A stretch of 64,000 nucleotides of DNA from Macrostomum lignano (Eukaryota), in the NCBI GenBank assembly GCA_002269645.1, contig NIVC01001630.1, positions 193,331 to 257,330 on the forward strand. The letters are read 5' to 3'. Below the pieces are notes generated by a model. It did no database searches. It was not told the DNA's origin and saw only the letters and a list, made by a program, of their open reading frames with translations. The position numbers were made by a program, and so were the translations under genes. This document shows, in pieces, positions 1-64,000 of the stretch (positions within the stretch are counted from its first letter, which is position 1; each line of letters opens with the position of its first letter).

Positions 1-606
1 TCAGAGGATGGGTCAGAGGATGGGTCAGAGGATGAGTCAGAGGATGGGTCAGAGAATGAGTCAAAGGATGGGTCAGAGGATGGGTCAGAGGATGGGTCAG
101 AGGATGGGTCAGAGAATGGGTCAAAGGATGGGTCAGAGGATGGGTCAGAGGATGGGTCAGGGAATGGGTCAAAGAATGAGTCAAAGATGAGTCAGAGGAT
201 GGGTCAGAGGATGGGTCAGAGGATGGGTCAGAGAATGGGTCAGAGAATGGGTCAAAGGATGGGTCAGAGGATGGGTCAGATTATGGCTGAGAAAATGGGT
301 CAGAGGATGGGTCAGACGATAGGTCAGAGGATGGGTCAGAGAATGGGTCAAAGGATGGGTCAGAGGATGGGTCAGATTATGGCTGAGAAAATGGGTCAGA
401 GGATGGGTCAGACGATAGGTCAGAGGATGGGTCAGAGAATGGGTCAAAGGATGGGTCAGAGGATGGGTCAGAGAATGGGTCAAAGGATGGGTCAGAGGAT
501 GGGTCAGAGGATGGGTCAGAGGATGGATCAGAGGATGGATCAGAGGATGGGTCAGAGGATGGGTCAGAGGATGGGTCAGAGGATGGGTCAGATTATGGCT
601 CAGTGA
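1..606. repeat. 12-bp minisatellite (GGGTCAGAGGAT)n
   Basis: Direct tandem periodicity; explains the MGQR/HPLT ORFs. Confidence 0.95.
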
Positions 607-1149
607 ATGGGTCACGGTCTGTGTCACGCGCCCTAGTACGCGAAGACGCAAGCAAATATTTGAGACATGACAACTGGCAACACCAGAGTAAGAATTATCA
701 AGAATTTAGCAGATAAGCAAATGTTTGTCTTGCAGGAGAGAGCAATGCACAGGGGACCACACCCTATACTAGGATAAAAACAAGCCATCCATAGCATCAG
801 TGCATAGTCGGATTTGCTCCCCTTTGCCTGGCTTGAAAAACCAGAAGTGCTGGCCGAAAGTTGCTGCTTGCGGAAGCAGGCCAGCACACAGAGAGATTTC
901 CCATCCCAGTCTGTTCATATCCCCCTTTTTCACTCCGCGTCCCGCATTAATCCGAGACTGCGGCGGCGGTGCAGGGGGGCGGCCAGATGTTCAGTGCTGG
1001 CTGTAAAAGTACATCGAGTGGAATCTTATTACAGCAGAGGCTGGCTCGGTGCTCGTCTCCGCCTCGCGCTTCGATTGCGCGCGTGGCTTTGAGAGAAAGG
1101 ATGGGCAAGTAGGATTTTTTTAAAGACTATAATTTTTCAAGGCTGGAGA

Positions 1150-2310
1150 CGAGAATAGGGAGAGGGGAGAGCGGAGGGATGGAGAGGAGAGGAGACTGCC
1201 GACAGAGCGGAGGAGAGAGCGGAGAGAGCGGAGGAGAGCAAGGAGGAGAGAGTGGAGGAGAGAGCGGAGGAGAGAGCGGAGGAGAGCGAGGAGAGAGCGG
1301 AGGAGAGCGAGGAGGAGAGCGAGGAGAGAGTGGAGAAGAGAGCGGAGGAGAGCGAGGAGGAGAGCGAGGAGAGAGTGGAGAAGAGAGTGGAGAGAGCGGA
1401 GGAGAGCGAGGAGAGAGCGGAGGAGAGCGAGGAGGAGAGCGAGGAGAGAGTGAAGAAGAGAGCGGAGGAGAGCGAGGAGGAGAGCGAGGAGAGAGTGGAG
1501 AAGAGAGCGGAGGAGAGCAAGGAGGAGAGAGTGGAGGAGAGAGCGGAGGAGAGAGCGGAGGAGAGCGAGGAGAGAGCGGAGGAGAGCGAGGAGAGAGCGG
1601 AGGAGAGAGTGGAGAAGAGAGCGGAGGAGAGCGAGGAGGAGAGCGAGGAGAGAGTGGAGAAGAGAGCGGAGAGAGCGGAGGAGAGCGAGGAGGAGAGAGT
1701 GGAGGAGAGAGCGGAGGAGAGAGCGGAGGAGAGCGAGGAGAGAGCGGAGGAGAGCGAGGAGGAGAGCGAGGAGGAGAGCGAGGAGGAGAGCGAGGAAAGA
1801 GTGGAGAAGAGAGCGGAGGAGAGCGAGGAGGAGAGCGAGGAGAGAGTGGAGGGGAGCGGAGGAGAGAGCGGAGGAGAGCGAGGAGAGAGTGGAGAAGAGA
1901 GCGGAGAGAGCGGAGGAGAGCGAGGAGAGAGCGGAGGAGAGAGCGGAGGAGAGAGCGGAGGAGAGAGCGGAGGAGAGCGAGGAGAGAGTGGAGAAGAGAG
2001 CGGAGAGAGCGGAGGAGAGCGAGGAGGAGAGAGTGGAGGAGAGAGCGGAGGAGAGAGCGGAGGAGAGCGAGGAGAGAGTGGAGAAGAGAGCGGAGAGAGC
2101 GGAGGAGAGCGAGGAGAGAGCGGAGGAGAGAGCGGAGGAGAGAGCGGAGGAGAGCGAGGAGAGAGCGGAGGAGAGAGCGGAGGAGAGCGAGGAGAGAGCG
2201 GAGGAGAGCGAGGAGGAGAGCGAGGAGGAGAGCGAGGAAAGAGTGGAGAAGAGAGCGGAGGAGAGCGAGGAGGAGAGCGAGGAGAGAGTGGAGGGGAGCG
2301 GAGGAGAGAC
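1150..2310. repeat. GA-rich low-complexity array (GGAGAGAGCG-type 10-13 bp units)
   Basis: Nearly pure purine tract with short variant units; its stop-free frames are artefacts. Confidence 0.95.
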
Positions 2311-2944
2311 ACCAGAGATTAGCTGGGCTAAAAGCAGGGCAATATTTTTACGCGAGAGATTTTCGATCGGCTTTTTAGGCGGGAAGAAGAAACACAAGCA
2401 GAAGCAGACAGACGGACAGCTGAACGCCAAACCCCGGATGCTTTGACAAGAAACACACAACCGGCGAGAGAGAACACCCAGAGAAAATCCAGCTGATAAA
2501 TTTGATTGCAATTGCAATATTCTCTCCCTTCGTATGTGTTTGGTTTGGCGAGCTGTCACGAAAACATGCTAAACATGTTCAGTTTCACGCAGCGGCTCAC
2601 CGCGCTTAGGCATATTATTGCCCTGGTTCTAGTCCAAGTACGAATATAAGAAGGTCCCTGACTAGACATTTTTTACATTTTTAGACGCCAGCAGATCTGG
2701 CTAAGATGTAAAACTGACTGTCGCTTCTCACATTTCAAAAAAATCGACCAAGAAGAAAGAAACAAGCCAGTGAAAGGTGCTTCAACAAATGCTACCATCC
2801 GTTGAGAGGGATGCATGAGCCGGGTTTAAAGTTCCGACTCAGCTGCCACGAAGTTGAAATATTTCTCTGATATGGAAGTTATATGTACTTTTTACTGATA
2901 GGGATTCTGATATTTTCTAAAACGCAGTAGATAGGCGCTATCAC

Positions 2945-4340
2945 CTAGCAACCGGAAGTAGACAACCGTCTAGCAACCGGAAGTAGATAGCCACCTGATC
3001 ATCTGAAAGTAGACACTTTTTGCCATCTGTCAACCGGAAGTGGCTACTTATCAATCAACCGGAAGTAGCTAGCTACTTATCAATCAATCGGAAATATCTA
3101 GCTAGCTATTTATCAATCAACCGGAAGTAGCTAGCTACTTATCAATCAATCGGAAATATCTAGCTAGCTACTTATCAATCAATCGGAAATATCTAGCTAG
3201 CTATTTATCAATCAACCGGAAGTAGCTAGCTACTTATCAATCAATCGGAAATATCTAGCTAGCTACTTATCAATCAATCGGAAATATCTAGCTAGCTATT
3301 TATCAATCAACCGGAAGTAGCTAGCTACTTATCAATCAGTCGGAAATATCTAGCTAGCTACTTATCAATCAATCGGAAATATCTAGCTAGCTATTTATCA
3401 ATCAATCGGAAATATCTAGCTACTTATCAATCAATCGGAAATATCTAGCTAGCTACTTATCAATCAATCGGAAATATCTAGCTAGCTATTTATCAATCAA
3501 CCGGAAGTAGCTAGCTACTTATCAATCAATCGGAAATATCTAGCTAGCTATTTATCAATCAACCGGAAGTAGCTACTACCTATTATAAATCAACTGGAAG
3601 TAGGTACTACCTAATTTAAATCAACCGGAAGTACCTACTACCTATTATAAATCAAATGAAAGTAGCTAATACCTATTATATATCAACCGGAAGTAGCTAG
3701 CTACTTATCAATCAACTGGAAGTAGCTAGCTACTTATCAATCAATCGGAAATATCTAGCTAGCTATTTATCAATCAACCGGAAGTAGCTACTACCTATTA
3801 TAAATCAACCGGAAGTATCTACTACCTATTATAATTCAACTGGAAGTAGCTAATACCTATTATATATCAACCGGAAGTAGCTAACTACTTATCAATCAAC
3901 CGGAAGTAGCTAGCTATTTATCAATCAACCAGAAGTAGCTACTACCTATTATAAATCAACTGGAAGTAGCTACTACCTATTATAATTCAACTGGAAGTAG
4001 CTAATACCTATTATATATCAACCGGAAGTAGCTAGCTACTTATCAATTAACCGGAAGTAGCTACTACCTATTATAAATTAACCGGAAGTAGCTACTACCG
4101 ATTATAAATCAACTGGAAGTAGCTAATACCTATTATAAATCAACCAGAAGTAGCTATCTACTTATCAATCAACCGGAAGAAGCTGCTATATATTATAAAT
4201 CAACCGGAAGTAGCTACTACCGATTATAAATCAACCAGAAGTAGCTATCTACTTATCAATCAACCGGAAGAAGCTGCTATATATTATCAATCAACCGGAA
4301 GTAGCTACTATTTATATAATATCAATCAACCGGAAGTAAC
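2945..4340. repeat. ~29-31 bp minisatellite (ATCAATCAACCGGAAGTAGCTAGCTACTT-like)
   Basis: Tandem units with recurring CCGGAAGT or TCGGAAAT core; unit variants drift along the array. Confidence 0.9.
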
Positions 4341-4884
4341 TTATCTTTGTAATATATTTTCATAGTCCTACATGGCAGATCTCACTCCAATGCTCCCTTC
4401 AAATTCTACTAAAAAAATGTGAAACCCAGCCTGCATAAATCAACATAGATAACTATAATATATATAACAAGAAGGCGCAGCCTATACGAGATTAAGTACC
4501 AAAATCCCAAATTTACTTGAGCAAGAATATATGAGCAGGGAAATAAGTCTGGCGGATATGCTCAGCCAAATAAGCTTCGTAGTCAAGGCCGATAGGAAAA
4601 AAGGGCGACCAGCGCGGGGCAGTAAATTATTAATGACTCTTAATTGGGAGGCCTACTAGAAGAGGGCCGGAGCGGGCAGGCCAGAGTAAGAGCCTCAGTG
4701 CGGCTTCGCTTTTTTGCAAGCCAATTTTCCACCCTCTCGATCTTTGCACACACTGAAGCTTAGCCAGGAAACCACAAAGAAAAGAAGGGCAGCCACTTCG
4801 TTGGCATGGCTAATCCACAAAAAAATCTGGAAAAACATTACAACTCTTTTCTAGATGGCCAAGGGTAGAGATCTATTCGTCGAG

Positions 4885-5100
4885 CTTATGAGCGAGTTCA
4901 TGAGATTTTATGAGTAAGTTCAAGAGTGAGTTCATGAGTGAGTTCATGATTGAAGTCATGAGTGAGTTCATGCGTGAGTTCATGAGTGAGTTCATTATTG
5001 AAGTCATGAGTGAGTTCATGCGTGAGTTCATGAGTGAGTTCATAAGTGAGTTCATTAGTGAGTTCATGAGTGAGATTATGAGTGAGTTCATGATTGAGCT
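4885..5100 (+). repeat. 12-bp minisatellite (ATGAGTGAGTTC)n, family copy 1
   Basis: Same unit recurs at 38085-38610 (+) and 47200-47750 (-). Confidence 0.9.
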
Positions 5101-5542
5101 GCATATAAAAACGAACACACAGCTTGAAATGAGATGGGGTCAATGAGTGAGCAGGCATGTGAAGCTGACAGCTCAATGAAGCAAAAGGTTTCCCCAAGAC
5201 GTCTCACCCTCCCTAATTGGTGAGGGCTCACGATGCAGCCCTGTCAGGCCGCGTGAGCCCCGTCAGCATGAGCTGGGAGGCTCTAACAAAATGCGCGGCC
5301 CTCATTAGGGTCTGAAGGAAAAAGAATGAGATTGGGACCGACTCTGAATGGGATGCTGCAGATGAAGCTTTTAACAGTGGCCAGGGGCAGGGAAATTTTT
5401 TTTAGAAATCCTAGCCACCTTTTTACCAGGTGAGAAGGAAAGTTTTTCATGTCATTAAAATTTAATAGCAAGGCCGCACTTGCAGACAGAAACTTTCTGA
5501 CCCAGAAAAAATATATTAAATAGATCAGCAAAGTATCCTCAC

Positions 5543-8500
5543 ACTAGAACTGCATTGAAGTCGGCCAGCAGCTTCCGAGAATTCAATTCTAGCATCTCGA
5601 TTGACACTGAAATTGTTAGGATGATTGAGTGATGGTTTTTGAGTTGCCAGTGAGAATGGAAACATTGATATACTCGCTACTCTACCTGTGATTCACCGGT
5701 TATCTACTAGCTACTCTACCTGTGATTCACCTGTTATCTACTAGCTACTCTATCTGTGATTCACCGGCTATCTACTAGCTACTCTATCTGTGATTCACCT
5801 GTTATCTACTAGCTACTCTACCTGTGATTCACCGGTTATCTACTAGCTACTCTATCTGTGATTCACCGGCTATCTACTAGCTACTCTATCTGTGATTCAC
5901 CTGTTATCTACTAGCTACTCTACCTGTGATTCACCGGTTATCTACTAGCTACTCTATCTGTGATTCACCGGTTATCTACTAGCTACTCTACCTGTGATTC
6001 ACCGGTTATCTACTAGCTACTCTACCTGTGATTCACCGGTTATCTACTAGCTACTCTATCTGTGATTCACCGGTTATCTACTAGCTACTCTACCTGTGAT
6101 TCACCGGTTATCTACTAGCTACTCTACCTGTGATTCACCGGTTATCTACTAGCTACTCTACCTGTGATTCACCGGTTATCTACTAGCTACTCTACCTGTG
6201 ATTCACCGGTTATCTACTAGCTACTCTACCTGTGATTCACCTGTTATCTACTAGCTACTCTACCTGTGATTCACCTGTTATCTACTAGCTACTCTACCTG
6301 TGATTCACCGGTTATCTACTAGCTACTCTACCTGTGATTCACCGGTTATCTACTAGCTACTCTACCTGTGATTCACCGGTTATCTACTAGCTACTCTACC
6401 TGTGATTCACCTGTTATCTACTAGCTACTCTACCTGTGATTCACCTGTTATCTACTAGCTACTCTACCTGTGATTCACCGGTTATCTACTAGCTACTCTA
6501 CCTGTGATTCACCGGTTATCTACTAGCTACTCTACCTGTGATTCACCGGTTATCTACTAGCTACTCTACCTGTGATTCACCGGTTATCTACTAGCTACTC
6601 TACCTGTGATTCACCTGTTATCTACTAGCTACTCTACCTGTGATTCACCTGTTATCTACTAGCTACTCTACCTGTGATTCACCGGTTATCTACTAGCTAC
6701 TCTACCTGTGATTCACCGGTTATCTACTAGCTACTCTACCTGTGATTCACCGGTTATCTACTAGCTACTCTACCTGTGATTCACCTGTTATCTATTAGCT
6801 GCTGTGATCATTCTACAATATTCGAACACCCCATCTACCAGCCTTTTGCCAACCAACTTTAACCACTTTTATCTTTCGTTCTTCTTTTCTGTTTCGACCA
6901 GCAATGATTTATGAGCAAACTAAGGCCAAACCTAAACCAAATCTAACTCAAAAAACATAGGCAGAGGATGACTATATTGGTATATAATTTTGTTAAAATC
7001 GAAGTAAGATAAATTTATGCGAAACTTGGCCAAACCAGGCCAAAAAATATTGGGAGCTGCTATCAGGAACTTCTTTCTCTCGCACTGCTCTGTCTCTCTG
7101 TTCCCCTCCGGAACCCGGAATTCGATTTTATTAATCATACGCGACCCTCGACTTGACTGGGAAGCCAAGATCCGGGAGGTCCCGGGCAAAACCCGACTGT
7201 CGGAAGGAGAACTTAGTTTTAATAATTTGTATGACCAAAAAGTCCTCTTTGGCAGAAGATCGATTGCATTGCACGCTCAGCTCGAAAGGGGGGAAGGCAG
7301 ATCAGCGAGGGGAAACAAAAAAACTTTTTCCCCTATTTTTTGGTGCAAAACCAGTAAGAGCTGGGTGAGCTGAGGACACATGGAGAAGGGGGGGCGAGTG
7401 CTCGCTGAGGAACTTTTGAAACTTTTTCAAACCGTGCAAGTTTGTATTTTTCTAAACTATAGAAAGGACTCAAATTGTGCTTCAACTTAGCTCAGATTCG
7501 CCAATTTGTCGTGTTTTCTTCATTTTTATTTGATTTCGAATTGGGCACTCCTAGTTTGGAATTAAGAACTCTCTAGTTTTGAATTGGGCACTCCTATAGT
7601 TTGGAATTGGGCACTCCTAGTTTGGAATTGGGCACTCCTAGTTTGGAATTGGGCACTCCTAGTTTGGAATTGGGCACTCCTAGTTTGGAATTGGACACTC
7701 CTAGTTTGGAATTGGGCACTCCTAGTTTGGAATTGGGCACTCCTAGTTTGAAATTGGGCACTCCTATAGTTTGCAATTGGGCACTCCTAGTTTGGAATTG
7801 GGCACTCCTAGTTTGGAATTGGGCACTCCTATAGTTTGCAATTGGGCACTCCTAGTTTGGAATTGGGCACTCCTAGTTTGGAATTGGGCACTCCTAGTTT
7901 GGAATTGGGCACTCCTAGTTTGGAATTGGGCACTCCTAGTTTTGAATTGGGCACTCTATAGTTTATAATTGGACACTATAGTTTGGAATTGGGCATTCCT
8001 AGTTTGGAATTTGGCACTCTAGTTTGGAATTTGGCACTCCTAGTTTGGAATTTGGCACTCCTAGTTTGGAATTGGGCACTCCTAGTTTGGAATTTAGCAC
8101 TCCTATAGTTTGGAATTGGGCACTCCTAGTTTGGAATCGGGCACTCCTAGTTTGGAATTGGGCACTCCTAGTTTAGAATTGGGCACTCCTAGTTTGGAAT
8201 TGGGCACTCCTAGTTTGGAATTGGGCACTCCTAGTTTGGAATTGGGCACTCCTAGTTTGGAATTGGGCACTCCTATAGTTTGCAATTGGGCACTCCTAGT
8301 TTGAAATTTGGCACTCCTAGTTTGGAATTGGGCACTCCTAGTTTGGAATTGGGCACTCCTAGTTTTGGAATTTAGCACTCCTATAGTTTGGAATTGGGCA
8401 CTCCTAGTTTGGAATTGGGCACTCCTAGTTTGGAATTGGGCACTCCTAGTTTTGAATTGGGCACTCTCTAGTTTATAATTGGACACTATAGTTTGGAATT

Positions 8501-9359
8501 GGGCATTCCTAGTTTGGAATTTGGCACTCTAGTTTGGAATTTGGCACTTCTAGTTTGGAATTTAGCACTCCTATAGTTTGGAATTAGGCACTCCTAGTTT
8601 GGAATTGGGCACTCCTAGTTTGGAATTGGGCACTCCTAGTTTGGAATTGGGCACTCCTAGTTTGGAATTGGACACTCCTAGTTTGGAATTGGGCACTCCT
8701 AGTTTGGAATTGGGCACTCCTAGTTTTGGAATTGGGCACTCCTGGTTTGGAATTGGGCAGTCCTAGTTTTGGAATTGGGCAGTCCTAGTTTTGGAATTGG
8801 GCAGTCCTAGTTTTGGACTTGGGCACTCCTAGTTTTGGAATTGGGCACTCCTAGTTTTGGAATTGAGCACTCCTAGTTTGGAATTGGGCACTCCTAGTTT
8901 GGAATTGAACACTCCTAGTTTGGAACTGAGCACTCCTAGTTTGGAACTGAGCACTCCTAGTTTGGAATTGGGCACTCCTAGCTTGTAATTTAGCACTCCT
9001 TGTTTGGAAACAAGAATGGATTTCTATTGATTACTAATCGAAGGAAGCAAAAGCCACCAGGCTACGAACTCACCTCTGGGTGACGCCGGCAAACAATTTT
9101 GATGCCTTAAAATGCTTTGGTGTTGCAGCTGCTGCTGCTGCGGTATAGCCTTGTTATGCAGTACATTTGAGCAGTCGGACTCAACGTACCAACGCAATTC
9201 ACTCATCCATAGCCGAACCGAGTCCTCCGAAGCTGCCTGCCAAGCGCTGCTATTGATTGACGATGGCAGCGAATGACTGGACGAAACTGCCGAGCTCGAC
9301 GGGGTCGCCGACTTAGCCGGCCTCGACCTGACAGCCGGATCCGTCTTAACAGGATCCAT
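5543..9359 (-). CDS. INSC: Inscuteable homologue, 5' exons (gene continues toward lower coordinates; remaining exons not resolved)
   Basis: Exon 1 9359-9074 (ATG; donor G|GTGAGT) encodes SEDSVRLWMSELRWYVESDCSNVLHNKAI, matching from memory the Insc LGN/Pins-binding motif DSVQRWMEDLKLMTECECMCVLQAKPI. A phase-compatible probable exon 5606-5543 (TTTCAG acceptor) gives VSIEMLELNSRKLLADFNAVL. Confidence 0.75.
5676..6800. repeat. 34-bp minisatellite (CTACTCTACCTGTGATTCACCGGTTATCTACTAG)n
   Basis: About 33 highly homogeneous tandem units. Confidence 0.95.
7540..9005. repeat. 21-bp minisatellite (TTGGAATTGGGCACTCCTAGT)n
   Basis: Tandem periodicity; explains the ELGTPSL ORFs. Confidence 0.95.
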
Positions 9360-10125
9360 ATTGGTTGTTCTCGTCGGCGCAATGCCCAACATTGTTTTAT
9401 CAAACAGTGGTTTAAGTGCTTTGCTAATTGTTAGCTCGTTGCACAGAAGGCTGAGCTCCGTCGATCGTGATTGCCTCTCATTTCATTTTCGATAGTAGAG
9501 GTCTAATAACAATAAAGTTCTCTTTAGTTAACAGTAAGTACAAATATATGTGCACAAAACCATGGACTGTGCGCTGAGTGAGGGATTGAAACAATTGTAA
9601 AAATCCTGGCGTGCACACAACACTTCGATTTTGTCTGGGTCTTAGGGACGGTCTGGCCTAGCAATTTAATAATGGCATGCGTATGTATAGCGTTGCGTCG
9701 TTGGCTTGCGCAAGTTTCGCGTGCAAACATGCGTATAGTAGCTAGGGGGAGGCTAGATTTAAATCCTCGCCGTCTGAGGGAGAGGACATTGTGACTGGAG
9801 AGGGACAGAAGGGCAGACAGAGAGAGAGAACTTTCATTGGCTGACTGCGTTTCATGTCCAATCCTATGATCGCGTCGGGAATTTACTCACAAAAATTGGC
9901 GGCATTTGCATTTAGTACCATTAATTGATTGAAAATTTTCGCGATGCTACTAACTAGTAGCTTACGTAAGGAATCTGTTTATTTAATTTAAAAAAATCTA
10001 AGGATCTAAGCATTTAAGAAGCATTAAAAATTCTAAAAGTTTCTTCATGAGCGCAAAAATAGCAATAAACGTTTTAAAACTTATTTCTTTAAGCAGGTGT
10101 TCACGGTAATTCAAAGAGCTCTTAA

Positions 10126-13100
10126 TTACTCTTTGTGGATTCCTGCAGTTTTTGCTATCTCAGCATTCAATTTGGACTCGCTTCTGATCCCAGTTTGCTT
10201 CAGAAGTTCCGGGATGCTAGCCGCATTTAGTTGCTTCATCAGGCTTTCAATGCTTCTGATGTTTAGCTGTGCCATCAGATCAGAGACACTGCGAATATTA
10301 AGTTCAGACATCAGACTTTTGACACTTTTTAATCCAAGCGTGTGCAGAAGATCACTTAGTTTTGAGCTGCCCGTCTCAACAATCAGACTGGAGAGATTCG
10401 AAATATGAAACTGCTTCATCAGAGACGTAACATTGCAGATACCAGTCTGTTCCATGAAAGCCTTTAAAGTTGGAAGACCCACTTTACGAACGATTTGCCG
10501 TAGGTTCTTGGCGTCAAGTTGCTTCATTAGTCCTTGAACATCCGAAATTCCCAGCTGACTCATTAGACCTTGGAGATCAGGAATGCGTACTTGTTTCATC
10601 AAGCTCTTAAGGTTCTGAAGTCCGACCTCTCGTAATAGTTGGTGCAGACTCTTTGACCCCAGCTGGTCCATCAGCTTTGGAACGTCGGTAATGTTAAACT
10701 TGGTCATCAACTCTTTAAGATCGTCAAATCCAGCTTCCTTGATTAGAGCGCCCACTGTTCGTACACCGCAACGCTTCAGCAGTTGACGTAGGTTCTTGGC
10801 GTCGAGTTGCTTCATTAGTCCTTGAACATCAGAAATTCCCAGCTGACTCATTAGACCTTGGATATCAGGAATGCGTAATTGTTTCATCAAGCTCTTAAGG
10901 TTCTGAAGTCCGACCTCTCGTAATAGTTGGTGCAGACTCTTTGACCCCAGCTGGTCCATCAGCTTTGGAACGTCGGTAATGTTAAACTTGGTCATCAACT
11001 CTTTAAGATCGTCAAATCCAGCTTCCTCGATGAGAGCGCCCACTGTTCGTACACCGCAACGCTTCAGCAGTTGACGTAGGTTCTTGGCGTCGAGTTGCTT
11101 CATTAGTCCTTGAACATCAGAAATTCCCAGCTGACTCATTAGACCTTGGATATCAGGAATGCGTACTTGTTTCATCAAGCTCTTAAGGTTCTGAAGTCCG
11201 ACCTCTCGTAATAGTTGGTGCAGACTCTTTGACCCCAGCTGGTCCATCAGCTTTGGAACGTCGGTAATGTTAAACTTGGTCATCAACTCTTTAAGATCGT
11301 CAAAGCCAGCTTCCTTGATTAGAGCGCCCACTGTTCGTACACCGCAACGCTTCAGCAGTTGACGTAGGTTCTTGGCGTCGAGTTGATTTATGAGGTCTGT
11401 TAGAGATTTGATTTGTAGTTCGTGTCTCAGGCCACGCAAACTTTTTATTCCGAGTTGCTTTAAGAATGCCATTAGGTTTTTGGAACCCGTTTTTTTCATC
11501 AGTTGTGACAGCTTCTTTACATTTAACTCTTTCATTAGCCCATATACACCCTCAATTCTTGCCTGAGTTAATAAATCTGGAATGCTTGTCACACTTAGCG
11601 TTCGAACTAGATTATTGAGGTTTGGCGAGTTCAGCTTTTTCATCAAAGTGGCCAGGTTTTGAGCCTTAAGGCGTCGCATTAGGTCACGGAAGTTCAGCTG
11701 CTTTAGCTTCTGCTGAAGTGCAGAAAAGCTGGACACCTTCAGAGCATTCATCAGTGTTTCGATATTTCGGCCATTGGCAAGGTGCCTCAGTCCGGGGATT
11801 TTTTTCAGGGCATGTACACTCTTGAGAGGTTCCAAATATTTTGACAACTTGTCAGTTATTCTGTTGACTTTCTCGACGACTGGAATTCTGGATATCGCTT
11901 TTTTAATTAACCTATCGGCAGCTTTGATTTTCTTTAGTCCCGAAATTGATTTGATAACTTTGCGAACTTTTTTCTCCATTCTTCTGAGCTTCCGGAGTCC
12001 CGGAATCCTGTCCAACACTCCCGGGCCGTACTTGTCAACGAGTTTTCTCAGAACAGGGTTCCTGTTTACAATGCCTGTGATCTTGGCGTGTACACCTTTG
12101 ATTTTCGCAACAGCAGGCAGTGCGTTGAGCTTTGCAAAAACTTTTGTCTTTAACGCTGTAAGCTTTTTTACAATCGACAGGCTCTTCAAATTTGCAGCTA
12201 TTTTAGACTTTATTAAAAGAATCTTCTTTACTATCGGTACAGCCTTCAATTTTGTGATGATGAACGTCTTGGCTGCCACAAGCGGCTTTACAAACAGCGT
12301 CTTTGCAGCGGCAGCCGCGACAGCTTTGAATTTAACGACAGCAGCTGCGACAGCTTTGGCTTTAACAAAAGCGGCAGCGGCGGCTTTGACTAGGAATGGC
12401 ACAAAGAAAAATTTTTTTGGATGCCTTCGTGGTTTCTGAAATTATTATTAATAATTAACTCAATTAGTTGGGGTGAATAAATTTAGACAATCAGACAATA
12501 TAGCTGGTATCTCGTAAATGTATTACGTGTTATTCGATAACAACCAATATGAAAGCTAATGAGCGCTACGGTATCAAAAATGTACTATTGAGCGCATACA
12601 TGCGCAACCCCCCTGATTTACACTGGCCATGCGATTTAATTTTTGACCAAAAAATGCGACTTACCTGTGAAAGAAACCCTACAGCAACATTGACGCAAAT
12701 TTTGGGTAAACGGCAGGAGTAACTATAACTGTTCTTTAAGGGCTAAATGCCTCGTCATCTAATTAGTACTACGTCTGTATTCTTTGGGGTGGGCATTTTT
12801 GCAACTCCTGGTCCACCACAATTTACGGTGGCTAGATCGGCCAGGTCAGCCAGCAGTTGCGCATGTATGATTGAGCGTGAGCGTGTGTCTGAGTGCATGT
12901 CTGGCGCTTTGTATCAGGGTGACTACCAGCCCACTTGCAAACTTCTACTTGTCTTATGCCTTATTGATGTTTACTCACATCCAATTCTTGAGGTCCAACG
13001 TACGCGGGCAGATTGGCTGTCTGCAGAGCATCCTTAGACTCTCTGGCCTCCTCGACATCCAAATCTGTTGCTTGACAGGCGACTACAGCGAGCAGCAGTG

Positions 13101-13128
13101 CAAGGCCGCCGATAGATATTAAGCGCAT
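10126..13128 (-). CDS. Secreted prepro-protein A (~819 aa): signal peptide, acidic propiece, Lys-rich amphipathic region, ~45 x 12-aa helical repeats
   Basis: Exon 1 13128-12979: MRLISIGGLALLLAVVACQA TDLDVEEARESKDALQTANLPAYVGPQELD|GTGAGT. Exon 2 12435-10126 follows a TTTCAG acceptor, phase 0 (KPRRHPKKFFFVPFLVKAAA...), in frame with the 758-aa ORF. AATAAA on the minus strand at ~9978-9983. Confidence 0.85.
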
Positions 13129-13654
13129 GGCTTTCTTTTGGAGATTTTAGTAAATTGTTTAGCGATAGTTTTTGAAAATTTAATTTAATATTGAGTTTTG
13201 GGCGTTGCCTGATCAGTTCTTCGGGTTTTAATAGAAATGCCGCATCCGAGAGACCCCGCGAAGCCATCCACACGAAAATAGCAGGATATGACAGTATAAA
13301 ATGAATCCTTGATTTTTAGTTTCGCATTTTCGGTGATTCTCCTAAGCAGTGCATCGCCCCCCATCCAAGAGTGTCAAACCGTAATTCTGCAAATTTTCTG
13401 TCCTTGCTTTTTCATCTCCGTCATTTTTTACTCCAGGATTTGAAAAAACTAAAGAGCAATGAGAAAGACAGAGAGCTAACGATACAGTGCGTAATGTTTA
13501 AAAAAAGCAGATTTTTATAAAAGCTTTATTAATAAGTTGTGATAAAAAGTCCGAAAGTGGTATTTAAAATATTAAAACACACTACACTCATTGTATTAAT
13601 TTTCGTCCTCCAGGCCAAGAACAGATTATAGAAAATACCGATGTGACGACGTAC

Positions 13655-14125
13655 CTGGTGCTAAATCCACTGGTGGTAAATCAGCCTGGTGCTAAATCCC
13701 CTTGGTGCTAAATCCCCTGGTGCTAAATCCCCTTGGTGCTAAAGCCCCTGGTGCTAAAGCCCCTGGTGCTAAATCCCCTGGTGCTAAATCCCCTGGTGCT
13801 AAATCCCCTGGTGCTAAATCCCCTGGTGCTAAATCCCCTGGTGCTAAATCCCCTGGTGCTAAATCCCCTGGTGCTAAATCCCCTGGTGCTAAATCCCCTG
13901 GTGCTAAATCCCCTGATGCTAAAGCCCCTGGTGCTAAATCCCCTGGTGCTAAATCCCCTGGTGCTAAATCCCCTGGTGCTAAATCCCCTGGTGCTAAATC
14001 CCCTGGTGCTAAAGCCCCTGGTGCTAAATCCCCTGGTGCTAAATCCCCTGGTGCTAAAGCCCCTGGTGCTAAATCCCCTGGTGCTAAATCCCCTGGTGCT
14101 AAAGCCCCTTGTGCTAAAGCCTAAA
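13655..14125. repeat. 15-bp minisatellite (GCTAAATCCCCTGGT)n
   Basis: Tandem periodicity; explains the AKSPG/VLNPL ORFs. Confidence 0.95.
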
Positions 14126-14166
14126 GTGCTAAATGCTCTATGTCTCATAAAAAAACCTTTAAAATA

Positions 14167-15157
14167 CGGGTGTCCAAAAAGTAGTGATACTTTTAACCGT
14201 AGCTCTCGTTCTGTAGCTTCCTGTGATTTAAAATTTTATGAACTGATAGCGGAAAATCTCTTCTACAGACTGCTTTTTGAATTTTTAAAATTGATACTAG
14301 AGAACAAAAGTTATACCCACAAAAGTAACAGTACCTGTACTATAGAGTTACACAAATTATAGGCTGAGCTTCACGAGATCCATGCCGAGTAAGCTTCGAT
14401 GAATTGTTGATTTCGGCTTGTCCAACCTGTCAGCGATCTCTCTAATGGTCATTCGGGAGTCCTCGTCAAGAAGATTCAGAATGGAGTCCGCCAGTACATC
14501 AGGTCGATGAACGTATGGCCGCCCCGTCCAATGCTGATCTGCCAAGTCAATCCTTCCCTCGCTGAACTGCTCAATCCATCGATAAACTGTCATTTTGCTG
14601 ACCGCAGAGGATCCGTGCGCAGAGCAAAGTTTTGCGTGAATTTCTGAGGCACCATGGCCAGCGCCCCAAAGAGTGAAGATAGTACTTTGCTGAGCAACAA
14701 CTGAGTGCACATTCATGTGTGTTGTCGAGTATGGGCAATGAAATCATGAACGAATCGCAAAATGCAAGCGATCCTCTGTTTGCAAGTAAAGTAATGCATT
14801 TAATGCTTTATTTTTCTGCGCCTGATCCCGTCCATAGATAAATTTCAGTCAGTCACAGTGAGCATCATTTTGCAATTGGGCTTTGGTATTGCTTAAACAA
14901 GACATTTATCGATGCCTTCTTAATGAATGAGTGCAGAAGTCAACTATTATAAATTTCGATATAATTTGTGTAACTCTATGGTACAGGTACTGTTACTTTC
15001 GTGGGTATAACTTTTGTTCTCTAGTATCAATTTTAAAAATTCAAAAAGCAGTCTGTAGAAGAGATTTTCCGCTATCAGTTCATAAAATTTTAAATCACAG
15101 GAAGCTACAGAACGAGAGCTACGGTTAAAAGTATCACTACTTTTTGGACACCCCTCG
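14167..15157 (-). mobile_element. Non-autonomous Tc1/mariner element with ~195-198 bp inverted ends and TA target-site duplication
   Basis: 14167-14361 is the reverse complement of 14960-15157. The intact end reads TA-CGAGGGGTGTCCAAAAAG. TA at 14165-14166 and 15158-15159. Confidence 0.9.
14357..14716 (-). pseudogene. Truncated mariner transposase (paired HTH DNA-binding region only, no DD34D domain)
   Basis: ASEIHAKL..AHG..AVSKMTVYRWIEQF..G..DLAD..TGRP and DSRMTIREIADRLDKPKSTIHR..LGMDLVKL are mariner N-terminal motifs; the frame stops inside the left inverted repeat. Confidence 0.9.
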
Positions 15158-15631
15158 TACAAAATCTGAAACCTATCCGCTCTTGTTTGATATGTTTAGG
15201 CAGACACATTCTTTTGGAGGTAGAGTTAGTTATAAAACTTAGTCAGAGACCCTTTTTTATATTATACTGTTGAAATTTTGCTATATTTAGCTTTGCACTG
15301 AGTCAAAGGTACGTCATTGTCGATTGTACGTCATTGTGCACCAGAAAGGCTTTGAAGAAAGCGAAACGGATTCCCTTTTAGTGCCAGGAGCGCAAAATAT
15401 CAGCCCACTGCAGGACCCTAATAGAAGATTAAATCCGTCTTTTTCATAATTTCTTGCATCGCTCCGTGTTACAAAATCCTTGATTACTTAGCGAGCTCGG
15501 CCTTCTAAATTCATGAGATGCGCGCAAACGAGAGAAGAAGTATATATATAAACTAAAATATCGTCGATTTACGAGCTAATTTTCGTCCTTGTTATTTTTC
15601 TTCAAAAGATTGCTTACCTGCAAATTGAATC

Positions 15632-16606
15632 ATGCGCTTAAGGAGTCAAATATTTTTCGGAGTCTGTCTAGCTGTGTTGCTAGTGACTCAGGTCTGCTGC
15701 GACAGCGAGAAAAGTCATACTGACGATTTCGATGAGCAGCTGGCAGAGACGGCCAAAAGCTTGGTCGATAGCGAAATTGGTACCGCTGAAGATCCGTTTG
15801 CAGATTTCGATGTGAGTCTAAACCCTTGGAGTTTGTTGCCTCAAGAAGGCGGGTAGATGAGAGAGGAAAAGAGAGGGAATGAGGGAAGGAGAAGAAAGAT
15901 GAGATAAAATATGAGGGAGAGAGGGATGAGAGAAGGTGTTCACGGCTGTTCACTCCAAGGACTGGGGGGTCGCCACACACACCCTCAATTACCCAGCTAA
16001 TGCTGGCACCCATTTTACAGCTGGGTGAACTGAAGCAATGCAGAGTTAACTGTCTTGTTCAGTGACACAAATTGTTCCAGTGGGATTCGGGAATCGAACC
16101 CCCGACCTTCAAGTCTTTGACCACTAGGCTACAACCCTAGCTGCGACACGAGAGGAGAGGAGAGAAAAGGATAGCAAAGAGGAGAGATAAGATGAGAGAG
16201 GAGAGAAGGGATAAGATAGGAGAGAAGAGAGCTGAGAAGAGACACAAACCTCAATCGAACGGGCTTGCTATTGTAAAGTTTCAAAGGACCCGAGGACGGG
16301 ATAGAGAGGCTTCATGGGCAGCATGTGGACGTCGGGTCGGAGTTGTTAATCTTGTTCAATAGATTTCCGGACCAAAGCTAAAGTCTGAAGTTGAAAAAAA
16401 GTTCTAACTTCTGCGAGCATCTCTTATGTTTTTTGTCCCATTGTCCGACAAGTGACCGATTACATTCGGTCAGGGTCTTTACCTCGGGCTCTGTTTAGGA
16501 ACTTAAATTGACGTTCCCTTCTATAGTATCATTACAATACAAGCTATCTACTAAACTACAGGATGCGGAGAGGCTGACAAAGAAGTGGCAAGAAGTGGAC
16601 GAATAA
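15632..16606 (+). CDS. Secreted acidic prepro-peptide B (exon 1 firm, exon 2 tentative)
   Basis: Exon 1 15632-15811: MRLRSQIFFGVCLAVLLVTQVCC DSEKSHTDDFDEQLAETAKSLVDSEIGTAEDPFADFD|GTGAGT, phase 0. Candidate exon 2 16562-16606 (CTACAG acceptor) gives DAERLTKKWQEVDE* with AATAAA overlapping the stop. Confidence 0.6.
15940..16138 (-). mobile_element. tRNA-derived SINE with CORE-like domain
   Basis: Minus strand: A-box-like TAGCCTAGTGG (16131-16121), B-box GGTTCGATTCCC (16100-16089), then GAACAAGACAGTTAACTCTG...CAGCTGTAAAATGGGT resembling the CORE-SINE domain. Confidence 0.7.
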
Positions 16607-16849
16607 AGGACGGTTCGGCAAAATGAATAACTTTTCAATATTAAAGTTGTTTGCTGTTTCAAAATCAGTGAAACATCGGCGCGAATTTTTGCTAAATAAC
16701 ATCTGATAAATTTGTAATTATTATAAATATATAGTCTCGATAGGTCAGTTTTCTTCTAACTAAAGGCTGTTGGATTGTCGATTTTTTATTTTAAATTTCT
16801 GCTACATGTAGCCATCTACCTGTAAATGTGGGTATCTCTATGTTACTCT

Positions 16850-17420
16850 TTCCCTCAGATTTCTCAGATCTCCCTCAGATCTCCCTCAGATCTCCCTCAG
16901 ATCTCCCTCAGATCTCCCTCAGATCTCCCCGAGATATCCCTCACATTCCCTCAGATTCCCTCAGATCTCCATCAGATCTCCCTCAGATCTCCCTCAGATC
17001 TTCCTCAGATCTCCCTCAGATCTCCCTCAGATCTCCCTCAGATCTCCCTCAGATCTCCCTCAGATCTCCCTCAGATCTCCCTCAGATCTCCCTCAGATCT
17101 CCCTCAGATCTCCTTCAGATCTCCCTCAGATCTCCCTCAGATCTCCCTCAGATCTCCCTCAGATCTCCCTCAGATCTCCCTCAGATCTCCCTCAGATCTT
17201 CCTCAGATCTCCCTCAGATATCCCTCAGATCTCCCTCAGATCTCCCTCAGATCTCCCTCAGATCTCCCTCAGATCTCCCTCAGATCTCCCTCAGATCTCC
17301 CTCAGATCTTCCTCAGATCTCCCTCAGATCTCCCTCAGATCTTCCTCAGATCTCCCTCAGATCTTCCTCAGATCTCCCTCAGATCTCCTTCAGAACTCTA
17401 AAATCTCCCTCAGATCTCCC
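16850..17420. repeat. 11-bp minisatellite (CAGATCTCCCT)n
   Basis: Tandem periodicity. Confidence 0.95.
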
Positions 17421-17464
17421 AAAGAGGAACCCTCTTCCCTGGCCTTCTCCGAGTGCCTTCCAAG

Positions 17465-17615
17465 TGACATTTGACTGTCAGTGACACTTGACTATCAGTG
17501 ACATTTGACTGTCAGTGACACTTGACTATCAGTGACATTTGACTGTCAGTGACACTTGACTATCAGTGACATTTGACTGTCAGTGACACTTGACTATCAG
17601 TGACATTTGACTGTA
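17465..17615. repeat. 17-bp dimer repeat (CAGTGACACTTGACTAT/CAGTGACATTTGACTGT)
   Basis: Two 17-mers alternate. Confidence 0.85.
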
Positions 17616-18247
17616 CAGATTTCTAAATCTGTACCTGCAGGGGGTCGAGTCCTCATATGCGACACTAATAAACAGCGCTAAAATTTCACTCAAATGATGA
17701 AAAAATCACTGAAAAAACTTAGGAGACAATATATAGGAGCTGATCAGAGAATATAGCGCTCGATATTCTCTGGAGCTGATTGACGGCTGTCTGATCGCAA
17801 ATTAATCTATTTCTACCATAGATTGCTCAAAGTACGTATTAAATTAGCGTCTCAAAGCCATTTCCCTTAGCTTCAACTTGCTTCATTTTTGCTACCCAAA
17901 ACCAACACAAATTAAAAGCATCTGCACAACACGGATCTTCTAGCAAACTTCAAACCTGGATTTGGATGAGTTAGTAGTTTATTTTGCTTGTGATTTTTCC
18001 AACCGGAGACAGCTGAACTAATAAATCATGGATGCTTTTCATCACAATATTTTCTTGTCTACAATTTCAGTGATCCTATTGTCTTTGTTTTGCTGCACAG
18101 TTTTTATTCTCTGAATATTCATTTTACATTGTGCCGAAGGGCGTAGACTATCAATGGCCAGTATGAGCTAGTTTAGCTAGCAGGTTAAACGATCTATTAG
18201 GGGGAGGGGCGAAAGAGACTGAGATATAAGAGCAGGGAGACACACAC

Positions 18248-18251
<4 letters not shown>

Positions 18252-18311
<60 letters not shown>
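18252..18311. repeat. (AG)n microsatellite
   Basis: Direct. Confidence 0.95.
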
Positions 18312-18316
<5 letters not shown>

Positions 18317-18639
18317 GGAGTGATATTATTCACATATGCTAAATATTTAATTTACTATCTATACGCTACTATCACGATATGATATCCTCTGCCGTAATAC
18401 ATGTTGCAAAGTTATAGCAATTCTATCGTGATTAAGGTTATGAGAAGTCTTATTTGAAAAAAGTAATAGCTCTTATTTAACTACCCATGGAGTAGCTAAT
18501 ACATGAGAATAGTTTATTTTTTGTATACGAGTGTACTATCAATTTTTCAATCAACTATATTTTTTATGGAAAACGGGTCTGATCAACTGGTTAAACGTAT
18601 ATCAAAGTTTTGTAAACGAAAGTTTTTTTTTGTTTTTTC

Positions 18640-19310
18640 TTATTCCAACTCGCCAAAATCGTTGCCACCCTCAATCTGTGGTATCGGGCCGGGCGGCGGT
18701 GGCGGCCTATTCGGCGTCGTAGCTGGCGGCGGCGACTCAGTAGTAACGCGCTGCGTTGTTGGCGGACGGGCTGTTGTCAAAGATGCTCGAGTAGTTTTAG
18801 GTGTCGGTGGAACCATAGTCTTCCTTGATCTTCCGTTCCGGCGCCATCCTCCCCAGTGGCGTCGCCAGGGTCGTCCCCAACGGCCGCGACCTCGACCCCA
18901 GATCGGCCGACGTCGATTCCACCCATATCGTTTAAAAACCCGCTTGATTTGTTTTGCTGCACGCCGAATCCTTCTGAATCGGGACTGTTTCTCCGCTTGA
19001 TCGATTTCCTGTTTGTTTATTTTTTGGTATCGTTATTTTATGTAGACATGAACTAGCGAAATTCAAAACAACGAGTCGGTCGCAAAAAAACTTACGTCAT
19101 CTTCTCCATCTTCGTGGTCGTTAGGAAGGCTTTCCTCAGCTGAAGAATCTTGACTTTCAGTGGCTTCCTCTTCACTGTTAATATCGTCGATGGCTTCAGC
19201 TAGTTGATGGTCTTCACGCTCTGCAGGGTCATCGTGGTAGCGGACGGCGCTACCTGTTGCTAGTGGCAGCAGCTTGGCGGTAAGAAGCGCTGCATGGCAA
19301 GAAATCGCAT
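18640..19310 (-). CDS. Secreted prepro-protein C: acidic propiece, Arg/Trp-rich cationic peptide, Thr/Pro stalk (1-nt frameshift in the signal peptide as assembled)
   Basis: Exon 1 19310-19096: MRFLA(fs)AALLTAKLLPLATG SAVRYHDDPAEREDHQLAEAIDDINSEEE...EDGEDD|GTAAGT. Exon 2 19008-18640 (AACAG acceptor, phase 0): EIDQAEKQSR FRRIRRAAKQIKRVFKRYGWNRRRPIWGRGRGRWGRPWRRHWGGWRRNGRSRK TMVPPTPKTT...ELE*. Confidence 0.75.
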
Positions 19311-19867
19311 ATTTTTGTATTTTCTACCGGCTGTAAAGAAGAGAAAGTATCAGAAATTAACTCGGCTCCGAGATACAGCTTAAGCGAAAATTTATTTTAA
19401 AAAGATTTCTTTTCGAATTCCCGGATTTTCATACTCAATGAAGTCCTGGATATGCAGAGCCAACAGTTGTTTTGAATTGGCGAGTCACTACTAATAGCAT
19501 CATAAAGTTTTTTTTCCGAAAAAATTTCAAACAGAATGAACGAGGCATAAGATGCATCTGCAGTCAAGCTCAAGTATCACCTGTGTGTATTCCAATGTTT
19601 TACTCTTAATAGACACCTCAATAGTCGTAGCGCGAGACTAAATAGTAGAAAAAAAAGTGAGGATTAAGGCTGGCGCATTTTGCTCTTAAGTCTTTCTCGT
19701 TTTCAAAGTTCTTAGAACCGCGTATGCGAAAATATTGTCATTTCAGCTTTTTTATTTCAGTCGGACAATCGAAAATAATACGACACCAGAAACCAAGAGA
19801 TTTAAAGAGTTAAGTTAGATTTTGACTTAAGACTTTTACGACGCTTTTCTCGCTGAAGGCAGCTAGG

Positions 19868-21760
19868 TTAGAATGTGCACAGAGTCTTGACAGATCGGCA
19901 GCAACCACTCTGACACTGTCCGCAGTAGGTCTTAGCGTTTCCAAGGTCATTATTGTCTCGCAGGTACTTGATATAGTCCTTCCATCCTGTGCACGTGTCG
20001 CCCCAGGAGTCACCCCAGAAGCAGCTCTCGTCGGCTTCGGGAGCGGAGGTGTCGCTAGCGCACTGGCCGTCCCAGTTGCAGCTCTTCTTGTTGCCGCAGG
20101 GTGTGCCAACGGGGGCCCGGAGACCGCCGCCAGTCACTCCGCTTGAAGAGCCGGCGGTCGGTGTGCAGAAGATCTTGGCGCAGATCAGTGCCGGATTAGA
20201 AGAGACGTCATCAGTGAGGAAGAACTTGCCCGGACTGGATGGATAGGCGAGGCGACACACCTGGTCCAGGGTCATGCGACCACCTTCGCGAGTCGTTGTA
20301 GCCACAGAGGAGTCTGGAGAGCCTTGACGCGACTTCAAGCACTCGGCCTTGCCTAATAAGTTGTAAATTTTATAACTATTTGTAATTTTTCAATAATTTT
20401 GCAAAAAGCCTGTATGTTAGATCAAGGACCACTATGAACACTAGGAACAAGTCTAGTAGTCCTTGTGTTAGATTTGTGCTGCGTACCTGTAGCCAGATAG
20501 TTTTTCATGAAGGTCACTGTGCAGGGAGAAAACCTATACGAGTTGGCGACGTCGCTAAGGGAGTATGACCCCGCAGAAGGCGACATTAGGAACTTGTAAG
20601 CCACTTTGCACGCCGGTTGGTCATTGTCGTGATCGGATCCCATGTTGTGGGCCAGCTCGTGAGACGCTGTGCCCCAGCTTTGCAAGCCCTGGTCCTCATT
20701 GATGCTAACTCGCGTGTCCTGACAGGCGCCTCCAACGTAAGCCATGCCGCACACTGCGGTGTTGCCGCCACTCTGGATATCCGTGCGCGTAAACGCCATC
20801 ACGTGATCGGCAGTCTTGCCAACGGCGTAAGACTTGATGTAGCCGAGGATTGCACTGGCGTCGGTTGCTGTTCAGTAGCGGATTGAGGAAGTGATAATTT
20901 AATAGATTTAGCTATTTCAGAATTATTAGCAAAATTTATCGTACTTACCGTCAGACGAACCAGCTGGAGGCATCCATTGCGAATCAGCCTGCGTCTTTGC
21001 CACGGTGAGGCCGGTGCACTTGACACTCATAGACGGGTTTCCGACGTTTCTGAACGCTGTATCGATTCCGTTCAAAATGTGCGTGTAATAATAGTGAAGC
21101 TCTGTCATAGCTGCAGCATCAGTGCTGTAAATTGTCTTAAACGCGTTCCACACAGTGTGGTCCAGAAGCAAAAGGAGCTCCACCTCAAGATCTGTAGCAG
21201 CTTGATTGGACTGACGCTTCTTGCGGCTCATTACTTGCATGACCTTCGACTTGTCAATCTGCGACTCAATACCGTCTGGCTGGGCAATGTTGCGTGTGAC
21301 TTGATGCTCTGAAGCACCGCTTGGCTTGACGAAATAGGATGTACCTTCGTGCATCACGTGACCGCTGAAGCGTTTCTTTCCCTTCTCGTGTCGAACACTG
21401 ATGACAGACTTGCTCTCGATGTCCCTGTAGTGAGCGTGACTCGCGTGGTGAGCTTGGCGAGCTGAAAAAGTCCTGGAGACTCCATTCTCTCTCACGGTCA
21501 TTGGCACACTCTCAAAGGCGTCAGTCTTTTCCAATGGAATGCGGACCTTCTTGTTCGTGCTGGGCAGCTGTACTTCGATCTCCATAGACGAAGGATGCGG
21601 TCCATCGTTGCTGGATCGAGTCACAGACACTGAAGCCTGGGCCGCAGCAACAGCGAGCAGAAATATGACTGCAAAATTGATAGATAATTACGCTGAAAAC
21701 TTGCTTCGATGTTTGTTGTGACACATGAATGATAAATCACTACTTACCAAGGCGCAGCAT
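19868..21760 (-). CDS. Secreted M12B (ADAM/ADAMTS-like reprolysin) zinc metalloprotease, copy 1
   Basis: Exons 21760-21748, 21668-20949, 20867-20487 and 20352-19868, all with phase-1 GT-AG introns. Signal MLRLVIFLLAVAAAQA, furin site SRKKR, HELAHNMGSDHD zinc motif, LMSP Met-turn, ADAM Cys-rich domain (TLDQVCR...CGNKKSCNWDGQC), Cys-rich tail. Confidence 0.9.
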
Positions 21761-23159
21761 TTTCAGAGCGCTGGTCAAAACGACAATTTGTAGGTTTCTG
21801 TTCCACTCAGACACAAGGTTTAAGTGGGCTTATCTTTATCGGCAAGGATCAACCACTGACCGTCTTCGTTTTTATGCTTTTGATCGCAGTTGTAGCGGAT
21901 ATTGGTTAAGCACAATTAATTCCTGGCCACGACTTTGGCAACAACGATTGCCAGCTTGGACTTGACCAACTATAGTCATTGAAATGCCAGAACTTACCAG
22001 TCCGGATATTAAATTCCGTAAATAAAAGATTACCCTTCCACGACCCATGACGCTACTAAAGATTTTCGAAAAAAAATGTTCGTGAGAGCGCATCTTCTCG
22101 GTCTCATAAATGCCATTAAAACTAAAAAAATCAAGCACCAGCAATTTCCGGGGATTGTTATTCCAACTGAAGTCGATCGTTTTTTTAAAATTCAATTCGT
22201 GTCGAACTTTCTTGAACACTTCGACACGTTCGAATTTAAGCTGTAGCATGAGATGCAGGGCAAAATTTCAAATCCATAGCATGCTTGATGGATTCGATCA
22301 GGCAACGAGTCAATAAACATTCTTGATTAGTAGAGTATAAATTTTATGCACTCCCAAATTTCAAAATTTAGGAAATATTACTACTCTATAATGTTAGCAT
22401 TTTAGCAAATCAGTTGCTTCGCAGAAGTTTCAGAGGGTTAAATGACTGGATTTTTCATGCTTGATGATACAACAACTGTTGAAAGGTTTGAAATAGCCGC
22501 ACTGTATAAACGCTTTGACATATCGTTGACAGCGAGCGTACGAGTCGTATATCAGTTTGAAGCTGTCCAGAGCACCCCGGGAAGAGTATGCATGACGCAT
22601 GGGAATGCAATTTTCTATATGTGAGCGTCCACACATTCCATTTCGTTTCCTGACTTGCACTAATTATTTTTTAACACTGCATCAAAGTATTTATACTTGT
22701 GGTTCGTCAAACCGACCATCGATCAGAATTCGTATTCACGAGCTTGTAGACTGCAATAAAAAAATTACAGACAAGAATTTCTGTAGCATTGGAGAATAAT
22801 TGTTCGATACTTTCGAATTTTCTTGGAAATAATCTATCGAGGTGAGACTTGAGTTTTTTTTAATTTTTTAATTTCAACAAAAACTTCTTGAGAGAAAAAA
22901 AAGTTAAGTATAATAGAGATAAGTATAGGCTAAAACTGGATCAATATGATAGATTGGGCAAGCATAACTCCACCCAAAGCTAGCTAGCTGGTAGCACTTG
23001 TTCAAGCACGAGTTAAAACAAGTTAAACTCAATACATAGAAATTTCACTTCCGTACATTGTCCGCATTCCACTGCGAGAACAGATCTTGCGTTTATAAAA
23101 AACTAAAAAAACGCTACTGGCAAAAAAGTATTAAAGATAATCATTTTATTCATACTTAA

Positions 23160-23862
23160 CACGCCTCCCCTGAAGAGAGAATTCGGTCGATAAAATATGC
23201 CCTGAAAACTACTGATTTCCCATGAATCCATGACCCAGCAGAAGTCCAAAAAAGCAATCCTAGAAATCCTATCGCATTGTCTGCACAGTGTACAGGTATG
23301 CAAAATATTACAGTGACTTTAGTTGATATCGGTATAGAATGAAACTAATCCATTCTGCCAGAGCCTCAGAAGTTGGCCTTTCATGGCTGAGTATCGCCTC
23401 AGGCCAATCGCACGGAATCGAACCAACTATACATGCATACATTTTTTCGCAAGAGGCAGCTGCTCAGCCTCTCAATTGCTTCATCAGTTGTTTATTATTA
23501 AAGTGCAGCCGAGCTCTGGCAGCCCGTCTCTATTCTGTCCAGCTCTCGGCCTGCCCAGGACAGTGCGGGACTCACATATAGGCTGATTTTGGATTTCACA
23601 CGGTTTATCTGTGCACTGCGGCTGCCTGGCTTTTTTATTGCATTTTGCACTTGGTGACCGGCACTTTAGCATTTCACTGCTGAGATTTGTCAACTCGAAA
23701 GCTCAGCTTCTCTACTCTCCATAAGATCCCAGCTCAGCTTCTTTGTTCTCTATCAGATCCCAGCTCAGATCATGCAGACTCTGCTGGGTCATGGATTCAT
23801 GGGAAATCAGAAGTTTTCAGGGCATATTGTATCGACCGAATTCTGTCTTCAGGGGAGGCGTG
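23160..23862. mobile_element. Non-autonomous TIR element with TTAA target-site duplication (piggyBac-like MITE, 703 bp)
   Basis: TTAA|CACGCCTCCCCTGAAG... at left and ...CTTCAGGGGAGGCGTG|TTAA at right; ~83-bp imperfect inverted repeats (23160-23242 vs 23780-23862). Confidence 0.8.
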
Positions 23863-24325
23863 TTAAGCCCATTCAATTAGAACTTTATAGCAATACAATC
23901 CGAACTAAAAGTTTTTGTACAATCAATTCTATCCAATCAATTTAATACAGCGTTTGTTGGTAAGTTTCGATAACAATACATGCATGCTCTCCAATAAATG
24001 TTTCGTTTAATCGTAGATTAACTTCATTCAGATACAGCCCAGAATAGCACTAACACAACTAACTAGTCCTACAAGCAACATGCGCTCAAGGACAACTATG
24101 TATGTTAGTTAAGTAGTCCTTGCATGCGCTGCGGCAGCTTTATAATTAATAAATTGCCACAATATTTTTACCAAAACAGACACGCCTTGACTGATTAGTC
24201 TTTCTTTTTATGCATTTATTCTCCTCTTTTGTATTTTTCTATCCGGTATGTTTCTATTAACGATGTAATAATCTCTATCTTCCGCTTCAGTGCCCGCACA
24301 CGCGGCAGCGAACCAAAGAAAACCG

Positions 24326-26317
24326 ATGAAAATGCTGAAAATAGGTGAGTTAACCACAGAACATACAGAAGCTCTGTGGAGTCAACTGCATATGCTTCAG
24401 GAAATTAATTACGTATGTTTACGAGTCGTACGTGCTCAATATTTTAGCTATATTTCTGGCCGTCTCTGCGGCAGCCCAGGCCTCGGTGTCCGTGACGCAA
24501 TCCAGCGGTGACGGACCTCACCCGTCCTCCATGGAGATCGAGCTCCAGCTGCCCGACACCGACAAGAAAGTCCGCATCCCGCTGACCAAGACTGCTCCGT
24601 TGGATGGCGCTGTGGTCACTGTGACGGACGGTGGAGTCTCCAGGACGTTCTCTGGCCGACAAGCTCAACACGGAGATCAAGCTCACTACAGAAACGTTGA
24701 TAGCAAGTCAGTGATCAGCGTTCGACACGAGAACGGCACAAAGCGCATCAGCGGTCACGTGATGCACGAAGGCACCTCGTATGTCATCCAGCCGATCGGC
24801 GACTCTGGGCACCGCGTCTCCAAAACCAGCGAAACCGCGGATGAGCCGCAGCCCGAGCAGTTGCTGAGTCGCAAGAAACGCCGAGTGAACCGAGAGGCTA
24901 CCGAATACGAAGTTGAGATCCACATCCTCATTGATCACACCGTTTGGAAGGCTTTCAAGACAATTTTCGGTACAGATGAAGAAGCCCTGACTGAGCTGCA
25001 CTTCTACTATTCTCACATTGTGATTGGCATGGACACGGTCTTCAGGAACATCGGCAGTCCGTCAATCAGTGTCAGGTGCATTGGGTTAACAGTAGCCAAG
25101 ACTGAAGCCGATGCAAAGTGGATGCCACCGGATAGCTCGGCTGATGGTACGCGCTTTAGTGCGCTTTTGTCTTACTTGACATACCTGAATTAGCTGCAGG
25201 GGGTTCTGGGCGTCCGGAAACAGCGAAAAGGCGTTGAGAGAGTAGTAATTTGAATAATGTGTAATTTAAAAACTATTTCAGCGTTGAAGTGTTCTCTCAA
25301 ACAGATTTTTTAGCAAGCGATGGTGGTGCCACTCTCGGCAGAATCCGAGCGTACTCGAAAGGCGACAGAGCCGATCACGTGATGGGCTTCACCCGGAGAG
25401 ATATTTCGCTAGGCAAGAACTCTGCGGTGACAGGAGTCGCTTTTGAAAATAGCGCCTGCCAAGAGACGAAGGTCAGCGTTGTCGAAGATTCCGGCCTCCA
25501 CAGCTGGATGACGGCCGCGCACGAGCTCGCGCACAACTTGGGGGCCAGTCACGATAATAACGAACCCGGATGCGAAATGGATCTGAAGTTCATAATGTCG
25601 CCTGCCGCTACATCCTACGATCTCAGCAACATAGCCAATTCCTACCGGTTCTCTCCGTGCACAGTGGGGCAGATCAGGACCTATCTCGACTCCGGTAAGT
25701 TTTTCGCGTTTCTTTGAGTTGTTTTATTTCTAAGGAATTGTCTAATTTGGAAATCAGAGCTTTTCTTAAGCTTTGACGCAAAGAAGTGAAAAACATTGAT
25801 ACGTCAAAAATATTTGAATGCCTAACCAGGAAAAGCAGCGTGTCTGCAGTCTCGTCAAGGCACCCCCGTCAGCCAACTGACAAGCTCTGTCCGCGAAGGA
25901 GCTCGCATGTCCCTCGATCAGGTGTGCCGTCTCAATTACCCATCGAGTCCCGGCAATATTTTCTTGACGGAGGACGTTAAAGCAAACCCGGCTCTGATGT
26001 GCGCCAAAATGCACTGCCTCTTGAAGGCCGACCACGCACACGGAACAACTAGCACCGGCTTCCGCGCCCCAGTCGGGTCGCCCTGCGGCAACAAGAAGAG
26101 CTGCAATTGGGACGGCCAGTGCGTTGCCGACGAAGCAGCACCCGCTGCAGACGAAAGCTGCTTCTTTGGCGACATATGGGGCGACCAATGTGGGGGGTGG
26201 AAAACCTACATCGAGTACCTGCGCAACACGGATCAAAAATCTCAACGCAGGAGCTACTGCGGCCAGACGCAAACGAATTGTTGCGCTAGTCTCAAGAATT
26301 TGTGTCGGTTTGATTAA
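24326..26317 (+). CDS. Secreted M12B (ADAM/ADAMTS-like reprolysin) zinc metalloprotease, copy 2
   Basis: Exons 24326-24344, 24448-25146, 25314-25694 and 25830-26317, same intron positions as copy 1. Signal MKMLKIAIFLAVSAAAQA, SRKKRR, HELAHNLGASHD, IMSP, ADAM Cys-rich domain; AATAAA at ~26468. Confidence 0.9.
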
Positions 26318-26913
26318 GCTTGGTGGGAAAAAAAGTTCCAAAGAAATTACCAAGCAACTCATAGAACTGCGAAAATAGATTGAAAACTTTTGGAGTAAAA
26401 TTTGGGATCTTGCTGAGTTATCAAAAATGTCTCGTTTTCTTCAATTTCGTGAAACTCTGACACCGAAAATAAAAAAATACGTTCATAAATTGATTGAAGG
26501 TAATACTTTTTAAAGTTTTAATATGAGTAATATGTACCGCATATTTAATTTTTATTCATTTTTATTTTAATCAAGTGTACTGCATTTCGAATTCGTTATA
26601 TTTTCTGCAGCTATATTTTAATTAAACAAATTTTATACAATTTAGCTTGCAACTTACAATATTTTATACAAAAGCTATTTAAAATGGAATACATCTCCTG
26701 CACCTCACGAAAAACTATATATAGGCTTGAAAATTTAATCAAACTTAATTAAAAGTAACTATTATACGAATATAATCCCTTGCAGAAGTAGCGATTCCGA
26801 TTAAGGTAGTCTTTTTCACTGGCACTTTTTCAGCAGCTAGAGCATCATGGCGGTGACCGATTAAAGGGGCGGTCGCATCGCACAGGAAGCCAGCTGCTTT
26901 ACTTTACTTTATG

Positions 26914-27125
26914 GTAACAGCGACTCAAAGCCCCGCTTCCGGCAGCGCCGTGCAAAGACAGTCTCTGGTAACAGCGACTCAAAGCCCCGCTTCCGGCAGC
27001 GCCGTGCAAAGACAGTCTCTGGTAACAGCGACTCAAAGCCCCGCTTCCGGCAGCGCCGTGCAAAGACAGTCTCTGGTAACAGCGACTCAAAGCCCCGCTT
27101 CCGGCAGCGCCGTGCAAAGACACAG
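26914..27125. repeat. 54-bp tandem repeat x ~4
   Basis: GGTAACAGCGACTCAAAGCCCCGCTTCCGGCAGCGCCGTGCAAAGACAGTCTCT repeated nearly identically. Confidence 0.9.
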
Positions 27126-28621
27126 CCATTTATATTTTTTTCCCTAGTGAGTAAAAACTTATTTAAACTGAATAATGAACGATGAATACGATGATTGCTA
27201 AGCATTAAATACTACTGTCAGTAAGATAAAATGTGCATGCAGTAATGGTTTTCTTTCCAATGTCACAGACACCATCGCTACTATCAGCGGGAGAAGTGCC
27301 GCCAGCGGCGACAGCAAAGCCGAGCTCCCAATTCAGAAAGCGAGCGAGTATTCAGTTGGATTCTCAGCCTCAAAAGCGGAACAACCATCGCCCCCGTTCA
27401 GCAAAGTCGAAAACCAACTACCGCACTGACTGCTCTCCCGAATCTGATGACGAAACCGAATCAAGTGGATCAAACTGGTCCGAAGATCAGCGAGAGCTGG
27501 ATGATGGACAATTTAAAATCAAAGCATATAATCAAAGCTTTGGTATTGGTATCAAAGCTGTATAAAAGCCCACATTTTCTTGTCTGGGGTCCAAGCAATG
27601 TGCATAAAATGTACTGCTATATACAGATACGGCAGAATATGCATGATCTGATCGTGATGTGAAAATTAAGCCGTTGTCAGTGCAAGAGTTACAAGATCCT
27701 CGCTTTGAAGCATATAATTTGAGCTTAGTATCTCATCAAAAGCTTTTTGCTCTTTTCTGTAACCTTCAGAGACCGCTGGCATTACACAAAGTTTACATTT
27801 GAAGAGCAATAAATTGACTATTAAATCACATCAATACGAAATATTTTTTGCCTTATAATATACACAATTATGTGGTTTTATGAAGTATTTTTTACTGTCT
27901 TTTAAATATAAAATAATTATGCAACACAAAATACGATAGCCATGAGTAAGTTAATGAAGTGCGCGGTTAGGTAGGCTCAATCAGTTGTTAATTTGAATTT
28001 GCTTTTTTAGGCCGTGCTGCATGTGTAATTAATTTTGAATGCACAATAAGCAAAAGCTACACAATACATAAAATATTAGAGTAAACATTATTTACAGAAC
28101 ACATACTATGTACATGTTCATGCAAAATGTTTCTACTTAACCTAAAGTATACAGATCTAGATATAGTCAATTACTTTATCAAATTCCGTTTGTAAATTTA
28201 GAGAATTACATGCATGGCTACAGAACTATATAGGTACTACCATCGCATGTATATGAATTAGAGTCAATATAGTTAAACAAAAAATGCCCACTCAAAACCG
28301 TTGGTCGAATATCAGTGTTTAGAAGTTTTTTCATGTACCTTTCTAGCATTTTTACGCATTTTGATTCCATTGTTTGCAGTCATGGATATGCATCGGTCAC
28401 ACGTGTCTGAAAGTTAGCGATTACGAATAGTTTTAATAATCTGGAGTTACTAAACAATAACTACATACCTGATTCAGCCTGTTCTAGAGATATGAATTCA
28501 GGCAGAAGTCTAAACCTCTTTCAAATATCTTAAAGAACCATGCGGATATAAAAAAGAGCTTCGGTACTTTAACTGAAGTGAAGTGGCGCCTCTTAAAGCG
28601 AAAAGCACGCTGCACCTTTCT

Positions 28622-29580
28622 GAAGTGTCAATCATCCTTCCCAAAGTGTCAACCATCCTTCCTAAAGTGTCAACCATCCTTCCCAAAGTGTCAACCATCC
28701 TTCCCAAAGTGTCAACCATCCTTCCCAAAGTGTCAACCATCCTTCCCAAAGTGTCAACCATCCTTCCCAAAGTGTCAACCATCCTTCCCAAAGTGTCAAC
28801 CATCCTTCCCAAAGTGTCAACCATCCTTGCCAAAGTGTCAACCATCCTTCCCAAAGTGTCAACCATCCTTCCCAAAGTGTCAACCATCCTTCCCAAAGTG
28901 TCAACCATCCTTCCCAAAGTGTCAACCATCCTTCCCAAAGTGTCAACCATCCTTCCCAAAGTGTCAACCATCCTTGCCAAAGTGTCAACCATCCTTCCCA
29001 AAGTGTCAACCATCCTTCCCAAAGTGTCAACCATCCTTCCCAAAGTGTCAACCATCCTTCCCAAAGTGTCAACCATCCTTCCCAAAGTGTCAACCATCCT
29101 TGCCAAAGTGTCAACCATCCTTCCCAAAGTGTCAACCATCCTTTCCAAAGTGTCAACCATCCTTTCCAAAGTGTCAACCATCCTTCCCAAAGTGTCAACC
29201 ATCCTTCCCAAAGTGTCAACCATCCTTCCCAAAGTGTCAACCATCCTTCCCAAAGTGTCAACCATCCTTGCCAAAGTGTCAACCATCCTTCCCAAAGTGT
29301 CAACCATCCTTCCCAAAGTGTCAACCATCCTTCCCAAAGTGTCAACCATCCTTCCCAAAGTGTCAACCATCCTTCCCAAAGTGTCAACCATCCTTCTCAA
29401 AGTGTCAACCATCCTTCCCAAAGTGTCAACCATCCTTTTTGAAGTGTCAACTATCCTTTCTAAAGTGTCAACCATCCTTTTTGAAGTGTCAACCATCCTT
29501 CATGTAGTGTCAACCATCCTTCATGTAGTGTCAACCATCCTTCATGTAGTGTCAACCATCCTTTTTGAAGTGTCAACCTC
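28622..29580. repeat. 21-bp minisatellite (AAAGTGTCAACCATCCTTCCC)n
   Basis: Tandem periodicity; explains the KVSTILP/MVDTLGR ORFs. Confidence 0.95.
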
Positions 29581-29727
29581 TTTTCAAATTAAAATCCTTT
29601 TTCCTGAACTGGTAGTTTTCGCCATTGTCCACCCCACTAAGGAGATAAATTGATGTTAAAAAGCTGTACTTTTTCACATATTGCCTAATATATGTATGCG
29701 AAAATATAACAGTTATATCCATAATTC

Positions 29728-32700
29728 TTACGAGCTTCTCCTTGCATCTTGCTGATCTTCTACTCCGGAAACAGCACTGGCTGCAGCAATGCCAACGCTC
29801 CCAGTTCCCGTACTATCAATAGTCGCCGGCTCAACATCAGTGAAACTACTCAAGTGAGTAGTATAACGCTGGTGCTGCTGCTGTTGCTGGTGATGATGAG
29901 TAACCGATATTGTTGTGGTCAATAACGACTCCATATCGCCGCTACTCCTAGTATAGTGTAATTGCTGGCTGCTATTGCTACTAATAGTTGAGTAGCTGCT
30001 GGTTGCTATGGCAACAGTTGCCGAGCGTTGTTGCTGTTGATGCACCGGATGCTGCTGATGATGATTACGCAATCGTACTGCGTCGACGCTGGTTTGAGGC
30101 TGCAGGGACGGAGCGCTGGGTTGCAGAGCGACCGTCTTCTGCTGCTGCAGCTGTTGTTGCTGCTGCTGCAGCTGTGCCGCAAGCAGAATCCTGGCCTGCG
30201 AAATTCGATCACTCCACTCGTCCGTTGCCTTCTGACTATCGCAGGCGAGGCACATCAGGCAGTCAACGCTGCCAAAATCAGTGAGAGCCACTAGAAGTAA
30301 GGAATCTGTGGAGAAGAAATTCGGTTTAAAATTCGGTTTCGGTTCGAAGAATCGAAGCATCCCAGCAACTCTCAATTGAGCCTTGGCATCTCAGCAACTC
30401 TCCATTGAGCCATGGCATTTCAGCAACTCCCACATTGACCCTGGCATCTCAGCAACTCTCAATTGAGCCATGGCATCACAGCAACTCTCCATTGAGCCAA
30501 TTGGCATCTCAGCAACTCCCCATTGAGCCAATTGGCATCTCAGCAACTCCCCATTGAGCCATAGCATCTCAGCAACTCTCAATTGAGCCTTGGCATCACA
30601 GCAACTCTCAATTGAGCCTTGGCATCTCAGCAACTCCCCATTGAGCCATGGCATCTCAGCAACTCCCCATTGAGCCATAGCATCTCAGCAACTCCCCATT
30701 GAGCCATAGCATCTCAGCAACTCCCCATTGAGCCAATTGGCATCTCAGCAACTCCCCATTGAGCCATAGCATCTCAGCAACTCCCCATTGAGCCATGGCA
30801 TCTCAGCAACTCTCCATTGAGCCGTGACATCTCAGCAAAATTATTTTAACCATATGTGGCCTTGGCATGATGGACGCTCGAAAAATTCTCAACAACCACG
30901 AGATGACTCGTATGCAGCATGTAGCTTTACTGTATTGAATCTGATTGAAACTCACTATTTGGGTCGCTCAGCTTGTGCAACACAAGCCGGTCCAGACGCA
31001 GCGGCGGTCTTAGCAACCGAAGACTGTTGCGCTTGCTGCTTTTGGCTAGGAGCAGCAGATCGGTGAACAGCAGGCACTTGGCGTCGTTCCACTGAGTTCG
31101 TAGGGTAGAATAGAAATTTTTGTTTAAAATGGTGGAACAAAAACATGTCTGATTTATTAATTTAATAGCCAGTGTAATAACTGTGCTATAATCTGTAAAT
31201 AGCTATATGTAGGATTTAGCACACTCAACCAGCTAAATGACTGCAAGATAATCAAGTAGCTCAAGTGGTCAAGGTGAATGCCTTGCTCACCTTCCCCTTT
31301 TCGTCCTTGAATCTGACGTCGCCTTCAGAGATTCTCCTCCTCAACTGTCCATTGTGCGGCATTGGCCTCATCAAGTTGAGCCTGTAGGACTCCAGCACAG
31401 TTGCAGTCTCGTCTCCCAGGCCGTCGATCCAGTCAGGCAGCTTGGCGTCCTCGATTCGATCCGCCACTCCTCGCAGCTCTGCCTGGTCGCATTTGGCCCG
31501 ATATGTGGAGTTCAACTCGTTGCAGAACGACGTCACGTGACTGATCTGTTGTCAAAAAATAAGAAACTCAGGCCCGTTGCGTATTGCAAAAATTATTTCA
31601 CAAGCGCGACATTTGCCCTGACTTTCTAATCGTCAACAAACCCTCAACCCTCAAAATGAATGCATGAGTTAATCAGCTCTTATCTAAGACAAATTTACTC
31701 ATGTCAAAAGTTAAACCAACCATCGATTCCAAAGCAAGCCGTTCCTCTCCATCTTCGGTGTGTCGCAGAATCTCCTGCAGCAGCAGGCCGTACTTCATCA
31801 CCCGCTGTAGGGGCATGGTGAGCAGTGAGCCAAGCTGCAGGTCCACCGCACCGTCCTCGGAGTTGTAATTTCGCTGGCTGACTCTCTGCGCCCACTGGAA
31901 CGAGTGGCGGTGGTCGCATAGTGAAATTTAATCTCGTAAATTTTTGTTAAAATGACTATTCAAACTCGAAAGTGAGATTAAGGCAACAATGCATTTGAAA
32001 TTAGGAGTGTAAAATGACGAAAAGTAAAATGGCGCCCAATACTGGGGAAAATTGGCGCTAAATGTTGGAGTAGAATGGCGCCAAATGTTGGGATCGAAAG
32101 GCGCCAAATGTTGGAGTAGAATGGCGCCAAATGTTGGGATGGAATGGCACCAAATGTTGGGGTAGAATGGCGCCAAATGTTGGGATGGAAAGGCGCCAAA
32201 TGTTGGAGTAGAATGGCGCCAAATGTTGGGATGGAATGGCACCAAATGTTGGGGTAGAATGGCGCAAAATGTTGGGATGGAATGGCACCAAATGCTGGGG
32301 TAGAATGGCGCAAAATGTTGGGATGAAATGGCACCAAATGTTGGGATGGAAAGGCGCCAAATGTTGGGATGGAATGGCGCCAAATGTTGGGGTAGAATGG
32401 CGCCAAACGTTGGGATGGAATGGCGTTAAATGTTGAGGTATAATGGCGCCAAATTTTGGGATAGAATGGCGCGTATATTTTGGTATAGTGGTACCTGAAA
32501 GTTTGAGTCGAATATCGTGAGCAAACACTACTTTAAGTAAATTTAATAGAATTTCAATTCGCAAATGACAGTTGTACCTTAAGAAAGTCTGCAAACACTT
32601 CGTTCTTTTCCAGAATCTTTAAGTAGTCCTTGGCCTCGGCAATTCGCAGGCAGTACTGCGCTGACGGGGCGAATATTTCGCGGAAACTCGTGAAGCCTCG

Positions 32701-35700
32701 ATAGAACGCTGTCGGTCGCATTGGCAACCCAGACTGTCTGGCTGACACCAGAGCCGGTTGCAGGTGCTCTGTCCAGAGGGCCCGGTGAGCCTGGAAGACT
32801 GGCAGGATGCCGGGAAACAGCTGGTCGGAGCTGACGTCAGCCAGGAGATTTGCGCTGCTCTGCAGGTGCCTCAGGACCGTCATGTGCACCTGCATTTGCG
32901 GGGAGGGGGGTGGTGTGTCTCAGTGTGTGTCTCAGTGTGTGGCTCAGTGTGTATCTCAGTGTCTGTCTCAGTGTGTGTCTCAGTGTGTGGCTCAGTGTCT
33001 GTCTCAGTGTCTGTCTCAGTGTGTGTCTCAGTGTGTGTCTCAGTGTGTCTCAGTGTGTGTCTCAGTGTGTGTCTCAGTGTCTGTCGCAGTGTCTGTCTCA
33101 GTGTCTGTCTCAGTGTCTGTCTCAGTGCCTGTCTCAGTGCCCATCTTTCTCATCTTCTGACCCAATCGCAGCAATCCCAAATCTTCCGAAAGCACCAAAG
33201 CTGAATCTTATATGCACTCAGAGTTCACCAATTTATGAGTGCTAATCTGCAAATGGGAATAATATTGATCCTAAATCCCTAATGTGCTGTGATCTGTAAC
33301 CCGCTGCCTCCAGCAAAAATACTGAATGCAACCAGAAACTTATATATGATCATGCACGCAGTTTGGAATTATCTTTCGATCTGTTGAGAGCCATGAGTGA
33401 ATATTTTTCAATCAGTATCCATTTTTGCTTCATCAACTGAGTCGACTCAAGGGTCAGATCCGCTTCATCATATATCTGAACCGAATATGTTCTCGAATAT
33501 CTCCGAATCAGTAAGAGAGAAGTAGAGTGGGAGAGTAGTAGATTGGAAGAGAAGTAGAGTGGGAGAGAAGTAGATTGGAAGAGAAGTAGAGTGGGAGAGA
33601 AGTAGAGTGGGAGAGAAGTAGAGTGGGAGAGAAGTAGAGTGGGAGAGAAGTAGATTGGAGGAGAAGTAGAGTGAAAGGAGAAGTAGAGTGGAAGGAGAAG
33701 TAGAGTGGGAGGAGAAGTAGAGTGGGAGGAGAAGTAGAGTGGGAGGAGAAGTAGAGTGGGAGGCAAGCAGAGTGTACAGAGAAATTGAGAATCACAAGTT
33801 TGAGAAGGCTGCTCACCTCAATAATAGTCTTCAGGTGCCTCAAAATATTGACCTCAGTCTGCAGCAGCTCCCAGATTGCCGCCTGCTGTTTCACAGCTTT
33901 GGCGGTTGTTGTGTTCTGGAAGCAGTGGTTTGTTCAAGCATTCGGTGGTTCTTTTAAAACTCAGAAATGCAGCAGCTCAGGCATAAAACTCACCTCTGGA
34001 GCTACAACCCGATCCCAGGAGGGCTCGAGCTCGAGACCTAGCGACTCCAATTGTTCTTGATTGTCAGGCTTTGGCATTGCCGAGCTGTGCTCACAGAGTC
34101 TCAAGCAGTCAGCCAGTTTGTCTCGATTGTCCTGAGGGGTTTAAAAGTTATTGAGTTTTATCACCTGGTTGATCTATTATTTGCTGTCAAACGAATTTTT
34201 ATAAAAAATTTTAAAAAGGTTTTTTGATGCATCGATTTTTTAAAACTGACACCGTGCGACTTAAATATTTGACCTGCAAATCGAAATAAAATTTTATTTA
34301 GACATAACCTTACTTAGACACAACCTCATTCGGACACAACCTCACTCGGACACAACCTCACTCGGACACAACCTCATTCAGACACAACCTCACTCGGACA
34401 CAACCTCACTCGGACAAAACCTCACTCGGACACAACCTCACTCGGACACAACCTCATTCAGACACAACCTCACTCGGACACAACCTCACTCGGACACAAC
34501 CTCACTCGGACACAACCTCACTTGGACACAACCTCACTCGGACACAACCTCAACCTCACTCGGACACAACCTCACTCGGACACAACCTCAACCTCACTCG
34601 GACACAACCTCACTCGGACACAACCTCAACCTCACTCGGACACAACCTCACTCGGACACAACCTCAACCTCACTCGGACACAACCTCACTCGGACACAAC
34701 CTCAACCTCACTCGGACACAACCTCACTCGGACACAACCTCAACCTCACTCGGACACAACCTCACTCGGACACAACCTCAACCTCACTCGGACACAACCT
34801 CACTCGGACACAACCTCAACCTCACTCGGACACAACCTCAACCTCACTCGGACACAACCTCAACCTCACTCGGACACAACCTCACTCGGACACAACCTCA
34901 ACCTCACTCGGACATAACCTCACTCGGACACAACCTCAACCTCACTCGGACACAACCTCAACCTCACTCGGACATAACCTCACTCGGACACAACCTCACT
35001 CGGACACAACCTCACTCGGACACAACCTCACTCGGACACAACCTCACTCGGACACAACCTCAACGAAAACTTGTTGGACAATATGCAGCACATAGATTTG
35101 AGAAAGCACTACCCGTTATAATACAAGATAGATATAATCAGTTCTTTGCGTTTTATGCACTAAAGTTTGGTGCTCTCTCCAACCACCGATTAAATTCGAG
35201 TTTTTCCGCCTAGAAAACTGAAAAAACCCTCTGTCCAAGCAACCGCTGAACGAAGTTGGCTGGCTGAATTGCGTCGCCACTTCAATATTGAGTGTTGATG
35301 CTGCTGCAGCTGCTGCAATTGCTGAAGAATGAAACAACGGATTGATAGTACGAGTGCCATCACAGATTTATGCTTATTCCCGTTATCCCCCAGCACGCGA
35401 ACGGTGCACCTGGTGCCAGATAGATAGAGACATAGATAGAGAGATAGAGATAGATCATGTAGAAATAGAGAGATAGGAGAAATGCCAGGAGAGGGAACAA
35501 AGGAGAAGATAGGAGAGAAGAGGTTAGAGAAAACAGAGGTGAGAAGAGAGTAGAGAAGAGATTAGAGAGAACGGAGGTGAGAAGAGAGTAGAGAAGAGAT
35601 TAAAGAGAACGGAGGTGAGAAGAGAGTAGAGAAGAGATTAGAGAGAACGGAGGTGAGAAGAGAGGAGAGAAGAGATTAGAGCGAACGGAGGTGAGAAGAG

Positions 35701-36932
35701 AGGAGAGAAGAGATTAGAGAGAACGGAAGTGAGAAGAGAGGAGAGAAGAGATTAGAGCGAACGGAGGTGAGAAGAGAGGAGAGAAGAGATTAGAGCGAAC
35801 GGAGGTAAGAAGAGAGGAGAGAAGAGATTAGAGAGAACGGATGTGAGAAGAGAGGAGAGAAGAGGTTAGAGAAAACAGAGGTGAGAAGAAAGGAGAGAAG
35901 AGAGGAGAGAAGAGATTAGAGAGAACGGATGTGAGAAGAGAGTAGAGAAGAGATTAGAGAGAACGGAGGTGAGAAGAAAGGAGAGAAGAGATTATGTAAA
36001 CTTTTTAGTGCATCCGCTTCCAGTTTCCTTGATGCAACCAAGAAAACCTACCGCATTGCTTCCCTAAAAAACAACAGCGAGCCCACACCATGGTCAATCT
36101 AACTTCAAGCCCGTGGTGTTTTCAAGTTAAACAGTTCCTAGGCTTCTATGCTATAAAAAGTTTAGATTAGAAGGAGTCATTTCAGTTCACCCCCGGAGGA
36201 CCCGAGTTAGTGGGAGTTTTTGCTCAATCAGTCGCTGGTAGGTGTCCGGGAGAGTGGCACTCACGATCCCGCTCAGCAGGGGGTTGGCGTTGCGTCTCTC
36301 CGAGATCCCCCCGCTGCCTCCACTACCGCCGCCTCGTCCCCTGAGAGCCAGCAGTCGATCATCTCGTTCTGAAGTGCAAAACGAGTGAGTCGCCAGGTGA
36401 GCCAAGCTGCATAATGCGATGCAGTGCAAACTGAAATCGGGTCTTTAGTGAGAAAAAAACTGGAAAAATGAGAGAATTTTTCGAAATAATCGATTCTCAA
36501 GGAGACCGCGCAGGAATACACAAGTCATTAACAAGAATTTTACAGACTAGTAGTTTGATAACTCGTAAAAAATTAGCACCTTAATCCTCTAAGCCTAAAT
36601 TACTTAGCTAAATGCAACGACCTCTTCTCTCCAAGAGAGAAATCTTAATTTATCTTTCGTAGGATCGATATCTGATTTACAGAAAAAACTTAACAACTTG
36701 TGATGAGGGATTAGCGGTTTTTTTGTTTTACTTGACCGAAGATTAGAGGTTTTTTGCGTTTAGGCAGAAGCAATAACGATTTTAGGAAAAACAGACAATG
36801 AGAAATATACACAGGGAGAGAGATAGACAGGCTGAGAGGTATACAGGCTAAGAAGTAGGCAGAAAGAGAGAGAACGAGAGTGAGAGAGAGAGAGTGACAG
36901 GGGGAAAAAGAGAGAGTGAGACAGAGAGGAAG

Positions 36933-36964
<32 letters not shown>

Positions 36965-37000
36965 GAGTGAGAGAGATACAGTAAGAGAGAGTGAAAGAGA

Positions 37001-37050
<50 letters not shown>

Positions 37051-37261
37051 GAGAGAGAGATAAAAGAGAGAAATGAGAGATATGAGAGAGAGAGAGATGA
37101 AAGAGAGATATGAGAGATATGAGAGGTAGAGAGAGAGAAGAGAGGTCACGGCGTGTTAAATTATTTAATTGAAAGTAGGCCACCGGTTTCAAGCCTCTGG
37201 GCTCTTCGTCAGGCCAAAAATCTCTCTCTCAGGAGAGAGAGATGAAAGAGAGGTATGAGAG

Positions 37262-37335
<74 letters not shown>

Positions 37336-40300
37336 GAGAGGGAGAGGGGGAGAGAGGTAGACAGAGGGAGGTAGACAGTGAGGTTTACGACCGAGACAGA
37401 AATGGAAGCATAGGAAGACAACGACAGAAAGAATTCGCTTGAAAAGGGGAAGAAGTGGGAAGCACAGAACCATCCAATAATCGCTATAGATTATCAGCTT
37501 ACAAAACCAGCACAAATATGCGATCAATCAATAGACAGACAAATCAGTGCAAAAAGAAACTGCAGATTAAAGCATATCTAACAATGTCTTTGCATATTCT
37601 TTGAACGAATTAAATCAATAAGCAGATTATGGATCAAAGAGAATAGCAGTGCGAGATGCAGCTATAGCAAGGAGCTGCCTGCACTTCAGCCTTACGTGTT
37701 TCAATTATCTTTCAACTGACAACCGCAATAAAAAGTCAGTACTGTTTTGGGCGCGGGAGGGCTTTGCCGGATCTTGACTTCTCGGCGATAGAGTGGGCGA
37801 TTTAAATGCTGGATAAAAGAAGTGTAGAGTTTATGAGGCCACATTCGACCTACGTGTCACGCCAGCGCCATTGCACGTTATAAATTATTTAAAACTGAGT
37901 CTGCCAGCCCCCAATTTCAGTTTCTCACGGTGGATTGAAAGTAAAAGTTAAAAGCACCCTCAGATATTTATGAGTGAACTAAATTCTGAGATTTTAAATT
38001 CACTGTTTTGTATAGAAACCAGCATCAATTGATGGCATAAAAATTTAGACATGAGTGCGGTTTAAGTTCATGAGTTGGAAACCAGTTTATGAGTGAGACC
38101 ATGAGTGTGTTCATGAGTGAGTTCATGAGTGAGTATCTGAGTGAGACCATGAGTGAGTTCATGAGTGAGTTCATGAGTGAGTATCTGAGTGAGACCATGA
38201 GTGAGTTCATGAGTGAGGTCATGAGTGAGTTTCTGAGTGAGACCATGAGTGTGTTCATGAGTGAGTTCATGAGTGAGTTTCTGAGTGAGACCATGAGTGA
38301 GTTCATGAGTGAGTTCATGAGTGAGTTTCTGAGTGAGACCATGAGTGAGTTCATGAGTGAGGTCATGAGTGAGTTCATGAGTGAGGTCATGAGTGGGTTC
38401 AAGAGTGAGTTCATAAGTGAGTTCATGGGTGAGTTTATGAGTGAGTTCATGAGTGAGCTCATGAGTGACATCATTAGTGAGTTCATGATTGACATCATGA
38501 GTGAGTTCATAAGTGACATCATGAGTGAGATCATGAGTGACATCAGTAGTGACATCATGAGTGAGTTAATGAGTTATTTCACGAGTGAGTTCATGAGTGA
38601 GTTCATAAGAGAGCTCTGATCGTGTGCATGACTGAGCTAATGATCTAGAATCAATGAATTAAAACCTCAGCATGCATAAAAACGTTAACGCCCCAGTTCC
38701 TACCTGACGATTTCAAATCTTCAATTGGTTTATGAAAAAATTGCTGAGCAAAGATTCCAGCCATATTGGTTGGCAGGGCTCCCCCAACCTGCCTGCCGCC
38801 ACTGCCAGTTGTCGAGGCAGGTGACTGCGAAGCGCCTTCCAAGTCTGAGCCTTCACTGCGTTTCATGACTTGTTTAGAGAAGCTTTCTCGGTAGGTTGTG
38901 ACTCTTTCTCGCAACAAAGGCGCTTGATATGGAGTCCTTAAGTGTTCTGTTATACTGCATTGGTGTCTAACTTGGGCCGTAGGCATTGGCTCACACCTTA
39001 GCATTAGCTGGGCATTGGTCAATCACTTCCACTGGTGGAGGGATTTTCCGTTTCAAGAAAGCTGGGGAAACTGGAGTGTCATTAATATGGATGTCAGGAA
39101 TATGGGTGTCAGGAATATGGGTGTCAGAAATATGGGTGTCAGAAATATGGGTGTCAGGAATATGGGTGTCAGGAGTATGGGTGTCAGGAATAATGTTGTC
39201 AGGAATATGGGTGTCAGAAATATGGGTGTCATTAATATGGGTGCGAGGAATATGGGTGTCAGGTATTTGGGTGTCAGGAGTATGGGTGTCAGGAATGTCA
39301 GGAATATGGGTGTCAGGAGTATTGGTGTCAGGAATATGGGTGTCAGAAATATGGGCGTCAGGAGTATTGGTGTCAGGAATATTGGTGTCAGGAATATGGG
39401 TGTCAGGAATATGAGTGTCAGGAGTATGGGTGTCAGAAATAATGTTGTCAGGAATATGGGTGTCAGGAATATGGGTGTCGGGAATATTCTGTGTCAAAAG
39501 TATGGGTGTCAGGAATGTCAGGAATATGGGTGTCAGGAGTATTGGTGTCAGGAATATGGGTGTCAGAAATATGGGCGTCAGGAGTATTGGTGTCAGGAAT
39601 ATGAGTGTCAGGAGTATGGGTGTCAGGAATAATGTTGTCAGGAATATGGGTGTCAGGAATATGGGTGTCGGGAATATTCTGTGTCAAAAGTATGGGTGTC
39701 AGGAATGTCAGGAATATGGGTGTCAGGAGTATTGGTGTCAGGAATATGGGTGTCAGAAATATGGGCGTCAGGAATATTGGTGTCAGGAATATGAGTGTCA
39801 GGAGTATGGGTGTCAGGAATATGGGTATCAGGAATATGGGTATCAGGAATATGCGTGTTAGGAATATGGGTGTTAGGAATATGGGTGTCAGGAATATGGG
39901 TGTCAGAAATATGGGTGTCGGGAATATGGGTGTCGGGAATATTCTGTGTCAAAAGTATGGGTGTCAGGAATATGATTGTCAGGAATATGGGTATCAGGAA
40001 TATGGGTATCAGGAATATGCGTGTCAGGAATATGGGTGTTAGGTATTTGGGTGTCAGGAGTATGGGTGTCAGAAATATGGGTGTCAGGAGTATTGGTGTC
40101 AGGAATATGGGTGTCAGAAATATGGGTGTCAGGAATATGAGTGTCAGGAGCATGGGTGTCAGGAAAAATGGTGTCAGAAATATGGGTGTCAGGAATATGG
40201 GTGTCAGGAATATGGGTGTCAGGAATATGGGTGTCAGGAGTATTGGTGTCAGGAATATGGGTGTCAGGAATATTGGTGCCAGGAGTATGGGTGTCAGGGT

Positions 40301-43300
40301 CACTAATAATAATAAAGAGGCCGTTATAACAATTACTTAAATGGTTGAAGATCAAACAGCAGACTTATTGCAGACAGAAGTTTTAGAACAGAGCCAAGAG
40401 CAGTCTAAATCATTAATTAATCATAAAAATTCGAAAAAAAGTGCAAACAAAAATGCATCTGGGAAACTCACCACCGCAAGCAGACTTGCTTGGCTGCACC
40501 AGAAAGCTCAACAAGGCGTCATTGGCGAGTAACTTCTGCCTTCTGTCGTCTTTGCTTCCATTGTATAAGAATGTATTTAAGGACGTTTTTCGTCTGTGAT
40601 GCTTGGCAGCGGTAGCATCAGTAGTATGCTTGGCAAATATGTTTGGCAAACTGCCAATATTCATATTTATTAAATAGTCTATGGTCTTGATTGAGAAACT
40701 GTTTTGACTGTCTCGGAATTAAAAAGCTTTTGAATTTAGCATGCGCATTTATATTATACTTTGCCATGAATATTTGGCCAATATTTGTGTCATAACCCAG
40801 ATTTCACCCACACTGCTATTATATATCTATCCACTGACAGTTTGTTTTACAGTACTGACAGTTCAACTTCAATAAGCCATGGAAACTGTGCAATCGGATA
40901 CTAAAACAAAGCTGTTATAACAATTTACTCACGTGACAGAATAACAATACTGCTCATTCAAACAACTTGTTAGTTAGTGGCTTAAACAGACACAGGCGTA
41001 AAAACTTGTTTAAATTGCTGGATTTTTAGCCTATTTAGAGAAGGTAATTTTTAATTCCTTGGGCGATTCGTACTACTTTTTAAAAGTAGTTTGGTCAGCT
41101 TTGTTAGATTTCACGTGTCAGTTTTAAAAAATCTTATATATATGTTTATTTATTTTTATAGATGTACCTACAACACATTGGTTCTTTCTGAGAATTGCGT
41201 TTTTGAAGTGGAGTGAGGTAGAGGGACACAGTGAGGGAGACGGAGAGAGTGAGGGAGAGGGTGTGTGGGGCAGAGAATGGTGCAGTGAGGGAGACGGAGA
41301 GAGTGAGGGAGAGGGTGTGTGGGGCAGACAATGGTGCAGTGAGGGAGAGGGTGTGTGGAGAGAGAATGGTGCAGTGAGGGAGACGGAGGGAGTGAGGGAG
41401 AGGGTGTGTGGGCAGAGAATGGTGCAGTGAGGGAGAGGGTGTGTGGGGCAGACAATGGTGCAGTGAGGGAGAGGGTGTGTGTGGGGCAGACAATGGTGCA
41501 GTGAGGGAGAGGGTGTGTGGGCAGAGAATGGTGCAGTGAGGGAGAGGGTGTGTGGGCAGAGAATGGTGCAGTGAGGGAGAGGGTGTGTGGGGCAGAGAAT
41601 GGTGCAGTGAGGGAGAGGGTGTGTGGGGCAGACAATGGTGCAGTGAGGGAGAGGGTGTGTGGGCAGAGAATGGTGCAGTGAGGGAGAGGGTGTGTGGGGC
41701 AGAGAATGGTGCAGTGAGGGAGAGGGTGTGTGTGGGGCAGACAATGGTGCAGTGAGGGAGAGGGTGTGTGTGGGGCAGAGAATGGTGCAGTGAGGGAGAG
41801 GGTGTGTGGGGCAGAGAATGGTGCAGTGAGGGAGAGAGTGTGTGGAGAGAGAATGGTGCAGTGAGGGAGACGGAGAGAGTGAGGGAGAGGGTGTGTGGGG
41901 CAGACAATGGTGCAGTGAGGGAGAGGGTGTGTGGGGCAGAGAATGGTGCATTGAGGGAGAGGGTGTGTGCAGAGAGAATGGTGCAGTGAGGGAGAGGGTG
42001 TGTGGGGCAGAGAATTGTGCAGTGAGGGAGAGGGTGTGTGGGGCAGACAATGGTGCAGTGAGGGAGAGGGTGTGTGTGGGGCAGACAATGGTGCAGTGAG
42101 GGAGAGGGTGTGTGGGCAGAGAATGGTGCAGTGAGGGAGAGGGTGTGTGGGGCAGAGAATGGTGCAGTGAGGGAGAGGGTGTGTGGGGCAGAGAATGGTG
42201 CAGTGAGGGAGAGGGTGTGTGTGGGGCAGACAATGGTGCAGTGAGGGAGAGGGTGTGTGGGCAGAGAATGGTGCAGTGAGGGAGAGGGTGTGTGGGGCAG
42301 AGAATGGTGCAGTGAGGGAGAGGGTGTGTGTGGGGCAGACAATGGTGCAGTGAGGGAGAGGGTGTGTGGGGCAGAGAGAATGGTGCAGTGAGGGAGAGGG
42401 TGTGTGGGGCAGAGAATGATGCAGTGAGGGAGAGGGTGTGTGTGGGGCAGACAATGGTGCAGTGAGGGAGAGGGTGTGTGGGGCAGAGAATGGTGCAGTG
42501 AGGGAGAGGGTGTGTGTGGAGAAAGAATGGTGCAGTGAGGGAGAGGGTGTGTGGGGCAGAGAATGGTGCAGTGAGGGAGAGGGTGTGTGGGGCAGAGAAT
42601 GGTGCAGTGAGGGAGAGGGTGTGTGGGGCAGACAATGGTGCAGTGAGGGAGAGGGTGTGTGGGGAGAGAAAGGTCAGTTGTCTCAGTTTAGTCAGTTGTC
42701 TCAGTTTAGCCTCTCTGCAATCCAGTATTCAGCCAAGCAAACCTTAGTTTTCTTTCGACTTCGACCTCCAGCGGAGTTGGACTTGACGTGATGCACCTGC
42801 GGAGGCTGCGACAACGAAGTCAGACTCGCGACGGCTCCACCTGGCGACGCTGCGGATTGATCTGCTGGCAGACTCTCCTGACTACCGGGTGCGCCAGTGA
42901 TCCTGTGAGTCAAGCTAGTCAGGCTGTCGTGCAGCACTCTCAGATGATTCGAATCGGTGACTGAACGACGTTTCTGCACGTTATCCATGCTTTGGGCGAT
43001 TCGACTGGCGATTCTGCTCACTGAAGAGTCTGCGAGCAGCAGGCCGGTGTCTGAGCCGGAGTGCGAGTGCACCGCCATGGCGGTGCCCGACTGCAGCGGC
43101 GTTGGCGACGGGGCCTGACTCCAGCTCGCTGGGGCCAGGGGGCATTGGTCCATGGAGAGCTGGCGGGGGGAGGGGTAGAAGGTAGGGTTGTGGGGTCAGC
43201 CTGTACTGTAGGGTTGTGGGGTCAGCCTGTACTGTAGGGTTGTGGGGTCAGCCTGTACTGTAGGGTTATGGGGTCAGCCTGTACTGTAGGGTTGTGGGGT

Positions 43301-45854
43301 CAGCCTGTACTGTAGGGTTGTAGGGTCAGCCTGTACTGTAGGATTGTGGGGTCAGCCTGTAGGGTTGTGGGGTCAGCCTGTACTGTAGGGTTGTGGGGTC
43401 AGCCTGTACTGTAGGGTTGTAGGGTCAGCCTGTACTGTAGGGTTGTGGGGTCAGCCTGTACTGTAGGGTTGTGTGGTCAGCCTGTACTGTAGGGTTGTAG
43501 GGTCAGCCTGTAGGGTTGTAGGGTCAGCCTGTAGGGTTGTAGGGTCAGCCTGTAGGGTTATAGGGTCAGCCTGTAGGGTTGTAGGGTCAGCCTGTAGGGT
43601 TGTAGGGTCAGCCTGTACTGTAGGGTTGTGGGGTCAGCCTGTACTGTACTGTACGGTTGTATGGAGGGTTGAAAGGTTCAGTTGTACGGTAGGGTTAAAG
43701 GGTTTAAAAATGTAGGTTTGTAAGTCTGATCCTTTGAGGCTTTAAGCCAGCAACTAACAAATTATAAGCTGTCACACTTACAGCCGTTTTTCTAGAAAAG
43801 ATGAACTGATTTCTCCGATGCAGCCGAGGTCGCAACTCTTCGCCAATGCTTTGACTGAGCGACAACTGCCTGTTGAAAAGAAAATAATAGTTTATGAACT
43901 GTGTTGATTTTCTTGATTGGAATTTAAATAAATAACGTCAATTACGTTGTACGCTCGTAAAAAATTAGTTTGAAGACACATTTAAGATATGCATTCATAT
44001 TGCAAGCCATTACTAGACCTGCTTATATCTCAGTCGGGTTTTTCGTAAAGCATTGCGTTTGTCAATAGGCCCAACCTATCATTTTTATGTAGGCTTTCAA
44101 CTTTAGAATGCCAGTTTTCTAACTTAGCATTATTTGGTGAGGCGGTCCCGACGCAAAGAAAACGGCTTCTGGTGGCTGTTGACTTGCAAGAGAAGCCTCT
44201 GGTGGCTTTTGATTTGCAAGACGCCTCTGGTGGCTTTTGACTTGCAACAAATGCCTCTGGTGGCTTTTGACTTGCAAGAAACGTCTCTGGTGGCTGTTGA
44301 CTTGCAACAAATGCCTCTGGTGGATTTTGACTTGCAAGAAACGTCTCTGGTGTCTGTTGACTTGCAACAAATGCCTCTGGTGGCTGTTGACTTGCAAGAG
44401 AAGCCTCTGGTGGCTGTTGACTTGCAACAAATGCCTCTGGTGGCTTTTGACTTGCAAGAGAAGCCTCTGGTGGCTTCTGACTTGCAAGAAACGTCTCTGG
44501 TGTCTGTTGACTTGCAAAAAATGCCTCTGGTGGCTTTTGACTTGCAACAAATGCATCTGGTGGCTTTTGACTTGCAAAAAATGCCTCTGGTGGCTGTTGA
44601 CTTGCAACAAATGCCTCTGGTGGCTTTTGACTTGCAAAAAATGCCTCTGGTGGCTGTTGACTTGCAACAAATGCCTCTGGTGGCTGTTGACTTGCAACAA
44701 ATGCCTCTGGTGGCTGTTGACTTGCAAGAGAAGCCTCTGGTGGCTTCTGACTTGCAAGAAACGTCTCTGGTGTCTGTTGACTTGCAAAAAATGCCTCTGG
44801 TGGCTTTTGACTTGCAACAAATGCATCTGGTGGCTTTTGACTTGCAAAAAATGCCTCTGGTGGTTGTTGACTTGCAACAAATGCCTCTGGTGGCTGTTGA
44901 CTTGCAACAAATGCCTCTGGTGGCTGTTGACTTGCAAGAGAAGCCTCTGGTGGCTTCTGACTTGCAAGAGAAGCCTCTGGTGGCTGTTGACTTGCAAGAG
45001 AAGCCTCTGGTGGCTGTTGACTTGCAAAAAATGCCTCTGGTGGCTGTTGACTTGCAACAAATGCCTCTGGTGGCTTTTGACTTGCAACAAATGCCTCGGG
45101 TGGCTTTTGACTTGCAAGAGAAGCCTCTGGTGGCTTTTGACTTGCAAGAAACGTCTCTGGTGTCTGTTGACTTGCAAAAATGCCTCTGGTGGTTTTTGAC
45201 TTGCAAGAAACGTCTCTGGTGGCTGTTGACTTGCAAGAGACGCCTCTGGTAGCTGTTGACTTGCAAGAAACGGCGCTGGAGGCTCCCGACCCCAAGGAAA
45301 CGACTTGGATGGCTGTTGACTCCACAGAATAGTTGACTCAGCGTTTAAAGCCTGGCCAATTAAATGACGGCCATAGACCATTAGCTGGGCAATGCCGTGG
45401 ATTACGAGGTGAACGTGCTTTGTACTCGCTGGCTTTGCACTGGATTAGAGACTTTTTGGCCATATAAATAGACGTTCACATCCGGGCGTTGGAACCTCGC
45501 GTTTCAACTCGTGTGAGCTGACTGCAACTGCAGCTGTAGTTTCGAAAACTGAGCCATGAAGAAACATACGAATCGAAATCGGACCAAACACATGCTTTTC
45601 ATTTGTTTCATGGTTCAAAACGCAGTACATAAAACGCATCGGATACTGTATTTTCTCGAGAGAGGTATAAGCCTTCAAAATTGCATTTTTTCAAAGAAAT
45701 TAAACAAACTCAACCGTTCAAATGCTGAAAAGTCTTCAACGCCTTCCTGACTCTGCAGAGTTGGTGAAGTGTTGAACGTCGCAACAGAAGCAGCAGAGGC
45801 AGCAGCGGCAGCAGCAGGAACTTCCTTGTCAGCTGGACCAGAAGTGGCGGCCAT
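29728..45854 (-). CDS. PLEKHG5: PLEKHG5/6/7-family RhoGEF (RBD-like, DH and PH domains), multi-exon
   Basis: Phase-consistent core exons: 34131-33994 (LELEPSW), 33915-33817 (QQAAIWELLQTE), 32889-32578 (DQLFPGI..AHRALW), 31894-31721 (PLQRVMKYGLLLQEIL), 31545-31291, 31091-30956 (CLLFTDLLLL..RPPL) and 30305-~29730. Upstream chain: 43869-43782, 43159-42743, 40628-40472, 38946-38704, 36368-36191. The first exon (ATG 45854) and the 3' end are tentative. Confidence 0.85.
30362..30836. repeat. ~29-30 bp intronic minisatellite (CATCTCAGCAACTCCCCATTGAGCCATGG)n
   Basis: Tandem periodicity. Confidence 0.9.
32030..32460. repeat. 23-bp intronic minisatellite (GGCGCCAAATGTTGGGATGGAAT)n
   Basis: Tandem periodicity. 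Confidence 0.9.
32925..33140. repeat. 10-12 bp intronic repeat (CTCAGTGTGT/CTCAGTGTCTGT)n
   Basis: Tandem periodicity. Confidence 0.9.
33505..33765. repeat. 16-18 bp GA-rich intronic repeat (GAGAAGTAGAGTGGGA)n
   Basis: Tandem periodicity. Confidence 0.9.
34310..35063. repeat. 16/22-bp intronic minisatellite (CACAACCTCACTCGGA)n
   Basis: Tandem periodicity; some units carry an extra CAACCT. Confidence 0.95.
35500..35995. repeat. GA-rich ~37-38 bp intronic minisatellite
   Basis: GAGAAGAGATTAGAGAGAACGGAGGTGAGAAGAGAG-type units. Confidence 0.9.
36840..37380. repeat. Two (GA)n-rich microsatellite tracts
   Basis: Direct. Confidence 0.9.
38085..38610 (+). repeat. 12-bp minisatellite (ATGAGTGAGTTC)n, family copy 2
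   Basis: Same unit as 4885-5100. Confidence 0.95.
39090..40295. repeat. 15-bp intronic minisatellite (GGTGTCAGGAATATG)n
   Basis: Tandem periodicity with internal block duplications. Confidence 0.95.
41210..42665. repeat. ~34-37 bp intronic minisatellite (GGCAGAGAATGGTGCAGTGAGGGAGAGGGTGTGTGG)n
   Basis: Tandem periodicity. Confidence 0.95.
43175..43640. repeat. 26/20-bp intronic minisatellite (GGGTTGTGGGGTCAGCCTGTACTGTA)n
   Basis: Tandem periodicity. Confidence 0.95.
44165..45275. repeat. 30-bp minisatellite (CTCTGGTGGCTGTTGACTTGCAACAAATGC)n
   Basis: Tandem periodicity; open in five frames. Confidence 0.95.
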
Positions 45855-46518
45855 TTTAGTTCAACGGCCTATTTAACTAAAAAAGGGGGTCAGAGAAATA
45901 ATCAGATGGAGGCAGGGAGAGGAACAAAGCGTAGATGAAGGCCGACAGGAAGGCGTCCCGTGGTGTCCAACACAGCGGACTGTCGCGAACGGCTGAACAG
46001 CAATCTCTCTTTCAGCTTTGTTACTTTGTGTTGCAGCAGTTTTCCTGTGCGAAACACAGAGAGCGGAATGGAATATCCAGATTTTTTAAGGGAAGGGAAA
46101 CGCTGCGCCGGAACCTCTTCCTTCTTTGCCTCGTTCCCCCCGGTCCTGCCTACAGCTAACTTTCCCGTCGTCTCGAAAACTCGACGGTTCCTTGCAGCCC
46201 CAAGCGTCCATTAGCCCATACCGACCTTGGTTTTGGAGAGGCTGCTAAAAAGTGCATAGAAAACGCGTAGTCCTGTCAGCGCCCGTCGGCCTTTCATATT
46301 TCTGTTGGAGGCAATTCGAGCCATGCAATACCGCAGTTTTCCTCTCCCACTGCCTGTCTGTACGCTTTCCAATGGCATTCCAACCCGCTTCCCCAGCCAA
46401 ATCGCATCTGCCGTGCGAATTTTTTGCCGACTGCATATGCGAAAATTCAACTCTTTTTTTGTTAGGGGCGAACAATTTGTGAGCTTTTGACTGCGCCTAA
46501 CTGCACCTGCGCCCTGAT

Positions 46519-46925
<407 letters not shown>

Positions 46926-47199
46926 CTTACCTCATCAGCTCGATACAATATTCCGAAATCCGACTCCAAAACGCCTCATTAGACTTTGATAACCGATCCC
47001 ACTCTCGTCCCGCCTGGCTTTCCGCTGATGGGGCTGCGTGTTGATAAGTTTCTAAGCTCATTTTGCCGAATCACCCACTGCATCGAATGTTTCCTAGGCA
47101 AAGGACATATGCTGCTATTTGATTTCTTATTGCCTCCTGTACCTATGTAAGAATTTCTATCCTTTTCAGAGGAAGTATCAGAGAAGCAGTAGGACTCGC

Positions 47200-47750
47200 T
47201 CACTCATGAACTCTCTCATGAACTCACTCATGAACTCACTCATGATCTCACTCATGAACTCACTCATGAACTCGCTCATGAACTCTCTCATGAACTCACT
47301 CATGAACTCACTCATGATCTCACTCATGACCTCACTCATGAACTCACTCATGAACTCACTCATGAACTCACTCATGAACTCGCTCATGAACTCTCTCATG
47401 AACTCACTCATGAACTCACTCATGAACTCACTCATGAACTCAATCATGAACTCACTCATGAACTCACTCACGATCTCACTCATGACCTCACTCATGAACT
47501 CACTCATGAACTTACTCATGAACTCACTCATAAACTCACTCTTGATCTCACTCATGACCTCACTCATGAACTCACTCATGAACTCACTCATGAACTCACT
47601 CATGAACTCACTCTTGATCTCACTCATGATCTCACTCATGACCTCACTCATGAACTCACTCATGAACTCACTCATGAACTCACTCATGAACTCACTCATG
47701 AACTCACTAATGATCTCACTCATGAACTCACTTTTAAACTCGCTCATAAA
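47200..47750 (-). repeat. 12-bp minisatellite (ATGAGTGAGTTC)n, family copy 3, inverted
   Basis: GAACTCACTCAT units on the plus strand. Confidence 0.95.
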
Positions 47751-48189
47751 GAGACTCAAGAATTCTTGCGGGACCCAACCATGAGCTTTCTAAAGAAGTC
47801 ATAAAATCACTTGAGAACTAGGAATTCTTTAGGACCCTTTACCTAAAGCAAGGCTTCACGCCCTCTAACAGGCATTGCCACAGTATTCAACCTGAGCTGA
47901 AGGCTTCTTTGATGTCAGGCGAGAATGCCGTCATCTTGAACTTTCTCAGTCGGGCTTGGGACTGAGTTGACTTTACCTATTTGCCACAAAAAAATCTGGC
48001 ATGAAAGTTGAAAGCAGAACGGAGCAATTCGGAAGCCTTCAAGTCTAAATCCACTAATTACAGTTTCTGGCCTACTCCCTAAGAAAATTGCCTCTCTCGT
48101 TCTTCAACCTGTCTTAAAGAAAGTTTTTTCTCAGTTGAAACAGATTGCAATATCCCTCATAAAGCATTGATTTGCACTGAGATCCTCTG

Positions 48190-48840
48190 GAGCGACTTAT
48201 TTACAACCTGAAGTGTGCATTGATAGTCCCTGAAGCGACTTATTTACAGCCTGAAGTGTGCATTGATAGTCCCTGAAGCGACTTATTTACAGCCTGAAGT
48301 GTGCATTGATAGTCCCTGAAGCGACTTATTTACAGCCTGAAGTGTGCATTGATAGTCCCTGAAGCGACTTACTTACAGCCTGAAGTGTGCATTGATAGTC
48401 CCTGAAGCGACTTATTTACAGGCTGAAGTGTGCATTGATAGTCCCTGAAGTGACTTACTTACAGCCTGAAGTGTGCATCGATAGTCCCTGAAGTGACTTA
48501 TTTACAGCCTAAAGTGTGCATTGATAGTCCCTGAAGCGACTTATTTACAGGCTGAAGTGTGCATTGATAGTCCCTGAAGTGACTTATTTACAGCCTAATG
48601 TGTGCATTGATAGTCCCTGAAGCGACTTACTTACAGCCTGAAGTGTGCATCGATAGTCCCTGAAGTGACTTATTTACAGCCTGAAGTGTGCATTGATAGT
48701 CCCTGAAGCGACTTATTTACAGCCTGAAGTGTGCACTGATAGTCCCTGAAGCGACTTATTTACAGCCTAAAGTGTACACTGATAGTCCCTGAAGCGACTT
48801 ATTTACAGCCTGAAGTGTGCATTGATAGTCCCTGAAGCGA
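48190..48840. repeat. 43-bp minisatellite x ~15 (GATAGTCCCTGAAGCGACTTATTTACAGCCTGAAGTGTGCATT)
   Basis: Contiguous units with no spacers. Confidence 0.95.
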
Positions 48841-49319
48841 GTTCAGAGAATTTCAATGCACAAGCTAAATATCCAGCGTTCCTTTCAACTCGGAATCAAA
48901 AGTACATATTGTCCGAATTGAAATAAATTACTCTCAGACATGCCTAATACCCGTCATCGTTATGATGTTGGCGGTATAAGGCCTCCTTGACTAATCTCAG
49001 CCTCCACATGCCTTCGCTAGTTAGCATCACCTTTGACAGGATCTTCTCGCTGACGAAATGAAGAGGACGCAGACAGGAAGACAATTGCACCAAGGGAGTT
49101 AGGGAGGCAGGGAACCAGAACGAATGAGCGACTTTTCTGAAATGAAGGAAGATTATTGCCTTAGTGATTGCTGCTGCCGGCCAGCCCTCTCTCCCATGCA
49201 GCTTTTATGCACTTTGGCTATCACAGTAGACAAGAGGCTTATGGGCAAATCTTTTTGGCTAAGAGAGAAGTAGAGGCTGAATATGCGCAGAGAATCTATA
49301 ATATCATGGTTGAACTGCC

Positions 49320-49590
<271 letters not shown>

Positions 49591-49994
49591 AAGATGATAT
49601 TAGAGCATTAAACCATACAACAGACTCACCAGCAAACTTCAGATTTGTGGCACAGCCAGTTTCCAGTTTCCAGTTTCCACTAATCTTGCATACAATAATC
49701 GTTAGTAAAACAGCCTTATTTTTATTTAGCTTAGTTTAGTTTGCAACAAGCTGACAAACTGGATGGGGCCGATGGAAAATGGATAGTTGAGCACATTGCA
49801 GCATCTGAGCCAATTGTAGGCATGGGGTTCAAGCTTCACTCACTGTCCAATCGTGTGAATCCCGTTTCTGAGAGTCATGCACTTTTACTTTGTATACTCC
49901 TGATGGATTCTTGGCAACCCACAAACTGATTGCATTTCAAGCGTCTATGCAGAGAAAGGATAGAAAGAGGGATAGAGGGGAGAATAAAAGAAGG

Positions 49995-50625
49995 AGAGAG
50001 AGGGAGGAGAGAGGGGAGGAGAGAGGGGAGGAGAGATCGGAGGAGAGAGGGGAGGAGAGATCGGAGGAGAGAGGGGAGGAGAGATCGGAGGAGAGAGGGG
50101 AGGAGAGAGGGGAGGAGAGAGGGGAGGAGAGAGGGGAGGAGAGAGGGGAGGAGAGAGGGGAGGAGAGATCGGAGGAGAGAGGGGAGGAGAGAGGGGAGGA
50201 GAGAGGGGAGGAGAGAGGGAGGAGAGAGGGAGGAGAGAGGGGAGGAGAGAGGGAGGAGAGAGGGGAGGAGAGAGGGGAGGAGAGATCGGAGGAGAGAGGG
50301 GAGGAGAGAGGGAAGGAGAGAGGGAGGAGAGAGGGGAGGAGAGAGGGGAGGAGAGAGGGGAGGAGAGAGGGGAGGAGAGATCGGAGGAGAGAGGGGAGGA
50401 GAGAGGGGAGGAGAGAGGGAGGAGAGAGGGGAGGAGAGAGGGGAGAGAGAGGGGAGGAGAGAGGGGAGGAGAGAGGGGAGGAGAGAGGGGAGGAGAGAGG
50501 GGAGGAGAGAGGGGAGGAGAGAGGGGAGGAGAGAGGGGAGGAGAGAGGGGAGGAGAGATCGGAGGAGAGAGGGGAGGAGAGAGGGGAGGAGAGAGGGAGG
50601 GGAGAGAGGGAAGGAGAGAGGGAAG
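49995..50625. repeat. GA-rich ~12-13 bp array (GAGGAGAGAGGG)n
   Basis: Direct. Confidence 0.95.
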
Positions 50626-52174
50626 TGAGAGGGCGGAGAGACGGGAGAAGGCGGGAGGAGAGAGGAGAGAAGGCGGGAGGAGAGAATCAGGGAAGTCTTA
50701 CTCAAGGTAAATCCAGATATTTAACACACGCCGAGTAAACAGTGCAAGATTGCACGCTAACGCGGAGAACGATGGCATGCTAGAGAAAATTGGCTTGCAA
50801 AAAGACGGAGCACAGTAGTCTGCATCACTCCGCTTCATCTTTCAATGATTGAGCAGCGAATCTAAGCTGCGACTTTTGAGTCAAGGCTGCAGCACACATA
50901 TGCCTCATCAATAAGGGAGTCTGGGAAATGGCAGTTCCTCATAGGAACAGCCCCTGACGTTATTTAGGCAGGCTGATCGGGTCTGACGCATTCCCCCGTG
51001 AAGTCGTGAGAATTAAGATCCTCCCACCGATCCCAAAATTCTGCAGAGAATCATCCTCAAGTCTGTTTGGTTTTACAGATCCATGCACTTTTACTCCTAA
51101 GCTTAGAGGATTAATGCGCAGCCCAAAGTTTAGAAAACGCTCCTAGTTTCCTATCCTATCTGGGAAAATCCTGCTGACTCTACAGAACTATTGCTCCTCT
51201 TTGTGTTTCTTTCGCTTTTTTGAGCTGATGCTGCAACGCCTCTCTCCTTGGCTACATGTTAAATAATTACTGAAGCTGAATGCTAGCATGTTAGAGGTTC
51301 TACCGCTGCTCCAGTTTAGCATATAAGCCTTCTCTAAATCCATCTAATGTACATTTAATGCATGATGTCCCCAGAAAACTCAAAAAGAAGTTTAATTCAG
51401 CAAGCCAAGTACTCTGGTGCAAAACCGGCTACTCTGCCCATTTCGCTGACTCCTGAGAGAACATACACTGTATCCTCATACTCGTACACATCCTAAAACA
51501 TAATATCAACAGCGTGTATCAAGCACCATGTACATGTACATGTAACAGTAGAATGTATTTTACATTACTTATACATTGCTTCAACAAATATAAGTAATGC
51601 AAGCCAAAGTCCAAGTCCAAACAAGCTTTTGTAGTCAATTCTAACATCTACTTAAATAATAAAGACCGATATGTACTCGCTAATTTGCATCATTTACTGA
51701 TCACTATGTGTGCAATGTTTCGGTATAGCTAGTGTATACTTTTTTTATGTTCTGTAACGTGAAAGCTTAAAAACGACTAGTTTTATTTCGAAGAGAAGGC
51801 TAAATTTTTTAGAAAGAAATATTTAGATTGTTGAAGGTGTGTAAGTTTTATTTTTTTAGATTAGGTTGGATGGTCGAATCTTTATAAATTATTTCATATT
51901 TTAGGGCTTAGAAAGTCCGGCTTTTTCAAATTTGCTTTTGAACATTTAAACAAAAAAAAAGTTTAACTAACAGGTTCTTTTAACTTCCTTTTTTAAATAT
52001 AGAATACACATTTAAAATATGCTTCTTATACATAAAAATATATAAAAAAGAAGGGCTTTTAAGTTGTTTTTGAGGCGTTAGGATCCTTTTAACTTTACAA
52101 TATCATTTTTTATTCATTACTTGCATTCCGCATTGTAATTCACTGCTAGCTATGCTTAGACTTACCCGAATGTA

Positions 52175-55100
52175 ATGTCTCACCGAAGACCAAGTTATGA
52201 CGACGAAGAATTGAAAGGATCAGTCGACTTTGACTTCTTTTCTGATGGCCCAGAGAGCTCGAGAAAAGCAGAGTGAGTAATAGTTAACTTTTAACCAATT
52301 CTTTTCCTACAGCCACGAGCCACTGAGCCTGACCTGAGCCGAGCCACAGGGATCCAGTGCTTTTTATTTGTGATGATATAGCTTTTGTTAAGGCTACAGG
52401 GTTTTTAATATAATTTTTCTACTTTATAACCAGTAATTTAATTTTGGAGTTCAATCACTTCATGGAAAAAAAATACTAAAATCGTAAATCTTTGACCTTG
52501 CACTTCAAATATATCTTGACTATAAAGATCATGGGGTTGGGTTTTCTTCGTTTTTAATTTTCACGTACCTATTAAAGCCTATGCCTATAAACGCAAAAAA
52601 TTAAGTACGTAAGCAAAAGCAACCATTTGAAGGCATTAATATTTAAAACATGAAATAGCTCAAGTTAAAGTACACTATAGTTATATGAATAATTGAATGA
52701 ACCCTAATCGCCACACTGCCTCGTAATATAAATCTTATAATTTAAATAATAGAATCAAATAGAACAATAAATAATTTTTTCTTTTTGCAAGAGTTGTTAA
52801 TACTGTTAACAATTAAATTATTGTTATTGCAAAAATAGCAAACAGATCCAACAAAACCAACTGATGCTATAGCTATGTAAGCATAAAATGTCAATAGTAT
52901 TTTCTAAATATTTATTTCTATAAATGCTTATATGGTCAATTCAAAACCTTTAAATAAAAAGTCAAAATTAAGTTGTATCTTTATCATTTAGAGCAGCTCA
53001 AAATAAATGCTTTGTTAATTTTTAGATTTATCTAATAGTAAACATAAATGAAACTAACTATAAATCTAGGGTTTATATGTGACTGCATAGCAAGCACCAA
53101 TGACTTTGTATATCAGCTATTTTTGCTTGCTTGCTCCAGCTCCACTGAAGGAAAGTTTTTCAATAAGGTTTTTACATGTATAAAATAAAGAATTTCAACT
53201 AGCAAATTTTTATTGATCTATTTTTTACCAATTAATATATTCAATATTTAAAGTAAAATTTAATAAAATCTATAAATTATTGACAAATCTTTGCTAAACT
53301 TTTTACAAAAATTTCAGGTGTTTTTGATGATGATTTTTGGTAAAGTATACTGCTTTATGGGGGGTATTTACAACAGTTTATAGCAAAGCATGCATTCAAT
53401 ATTCATACAAATCACAAAAAACTTCAGTGACTTTCTTAGCAAGGGCTGGCAGGATCATCAGGGCAAATGATTCATGTTAGAATCATAGACAGTATGCTTA
53501 AAACTCTCAGCACACTTTGCTGCATGCATAACTGCATTACAAAATTAATTATTAATTCTCACCCAGAGAAACCCAATCAAAAGTCAGCCCATCAGTGCCA
53601 TGCTATTGTTAGCTGCATATTTAATGGAGTTGCGGCCCAGTACATAACCTAAATGCTCAGAAAGTTGGCATAGTTCATAGCGAGGAGCCAGTGCCAATAC
53701 AATACTAAAACCTTTCTAAGCTTGTCTGCAGAATATATAATTATTGACTAAAATAATATGAGTGATAATTCAAGAGAAAATTGCGAGTAAGTTCACTGTT
53801 TCTCAAGCACTTAAAATTAGCCTTGTTCATTGACTGTTCAAAGATGAGGTACTTTAATTTATGATATTTTATGCAGTTGTTTCACTTTTTTTGCACACGT
53901 GGAGTTAATGGGTTCCATTGTCACAGTTTTGTTTCATGCTGTCCAGCTCTCTATCCCACTTCCACCCACCTCCCCTCCATTCTCTACTCCTCTTCCACCC
54001 ATCTCTATTCTCTCTACTCCTCTCCCACCCACCTCCATTCTCTCTACCCCACTTCCACCCACCTCCCCTCCATTCTCTCTACCCCACTTCCACCCACCTC
54101 CATTCTCTCTACCCCACTTCCACCCACCTCCATTCTCTCTACCCCTCTTTCACCCACATCCATTCTCTCTACCCCTCTTCTACCCATGTCCGCTTCATTC
54201 TCTGCCCCTTCCACCCACCTCCCTCTATTCTCTCTGCCCCTTCCACCCACCTCCCTCTATTCTCTCTGCCCCTTCCACCCACCTCCCTCTATTCTCTCTG
54301 CCCCTTCCACCCACCTCCCTCTATTCTCTCTGCCCCTTACACCCACCTCGCTCTATTCTCTCTGCCCCTTACACCCACCTCCCTCTATTCTCTCTGCCCC
54401 TTCCACCCACCTCCCTCTATTCTCTCTGCCCCTTCCACCCACCTCCCTCTATTCTCTCTGCCCCTTCCACCCACCTCCCTCTATTCTCTCTGCCCCTTAC
54501 ACCCACCTCCCTCTATTCTCTCTGCCCCTTACACCCACCTCCCTCTATTCTCTCTGCCCCTTCCACCCACCTCCCTCTATTCTCTCTGCCCCTTACACCC
54601 ACCTCCTTCCATTCTCTCCACCCCTCCTCCACCCACCTTCCTCCGTTCTCTCTACCCACTCTTCCACCCAACTCTACACATTGTCCACCCTTCACTCCTT
54701 CAGATTTCCTTCAGATCAGATGTAGAAAAGCAAGCTCACAATATTCATTGTTTTTTACCTGTAACTGTAGTCCTTAAATAGAAAGCATTAAAAACAGTCG
54801 CATTGCATTGCTGACAATACTACAGGAACGATGCCCAGGCAAGCGCCAGGAGCGCCGGCAGTCGACGAAGTCCGTCGAACAATCTAGACGATTCGAATCG
54901 TCAAAGTCCGAGCCCCACGCCGCGGCAGGTAAAGAAGGCCAAAGATTCGCCCGAAAACTCTTCGCCTGAACGGAGTCCCCGTCGTCTATCTCGGTCTCCC
55001 TCGCCGCCAACGTCCAGACGAAGAAGTCGCAGTCGGGACAGTCGCAGCGGCAGCGACAGGGATCAGGATGAGGACGAGACCAAGCGAAGCTCGTCACCGC

Positions 55101-58100
55101 GGCGTCGTCAAATCCGCAGCCGGAGCGCTTCGAAGTCGTCGAGAAGTCGCAGCTCTTCTTCTGGAAGAAACCGGAAACGAGGCAGCAGTCGCAGCCGCAG
55201 CAACAGCAGCAGCGCCAGCGATGTCACCGACGTCAGCCCGCTGTCCTCGCCAAGAGGCCACGACAGTCCGCGAGCCGCTGCCATGGGCGACGCCGCCGAT
55301 TTGTCCGCCCGGAAGCCGCCGCGCGTTGCCGCTGGTCACCAAGGCGGAGCAGAGGATCGCGATGAGGACCGAATCAACATGGAGACCATCGTGCGAGCGC
55401 TGGTCGAACTGGACAAGCGGAGGGGCCAGTCAGCCGGGCCACAGAGATCCGGTACGGGCTCTGCATCCAGACGGTCACCGAGCCCCCTAGGGGATTAAGG
55501 GGCTGACGGGGTCACTGAGTCCCCTAGGAGATTAAGGGGCTGACGGTGTCACTGAGTCCTCTTGGGGATTAAGGGTGTGACGTGGGGAGAGGGGGCGTAG
55601 CGCTCGATTTTAAGTGAAGTCATCACAATTGACGGCCTTGAGGGCCAACCCCCAAGGCGCAGTGAAGTGTACATGCCTAACGATAAATAAAGTTAGGGCC
55701 GCTGTACACTCCTGTGTGAGTGTGTGCCTGTGCGTATGACTGCGTACGTATCCGCGCGCTTGTGTGCCTGCTCAGGGGAGTCGGCGGAATGGGCAGCAAT
55801 GCCTCTCGCCGGTTGTGTGACAATGTCGCTTGATGTGCGCCAGGGTGCACACAGCCTTCTGGATGTAATAAAAAGGTCTGACAGGTCACTGAATCACTGA
55901 TTGACGGGTCACCCATAACCCCCATCCGACAGGCCTTCACAGCGGCACCCAGTCTATGAGCAGAATTCACGACATCGAGGCTGAGAACCAGCGACTGCTG
56001 TACAACCTTATGCGGACTAAGAACCGGGCTAAGAAACCAAACAATATTGATCCACCGGTGAAGAGGCCGCACCATTCCACTGTCAACCGGCAGAAGGAAC
56101 AGAGGCGCATTGAGGAGGAGAATAGAGTGAGTTTTTTAACTCTGGGAGTTTAATTGCAAGTAGTAGGTATTGCAGTGTCAAAGAGGTATTGCAGTGTCAG
56201 AGAGGTATTACAGAATCAGAGAGGCATTACAGTATCAGGGAGGTATTACAGTATCAGGGAGGTATTACAGTATCAGGGAGGCATTACAGTATCAGGGAGG
56301 CATTACAGTATCAGATAGGTATTACAGAATTAGAGAGGTATTGCAGTGTCAGAGAGGTATTGCAGTGTCAGAGAGGTATTGCAGTGTCAGAGAGGTATTG
56401 CAGTGTCAGAGAGGTATTGCAGTGTCAGAGAGGTATGGCAGTGTCAGAGAGGTATTACAGTGTCAGAGAGGTATTACAGAATCAGAGAGGTATTACAGAA
56501 TCAGAGAGGCATTACAGTATCAGGGAGGCATTACAGTGTCAGGGAGGCATTACAGTATCAGGGAGGCATTACAGTATCAGGGAGGCATTACAGTGTCAGA
56601 GAGGTATTACAGTGTCAGAGAGGCATTACAGTGTCAGAGAGGCATTACAGTGTCAGAGAGGCATTACAGTGTCAGAGAGGTATTACAATGTCAGAGAGGT
56701 ATTACAGTGTCAGAGAGGTATTACAGTGACGGAGAGGTATTACAGTGTCAGAGAGGCATTACAGTGTCAGAGAGGTATTACAGAATCAGAGAGGCATTAC
56801 AGTGTCAGAGAGGTATTGCAGTGTCAGAGAGGTATTGCAGTGTCAGAGAGGTATTGCAGTGTCAGAGAGGTATTGCAGTGTCAGAGAGGTATTGCAGTGT
56901 CAGAGAGGTATTACAGTGTCAGAGAGGCATTACAGTATCAGGGAGGCATTACAGTATCAGGGAGGCATTACAGTGTCAGAGAGGTATTACAGTGTCAGAG
57001 AGGCATTACAGTGTCAGAGAGGTATTACAGTGTCAGAGAGGCATTACAGTGTCAGAGAGGCATTACAGTGTCAGAGAGGCATTACAGTGTCAGAGAGGTA
57101 TTACAATGTCAGAGAGGTATTACAGTGTCAGAGAGGTATTACAGTGTCAGAGAGGCATTACAGTGTCAGAGAGGTATTACAGAATCAGAGAGGCATTACA
57201 GTGTCAGAGAGGTATTGCAGTGTCAGAGAGGTATTACAGTGTCAGAGAGGTATTACAGTGTCAGAGAGGTATTACAATGTCAGAGAGGTATTACAGTGTC
57301 AAAGAGGCATTACAGTGTCAGAGAGGCATTACAGTGTCAGAGAGGTATTATAGTGTCAGAGAGGTATTACAGAATCAGAAGGTATTGCAGTGTCAGAGAG
57401 GTATTACAGTGTCAGAGAGGTATTACAGTGTCAAAGAGGTATTACAGTGTCAGAGAGGTATTACAGTGTCAGAGAGGTATTACAGTGTCAGAGAGGTATT
57501 ACAATGTCAGAGAGGTATTACAGTGTCAGAGAGGTATTACAGTGTCAGAGAGGTATTACAATGTCAGAGAGGTATTACAGTGTCAAAGAGGCATTACAGT
57601 GTCAGAGAGGCATTACAGTGTCAGAAAGGTATTATAGTGTCAGAGAGGTATTACAGAATCAGAAGGTATTGCAGTGTCAGAGAGGTATTACAGTGTCAGA
57701 GAGGTATTACAGTGTCAGAGAGGTATTACAGTCTCAAAGAGGCATTACAGTGTCAGAGAGGCATTACAGTGTCAGAGAGGTATTATAGTGTCAGAGAGGT
57801 ATTACAGAATCAGAAGGTATTGCAGTGTCAGAGAGGTATTACAGTGTCAGAGAGGTATTACAGTGTCAGAGAGGTATTACAGTCTCAGAGAGGTATTACA
57901 GTCTCAGAGAGGCATTACAGTGTCAAAGAGGTATTACAGTGTCAGAGAGGTATTACAGTCTCAGAGAGGCATTACAGTGTCAGAGAGGTATTACAGTGTC
58001 AGAGAGGTATTACAGTGTCAGAGAGGTATTACAGTCTCAGAGAGGCATTACAGTGTCAAAGAGGTATTACAGTGTCAGAGAGGTATTACAGTCTCAGAGA

Positions 58101-59303
58101 GGCATTACAGTGTCAAAGAGGTATTACAGTCTCAGAGAGGTATTTCAGTGTCAGAGAGGCATTACAGTCTCAGAGAGGTATTACAGTCTCAGAGAGGTAT
58201 TACAGTGTCAGAGAGGCATTACAGTGTCAAAGAGGTATTACAGTCTCAGAGAGGTATTACAGTGTCAGAGAGGTATTACAGTCTCAGAGAGGCATTACAG
58301 TGTCAAAGAGGTATTACAGTCTCAGAGAGGTATTTCAGTGTCAGAGAGGCATTACAGTGTCAAAGAGGTATTACAGTCTCAGAGAGGCATTACAGTGTCA
58401 AAGAGGTATTACAGTCTCAGAGAGGCATTACAGTGTCAGAGAGGTATTACAGTGTCAGAGAGGTATTACAGTCTCAGAGAGGCATTACAGTGTCAAAGAG
58501 GTATTACAGTGTCAGAGAGGTATTACAGTCTCAGAGAGGCATTACAGTGTCAAAGAGGTATTACAGTCTCAGAGAGGTATTTCAGTGTCAGAGAGGCATT
58601 ACAGTCTCAGAGAGGTATTACAGTCTCAGAGAGGTATTACAGTGTCAGAGAGGCATTACAGTGTCAAAGAGGTATTACAGTCTCAGAGAGGTATTACAGT
58701 GTCAGAGAGGTATTACAGTCTCAGAGAGGCATTACAGTGTCAAAGAGGTATTACAGTCTCAGAGAGGTATTTCAGTGTCAGAGAGGCATTACAGTGTCAA
58801 AGAGGTATTACAGTCTCAGAGAGGCATTACAGTGTCAAAGAGGTATTACAGTCTCAGAGAGGCATTACAGTGTCAGAGAGGTATTACAGAATCAGAGAGG
58901 CATTACATTATTATTAATCTCGCTTCGACAGAAAATCTTCCAACGCCTGAAGCGAATCCGACCCACCCGCGGCATGAGCCGGGACGAGATGATCTCCGAC
59001 TACAAGCGTCAGGCCAGCTTCGGTCTGCCGCTCTCACTTCTCGGAGAAGAGTCGAACTATCGTCAACCAAGGATCACGCAGAACCCGTACTGCCAGCCAG
59101 TCTCCAGGGTGCACTCGTCCAACAGCATTGTTCGGCCTGGCAGCGCAGCCGCAGGCGGAGTGTCGGCTTCGTCACGTCCAAGCTCGGCAGCGTCGCGAGC
59201 TTCGGCCAGAGGTTCCGCGACGAGGACACGCGGCGGCGGTCAGCGAAGCGGAGGCGGCGCAGGTGTCTCTTCCGGACGTCCTGGCTGGCCAGCGGGCTGG
59301 TGA
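52175..59303 (+). CDS. CFAP97: Cilia- and flagella-associated protein 97 (KIAA1430/Hemingway family)
   Basis: Exons 52175-52272 (ELKGSVDFDFFSD), 54826-55451 (RS-rich; SDVTDVSPLSSP; METIVRALVELDK), 55933-56126 (IEAENQRLL...HSTVNRQKEQRRIEEEN) and 58932-59303 (IFQRLKRIRPTRGMSRDEMISDY); phases 2/1/0 are consistent. Motifs match CFAP97 from memory. Confidence 0.9.
53950..54680. repeat. 32-bp CT-rich intronic minisatellite (CCCCTTCCACCCACCTCCCTCTATTCTCTCTG)n
   Basis: Tandem periodicity. Confidence 0.9.
56168..58905. repeat. 19-bp intronic minisatellite (GTCAGAGAGGTATTACAGT)n, ~2.7 kb
   Basis: Fills the last CFAP97 intron; explains the 915/554/492-aa ORFs. Confidence 0.97.
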
Positions 59304-61480
59304 ATGCATTGATGTCACGTTTGTTTTTCAACAAATAATTTTTCAATTAACAAATTATGCATGATTTGCGAGGTCAGCTTCTGGTGTTGCAAGCTGAAAA
59401 AGGACAAGAAATTTAATAAGAGGCGCGGCGTGGCTGAGCACATTCTTCTACTCTGCATATTGATGCACATTCAAATAACTTCTTGATAAAATTTTAGAAT
59501 CACGTGGTCTGCTATTATACCTGTTCATGCTATTGTGCGACTGACCCTTGACAAATATTGAAAGGGGTCGTCGATATCGAACGTTTTCTGTGCATATAAA
59601 TATTGCTCTTTGTAGGTAGAGTCTTGGTTTTTAGCCCTTTAGATACTGATGGATTGGACACCAATGCTGTTTTTATTTTATTCATAATTAATTAATCCGT
59701 GTGACCTTATCTGACCTTTCTTGTATTTTTCCCTGAGAAATCAATTAATTAAACAAAATAGTGATTCAAAGCTGTAGATTGTTCACTGACAAAAATTCAA
59801 GATTACATACAACTGATATTTCAGACAATTATTTTTCACGTATTCAACTATGTGACGCTTTTATCACTTCTTTTCACTAATAAAATTCTGAAAAATAATG
59901 TTTTATTAATTATCTGATTTTTAAAATATCAAAAACATAAATAAATTTACTCTAAACTGACATTGACCCAGGTGGCAGTGGAGCCTGCTCCGTCCATTGC
60001 CATTTGAGAAGTTCTCCTATTTTAATGCTTTCATATCTATTATTAAAAAGGCATGAAAACTTATTTATTTTTAATCTTTTTTTACTTTTTTAGGGAACAA
60101 AGGAGGCTGCAGCTTATACCATCTCAATTCCTATCTATTCAGCTACCAGACTACTAAGAGTAGTGTGACGAAGCAAGTAAACGCTCTAGTATTACAATTT
60201 TTTTGAAAGTCTTTTTTGATATAATATGTCTACGACTCATCCTGTAGTTTTGAACGTGAACTTTGAGATTTTGAAAAAAATTTAAAATTCCCTAGCTTTC
60301 TAAAATGCTTCGTCTATCGTGAATTACGAGCTAAACTCTATTAAAATACATGTACAATTTATAAAAGAACAGAAAGCTATCGAATTGCTGATCAATGAAT
60401 TGGACTCAATGTTCTTGTATGAGCTTTATAGGTCTCAAACTATCCATTCTCTTCTGATGATTGATACTTCAAAAGCCAGAGCCAACCGAAACCAAGCCGT
60501 TACAAAGGTCTCAGAAACAAAGGCAGCTAATCTAGGCCCTACAGCATCTACAGCGTCTGTGATTGATTAGAATACAAAATTAAAAGAATGGCTGTTTGTA
60601 AAGCTCGAATAATAAAAGGTGACAACGTTAAATTTTTGCAAGCCAGCTCCGTCGTGAGGACCGTCCAGATATTCAACAAATTTATCAGAGGGTCGGATTT
60701 TTTCCACAAGCGCCACTGTATCCAATACACACCCCTGTGCCAAGCCTCCAAATTTCATCAGCATCACTGACTCGGACTTCGTTCGTCACTGGTCTCTGGC
60801 CTCGACAGTGGGCAAATCCCTCAACTGCTGGGCATCGAAGACACATTCTTCAGTAGGTGACACCGGGGACTAAGGACACCCGAACGAGATTTTACGTCAG
60901 CTATCATCAGGACTTCAACCGGTCTCCATTTCGAGCGTTGCCATCGATCAGGCAATATAAACTGTAAGCCATGCAGCTTGCACTCTTCATGGAGAAGAAT
61001 GAATTTAAAATTCTCTTGAATTGATACAAGCTTTAATGCGTGTCTAATGTCAAGTGCAGTGACATTAATTTTGGTCTAAAATTGGTATCTCAGCTTAGGT
61101 CTGCTCGTGAAATTATTAACGCCCTTAGAGGGTCAGCCTCTGTGATACAGTGAAGTTAGGGTCGCTGCAGAATCGAAGGTCTTATCGGATCGAAGTCGTG
61201 ATTCTGTACCCGTTAGATGTAGCTAGCTTCAAGATGCAGCAAGATAGCTCGCTGATTCGTAACTAGCTGTGCATCTTCCTTCTTTATTGAGCAAACTCAC
61301 GGCCATGCTTCCACTGGCAAATTCGAAATGAAGCAAGCGGCTTGCCCAAGTTTGGAAGAGAGAGATAGATCGAGCCAATAATCACTAGGCGTCGCTTTTA
61401 TCACGAAAAACTCTATAAAGCAACCGTTTGTTTCTACTGATGTTGGACACTGAAACACTGACACCAGCTTCTGCTAGCTA

Positions 61481-62290
61481 ATGATGAAGCTAATTCTGCT
61501 TCTGCTGCTATGCTATACATTGAAAATTTCGTTTGCCATGACCGTCCACCTCAAATTCAAGGTGGTCAAACTGCGCAGCACCTCGACTCCAGTTGCCATG
61601 GCGACCCTGCGTGGCAGGGATTCAATGAACTGCGCCACGCTCTGCGCTTTGAGGCCCACCTGTTTCGGCTTCAGCTGGCTGCAGGGTCTGTGCCGACTCT
61701 TTGACTGGCTGGCCTTCAACAGCCCCGATGGCTGGCAGGTCTCGGAGTCATGCGATGTGTACACCAGGATTGTCGGTAAGATGCCATGCACCAAGTATTC
61801 GGAACTGGCTTATTCAATCTTGTGGAAATTATTGTGTGCCTAAATATAATGTGACAAGCTCGTGGTACAAGTACTCTGACTGCCACTAATTTCCAGACTC
61901 ACAAACTCGGCTGCAATTCGGAAGCTGCACGCAGAGCTCAACGAAAACACCGGGCGTTTGCGGACGAGCAATTGACGGAAACAGGAACCAAGACTACTAT
62001 GGAGATTCCTGCGCCCACACCGAAAACAACCCGTTCGAATGGTGGGAGGGCAGCTGGCCGCTCCATCGCTTGTCTCATACGTCACCATCTACAATAGGCA
62101 GGACTGCTGCGCTGGCCGGATCAACAAATTCTCGCTGCACGTGAACGGCGTCGAGTGCAACCGAGTGAACCTGAGAGAGCCGTTTTCCGTGGCCAACTTC
62201 GGCTGCAACGCCTTCGGCAGCCGAGTTCGAGTGACGAACCTGCGCAGCGAGAGCCTGACCATTTGCGAGATTGAGGCTTACACTCTGTAG
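61481..62290 (+). CDS. Secreted PAN/Apple plus F-type (fucose-binding) lectin; 1-nt frameshift at ~62049 as assembled
   Basis: Exon 1 61481-61775: signal peptide plus CATLCALRPTCFGFSW...LCRL (PAN). Exon 2 61897-62290: QSST..RAIDGN..SCAHT..EWWE(fs)GQL..VTIYNRQDCCAGR..LTICEIEAY. AATAAA at 62332. Confidence 0.85.
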
Positions 62291-62476
62291 ATGAGCTGAA
62301 CGGCTGTGATGCAAACCGGATCACAGCAATCAATAAAACTTAAAGTTCTCTGTAGGAACCTTCAAGCATTCCAAAAACGAATATATCTTTGCGACTTGGC
62401 AGTTTTTTTGTTGCTTTCGACTGGGCATTAAACCCAGACGGCACTGACACTAATTATTGGTGACATATATTTGGCA

Positions 62477-62536
62477 AACTTGCTCAGCCAGTGCCTGATC
62501 ATCTGCGAGCTTGAGGCTCGACTCGGATGTAACTAA
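62477..62536 (+). pseudogene. Isolated duplicated 3' end of an F-type lectin gene
   Basis: Encodes NLLSQCLIICELEARLGCN*, against NLRSESLTICEIEAYTL* at 62237-62290; own AATAAA at 62544. Confidence 0.6.
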
Positions 62537-63169
62537 GCCTTTAAATAAAGTACCATTGAACATGAGTAATACTCGAAATTACATGTAAATATACACGCAG
62601 CAACATCGAAAAGTCGCCATCACAGCAGATTCCGTCTGTGGTCGTCACTTTTGAGAGCGCAGGTAAAGTCTCTCAATCTTTGCGAGTGACGCAACTCGGC
62701 TACGCCGCGGCAGACTTGAGTTGAGGAATGAAGTGGGGAGCGGTGTGCGAGGGTTGGACGGATTAAAGCTACCCCGATCAGTTTTCTCGTATCTTTTACT
62801 TCCGAATAGTTCAACAGAAATTGCTCACTGGAACGATCCAATTCTGTCGCTTTTTATCTCAAAAAGTTCTCATACATTTATATACCATGGATTTAAATAT
62901 TAGATTGTGCCATGCAGAGCAGGGGGGGTTGTTGCAAGCAACCAAAGTACTTTTCACCAAGATAGAGCAATGATGACTTTTAGTTTTAGAAATTTTATAA
63001 AGTATTATTCGTTCCATACTACTTATAGCAGACAACAGGGTTGTCGCCACCAGAGTGGACAGGGGGACATGTCCCCCTAGTAAAAACTTAGGGGAGACAT
63101 ACAATGCTTTGCCCCCCACCCACCGTATCTTGTGACCCGTTGTGAAAAGCAATAGTTTTGTTTCAGGGC

Positions 63170-63445
63170 GCTAAAATATAGCAACTGCGGCGCCAAAATG
63201 AGTGCCTGATTTGCTAAAATGAGTGCCTGTGGCGCTAAAATGAGTGCCTACGGCGCTAAAATGAGTGCCTGTGGCGCTAAAATGAGTGCCTAAGGCGCTA
63301 AAATGAGTGCATGCGGCGCTCAAATGAGTGCATGCGGCGCTAAAATGAGTGCATGCGGCGCTCAAATGAGTGCATGCGGCGCTCAAATGAGTGCATGCGG
63401 CGCTAAAAAGTTCCTGCGGCGTTATGAGTGTCTGCGGCGCCAAAA
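63170..63445. repeat. 21-bp minisatellite (GCGCTAAAATGAGTGCCTGTG)n
   Basis: Tandem periodicity. Confidence 0.9.
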
Positions 63446-63572
63446 GGAGTGCTGACAACACCGATTCTCAAAATATTGTACCACGTACGTAGGAGTTTAG
63501 AGTGATGTATATGTACACGTAAAATTCTTCGCTTTGTCACCCACCACCCCCTCCCCAGGAACGCTTGTACCA

Positions 63573-63755
63573 GGACGGGAAGCTACAAAAGTTGAAGGCC
63601 GATCTATTAATAACTTAGTCCTCAAAAGCATTACTTAGATAGGTTTTACCCCGCAGTCAGTGAGTTTGCGTCTAGGGTAAAAACCTATCCAAGTAATGCT
63701 TTTCGAGGACCATGTTATTAATAAATCGGCCTCCAACTTTTGTAGCTTCCCGTCC
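63573..63755. mobile_element. Palindromic hairpin element (MITE-like), ~183 bp
   Basis: GGACGGGAAGCTACAAAAGTTG...TAGGTTTTACCC left arm and GGGTAAAAACCTA...CAACTTTTGTAGCTTCCCGTCC right arm, separated by a ~23-nt loop. Confidence 0.8.
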
Positions 63756-64000
63756 CTATGTATTTAGCAGTCCCTGCCCCCACCCCCAACCATAAAATCT
63801 ATGGCGACGCCCTCTGGCAGATAGTGAAACGAGTTATCGAATACTCTACCAGGATTTTCCATCTACATCTGTCGCTTCCGTCGTCATGGTGATGACAAAC
63901 CGGGCTCACTGCTGTCAGAGCTAATATTTGACAATTTAACTCGTGTTTGATCGGTCTAAAGGCTTCACAATCGGAATTCTGTACCCATTAGATGCAGCTG

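Follow-up and report, generated by a model that had tools for sequence, protein, structure and literature searches.

The terminal 64 kb of contig NIVC01001630.1 of the Macrostomum lignano assembly Mlig_3_7, which is the whole stretch analyzed here and is referred to as the window, contains five genes between positions 10126 and 26317, and all of their introns are of the GT-AG type. These genes, termed genes 1, 2, and 3 and the metalloprotease genes MP-A and MP-B, are listed below with the repeats and mobile elements that accompany them.

10126..12435, minus strand: gene 1 exon 2, 769 codons and a stop
10495..11385, minus strand: tandem repeat within gene 1, 3.1 copies of a 288-bp (96-aa) unit (TRF, 98% matches)
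12407..12411, minus strand: T-run in gene 1 exon 2, 5 T in the window versus 4 T in the genome copies L002 and L003 (alignment)
12979..13128, minus strand: gene 1 exon 1, an ORF with a GTGAGT donor encoding the signal peptide MRLISIGGLALLLAVVACQA and a 30-aa acidic piece of net charge -6
14168..15153, unstranded: internally deleted mariner-like element with 194-nt inverted repeats and a Mos1-type HTH remnant
15632..15811, plus strand: gene 2 exon 1, signal peptide MRLRSQIFFGVCLAVLLVTQVCC and acidic region
16562..16606, plus strand: gene 2 exon 2, DAERLTKKWQEVDE and then a stop
18640..19008, minus strand: gene 3 exon 2, Arg/Trp/Gly-rich basic block (+24) followed by a Pro/Thr-rich tail
19096..19310, minus strand: gene 3 exon 1, ATG, signal-peptide remnant, and 57-aa acidic block (-21)
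19868..21760, minus strand: MP-A, 532 aa, four exons (21748-21760, 20949-21668, 20487-20867, 19868-20352)
23155..23867, unstranded: non-autonomous DNA transposon of 713 bp, bounded by 88-nt terminal inverted repeats and flanked by TTAA
23833..23959, plus strand: non-coding 5' exon of the MP-B isoform RNA815_5875.2, donor at 23960 joined to an acceptor ending at 24290
24326..26317, plus strand: MP-B, 531 aa, four exons (24326-24344, 24448-25146, 25305-25694, 25830-26317)
start at ~28397, minus strand: RhoGEF, the flank opposite INSC

The initial annotation had placed this run between INSC and a minisatellite-filled RhoGEF, and both flanks were confirmed, as an INSC exon at 9024-9392 (-) gives a weak INSC_LBD match, its homeologous copies match Insc_C, and minisatellites are abundant on both sides. 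Its description of the genes as compact, with short introns, holds for the proteases (79-158 nt) and gene 3 (87 nt) but not for gene 1 (543 nt) or gene 2 (750 nt). Signal peptides had been assigned to all five genes, and an N-terminus of this kind, with a basic residue within positions 2-5, a hydrophobic core of 10 residues, and small residues at -3/-1, is present in gene 1, gene 2, MP-A, and MP-B (Kyte-Doolittle mean of the cores 2.6-3.3), but the ATG of gene 3 is out of frame here. Judged by their sequences, all five products look secretory. Conservation of the gene order, proposed earlier as a check on the locus, was seen in L002 and L003, but these and the window are only homeologous copies that are 91-99% identical, and the order was found only in them; the M. 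lignano genome is recently polyploid and the copies of the locus are recent duplicates. Paralogs of genes 1-3 are absent from the 64-kb window, and the five genes fall into four protein families that are unrelated to one another.

Gene 1 encodes a product of 819 aa that begins with a signal peptide and an acidic piece, continues with a Lys/Ala-rich block, and carries 46 helical repeats of 12 residues, all in register, with the consensus [LIV]xxL[ML][KR][QK]LxIx[SDN]. The repeats, eight of which form each 96-aa unit, are encoded by its second exon together with KPRRHPKK, a Lys/Ala/Val-rich block (+28), and a basic linker (+21); the charge order is -6 and then +28/+21/+36, and the net charge is about +79. 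The reading frame is uninterrupted in each of the three genome copies, and the comparison with L002 gives 17 synonymous and 8 non-synonymous differences (pN/pS 0.1-0.2, or 0-0.22 by segment), where all four differences in exon 1 are synonymous, a pattern indicating that gene 1 is a coding gene under purifying selection. The length of the T-run may set which of two overlapping donors, GAT/GTGAGT or GATGTGA/GTAAAC (slash, splice point), keeps exon 1 in frame. Gene 1 is absent from the public protein sets searched, including the NCBI annotation of all three copies, UniRef, and Logan-derived sets.

The basic block of gene 3 contains 20 R, 6 W, and 8 G together with the sites RFRR, RIRR, KR, and RRR. 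Compared with L003, the window lacks 1 nt between 19294 and 19293, which puts the ATG (19310) out of frame, where it opens only a 16-codon ORF, and this frameshift at codon 6 is shared with L002 (two of the three copies), while the gene is intact in L003, where MRFVAIAALLAAALLPLATG reads through. The alignment with L003 shows 19 non-synonymous and 6 synonymous differences (pN/pS near 1) and only two indels in the shared reading frame, of 3 nt and 12 nt. Gene 3 represents a real gene family because it is intact in L003 and because both of these indels are in frame. The window copy is broken or mis-assembled, and gene 3 could be decaying. Like gene 1, gene 3 appears neither in the NCBI annotation of any of the three copies nor in any of the protein sets searched (including UniRef and Logan-derived sets), for which silence or stage restriction of the two genes may be the reason.

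The same observations bear on the alternative that genes 1 and/or 3 are decaying or silent ORFs in the window, which would reduce the run to gene 2 and the protease pair. Such non-functionality would be in accord with the absence of both genes from the protein sets, the codon-6 frameshift and high pN/pS of gene 3, and the 1-nt difference in the T-run at the exon junction of gene 1. However, the 769-codon frame of gene 1 has stayed open under low pN/pS, the L003 copy of gene 3 has remained intact with in-frame indels, and single-base indels are among the usual errors of long-read assemblies, and the alternative is considered unlikely.

The exons of gene 2 join to a 74-aa product that is identical to PAA65661.1 (Mlig004062.g2) and has a predicted mature form of 51 aa with a net charge of -13. 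Three prepro-proteins had been described at the outset, along with cationic payloads and acidic propieces, and an acidic-then-basic layout is seen in genes 1 and 3 but not in gene 2, which lacks a cationic part. Genes 1 and 2 lie head-to-head, 2.5 kb apart, and about 1 kb of this is the mariner-like element, which is specific to the window copy. It is conceivable that the divergently transcribed polycation and polyanion form an adhesive or cement with its releaser, or a coacervate pair, as their opposite charges would allow and as might suit the published adhesion model, in which an unidentified small negatively charged factor is required to free the cationic Mlig-ap1 (PMC6410801). On the other hand, the releasing vesicles are PAS-positive and have a low protein content (PMC6410801), and gene 1 has no similarity to Mlig-ap1 or Mlig-ap2, whose domain types (vWD, TIL, EGF, TSP1, C-type lectin) were not found in it by Pfam. 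In addition, the footprint and tail mass-spectrometry rows examined contain no peptide of genes 1-3 or the proteases and no Mlig identifier of gene 2 or the proteases, and such a charge-based pairing seems very improbable indeed.

MP-A, whose product is identical to PAA65662.1 (Mlig018498.g2), and MP-B (PAA65663.1, Mlig001203.g4) are head-to-head paralogs that are 60% identical. MP-A is laid out as an M12B zymogen, with a signal peptide, a propeptide, an RKKR site, the catalytic motif region HELAHNMGSDHD, a disintegrin-like domain, and a 6-Cys tail. The zinc-binding HExxHxxGxxHD and a downstream Met-turn are present both in this region and in that of MP-B (HELAHNLGASHD), and an alignment of 11 sequences shows no variation at H323, E324, H327, G330, H333, D334, and M348. 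The M12B assignment of the two proteases in the initial annotation is upheld by this intact motif, by matches to the Pfam profiles Reprolysin_5 (43-50 bits, cut-off 27) and Reprolysin (40 bits, cut-off 20.8), and by the fold, as Foldseek returned a probability of 1.00 against ADAM and ADAMTS structures and the AlphaFold model (pLDDT 58.7, pTM 0.63) is similar in structure to ADAMTS1/4/5 and the zymogen of ADAM17. In the PDB, the closest sequences are those of ADAMTS-5, -4, and -1, aligned across the catalytic and disintegrin-like domains; this alignment spans the ADAMTS_CR_2 domain, for which the scores of MP-B (26.3 bits) and MP-A (23.1 bits) lie below the cut-off (27.3). The prodomains (about residues 18-150) have no cysteine with which to form a cysteine switch, yet the fold still matches the prodomain and catalytic domain of ADAM17, and the furin-type RKKR site is present. 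No TSP_1 repeat was found in either protein at E <= 0.1, and both end about 60 aa past the disintegrin-like domain in a tail that gave no Pfam match to PLAC in isolation (E <= 10), the likeness to PLAC being a six-cysteine count made by eye. The family comprises 13 Macrostomum clusters and one Bugula protein (26% identical), and four RNA-seq runs contain mRNA of an MP-A ortholog (72% identical). The sole demonstrable event in the cluster is an inverted tandem duplication, in which the gene for a TSR-less ADAMTS/MIG-17-like M12B zymogen from a family expanded in Macrostomum was copied.

The isoform RNA815_5875.2 of MP-B has a 5' exon that starts within the right inverted repeat of the 713-bp transposon or upstream of that repeat; this transposon is missing from the other genome copies. 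The forward primer of the isoform maps solely to the window copy, with a predicted amplicon of 651 nt versus 653 reported. The in situ hybridization probe primers map to MP-B at 24700-24723 and 25618-25641. In Additional files 10 and 16 of Brand et al. (2020, PMC7336406), which cite Weber et al. (2018), the staining of Mlig001203 (RNA815_5875.1/.2) is given as prostate, testes, and pharynx and as prostate and pharyngeal glands, and the transcript is classed as Tail and OvI_up, that is, tail-enriched and up-regulated in grouped worms. In the Weber et al. (2018) screen, as represented there, MP-B is one of the tail-specific, socially sensitive transcripts, and prostate gland cells were stained (PMC7336406). 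Since the testes and the pharynx or pharyngeal glands stain as well, MP-B is not limited to the prostate and is hence not among Mlig-pro1-76, while genes 1-3 and MP-A were not found among the rows of the in situ hybridization lists examined (PMC7336406). For MP-B at least, the initial reading as a secreted gland product is supported.

The five genes might accordingly be viewed as a co-regulated gland locus, for example of the prostate (seminal fluid) or of the pharyngeal glands, whose products are secreted jointly and whose proteases may process the neighboring precursors. The glandular, socially regulated expression of MP-B and the secretory appearance of all products fit such a locus, as do the pN/pS of gene 3, since fast evolution is usual for reproductive or immune secreted proteins, and the position of gene 3, which follows MP-A on the same strand after 558 bp and has a strong AG acceptor directly upstream of its ATG. 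However, expression has been placed for one gene of the five, none of the copies has an annotation for gene 1 or gene 3, the upstream regions of the five genes have no 7-9-mer in common, and the basic cleavage sites of the precursors are targets of furin-type convertases and not of metzincins. A gland locus as such is regarded as rather unlikely: its expression component stands for MP-B, in prostate gland cells and the pharynx or pharyngeal glands, while in the sources consulted there is no evidence linking the five genes functionally. For context, multi-gene precursors make up about 7% of M. lignano transcripts (PMC5730564). A bolder version, in which the five genes are a co-expressed prostate and/or pharyngeal gland module whose block-charged products are co-packaged by charge in a coacervate-like manner and are matured or remodeled extracellularly by the MIG-17-like proteases, is quite improbable; if true, it would be a physically linked secreted toolkit in the seminal or feeding secretion of a hermaphrodite.

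Co-function is unsupported because the upstream regions have no k-mer in common, the genes belong to four unrelated families, and their order is found only in recently duplicated copies. Since MP-A and MP-B represent one duplication event, at most four independent secretory genes are adjacent, and with 10-15% signal-peptide genes among about 45-70 thousand annotated genes, several such runs of four would be expected by chance, as a rough estimate rather than a computed value. The suggestion of an undescribed secretion system was not borne out, as these are ordinary ER-targeted cargo genes. Instead, the interval probably consists of five consecutive secretory-pathway cargo genes of an ordinary kind that are restricted to the Macrostomum lineage. 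The adjacency of the five genes is real, while their common regulation or function is unproven; adjacent genes for a polycation, a polyanion, and an ampholyte, and the closeness of gene 3 to MP-A, could nevertheless reflect a real functional link.

As a run of cargo genes, the locus would operate as follows. A phase-1 intron interrupts the signal-peptide coding sequence of MP-A and MP-B. The two proteins would enter the ER by this signal peptide, would be held latent by an M12B-type propeptide that works without a cysteine switch, and would probably be activated at RKKR by a furin-type convertase, with MP-B at least being a product of the prostate and pharyngeal glands. Genes 1-3 are unrelated orphans with block-charged products, and in the products of genes 1 and 3 the basic part is plausibly shielded by the acidic piece until a convertase cuts at RR or RxRR sites.

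The production of MP-B in the prostate and pharyngeal glands and its response to social group size were already known from the published tables. What is new are two unannotated orphan protein-coding genes, gene 1 and gene 3, which for Macrostomum reproduction and gland biology means two protein-coding genes that are absent from current annotations and that, if co-expressed with the neighboring MP-B, are candidate components of the seminal fluid or feeding secretion. The rest of the locus is ordinary, consisting of secretory genes that are neighbors by chance and one tandem duplication.

Several known systems resemble parts of the locus. The period-12 repeat of gene 1, which matches Pfam MgtE_N (E = 3e-15), is similar to the MgtE_N/FliG-type short helical repeats of bacterial eCIS-core, tape-measure-like, and other long repeat proteins, but these align at 14-28% identity over the repeat region only, for which convergence of a simple helical repeat is the simplest account. 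Their other Pfam domains (eCIS core, phage minor tail, ASC channel) have no counterpart in gene 1, an animal gene that is spliced and encodes a signal peptide. Genes 1 and 3 share with precursors made of an anionic propiece and a cationic peptide the order of signal peptide, acidic block, di- or polybasic sites, and strongly basic part, and the Arg/Trp/Gly-rich block of gene 3 recalls Trp/Arg-rich antimicrobial peptides. This is a likeness of layout, however, with no sequence homology to known peptide families of any kind, and the gene 1 product (about 770 aa) is far too large for an antimicrobial peptide while gene 3 has a mucin-like tail. Snake-venom metalloproteinases are likewise secreted M12B zymogens of exocrine glands and are among the sequence and fold matches of MP-A and MP-B, but they match over the catalytic domain only and more weakly than ADAMTS, and toxicity is not suggested. 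The closest parallel in domain order is Caenorhabditis elegans MIG-17 (PMC4856095), with a signal peptide, prodomain, M12B domain, disintegrin-like domain, and short C-terminal Cys-rich module, and MIG-17 and other TSR-less ADAMTS-family proteases likewise lack the TSP1 repeat, a likeness that carries no claim of orthology. MP-A and MP-B differ in their cysteine-free prodomain and in a 6-Cys tail that is not recognized as PLAC, and while MIG-17 is secreted by muscle and remodels basement membranes, MP-B is found in the prostate and pharyngeal glands.

GT-AG introns and minisatellites are found all through the window, a eukaryotic region that makes up the final 64 kb of the 257,330-bp contig NIVC01001630.1 (Mlig_3_7 assembly, GCA_002269645.1) from the genome of M. 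lignano, which is a recent hidden polyploid. Models were built by hand for five predicted secretory genes, and the genes that flank them are INSC and RhoGEF, as stated in the initial annotation.

9024-9392, minus strand: INSC exon (Insc_C match on homeologs)
12979-13128 (exon 1) and 10126-12435 (exon 2), minus strand: gene 1, twelve-residue-repeat protein, 819 aa
15632-15811 and 16562-16606, plus strand: gene 2, acidic peptide, 74 aa
19096-19310 and 18640-19008, minus strand: gene 3, acidic-then-basic precursor
21748-21760, 20949-21668, 20487-20867 and 19868-20352, minus strand: MP-A, metalloprotease, 4 exons, 532 aa
23155-23867: non-autonomous DNA transposon, 713 bp, 88-nt terminal inverted repeats, TTAA on both sides
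24326-24344, 24448-25146, 25305-25694 and 25830-26317, plus strand: MP-B, metalloprotease, 4 exons, 531 aa
Start near 28397, minus strand: RhoGEF

The model of MP-A is identical to PAA65662.1 and the product of gene 2 to PAA65661.1, PAA65663.1 is the MP-B model with an 11-residue upstream extension, and MP-B matched M. lignano BOX15_Mlig001203g4 at 100% in the protein search. That "g4" in Mlig001203.g4 marks gene number four within a multi-gene transcript was considered and rejected, as the prefix is that of a 95%-identity transcript cluster and the gN numbers sit on different contigs, so that gN counts near-identical copies of the cluster. Genes 1 and 3, both orphans, are missing from the annotation and merit addition to it. 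No RNA genes were detected in the window by Rfam or by a tRNA scan. The locus has homeologous copies elsewhere in the genome, termed L002, L003 and L004. Contigs NIVC01000695.1 (L003 end) and NIVC01000208.1 (L004 end) each stop within the protease pair, one supplying what the other lacks, and are probably a single homeologous locus that the assembler split where the inverted duplication lies.

The initial annotation of five consecutive secretory genes is largely right, with the corrections that gene 3 has a frameshift, that gene 2 is purely acidic and that the two proteases represent one event. L002, and likewise L003 taken with L004, repeats the order INSC, gene 1, gene 2, gene 3, MP-A, MP-B, RhoGEF; these being homeologs that are 91-99% identical, the repetition provides no information on selection for linkage. 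The protease pair is a single duplication, genes 1, 2 and 3 are related neither to one another nor to the proteases, and by a rough order-of-magnitude estimate, which takes a usual share of genes with signal peptides in a genome with tens of thousands of genes, runs of four mutually independent secretory genes would arise several times by chance. The five upstream regions contain no common 7-9-mer and no shared promoter motif, and this is a weak test. The five genes may still be co-expressed, because the charges of the products of neighboring genes are complementary, gene 3 follows MP-A on the same strand at a distance of 558 bp, and precursor transcripts that span several genes occur in this species (PMC5730564).

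Judged from its sequence, gene 1 is a real gene, because its reading frame is open in three of three genome copies and most of the differences from L002 are synonymous (17 versus 8 non-synonymous; 4:0 in the signal-peptide exon). Its product begins with a signal peptide, MRLISIGGLALLLAVVACQA, followed by a 30-aa acidic piece (−6), KPRRHPKK, a Lys/Ala/Val-rich block (+28) and a basic linker (+21), after which come 46 twelve-residue units in perfect register with the consensus [LIV]xxL[ML][KR][QK]LxIx[SDN]. In a BLOSUM autocorrelation the only peaks are at lags 12, 24 and 36, and within the repeats there are three near-identical super-repeats of 96 aa. Gene 1 is absent from all of the protein collections searched. 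A word-indexed protein search gave no match. In an exhaustive HMMER search against 1.8 billion representatives no match was close: all were at the level of the repeats (14-28% identity), the proteins matched being long repeat proteins, in several cases bacterial-type, which also match Pfam MgtE_N. Horizontal transfer was rejected as an origin, since the matches are confined to the repeats, the gene is spliced and a signal peptide is present. The single-sequence AlphaFold model (pLDDT 44.8) is all-helical and unusable. A run of T residues at 12407-12411 is one base longer in the window than in L002 and L003, so that, of two overlapping donors (GAT|GTGAGT and GATGTGA|GTAAAC), the one that would keep exon 1 in frame is inferred to differ between the window and the other two copies.

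The intergenic spacers contain minisatellites at 13654-14118 (15 bp x 31) and 16851-17420 (11 bp x 52), the copy numbers of which vary among homeologs and which give rise to long but spurious ORFs in both orientations. This copy alone has an internally deleted mariner-like element (14168-15153) inserted between genes 1 and 2; its 194-nt inverted repeats are 99% complementary, and it retains part of a Mos1-type HTH ORF at 14357-14716 on the minus strand.

In gene 2 the signal peptide precedes a mature peptide of 51 aa with a net charge of −13, and the product lacks a basic payload. In the gene 2 intron, the reverse complement of 15940-16140 resembles a tRNA T-arm (GGTCGGGGGTTCGATTCCC) and is probably a tRNA-derived SINE, and neither ARAGORN nor Rfam made a call at this stretch.

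In gene 3, the ATG at 19310 opens a frame of only 16 codons in the window, and the long frame starts one base off. L003 has one extra base (CCATAGCAG versus CCAT-GCAG in the window) and its ATG reads via MRFVAIAALLAAALLPLATG into the same protein as the long frame of the window. That protein, which had no database match in the homology search, consists of an acidic block (−21), a basic block (+24; 20 Arg, 6 Trp, 8 Gly) carrying RFRR, RIRR, KR and RRR sites, and a Pro/Thr-rich tail. Inside the shared reading frame the copies differ by indels of 3 nt and 12 nt, in favor of a coding sequence, and a pN/pS near 1 (19 non-synonymous and 6 synonymous differences from L003) indicates that the gene is fast-evolving or relaxed. 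The frameshift is common to the window and L002, where gene 3 is 100% identical. Constraint was rejected as the explanation of this identity, because the whole tract of ∼2.3 kb at 18520-20800, which takes in the 3′ half of MP-A as well as gene 3, with introns and spacers, has only two differing positions, compared with 2-6% difference in its flanks. The shared frameshift hence reflects a common history, and the tract itself points to gene conversion or to an ancestor shared very recently. An ORF of 165 codons at 18503-19000 on the plus strand, antisense to gene 3 exon 2, is supported by nothing and was rejected as a gene; it is taken as a by-product of the biased Arg/Gly/Pro-rich composition of the coding strand.

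Expression data come from two transcripts with in situ probes, RNA815_5875.1 and RNA815_5875.2, which correspond to MP-B and for which the entries in Additional files 10/16 of Brand et al. (PMC7336406), after Weber et al. (2018), read "prostate;testes;pharynx" and "prostate;pharingeal glands" [sic], respectively. Hence at least one of the five genes is a documented gland product. Weber et al. (2018) placed "prostate plus elsewhere" transcripts of this sort among the less likely seminal-fluid proteins. PMC7336406 was the only source that matched the Mlig identifiers or peptides, with no match among the supplement entries listed for PMC5816591, PMC5730564, PMC5977470 and PMC6410801, and a full-text literature search for the identifiers found no paper. 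The RNA815_5875.1 primers map to MP-B exons 2 (24700-24723, no mismatches) and 3 (25618-25641, one mismatch). The RNA815_5875.2 reverse primer lies in exon 2 and its forward primer, at 23833-23853, lies within the right inverted repeat of the 713-bp transposon, which is present in this genome copy only, 460 bp upstream of MP-B. With a 5′UTR intron (23960-24290) and the first coding intron spliced out, the predicted amplicon is 651 nt versus the 653 reported, which together with the copy-specific primer site indicates that this isoform derives from this copy and starts in or beside the transposon. Because of that primer site, the transposon seems to be the source of, or to lie next to, an alternative promoter or first exon for MP-B. 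The proposal of a gland locus is partly supported, as regards secretory genes and a gland product, but co-function of the five genes is unsupported, as is an "undescribed secretion system."

The assignment of the two proteases to the M12B type was confirmed, as both MP-A and MP-B are above threshold for the Pfam reprolysin families, with an ADAMTS_CR_2 disintegrin-like match near threshold and no thrombospondin repeat found by Pfam. They are arranged head-to-head and are 60% identical. Neither the zinc motif HExxHxxGxxHD nor a downstream methionine varies among 11 members of the family, which is expanded in Macrostomum, with 13 M. lignano clusters and, outside, only one Bugula protein (26% identical) in the protein search. 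An MP-A ortholog, 72% identical without gaps, is represented by ∼1.9-kb mRNA contigs that lack introns in four RNA-seq runs (SRR28338163-66). Its identity to MP-B is only 57%, which places the A/B duplication before that species split. The closest solved structures by sequence are ADAMTS-5, -4, and -1, over the catalytic and disintegrin-like domains, and the alignment-based AlphaFold model (pLDDT 58.7, pTM 0.63) matched both these ADAMTS-1/4/5 structures and the ADAM17 zymogen (prodomain plus catalytic domain) with a Foldseek probability of 1.00. The prodomain is cysteine-free and has RKKR at its end, and the C-terminus is a six-cysteine module of ∼55 aa. MP-A and MP-B add new members to a kind of enzyme that is already known. 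Their predicted domain layout is the same as that of C. elegans MIG-17, which has a signal sequence, prodomain, metalloprotease, disintegrin and PLAC (PMC4856095), except that their six-cysteine tail is not called PLAC by Pfam, even when the isolated tails were searched, whereas MIG-17 does have this domain.

Follow-up and report, generated by a model that had tools for sequence, protein, structure and literature searches.

Do three neighbouring genes that begin alike and end differently form one family, in which a conserved prepro exon is joined to interchangeable payload exons? The question is raised by genes A, B and C of Macrostomum lignano, located in a window of 64,000 nucleotides (64 kb, the whole stretch of DNA analysed; GenBank NIVC01001630.1, assembly Mlig_3_7), with an Inscuteable-like gene on one side and a pair of M12B metalloprotease genes on the other. 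A sequence-only reading had proposed such a family. We would answer that genes A, B and C are probably three independent, lineage-restricted secretory-protein genes, each with a signal peptide and an acidic stretch in exon 1, a phase-0 intron, and the remainder in exon 2, and that what they have in common is an ordinary secretory gene design. The main value of the analysis is this correction, from a striking three-gene family to a common layout without detectable homology, with one of the three genes disrupted in the window.

Layout of the three genes

The layout itself (signal peptide and acidic exon 1, phase-0 intron after an Asp codon) is real. ATGs and following codons, read directly, give the proposed starts MRL at 13128(-) for gene A, MRL at 15632(+) for gene B, and MRF at 19310(-) for gene C (CGC TTA, CGC TTA, and CGA TTT after the ATG, respectively). 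All three donors (3/3) were likewise found in phase 0 directly after an Asp codon, with a slash marking the exon end: GAT/GTGAGT, GAT/GTGAGT, and GAC/GTAAGT. Exon 1 reads MRLISIGGLALLLAVVACQATDLDVEEARESKDALQTANLPAYVGPQELD/GTGAGT in gene A and MRLRSQIFFGVCLAVLLVTQVCCDSEKSHTDDFDEQLAETAKSLVDSEIGTAEDPFADFD/GTGAGT in gene B. Feature coordinates are listed in Table 1.

Table 1 Features of genes A, B, and C and of the intervening mobile element; positions are those of the window.
Feature	Positions	Strand	Description
Gene A exon 1	12979..13128	-	50 codons; signal peptide MRLISIGGLALLLAVVACQA and 30-residue acidic spacer; GAT, then donor GTGAGT (12978-12973)
Gene A intron	12436..12978	-	543 nt, GTGAGT...TTTCAG, phase 0
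Gene A exon 2	10126..12435	-	769 codons and stop; starts KPRRHPKK
Three near-identical 288-bp units within gene A exon 2	10495..11385	-	Each 8 x 12 residues; 98% matches, no indels
Non-autonomous mariner-like element	14166..15159		Between genes A and B; ~195 bp inverted ends, TA flanks
Gene B exon 1	15632..15811	+	60 codons; signal peptide MRLRSQIFFGVCLAVLLVTQVCC and acidic stretch; GAT, then donor GTGAGT; annotated CDS start
Gene B exon 2	16562..16606	+	DAERLTKKWQEVDE and stop
Gene C exon 2	18640..19008	-	Begins EIDQAEKQSRFRRIRR; Arg/Trp/Gly-rich cationic stretch, then Pro/Thr-rich tail and stop; net charge +22
Gene C exon 1	19098..19310	-	Frameshifted in window; ATG 19310-19308; acidic ORF ends GAC, then donor GTAAGT (19097-19092)

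Signal peptides were called by hydrophobicity rules only (Kyte-Doolittle); the hydrophobic core of genes A and B has a mean Kyte-Doolittle value of ~3.1. Both strands of the whole 64 kb were searched for ORFs that start at an ATG, span 30-100 codons, are hydrophobic at the N-terminus, and have a phase-0 GT[AG]AGT donor, and genes A and B alone combined these features (observed 2 versus a mean of 0.33 in 100 block shuffles). The two stand head to head at a distance of 2.5 kb and have the start ATGCGCTTAA as well as the donor GAT/GTGAGT in common. In each gene the ER signal peptide, with a short stretch of acidic residues, would come from the first coding exon and the rest from the second. The two-exon architecture and the signal peptide with acidic propiece in exon 1, both claimed earlier for all three genes, stand for gene A (on its dN/dS of 0.15, below) and gene B (identical to the GenBank CDS); for gene C they fail in the window, where the ATG is out of frame, and appear only in a paralogous copy, at one of two paralogous loci (L002, intact; L003, frameshifted). 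Gene B is annotated, gene A is unannotated, and gene C is both frameshifted in the window and unannotated.

Genes A and B

Judged by its pattern of substitution, gene A is a genuine two-exon gene, with a signal peptide and an acidic stretch in exon 1, and is clearly under purifying selection. Its dN/dS of 0.15 against a paralogous locus (32 synonymous, 16 non-synonymous changes) compares with 1.19 and 5.15 in wrong-frame controls; the synonymous excess has a binomial P of 3e-10, or 3e-9 without the duplicates from repeated units. The exon 1 protein is 100% identical in L002 and L003 (4 synonymous, 0 non-synonymous changes); exon 2 has a dN/dS of 0.17 against L003, and its synonymous excess holds also upstream of the first in-frame Met. 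The intron differs from that of L003 by 13 substitutions, 0 of them at splice sites, and the exon 2 reading frame opens just 2 codons upstream of the acceptor.

Exon 2 consists of ~64 consecutive 12-residue units in one strict register, with a net charge of +85 and a pI of 10.5; between the window and L003 the same substitutions reappear at 288-bp offsets. The predicted product is a very large polycationic protein of ~64 twelve-residue helical repeats, with a KPRR site at the exon junction. An AlphaFold2 single-sequence model of exon 2 contained short helices throughout, with a period of ~12 residues, at poor confidence (mean pLDDT 44.8, pTM 0.21); a PDB sequence search with gene A gave no match.

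No orthologue of gene A was found among 1.84 billion representative proteins in an exhaustive search with exon 2. The relatives that it has in the database are all bacterial proteins made up of runs of LxxLxxxLGxxx-type 12-residue units, to which the same Pfam model is matched (PF03448, MgtE_N); over the C-terminal 458 residues of exon 2 this model scored 56.4 bits (E 4.6e-15; cut-off 25.9), with no single stretch passing the cut-off alone and a separate query giving 32.3 bits. Gene A differs from these bacterial repeat proteins in that it is eukaryotic, has a signal peptide, and is strongly cationic, and it is without an Mg2+ transporter module. Database matches to exon 2 reach E values down to 2e-27 at an identity of 14-35%, driven by periodicity. 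The high-scoring ones were rejected as evidence of orthology, as an unrelated vertebrate protein that repeats GVPDLAGVASRL is among them; with such a 12-residue-repeat protein among the top matches, periodicity evidently inflates the scores, and common descent with MgtE_N proteins is therefore not shown.

Gene A would accordingly be described as an 819-codon gene that is clearly under purifying selection, is missing from public M. lignano annotations, and specifies an unusual protein of ~64 perfectly phased repeats. Gene annotation in M. lignano is transcriptome-guided (PMC5730564) and has no call for genes A and C at any of the three loci; in addition, 1 bp is deleted from a T run in gene A of L003, 9 codons into exon 2. 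Both observations were counted against the reading of three independent genes.

Gene B is real and has two exons. Its spliced product of 74 aa is exactly PAA65661.1 (BOX15_Mlig004062g2), by which the junction is confirmed; its exon structure is that of the transcriptome-guided GenBank CDS, and the length of the annotated gene, 975 bp, is in exact agreement. The stop codon is overlapped by an AATAAA at 16602-16607. Its paralogues correspond to PAA78315.1 and PAA68515.1, and none of the three copies is disrupted. The mature product is wholly acidic (net charge -13) and includes no basic payload; gene B would encode a small secreted peptide, acidic throughout. A literature search found no mention of Mlig004062 or PAA65661.1, an uncharacterised hypothetical protein. 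A word-index protein search returned no relatives of gene B and missed even its own entry, PAA65661.1; the search is therefore weak for short proteins, and its lack of a hit carries little weight.

Gene C and its frameshift

In the window, the ATG of gene C and the acidic region are in different frames. Translation from the ATG gives MRFLAMQRFLPPSCCH and a stop; the acidic frame (+2) has no ATG from the upstream TAG to the donor, and ends ...HEDGEDD (GAC)/GTAAGT. An additional A is present in L002 between window positions 19294 and 19293; with it, ATG, signal peptide, and acidic region fall into one frame, so that the intact gene reads MRFVAIAALLAAALLPLATG/SAVRYHDD...; L003 has the same deletion as the window. 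The window copy, whose signal peptide is interrupted by this 1-bp frameshift, is most probably a pseudogene. Gene C is situated ~560 bp downstream of a metalloprotease stop codon.

The L002 copy has the layout of a cationic peptide precursor, and resembles the charge-balanced design of such precursors: a signal peptide, a balancing anionic propiece (net charge -17; exon 2, +20), and between them and the product a basic cleavage motif, RFRRIRR, 10-17 residues past the junction. In the precursor that it may encode, RFRRIRR and then a cationic part rich in Arg and Trp come after the anionic propiece. At this locus we infer secretion, convertase cleavage at RR, and charge neutralisation by the acidic stretch, as we do any biological role. 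As a candidate precursor of a cationic peptide that only one of the three paralogous loci keeps intact, gene C is an example of early gene loss following the recent genome duplication of M. lignano.

Two alternatives bear on this description. The first, possible but doubtful, is that gene C is no gene, being a chance two-part ORF in GC-rich DNA and possibly part of the 3' region of the metalloprotease gene. Exon 2 has a dN/dS of 1.26 against L002 (5 synonymous, 19 non-synonymous changes), indistinguishable from neutral, and gene C, evolving as if neutral, may be non-functional in all of its copies; it is also unannotated in three loci, without homologues in protein database searches, frameshifted in two of three copies, and accompanied by a 165-codon ORF on the strand opposite exon 2. 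Against this, the L002 copy combines a textbook signal peptide, a GTAAGT donor, a polypyrimidine-AG acceptor, an 89-nt intron, and a near-exact balance of acidic and basic charge, and the two exonic indels versus L002 other than the frameshift (3-nt and 12-nt) are multiples of three and in frame.

The second, which we regard as unlikely, is that the frameshifts (gene C in the window and L003; gene A in L003) are PacBio assembly errors, left by short-read polishing that is unreliable in triplicated regions, and that all copies are intact. The assembly was made with Canu on PacBio reads and polished with Pilon; the genome holds 180 Mb of blocks at least 95% identical (PMC5730564), which was counted in favour of this explanation, and the indel of gene A in L003 sits in an A7T5 homopolymer context. 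The deletion in gene C, however, is outside any homopolymer (GCCAT[A]GCAG), and recurs in two copies that were assembled separately and have substitutions close by in common.

Relationship of the first exons and comparison with known systems

Under the proposal of one Macrostomum family, genes A, B, and C would derive from a single signal and acidic-propiece exon joined via a phase-0 intron to unrelated payload exons. That the second exons are unrelated, as had been noted, is correct. In favour are the layout seen in all three (MR[L/F] start, acidic tail, phase-0 donor after Asp) and the position of genes A and B, head to head and the sole two such exons in 64 kb, with ATGCGCTTAA and GAT/GTGAGT in common. 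The first exons themselves nevertheless align no better than composition-matched shuffles: p was 0.19-0.75 for A-B and 0.39-0.82 for B-C, and for A-C 0.01-0.02 with the frameshifted copy of gene C and 0.13 with the intact one, so that with intact C all pairs lie at 0.13-0.82. The QLAE motif described as common to genes B and C is present in both (DEQLAETAKS, DHQLAEAIDD), but the B-C alignment that includes it is not above chance. Exon-1 similarity no better than that of random acidic, signal-bearing sequences had been named in advance as a result that would refute the family, and this is the result obtained with the shuffles. Nor did the 900-bp 5' regions of the three genes show significant DNA similarity (blastn, best E 0.12).

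Each of the three paralogous loci has the same exons paired, so that no shuffling is seen, and no further exon 1 with another payload was found in the 64-kb window or in protein databases, where searches with genes A, B, and C returned no relatives with other C-termini (the word-index search being weak for short proteins). The lack of a basic payload in gene B also argues against the proposal. With exon-1 similarity at shuffle level, a family with swappable payload exons is not supported, and we consider it improbable. The shared ATGCGCTTAA and GAT/GTGAGT of genes A and B, together with the phase-0 introns after Asp of all three, give a hint of very old common ancestry. Splicing of gene C exon 1 to gene A exon 2, suggested earlier, found no support: the two exons are separated by gene B, which is on the opposite strand, and gene C is provided with a conserved acceptor and an exon 2 of its own.

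Three independent genes of ordinary secretory design, in which a separate 5' exon holds the signal sequence and an acidic spacer precedes a basic product, remain the preferred reading, and they may be set beside known systems. In the semenogelin/WFDC/SPINT locus, of the rapidly evolving, seminal-vesicle-transcribed type, homology rests on exon 1 and a third, untranslated exon (sequence, size) and on a phase-1 acceptor (PMC3209443). As there, the present genes are clustered secretory genes with a small exon 1 for the signal peptide and first product residues, and an exon 2 that is unrelated and fast-evolving or repeat-expanded. Unlike there, they have two exons rather than three, phase-0 introns, and an exon 1 that is not conserved, and assignment to a locus of semenogelin/WFDC type, with its conserved exon 1, 3' untranslated exon, and phase-1 acceptor, was rejected.

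Amphibian dermaseptin-type precursors, conotoxin superfamilies, and mammalian defensins have recognisably conserved signal or pro sequences among paralogues, most with Cys frameworks or short mature peptides. The genes here resemble them, most clearly in gene C and at the KPRR junction of gene A, by combining a signal peptide and acidic propiece with a basic processing site and a cationic product. The prepro sequences of genes A, B, and C, in contrast, are not alignable, the product of gene A is a 769-residue repeat protein, and gene B is without a cationic product.

Two further proposals were considered. That the locus is the local remnant of a Macrostomum-specific system, in which a signal and acidic phase-0 exon was recombined with unrelated second exons, giving among others the giant polycation A and the divergent polyanion B as a secreted charge pair that might serve in the packing of gland granules or in reversible adhesion, is very improbable. 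Also very improbable is a functional pair of secreted polycation (A, +85) and small polyanion (B, -13), for example in granule packing, coacervation, or reversible adhesion: the head-to-head arrangement and opposite charges, and the proposal that adhesion in M. lignano depends on a polycationic protein which is set free by a small, as yet unidentified molecule of negative charge (PMC6410801), were counted for it, and the low protein density of the releasing vesicles (PMC6410801), together with the unrelatedness of gene A to Mlig-ap1 and Mlig-ap2 as described there, against it.

Rfam and tRNA scans of the window gave no matches. The mariner-like element between genes A and B, missing from both paralogous loci, carries a remnant transposase HTH ORF at 14357-14716 (-).

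Layout common to A, B and C

Three putative secreted-protein genes (A, B and C), each with an exon 1 for a signal peptide and acidic stretch and an exon 2 for the remainder, had been read as a family with a shared prepro exon and interchangeable payload exons; the observation was partly confirmed and the interpretation partly supported. The ATGs, the MRL/MRL/MRF starts, the acidic stretches, the QLAE motif and the phase-0 donors after Asp (GAT/GTGAGT, GAT/GTGAGT and GAC/GTAAGT in A, B and C, respectively) are all present in the window. Across the whole window, in either orientation, A and B alone combine an ATG ORF of 30-100 codons, a hydrophobic N-terminus and a phase-0 GT[AG]AGT donor (expectation from block shuffles, 0.33).

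A conserved prepro exon was not borne out, exon-1 alignments failing to rise above shuffles, the outcome that the sequence-only reading had set as refuting. Local alignments of the window exons against composition-matched shuffles gave p 0.19-0.71 for A-B, 0.39-0.42 for B-C and 0.01-0.02 for A-C; when the intact C was used and residues were shuffled within the signal part and within the acidic part, all pairs had p > 0.1. The search of each exon against the window by tBLASTn returned the self-match and no further member. When the 900-bp 5' regions of the three were compared by blastn, the best match had E 0.12; ATGCGCTTAA, common to A and B, is an 11-mer with E 2.4. The remaining common features (MR[L/F] at the start, signal peptide, acidic stretch, phase-0 intron following Asp) fit very old shared ancestry and, equally well, ordinary secretory-gene design.

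The signal-acidic-basic logic is that of dermaseptin-type, conotoxin and defensin precursors, but these families are defined by conserved prepro sequences, and no such conservation was found among A, B and C. Among described systems, the mammalian semenogelin/WFDC/SPINT locus comes closest. Genes there were judged homologous though their products are unrelated, since they share a signal-peptide exon and a 3' untranslated exon, both conserved, as well as a phase-1 acceptor (PMC3209443); none of the features behind that homology is found in A, B and C.

Coordinates of features in the window (for NIVC01001630.1, assembly GCA_002269645.1, Mlig_3_7, add 193330)
Feature	Position	Strand	Remarks
Inscuteable-like gene, first coding exon	9024-9392	-	immediately downstream of A
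A exon 2	12435-10126	-	769 codons
A intron		-	543 nt, GTGAGT...TTTCAG, between exon 1 and exon 2
A exon 1	13128-12979	-	sequence reading
Mariner-like element	14166-15159		between A and B
Gene B	15632-16606	+	GenBank annotation, 74 residues
SINE-like element	15960-16130		in B intron, reverse orientation
Candidate gene C	18640-19310	-	exon 1 to 19098, exon 2 from 19008
C, ATG	19310	-	candidate
AATAAA, region	19311-19400	-	about 80 nt upstream of C ATG
M12B metalloprotease gene	19868-21760	-	532 residues
M12B metalloprotease gene	24293-26317	+	542 residues, head to head with the preceding
Metalloprotease ORF	24432-25193		
RhoGEF gene, start	28397	-	
Signal-peptide ORF	61481-61843	+	120 codons
Minisatellites	1-2400, 13654-14118, 16851-17614, 28500-29600, 38000-40300, 41100-42600		units 11-60 bp
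Minisatellites, further	44000-45400, 46500-47800, 49300-50700, 53900-54800, 56170-58900		units 11-60 bp

Genes B and A in a triplicated segment

The segment carrying Insc, A, B, C and the metalloprotease pair is present in three copies in the assembly (window; L002, on NIVC01000695.1; L003, on NIVC01001390.1) with 91-99% identity and identical gene order and exon pairings, in keeping with the DV1 line having become polyploid recently. Duplicated blocks of at least 95% identity make up about 180 Mb of the M. lignano genome (PMC5730564). The copies differ in that C is frameshifted in the window and L003, by a 1-bp deletion common to both, and A in L003.

For B the proposed two-exon model proved correct, its span being exactly that of the annotated gene. 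The spliced product (60 residues from exon 1, DAERLTKKWQEVDE from exon 2) reproduces PAA65661.1 exactly (hypothetical protein BOX15_Mlig004062g2) and the unspliced 74-residue read-through ORF was not found in the database, so the model rests on transcript data; gene annotation of Mlig_3_7 was RNA-seq-guided (StringTie, TACO, TBONE, TransDecoder; PMC5730564). Mature B has 51 residues with a net charge of -13 and lacks a basic payload. Copies g1 and g3 are intact at the two paralogous loci, with splice sites conserved; the copies differ by one synonymous and three non-synonymous codon changes, too few for measuring selection. The SINE-like element in the intron is tRNA-derived, has GA-rich microsatellites on its flanks and occurs in each of the three copies; neither ARAGORN nor Rfam made a call for it.

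The annotations of NIVC01001630.1 and L003 do not include gene A, a word-index search gave no match, and an orthologue was not found among 1.84 billion representative proteins. Between window and L003 there are 32 synonymous and 16 non-synonymous changes (dN/dS 0.15; wrong-frame controls 1.19 and 5.15), a synonymous excess with a binomial probability of 3e-10, or 3e-9 without changes recurring at 288-bp offsets. All four changes in exon 1 are synonymous. The exon-2 reading frame opens just two codons ahead of the acceptor. The synonymous excess extends to the 152 codons before the first exon-2 Met, which supports the splice. L003 lacks 1 bp of a T run (window 12411) that lies nine codons downstream of the start of exon 2; this loss either arose very recently or reflects a mistake in the assembly.

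The exon-2 product keeps a single unbroken 12-residue register over about 64 units (hydrophobic autocorrelation 0.53-0.59 at lags 12, 24 and 36), is basic (141 K+R vs 56 D+E, pI 10.5, N-terminal KPRRHPKK) and includes three 288-bp units, 98% identical. A single-sequence structure model gave all short helices and is unreliable (pLDDT 44.8). Exon 2 scores above the cut-off for Pfam MgtE_N. All of its relatives are bacterial proteins in which 12-residue helical units occur in runs and which also match MgtE_N; descent from these is not inferred because periodicity inflates match scores. As a gene that is under selective constraint, is missing from the annotation and encodes an unusual repeat protein, A is of some value.

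The components proposed for adhesion in M. lignano are a polycationic protein and, for release, a small anionic factor, the releasing vesicles being reported as protein-poor (PMC6410801). Since the divergently oriented A and B would supply a polycation and a polyanion, a functional link to adhesion is conceivable, though speculative.

Candidate gene C

The single reading frame proposed from the ATG of C fails in the window, where a stop follows 16 codons (MRFLAMQRFLPPSCCH) and the acidic stretch belongs to the +2 frame, which has no ATG. C was reconstructed by aligning the window with both paralogous loci. L002 has one extra A, at window 19294/19293 (GCCATAGCAG vs GCCATGCAG), giving an uninterrupted MRFVAIAALLAAALLPLATG/SAVRYHDDPAEREYHQLAEAIDD...GEDD/GTAAGT, an 89-nt intron and then EIDQAEKQSRFRRIRRAAKQIKRVFKRYGWNRRRPIWGRGRGRWGR..., with a Pro/Thr-rich tail at the end. 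This intact precursor, with a propiece of net charge -17 and a second exon of +20, has the same design as cationic peptide precursors.

The window copy is probably a pseudogene, and C may still be functional in L002. That the frameshift is an assembly error is a real alternative, Mlig_3_7 having been assembled from PacBio reads by Canu with Pilon polishing (PMC5730564); the deletion recurs in two loci. The remaining two exonic indels are of 3 and 12 nt. Equally to be reckoned with is that C is no gene at all: none is called in the annotation of any of the three loci, a homologue search found none, and the five synonymous and 19 non-synonymous changes between L002 and window (dN/dS 1.26) are indistinguishable from neutrality. 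As a frameshifted candidate cationic-peptide gene, C is of some value.

Twenty nt ahead of the C ATG there is a strong polypyrimidine-AG (TTCTCTTCTTTACAG). Both it and the AATAAA share the strand of the metalloprotease gene and lie about 560 nt past its stop codon, an arrangement that would be compatible with spliced-leader trans-splicing of a downstream cistron.

Neighbouring genes, elements and repeats

The Inscuteable-like gene encodes 604 residues with Pfam Insc_C per annotation. The mariner-like element is non-autonomous: its ends are inverted over about 195 bp and flanked by TA, and 119 codons of the transposase HTH region remain. Both paralogous loci lack precisely this element, hence a recent, copy-specific insertion. 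The two M12B (reprolysin/ADAM-like) genes are members of a family with multiple copies in M. lignano (14 database relatives, 53-99% identity); the metalloprotease ORF matches a Macrostomum lignano protein at NCBI with 99% identity. The GenBank locus of that protein agrees with window 14293-36317 at 100% identity, and a second locus is identical over 5632-26606, which places the window in NIVC01001630.1. Minisatellites are exceptionally dense, several lying inside the RhoGEF gene, and give rise to long spurious ORFs on either strand and in more than one frame. The signal-peptide ORF (MMKLILLLLLCYTLKISFA, strong signal) is a candidate for another secreted-protein exon, its Cys pattern being suggestive of a PAN/apple-like module.

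What the first reader, a model, noticed from the sequence alone, without database searches (positions are those of the whole stretch)
18640..19310. Hidden Arg/Trp-rich cationic peptide precursor with a charge-matched propiece
This gene is absent from the ORF track. The predicted mature region after KQSR is FRRIRRAAKQIKRVFKRYGWNRRRPIWGRGRGRWGRPWRRHWGGWRRNGRSRK: 53 aa with 19 Arg, 4 Lys, 6 Trp and no acidic residue. The propiece has 24 Asp/Glu, nearly neutralising the 23 basic residues. An amphipathic helix joined to a Trp/Gly/Arg segment and a Thr/Pro mucin-like stalk suggests a tethered host-defence or nucleic-acid-binding peptide. Counts are from my translation; function is inferred.
Basis: partly seen in the sequence, partly recalled or inferred. 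Interest (0 to 1): 0.85.

Follow-up and report, generated by a model that had tools for sequence, protein, structure and literature searches.

The report
Unannotated flatworm charge-block ORF lacking ATG
The window is flatworm (Macrostomum lignano) DNA, and the two-exon reading frame for an acidic-then-very-basic Arg/Trp-rich protein is really there, but the proposed ATG is out of frame and nothing yet shows that the protein is made.

Summary
The window is the last 64 kb of a Macrostomum lignano scaffold (Mlig_3_7).

**Confirmed**
- Minus-strand exon 1 (to 19096), an 87-nt GTAAGT...ACAG intron, and exon 2 (19008-18640).
- The 53-aa block with 19 Arg, 4 Lys, 6 Trp and no acidic residue.
- 24 Asp/Glu upstream of it, and a Pro/Thr tail downstream.
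- FRRIRRAAKQIKRVFKRY is a strongly amphipathic helix (muH 0.99; 5 of 5000 shuffles reach it).

**Not confirmed**
- The ATG at 19310 is in another frame and stops after 16 codons.
- The long frame has no in-frame ATG, GTG or TTG before the basic block.

**Three ways to supply a start, all unproven**
- The ATG-terminated spliced leader joined at the TAG at 19326-19324.
- The first micro-exon of the upstream reprolysin gene spliced to 19290.
- A one-base indel.

**Evidence against a gene**
- Codon use is background-like (GC3 0.45, against 0.64-0.66 in neighbouring genes).
- The hydrophobic leader is weak.
- Neither genome annotation calls it.
- There is no homologue among 1.84 billion representative proteins.

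**Other points**
- A second scaffold copy is identical, but it lies in a 2.4-kb low-divergence tract, so it says nothing about selection.

**Verdict**
- It is a plausible orphan secreted-peptide gene, roughly as likely to be untranslated. Interest is modest.

The parts
19331..19336 (-). TTACAG preceded by the pyrimidine tract tttctcttcttt. This is the candidate spliced-leader (SL) trans-splice acceptor. The exon would start at 19330.
   Evidence: It matches the published M. lignano trans-splice acceptor motif [T/C]TNCAG (PMC8629364). With this site the SL AUG reads MPVENTKICDFLPCSASYRQAAATSNR and then stops, out of frame with the long ORF.
19324..19326 (-). TAG that closes the long frame upstream. 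If it were used as a 3' splice site (exon start 19323), the SL-terminal AUG would be in frame, giving M-KIQKYAISCHAALLTAKLLPLATGSAV...
   Evidence: TAG acceptors are used locally: intron 3 of the neighbouring gene ends in ttattag. Use of this site is inferred, not shown.
19308..19310 (-). It is out of frame and opens only a 16-codon ORF that ends at 19262-19260.
   Evidence: The bases are identical in the second scaffold copy L001.
19290..19292 (-). CAG, a candidate cis acceptor (exon start 19289). It is phase-compatible with the phase-1 donor of the upstream reprolysin gene's first micro-exon.
   Evidence: Joining 21760..21748 to 19289 gives an uninterrupted 191-aa ORF, MLRLALLTAKLLPLATGSAVRYHDDP.... 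This is inferred only.
19243..19323 (-). Leader-like, moderately hydrophobic segment KIQKYAISCHAALLTAKLLPLATGSAV.
   Evidence: The best 9-residue KD mean is 1.78, against 3.41 for the neighbour's signal peptide. It is helical in the AlphaFold model.
19096..19242 (-). Exon-1 part of the acidic block (RYHDDPAERED...HEDGEDD). It ends at the donor GAC|GTAAGT.
19009..19095 (-). 87-nt intron, GTAAGT...AAACAG. It contains the alternative TAG acceptor at 19055-19053, which would give an immediate stop.
   Evidence: Local introns measure 79, 81, 134, 135 and 158 nt, with GTAAGT or GTACGC donors. The only difference from copy L001 across 861 nt spanning this gene is 19019 T>C, inside this intron.
18979..19008 (-). 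End of the acidic block plus the putative processing motif: EIDQAEKQSR.
18925..18978 (-). Cationic amphipathic helix FRRIRRAAKQIKRVFKRY.
   Evidence: muH is 0.99 and peaks sharply at 100 degrees. All 8 hydrophobic residues fall within a 140-degree arc. Shuffles reach it in 4 of 20000 and 5 of 5000 trials. It is the highest-pLDDT helix in the model.
18820..18924 (-). Arg/Trp/Gly/Pro-rich segment GWNRRRPIWGRGRGRWGRPWRRHWGGWRRNGRSRK.
   Evidence: It is predicted disordered.
18640..18819 (-). Pro/Thr-rich tail TMVPPTPKTT...GPIPQIEGGNDFGELE plus the TAA stop.
18513..18518 (-). AATAAA, 122 nt downstream of the stop codon. This is the candidate polyadenylation signal of this transcript.
   Evidence: Divergence between the two scaffold copies resumes here.
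19391..19396 (-). AATAAA about 60 nt upstream of the TTACAG acceptor. A second AATAAA lies at 19756-19751. Both are candidate poly(A) signals of the upstream gene.
19868..21760 (-). Upstream reprolysin-like (M12B) metalloprotease gene on the same strand. It has four exons. The first micro-exon is 21760..21748 (ATGCTGCGCCTTG), and the stop codon is at 19870-19868, 537 nt before the TTACAG site.
18503..19000 (+). Antisense 165-aa ATG-started ORF. It is regarded as a by-product of the stop-poor composition.
   Evidence: It has no homologues and no gene call on record.

Best explanation
This is most likely a real but unannotated small gene restricted to Macrostomum. It lies 0.54 kb downstream of a reprolysin-type metalloprotease gene, on the same strand.

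**How the mRNA would form (all inferred)**
- The 5' end is probably made by RNA processing rather than by a promoter-proximal ATG.
- It could be spliced-leader trans-splicing in an operon-like unit, or splicing from the first micro-exon of the metalloprotease gene.
- Either route would supply the initiator AUG that the genome lacks in frame.

**The predicted product (about 190-200 aa, largely disordered)**
- A weak hydrophobic leader.
- A polyanionic block (24 D/E).
- A polycationic block: an 18-residue amphipathic helix followed by an Arg/Trp/Gly-rich stretch.
- A Pro/Thr-rich tail of the kind that is often O-glycosylated.

**Proposed mechanism (inferred)**
- The protein enters the secretory pathway of a gland cell.
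- The acidic block neutralises the cationic block during storage.
- After release or proteolysis, the cationic helix and Arg/Trp segment bind anionic surfaces such as membranes or polyanions.
- This is how charge-balanced host-defence propeptides work.

**Shown versus inferred**
- Shown: the ORF, the splice and poly(A) signals, the charge blocks, the helix periodicity and the genomic context.
- Inferred: transcription, the start codon, secretion, processing and activity.
For: **Gene signals**
- The two open frames are joined in phase by a canonical GTAAGT...CAG intron of locally typical length.
- An AATAAA lies 122 nt after the stop.
- A TTACAG acceptor matching the published trans-splice motif lies 537 nt after the upstream gene's stop. 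That is within the 1-kb operon criterion.

**Possible sources of the AUG**
- The M. lignano SL ends in ATG. In flatworms the SL AUG serves as initiator for some mRNAs, with more than 40 cDNAs in S. mansoni.
- SL joined at TAG 19324 gives an uninterrupted 199-aa ORF.
- The upstream micro-exon joined at 19290 gives an uninterrupted 191-aa ORF.

**Protein-level order**
- The amphipathic helix has muH 0.99. Shuffles reach it in 4 of 20000 and 5 of 5000 trials.
- All six Arg codons and all four Pro, Thr and Gly codons are used, so the bias sits at the protein level.
- Block charges are -21 and +23. This matches the charge-balance pattern described for defensin and cathelicidin propeptides.

**Context**
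- The neighbours are secreted proteins: two reprolysins and a 74-aa acidic secreted peptide.
- The missing annotation has a plausible cause: without an in-frame ATG, only a 58-aa ORF is visible to ORF finders.
Against: - There is no in-frame start codon in the genome.
- The acceptor that best fits the trans-splice motif (19331) puts the SL AUG out of frame.
- No upstream cis exon with a good donor was found.
- Synonymous codon use is near the uniform-synonym null (-0.075, against a null of -0.11 +/- 0.036) and far from gene-like (+0.097 +/- 0.029). Cross-validated neighbours score +0.035 to +0.049.
- GC3 is 0.45, against 0.64-0.66 in the neighbours.
- The leader is only weakly hydrophobic.
- The region is stop-poor in other frames too.
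- No homologue turned up in two very large protein searches, and there is no paralogue in any fetched locus.
- The gene is not called in the Mlig_3_7 annotation, and no matching product is present among the UniRef M. lignano proteins searched.
- The identical second copy is uninformative. It lies in a 2365-nt tract with only 2 differences, and that tract also covers untranslated sequence.
Confidence: 0.4

Rival explanations
1. It is not a translated gene. The frame would be a chance or decaying ORF in a stop-poor, compositionally biased stretch. That stretch might be the 3' region of the metalloprotease transcription unit, a non-coding downstream transcript, or a recently frameshifted pseudogene whose ATG at 19310 was once in frame.
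For: - There is no in-frame start, and the only nearby ATG is offset by 2 nt.
- Codon use and GC3 are background-like.
- Shuffles are stop-free in 1-2% of trials per exon. The +1 frame and the antisense strand are also largely open.
- There are no homologues, paralogues or annotation.
- One extra T in the TTT run at 19304-19302 would restore MRFSCHAALL... behind a TTACAG acceptor and an ATG with A at -3. This fits a frameshifted allele or an assembly error.
Against: - The strong amphipathic periodicity is unlikely for random sequence.
- The intron is canonical and frame-preserving, and a correctly placed AATAAA follows the stop.
- The frame is intact, with the same bases, in two scaffolds.
Confidence: 0.37
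2. It is a secreted structural or adhesive gland product rather than a defence peptide. As a block polyampholyte, its opposite charge blocks would condense it in secretory granules or on release (self-coacervation), and the Pro/Thr tail would be glycosylated.
For: - The opposite blocks are nearly equal, at -21 and +23.
- The chain is mostly disordered.
- It has a Pro/Thr tail.
- Its neighbours are secreted proteins.
- From my own knowledge, not from the tools: M. lignano adhesion relies on charged secreted proteins.
Against: - It has the same weaknesses as the main explanation: the start codon, the leader and the codon use.
- A discrete amphipathic helix is more typical of membrane- or partner-binding peptides than of bulk coacervate proteins.
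Confidence: 0.1
3. It is an intracellular nucleic-acid-binding disordered protein. An arginine-rich helix and RG repeats would bind RNA or DNA, and an acidic block would act as auto-inhibitor or chaperone-like region. The N-terminal segment would not be a signal peptide.
For: - The leader is weak.
- RGRGRWGR and other Arg-rich motifs are present, next to an Arg-rich helix.
- From my own knowledge: arginine-rich helices with Trp occur in RNA-binding peptides and in viral capsid N-termini.
Against: - No RNA-binding domain or Pfam hit was found.
- A Pro/Thr mucin-like tail and secreted neighbours fit an extracellular product better.
- No viral or transposon features surround it.
Confidence: 0.08
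4. It is a neuropeptide-type prohormone. After KR, the sequence YGWNRRRPIWG-R and the overlapping WGRGRGRWG-R each show a W-x6-W-Gly-basic pattern. That pattern recalls Wamide/myoinhibitory peptides, which carry a C-terminal amidated Trp.
For: - Trp spacing is 7 and 7 residues. Gly followed by a basic residue comes after the second Trp of each unit.
- An acidic spacer precedes the block.
- The resemblance to the Wamide signature is recalled from memory and is only a lead.
Against: - The candidate peptides contain internal RRR or RGRGR runs that convertases would cut.
- There are no repeated, spacer-separated copies.
- The signal peptide is weak.
- No homology to any known prohormone was found.
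Confidence: 0.03

Closest known systems
Charge-balanced cationic host-defence propeptides (alpha-defensin and cathelicidin precursors)
   Same: An anionic pro-region of about the same size and opposite charge precedes a highly cationic segment (-21 against +23). This is the pattern behind the 'charge balance hypothesis'.
   Different: - It has no cathelin domain and no defensin cysteine framework. The basic block has no Cys.
- No sequence homology was found.
- A charge of +23 over 53 aa is far above the +4 to +12 quoted for avian cathelicidins.
- The processing site is weak, and the start codon and signal peptide are unproven.
Linear amphipathic alpha-helical cationic peptides, and Trp/Arg-rich peptides (indolicidin and tritrpticin type)
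   Same: It has an 18-residue helix with a very high hydrophobic moment, followed by a Trp/Arg/Pro/Gly-rich stretch.
   Different: The likeness is in composition and periodicity only. The peptide is embedded in a 190-200-aa protein with a Pro/Thr tail. Activity is untested.
Flatworm mRNAs that take their initiator AUG from the spliced leader (Cheng et al. 2006, as cited in PMC9851317 and PMC12582326)
   Same: The M. lignano SL ends in AUG. A 3' splice site exists (TAG 19326-19324) that would place that AUG in frame with an ORF that otherwise has no start.
   Different: The adjacent acceptor that fits the motif (19331) is out of frame. No SL-containing read could be examined. The published examples cited here are from Schistosoma.
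Downstream genes of M. lignano operons (Ustyantsev and Berezikov 2021, PMC8629364)
   Same: It is on the same strand as the upstream gene and less than 1 kb from its end. It has a TTACAG acceptor after a pyrimidine tract, with AATAAA signals upstream.
   Different: Trans-spliced M. lignano genes are reported as mostly conserved genes, whereas this one is an orphan. Membership needs SL reads.

Membership tests
Protein-coding gene (generic criteria) | In-frame initiation codon in the genome | tested here: not met
   ATG 19310 is out of frame (16-codon ORF). There is no ATG, GTG or TTG in the long frame before Met 18816.
Protein-coding gene (generic criteria) | Canonical, frame-preserving splice sites and a poly(A) signal | tested here: met
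   The intron is GTAAGT...ACAG, 87 nt, phase 0. AATAAA lies at 18518-18513. Local introns measure 79-158 nt.
Protein-coding gene (generic criteria) | Codon usage like other genes of the genome | tested here: not met
   The RSCU score is -0.075, near the uniform-synonym null. GC3 is 0.45, against 0.64-0.66 in the neighbours. The training set was small, about 1000 codons from two paralogous genes.
Protein-coding gene (generic criteria) | Homologues, or conservation under purifying selection | tested here: inconclusive
   Both protein searches gave 0 hits. The second scaffold copy is identical in the CDS, but it lies inside a 2365-nt tract with only 2 differences. No genomes of other Macrostomum species were available.
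Protein-coding gene (generic criteria) | Transcript or protein evidence | not testable with these tools
   No gene is called here in the annotation, and no gene call is on record for the sub-ORFs. M. lignano RNA-seq could not be queried.
Charge-balanced cationic host-defence propeptide | N-terminal signal peptide | tested here: inconclusive
   The leader has Lys in its hydrophobic core. The 9-residue KD mean is 1.78-2.0, against 3.41 for the neighbour's signal peptide. No dedicated predictor was available.
Charge-balanced cationic host-defence propeptide | Anionic propiece that offsets the cationic segment | tested here: met
   The blocks carry -21 (24 D/E, 3 K/R) and +23.
Charge-balanced cationic host-defence propeptide | Defined processing site that releases one mature peptide | tested here: inconclusive
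   KQSR is only K-x-x-R. Nine dibasic sites lie inside the proposed mature peptide.
Cathelicidin / defensin families (homology-defined) | Cathelin domain or conserved cysteine framework | tested here: not met
   No Pfam family reaches its cut-off. The basic block has no Cys.
Amphipathic alpha-helical cationic peptide | Helix with segregated hydrophobic and cationic faces | tested here: met
   muH is 0.99 at 100 degrees. The hydrophobic residues fall within a 140-degree arc. Shuffles reach it in 4 of 20000 and 5 of 5000 trials. It is helical in the AlphaFold model.
Amphipathic alpha-helical cationic peptide | Membrane or antimicrobial activity | not testable with these tools
   This needs a synthetic peptide and assays.
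SL-AUG-initiated flatworm ORF | SL ending in AUG, and an acceptor that places it in frame with an ORF lacking its own start | tested here: inconclusive
   The SL ends in ATG. TAG 19324 gives an in-frame 199-aa ORF, but the motif-matching TTACAG at 19331 gives a 27-aa out-of-frame ORF.
SL-AUG-initiated flatworm ORF | SL-containing reads at the junction | not testable with these tools
   No M. lignano read data were accessible.
M. lignano operon, downstream gene | Same strand, under 1 kb from the upstream gene, with a trans-splice acceptor motif | tested here: met
   The acceptor lies 537 nt after the upstream stop codon, and TTACAG fits [T/C]TNCAG.
Wamide / myoinhibitory-peptide prohormone | Several W-x6-W-Gly units, each flanked by dibasic sites, behind a strong signal peptide | tested here: not met
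   There are two overlapping W-x6-W-G-R units with internal Arg runs. They are not separated copies, and the leader is weak.

The most novel reading that the evidence does not exclude
The frame is a genuine, lineage-restricted flatworm gene whose initiator AUG is added only at the RNA level. The AUG would come either from the spliced leader joined at the TAG that otherwise closes the frame, or from the first micro-exon shared with the upstream metalloprotease gene. The product would be a self-neutralised Arg/Trp-rich amphipathic peptide. That would be a first host-defence-type peptide family from a free-living flatworm, and invisible to standard ORF finders.
Probability: 0.12. Interest if true: 0.65.

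Novelty: new member of a known kind. Interest (0 to 1): 0.3.

Why it matters
If it is real, it would be an orphan secreted peptide gene of a model flatworm that both existing annotations missed because its start codon is not in the genome in frame.

- **Annotation.** It would show that ORF-based annotation of organisms with an AUG-terminated spliced leader can systematically lose small genes.
- **Biology.** It would give a testable candidate for a cationic effector peptide in a phylum where few are known.

If it is not real, it is a useful caution. In this repeat-rich, compositionally patchy genome, long multi-frame ORFs with striking composition arise easily.

Tried and rejected
- **Homology.** A word-indexed HMMER search and a full HMMER search of 1.84 billion representatives with the 193-aa product gave no hits. 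Pfam gave only sub-threshold compositional hits, DUF4633 and Sigma70_ner. PDB sequences gave only a designed coiled coil at E = 0.006.
- **Antisense ORF as bait.** I used the antisense 165-aa ORF to look for gene calls on transcripts of relatives and found no hits. Exact look-ups of the antisense ORF and the 58-aa C-terminal ORF were not on record.
- **Paralogues.** tblastn against the window, a third reprolysin locus (L003) and four transcript contigs of a related species (L004-L007) found only low-complexity noise.
- **Upstream cis exon.** I searched for an upstream exon that would supply an ATG. Only weak donors turned up (GTAGTG, GTGACT), so this was rejected.
- **Selection from the second scaffold copy.** This was rejected because the identity tract (20888..18523) also covers non-coding sequence.
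- **Relation to the neighbouring 74-aa acidic peptide gene.** BLASTP gave E = 0.26, and 971 of 2000 shuffles reached the score, so this was rejected.
- **An amphipathic acidic helix pairing with the basic helix.** This was not significant: 1223-5711 of 20000 shuffles reached it.
- **Transposon, virus or RNA-gene origin.** There are no inverted or direct repeats, no tandem repeat inside the ORF, no Rfam hit, no tRNA and no SL RNA gene in the window.
- **Literature.** Searches for the peptide strings and for the neighbouring gene identifiers found nothing.
- **Bacterial promoter and terminator scan.** This is irrelevant for a eukaryote.
Full report
**Source and context**

The window is eukaryotic. 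A spliced reconstruction of the gene just upstream of the finding matches a Macrostomum lignano protein at 99% identity (BOX15_Mlig018498g1, a reprolysin/M12B metalloprotease). All close relatives are also from M. lignano.

The locus fetched for the second reprolysin gene is 100% identical to window 14293..36317. By the coordinates, the window is the last 64 kb of scaffold NIVC01001630.1 of assembly GCA_002269645.1 (Mlig_3_7). M. lignano is described as a hidden polyploid that has recently undergone genome duplication (abstract of PMC10468722).

**The observation**

On the minus strand one frame is open from 19323 to 19096 and ends at GAC|GTAAGT. An 87-nt intron ends in AAACAG. Exon 2 (19008..18640) continues in phase to TAA.

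- The 53 residues after KQSR have 19 R, 4 K, 6 W and no D or E.
- The preceding block has 24 D/E, with net charge -21. The basic block has net charge +23.
- The tail has 16 Pro and 12 Thr in 59 residues.
- The alternative acceptor at 19053 gives an immediate stop.

The start is wrong. ATG 19310 is in a different frame and yields MRFLAMQRFLPPSCCH and then a stop. The long frame is closed upstream by TAG 19326-19324 and has no ATG, GTG or TTG before Met 18816, which lies beyond the basic block. This is why a mechanical ORF list shows only a 58-aa fragment.

**Is it a gene? Evidence for**

- The splice signals are canonical, and the intron length is typical of the locus. The neighbouring gene introns measure 79, 81, 134, 135 and 158 nt, with GTAAGT or GTACGC donors and CAG or TAG acceptors.
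- An AATAAA lies 122 nt after the stop.
- Upstream, TTACAG at 19336-19331 follows a pyrimidine tract. It matches the published M. lignano trans-splice acceptor motif [T/C]TNCAG.
- That acceptor lies 537 nt after the stop codon of the co-oriented reprolysin gene. This is inside the 1-kb criterion used to call operons in this species. AATAAA signals sit at 19756 and 19396.
- FRRIRRAAKQIKRVFKRY has a hydrophobic moment of 0.99, peaking sharply at 100 degrees. Only 4 of 20000 shuffles of the segment reach it, and only 5 of 5000 shuffles of the whole basic block when the best window is taken each time.
- The same stretch is the most confident helix of a low-confidence, mostly disordered AlphaFold model (mean pLDDT 60).
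- The amino-acid bias is not a DNA repeat. All six Arg codons are used (7, 5, 5, 4, 3 and 2 times), and no repeat is detected there.

**Is it a gene? Evidence against**

- Synonymous codon use scores -0.075. This is close to a uniform-synonym null (-0.11 +/- 0.036) and far from gene-like recoding (+0.097 +/- 0.029). The cross-validated neighbours score +0.035 to +0.049.
- GC3 is 0.45, against 0.64-0.66 in the two reprolysin genes. The training set was small.
- Composition-matched shuffles are stop-free in 2.3% and 1.1% of trials for the two exons.
- The spliced +1 frame has only 3 stops and carries an AUG-started 85-aa ORF. The antisense strand carries a 165-aa ORF.
- The N-terminal hydrophobic segment is weak, with a best 9-residue Kyte-Doolittle mean of 1.78-2.0. 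The neighbour's signal peptide scores 3.41.
- No gene is called here in the NCBI annotation of either scaffold copy.
- Nothing similar exists in the protein collections, which do contain M. lignano UniRef predictions.
- No paralogue exists in the window or in any fetched locus.

**The second copy**

Scaffold NIVC01001390.1 (L001) carries the same locus. Across 861 nt around the gene it differs at one intron base, 19019 T>C, and it has the same out-of-frame ATG. This argues mildly against a random assembly error.

It says nothing about selection, however. The two scaffolds differ at only 2 positions between 20888 and 18523, a stretch that includes untranslated sequence. The flanks differ at roughly 2%.

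**How could it start?**

Three models each give an uninterrupted ORF.

1. *Spliced leader.* The M. lignano SL, CGGTCTCTTACTGCGAAGACTCAATTTATTGCATG, joined at TAG 19324, gives M-KIQKYAISCHAALLTAKLLPLATGSAV... (199 aa). Flatworm SLs end in AUG, and in Schistosoma mansoni more than 40 cDNAs need that AUG as initiator. But the motif-matching acceptor 7 nt upstream puts the SL AUG out of frame, giving a 27-aa ORF.
2. *Shared micro-exon.* The first micro-exon of the reprolysin gene (ATGCTGCGCCTTG, with a phase-1 donor), spliced to CAG 19290, gives MLRLALLTAKLLPLATGSAV... (191 aa).
3. *Indel.* One extra T in the TTT run at 19304-19302 puts ATG 19310 in frame, giving MRFSCHAALL... (194 aa).

No upstream cis exon with a good donor exists. 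None of these models can be tested without reads.

**Most likely function**

If it is translated, the product is a leader, a polyanionic block, a cationic amphipathic helix with an Arg/Trp/Gly stretch, and a Pro/Thr tail.

The closest functional analogy is the charge-balanced propeptide of cationic host-defence peptides. In that reading the helix and the Arg/Trp segment bind anionic surfaces once freed from the acidic block.

Membership in any homology-defined family fails. The proposed 53-aa mature boundary is weak, because KQSR is a minimal site and nine dibasic sites lie inside it.

The alternatives are:
- a self-condensing secreted gland product;
- an intracellular arginine-rich nucleic-acid binder;
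- a Wamide-like prohormone, suggested by two overlapping W-x6-W-G-R units, which I rate as unlikely.

**Verdict**

The sequence feature is real and its anatomy is mostly as described, but the gene model lacks a start and expression is unproven.

I put about 0.4 on a real secreted charge-block peptide gene with an RNA-level or mis-assembled start. I put about 0.37 on an untranslated or decaying ORF. The remainder goes to other functions of a real gene.

It would be a new member of a known kind, and interest is modest (0.3).

Noticed in passing
window 10126..12402 (-): A 758-aa ORF built from tandem units of about 96 aa (LMKQLDAKNLRQLLKRCGVRTVGALIKEAGFDDLKELMTKFNITDVPKLMDQLGSKSLHQLLREVGLQNLKSLMKQ...). 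Its only Pfam hits are weak or repeat-driven (MgtE_N, E = 3e-15).
   Followed up: no
window 21760..19868 (-) and about 24293..26317 (+): Two divergently oriented reprolysin-like (M12B) metalloprotease genes, about 60% identical. All their introns are in phase 1. A third pair lies on another scaffold (L003).
   Followed up: partly
window 15632..16606 (+): An annotated 74-aa, two-exon gene for a small secreted acidic peptide (MRLRSQIFFGVCLAVLLVTQVCC...). It is not significantly similar to the acidic block of the finding.
   Followed up: yes
window 20888..18523 compared with L001: The two scaffold copies differ at only 2 positions over 2365 nt, while the flanks differ at about 2%. The tract ends at the AATAAA at 18518. 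This points to gene conversion or recent shared ancestry of this segment.
   Followed up: partly
window 57980..64000: This stretch is 98% identical to L003 1..6035, on scaffold NIVC01000208.1. The assembly therefore holds near-duplicate copies (haplotypes or duplicated-genome copies) of this end of the scaffold too.
   Followed up: no
window 181..2559, 13733..14362, 16826..17484, 28510..29653, 38025..40355, 41124..42635, 44030..45381, 47119..47784, 49875..50738, 53871..54781, 56170..59338: Many repetitive, low-complexity tracts produce long open frames in several frames and on both strands at once. Tandem Repeats Finder, run only over 15000..24000, confirmed the 16826..17484 tract as an array of 11-nt units. 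These tracts are a general source of false ORFs in this genome.
   Followed up: no
window 19112..18777 (-), spliced +1 frame: The same spliced transcript model carries an AUG-started 85-aa ORF in another frame (MEKMTKSIKRRNSPDSEGFGVQQ...LEHL). This shows how stop-poor the region is.
   Followed up: partly
window 19016..19021 (-), inside the intron: An AATAAA inside the 87-nt intron is the site of the only difference between the two scaffold copies in this gene. L001 reads AACAAA there.
   Followed up: no
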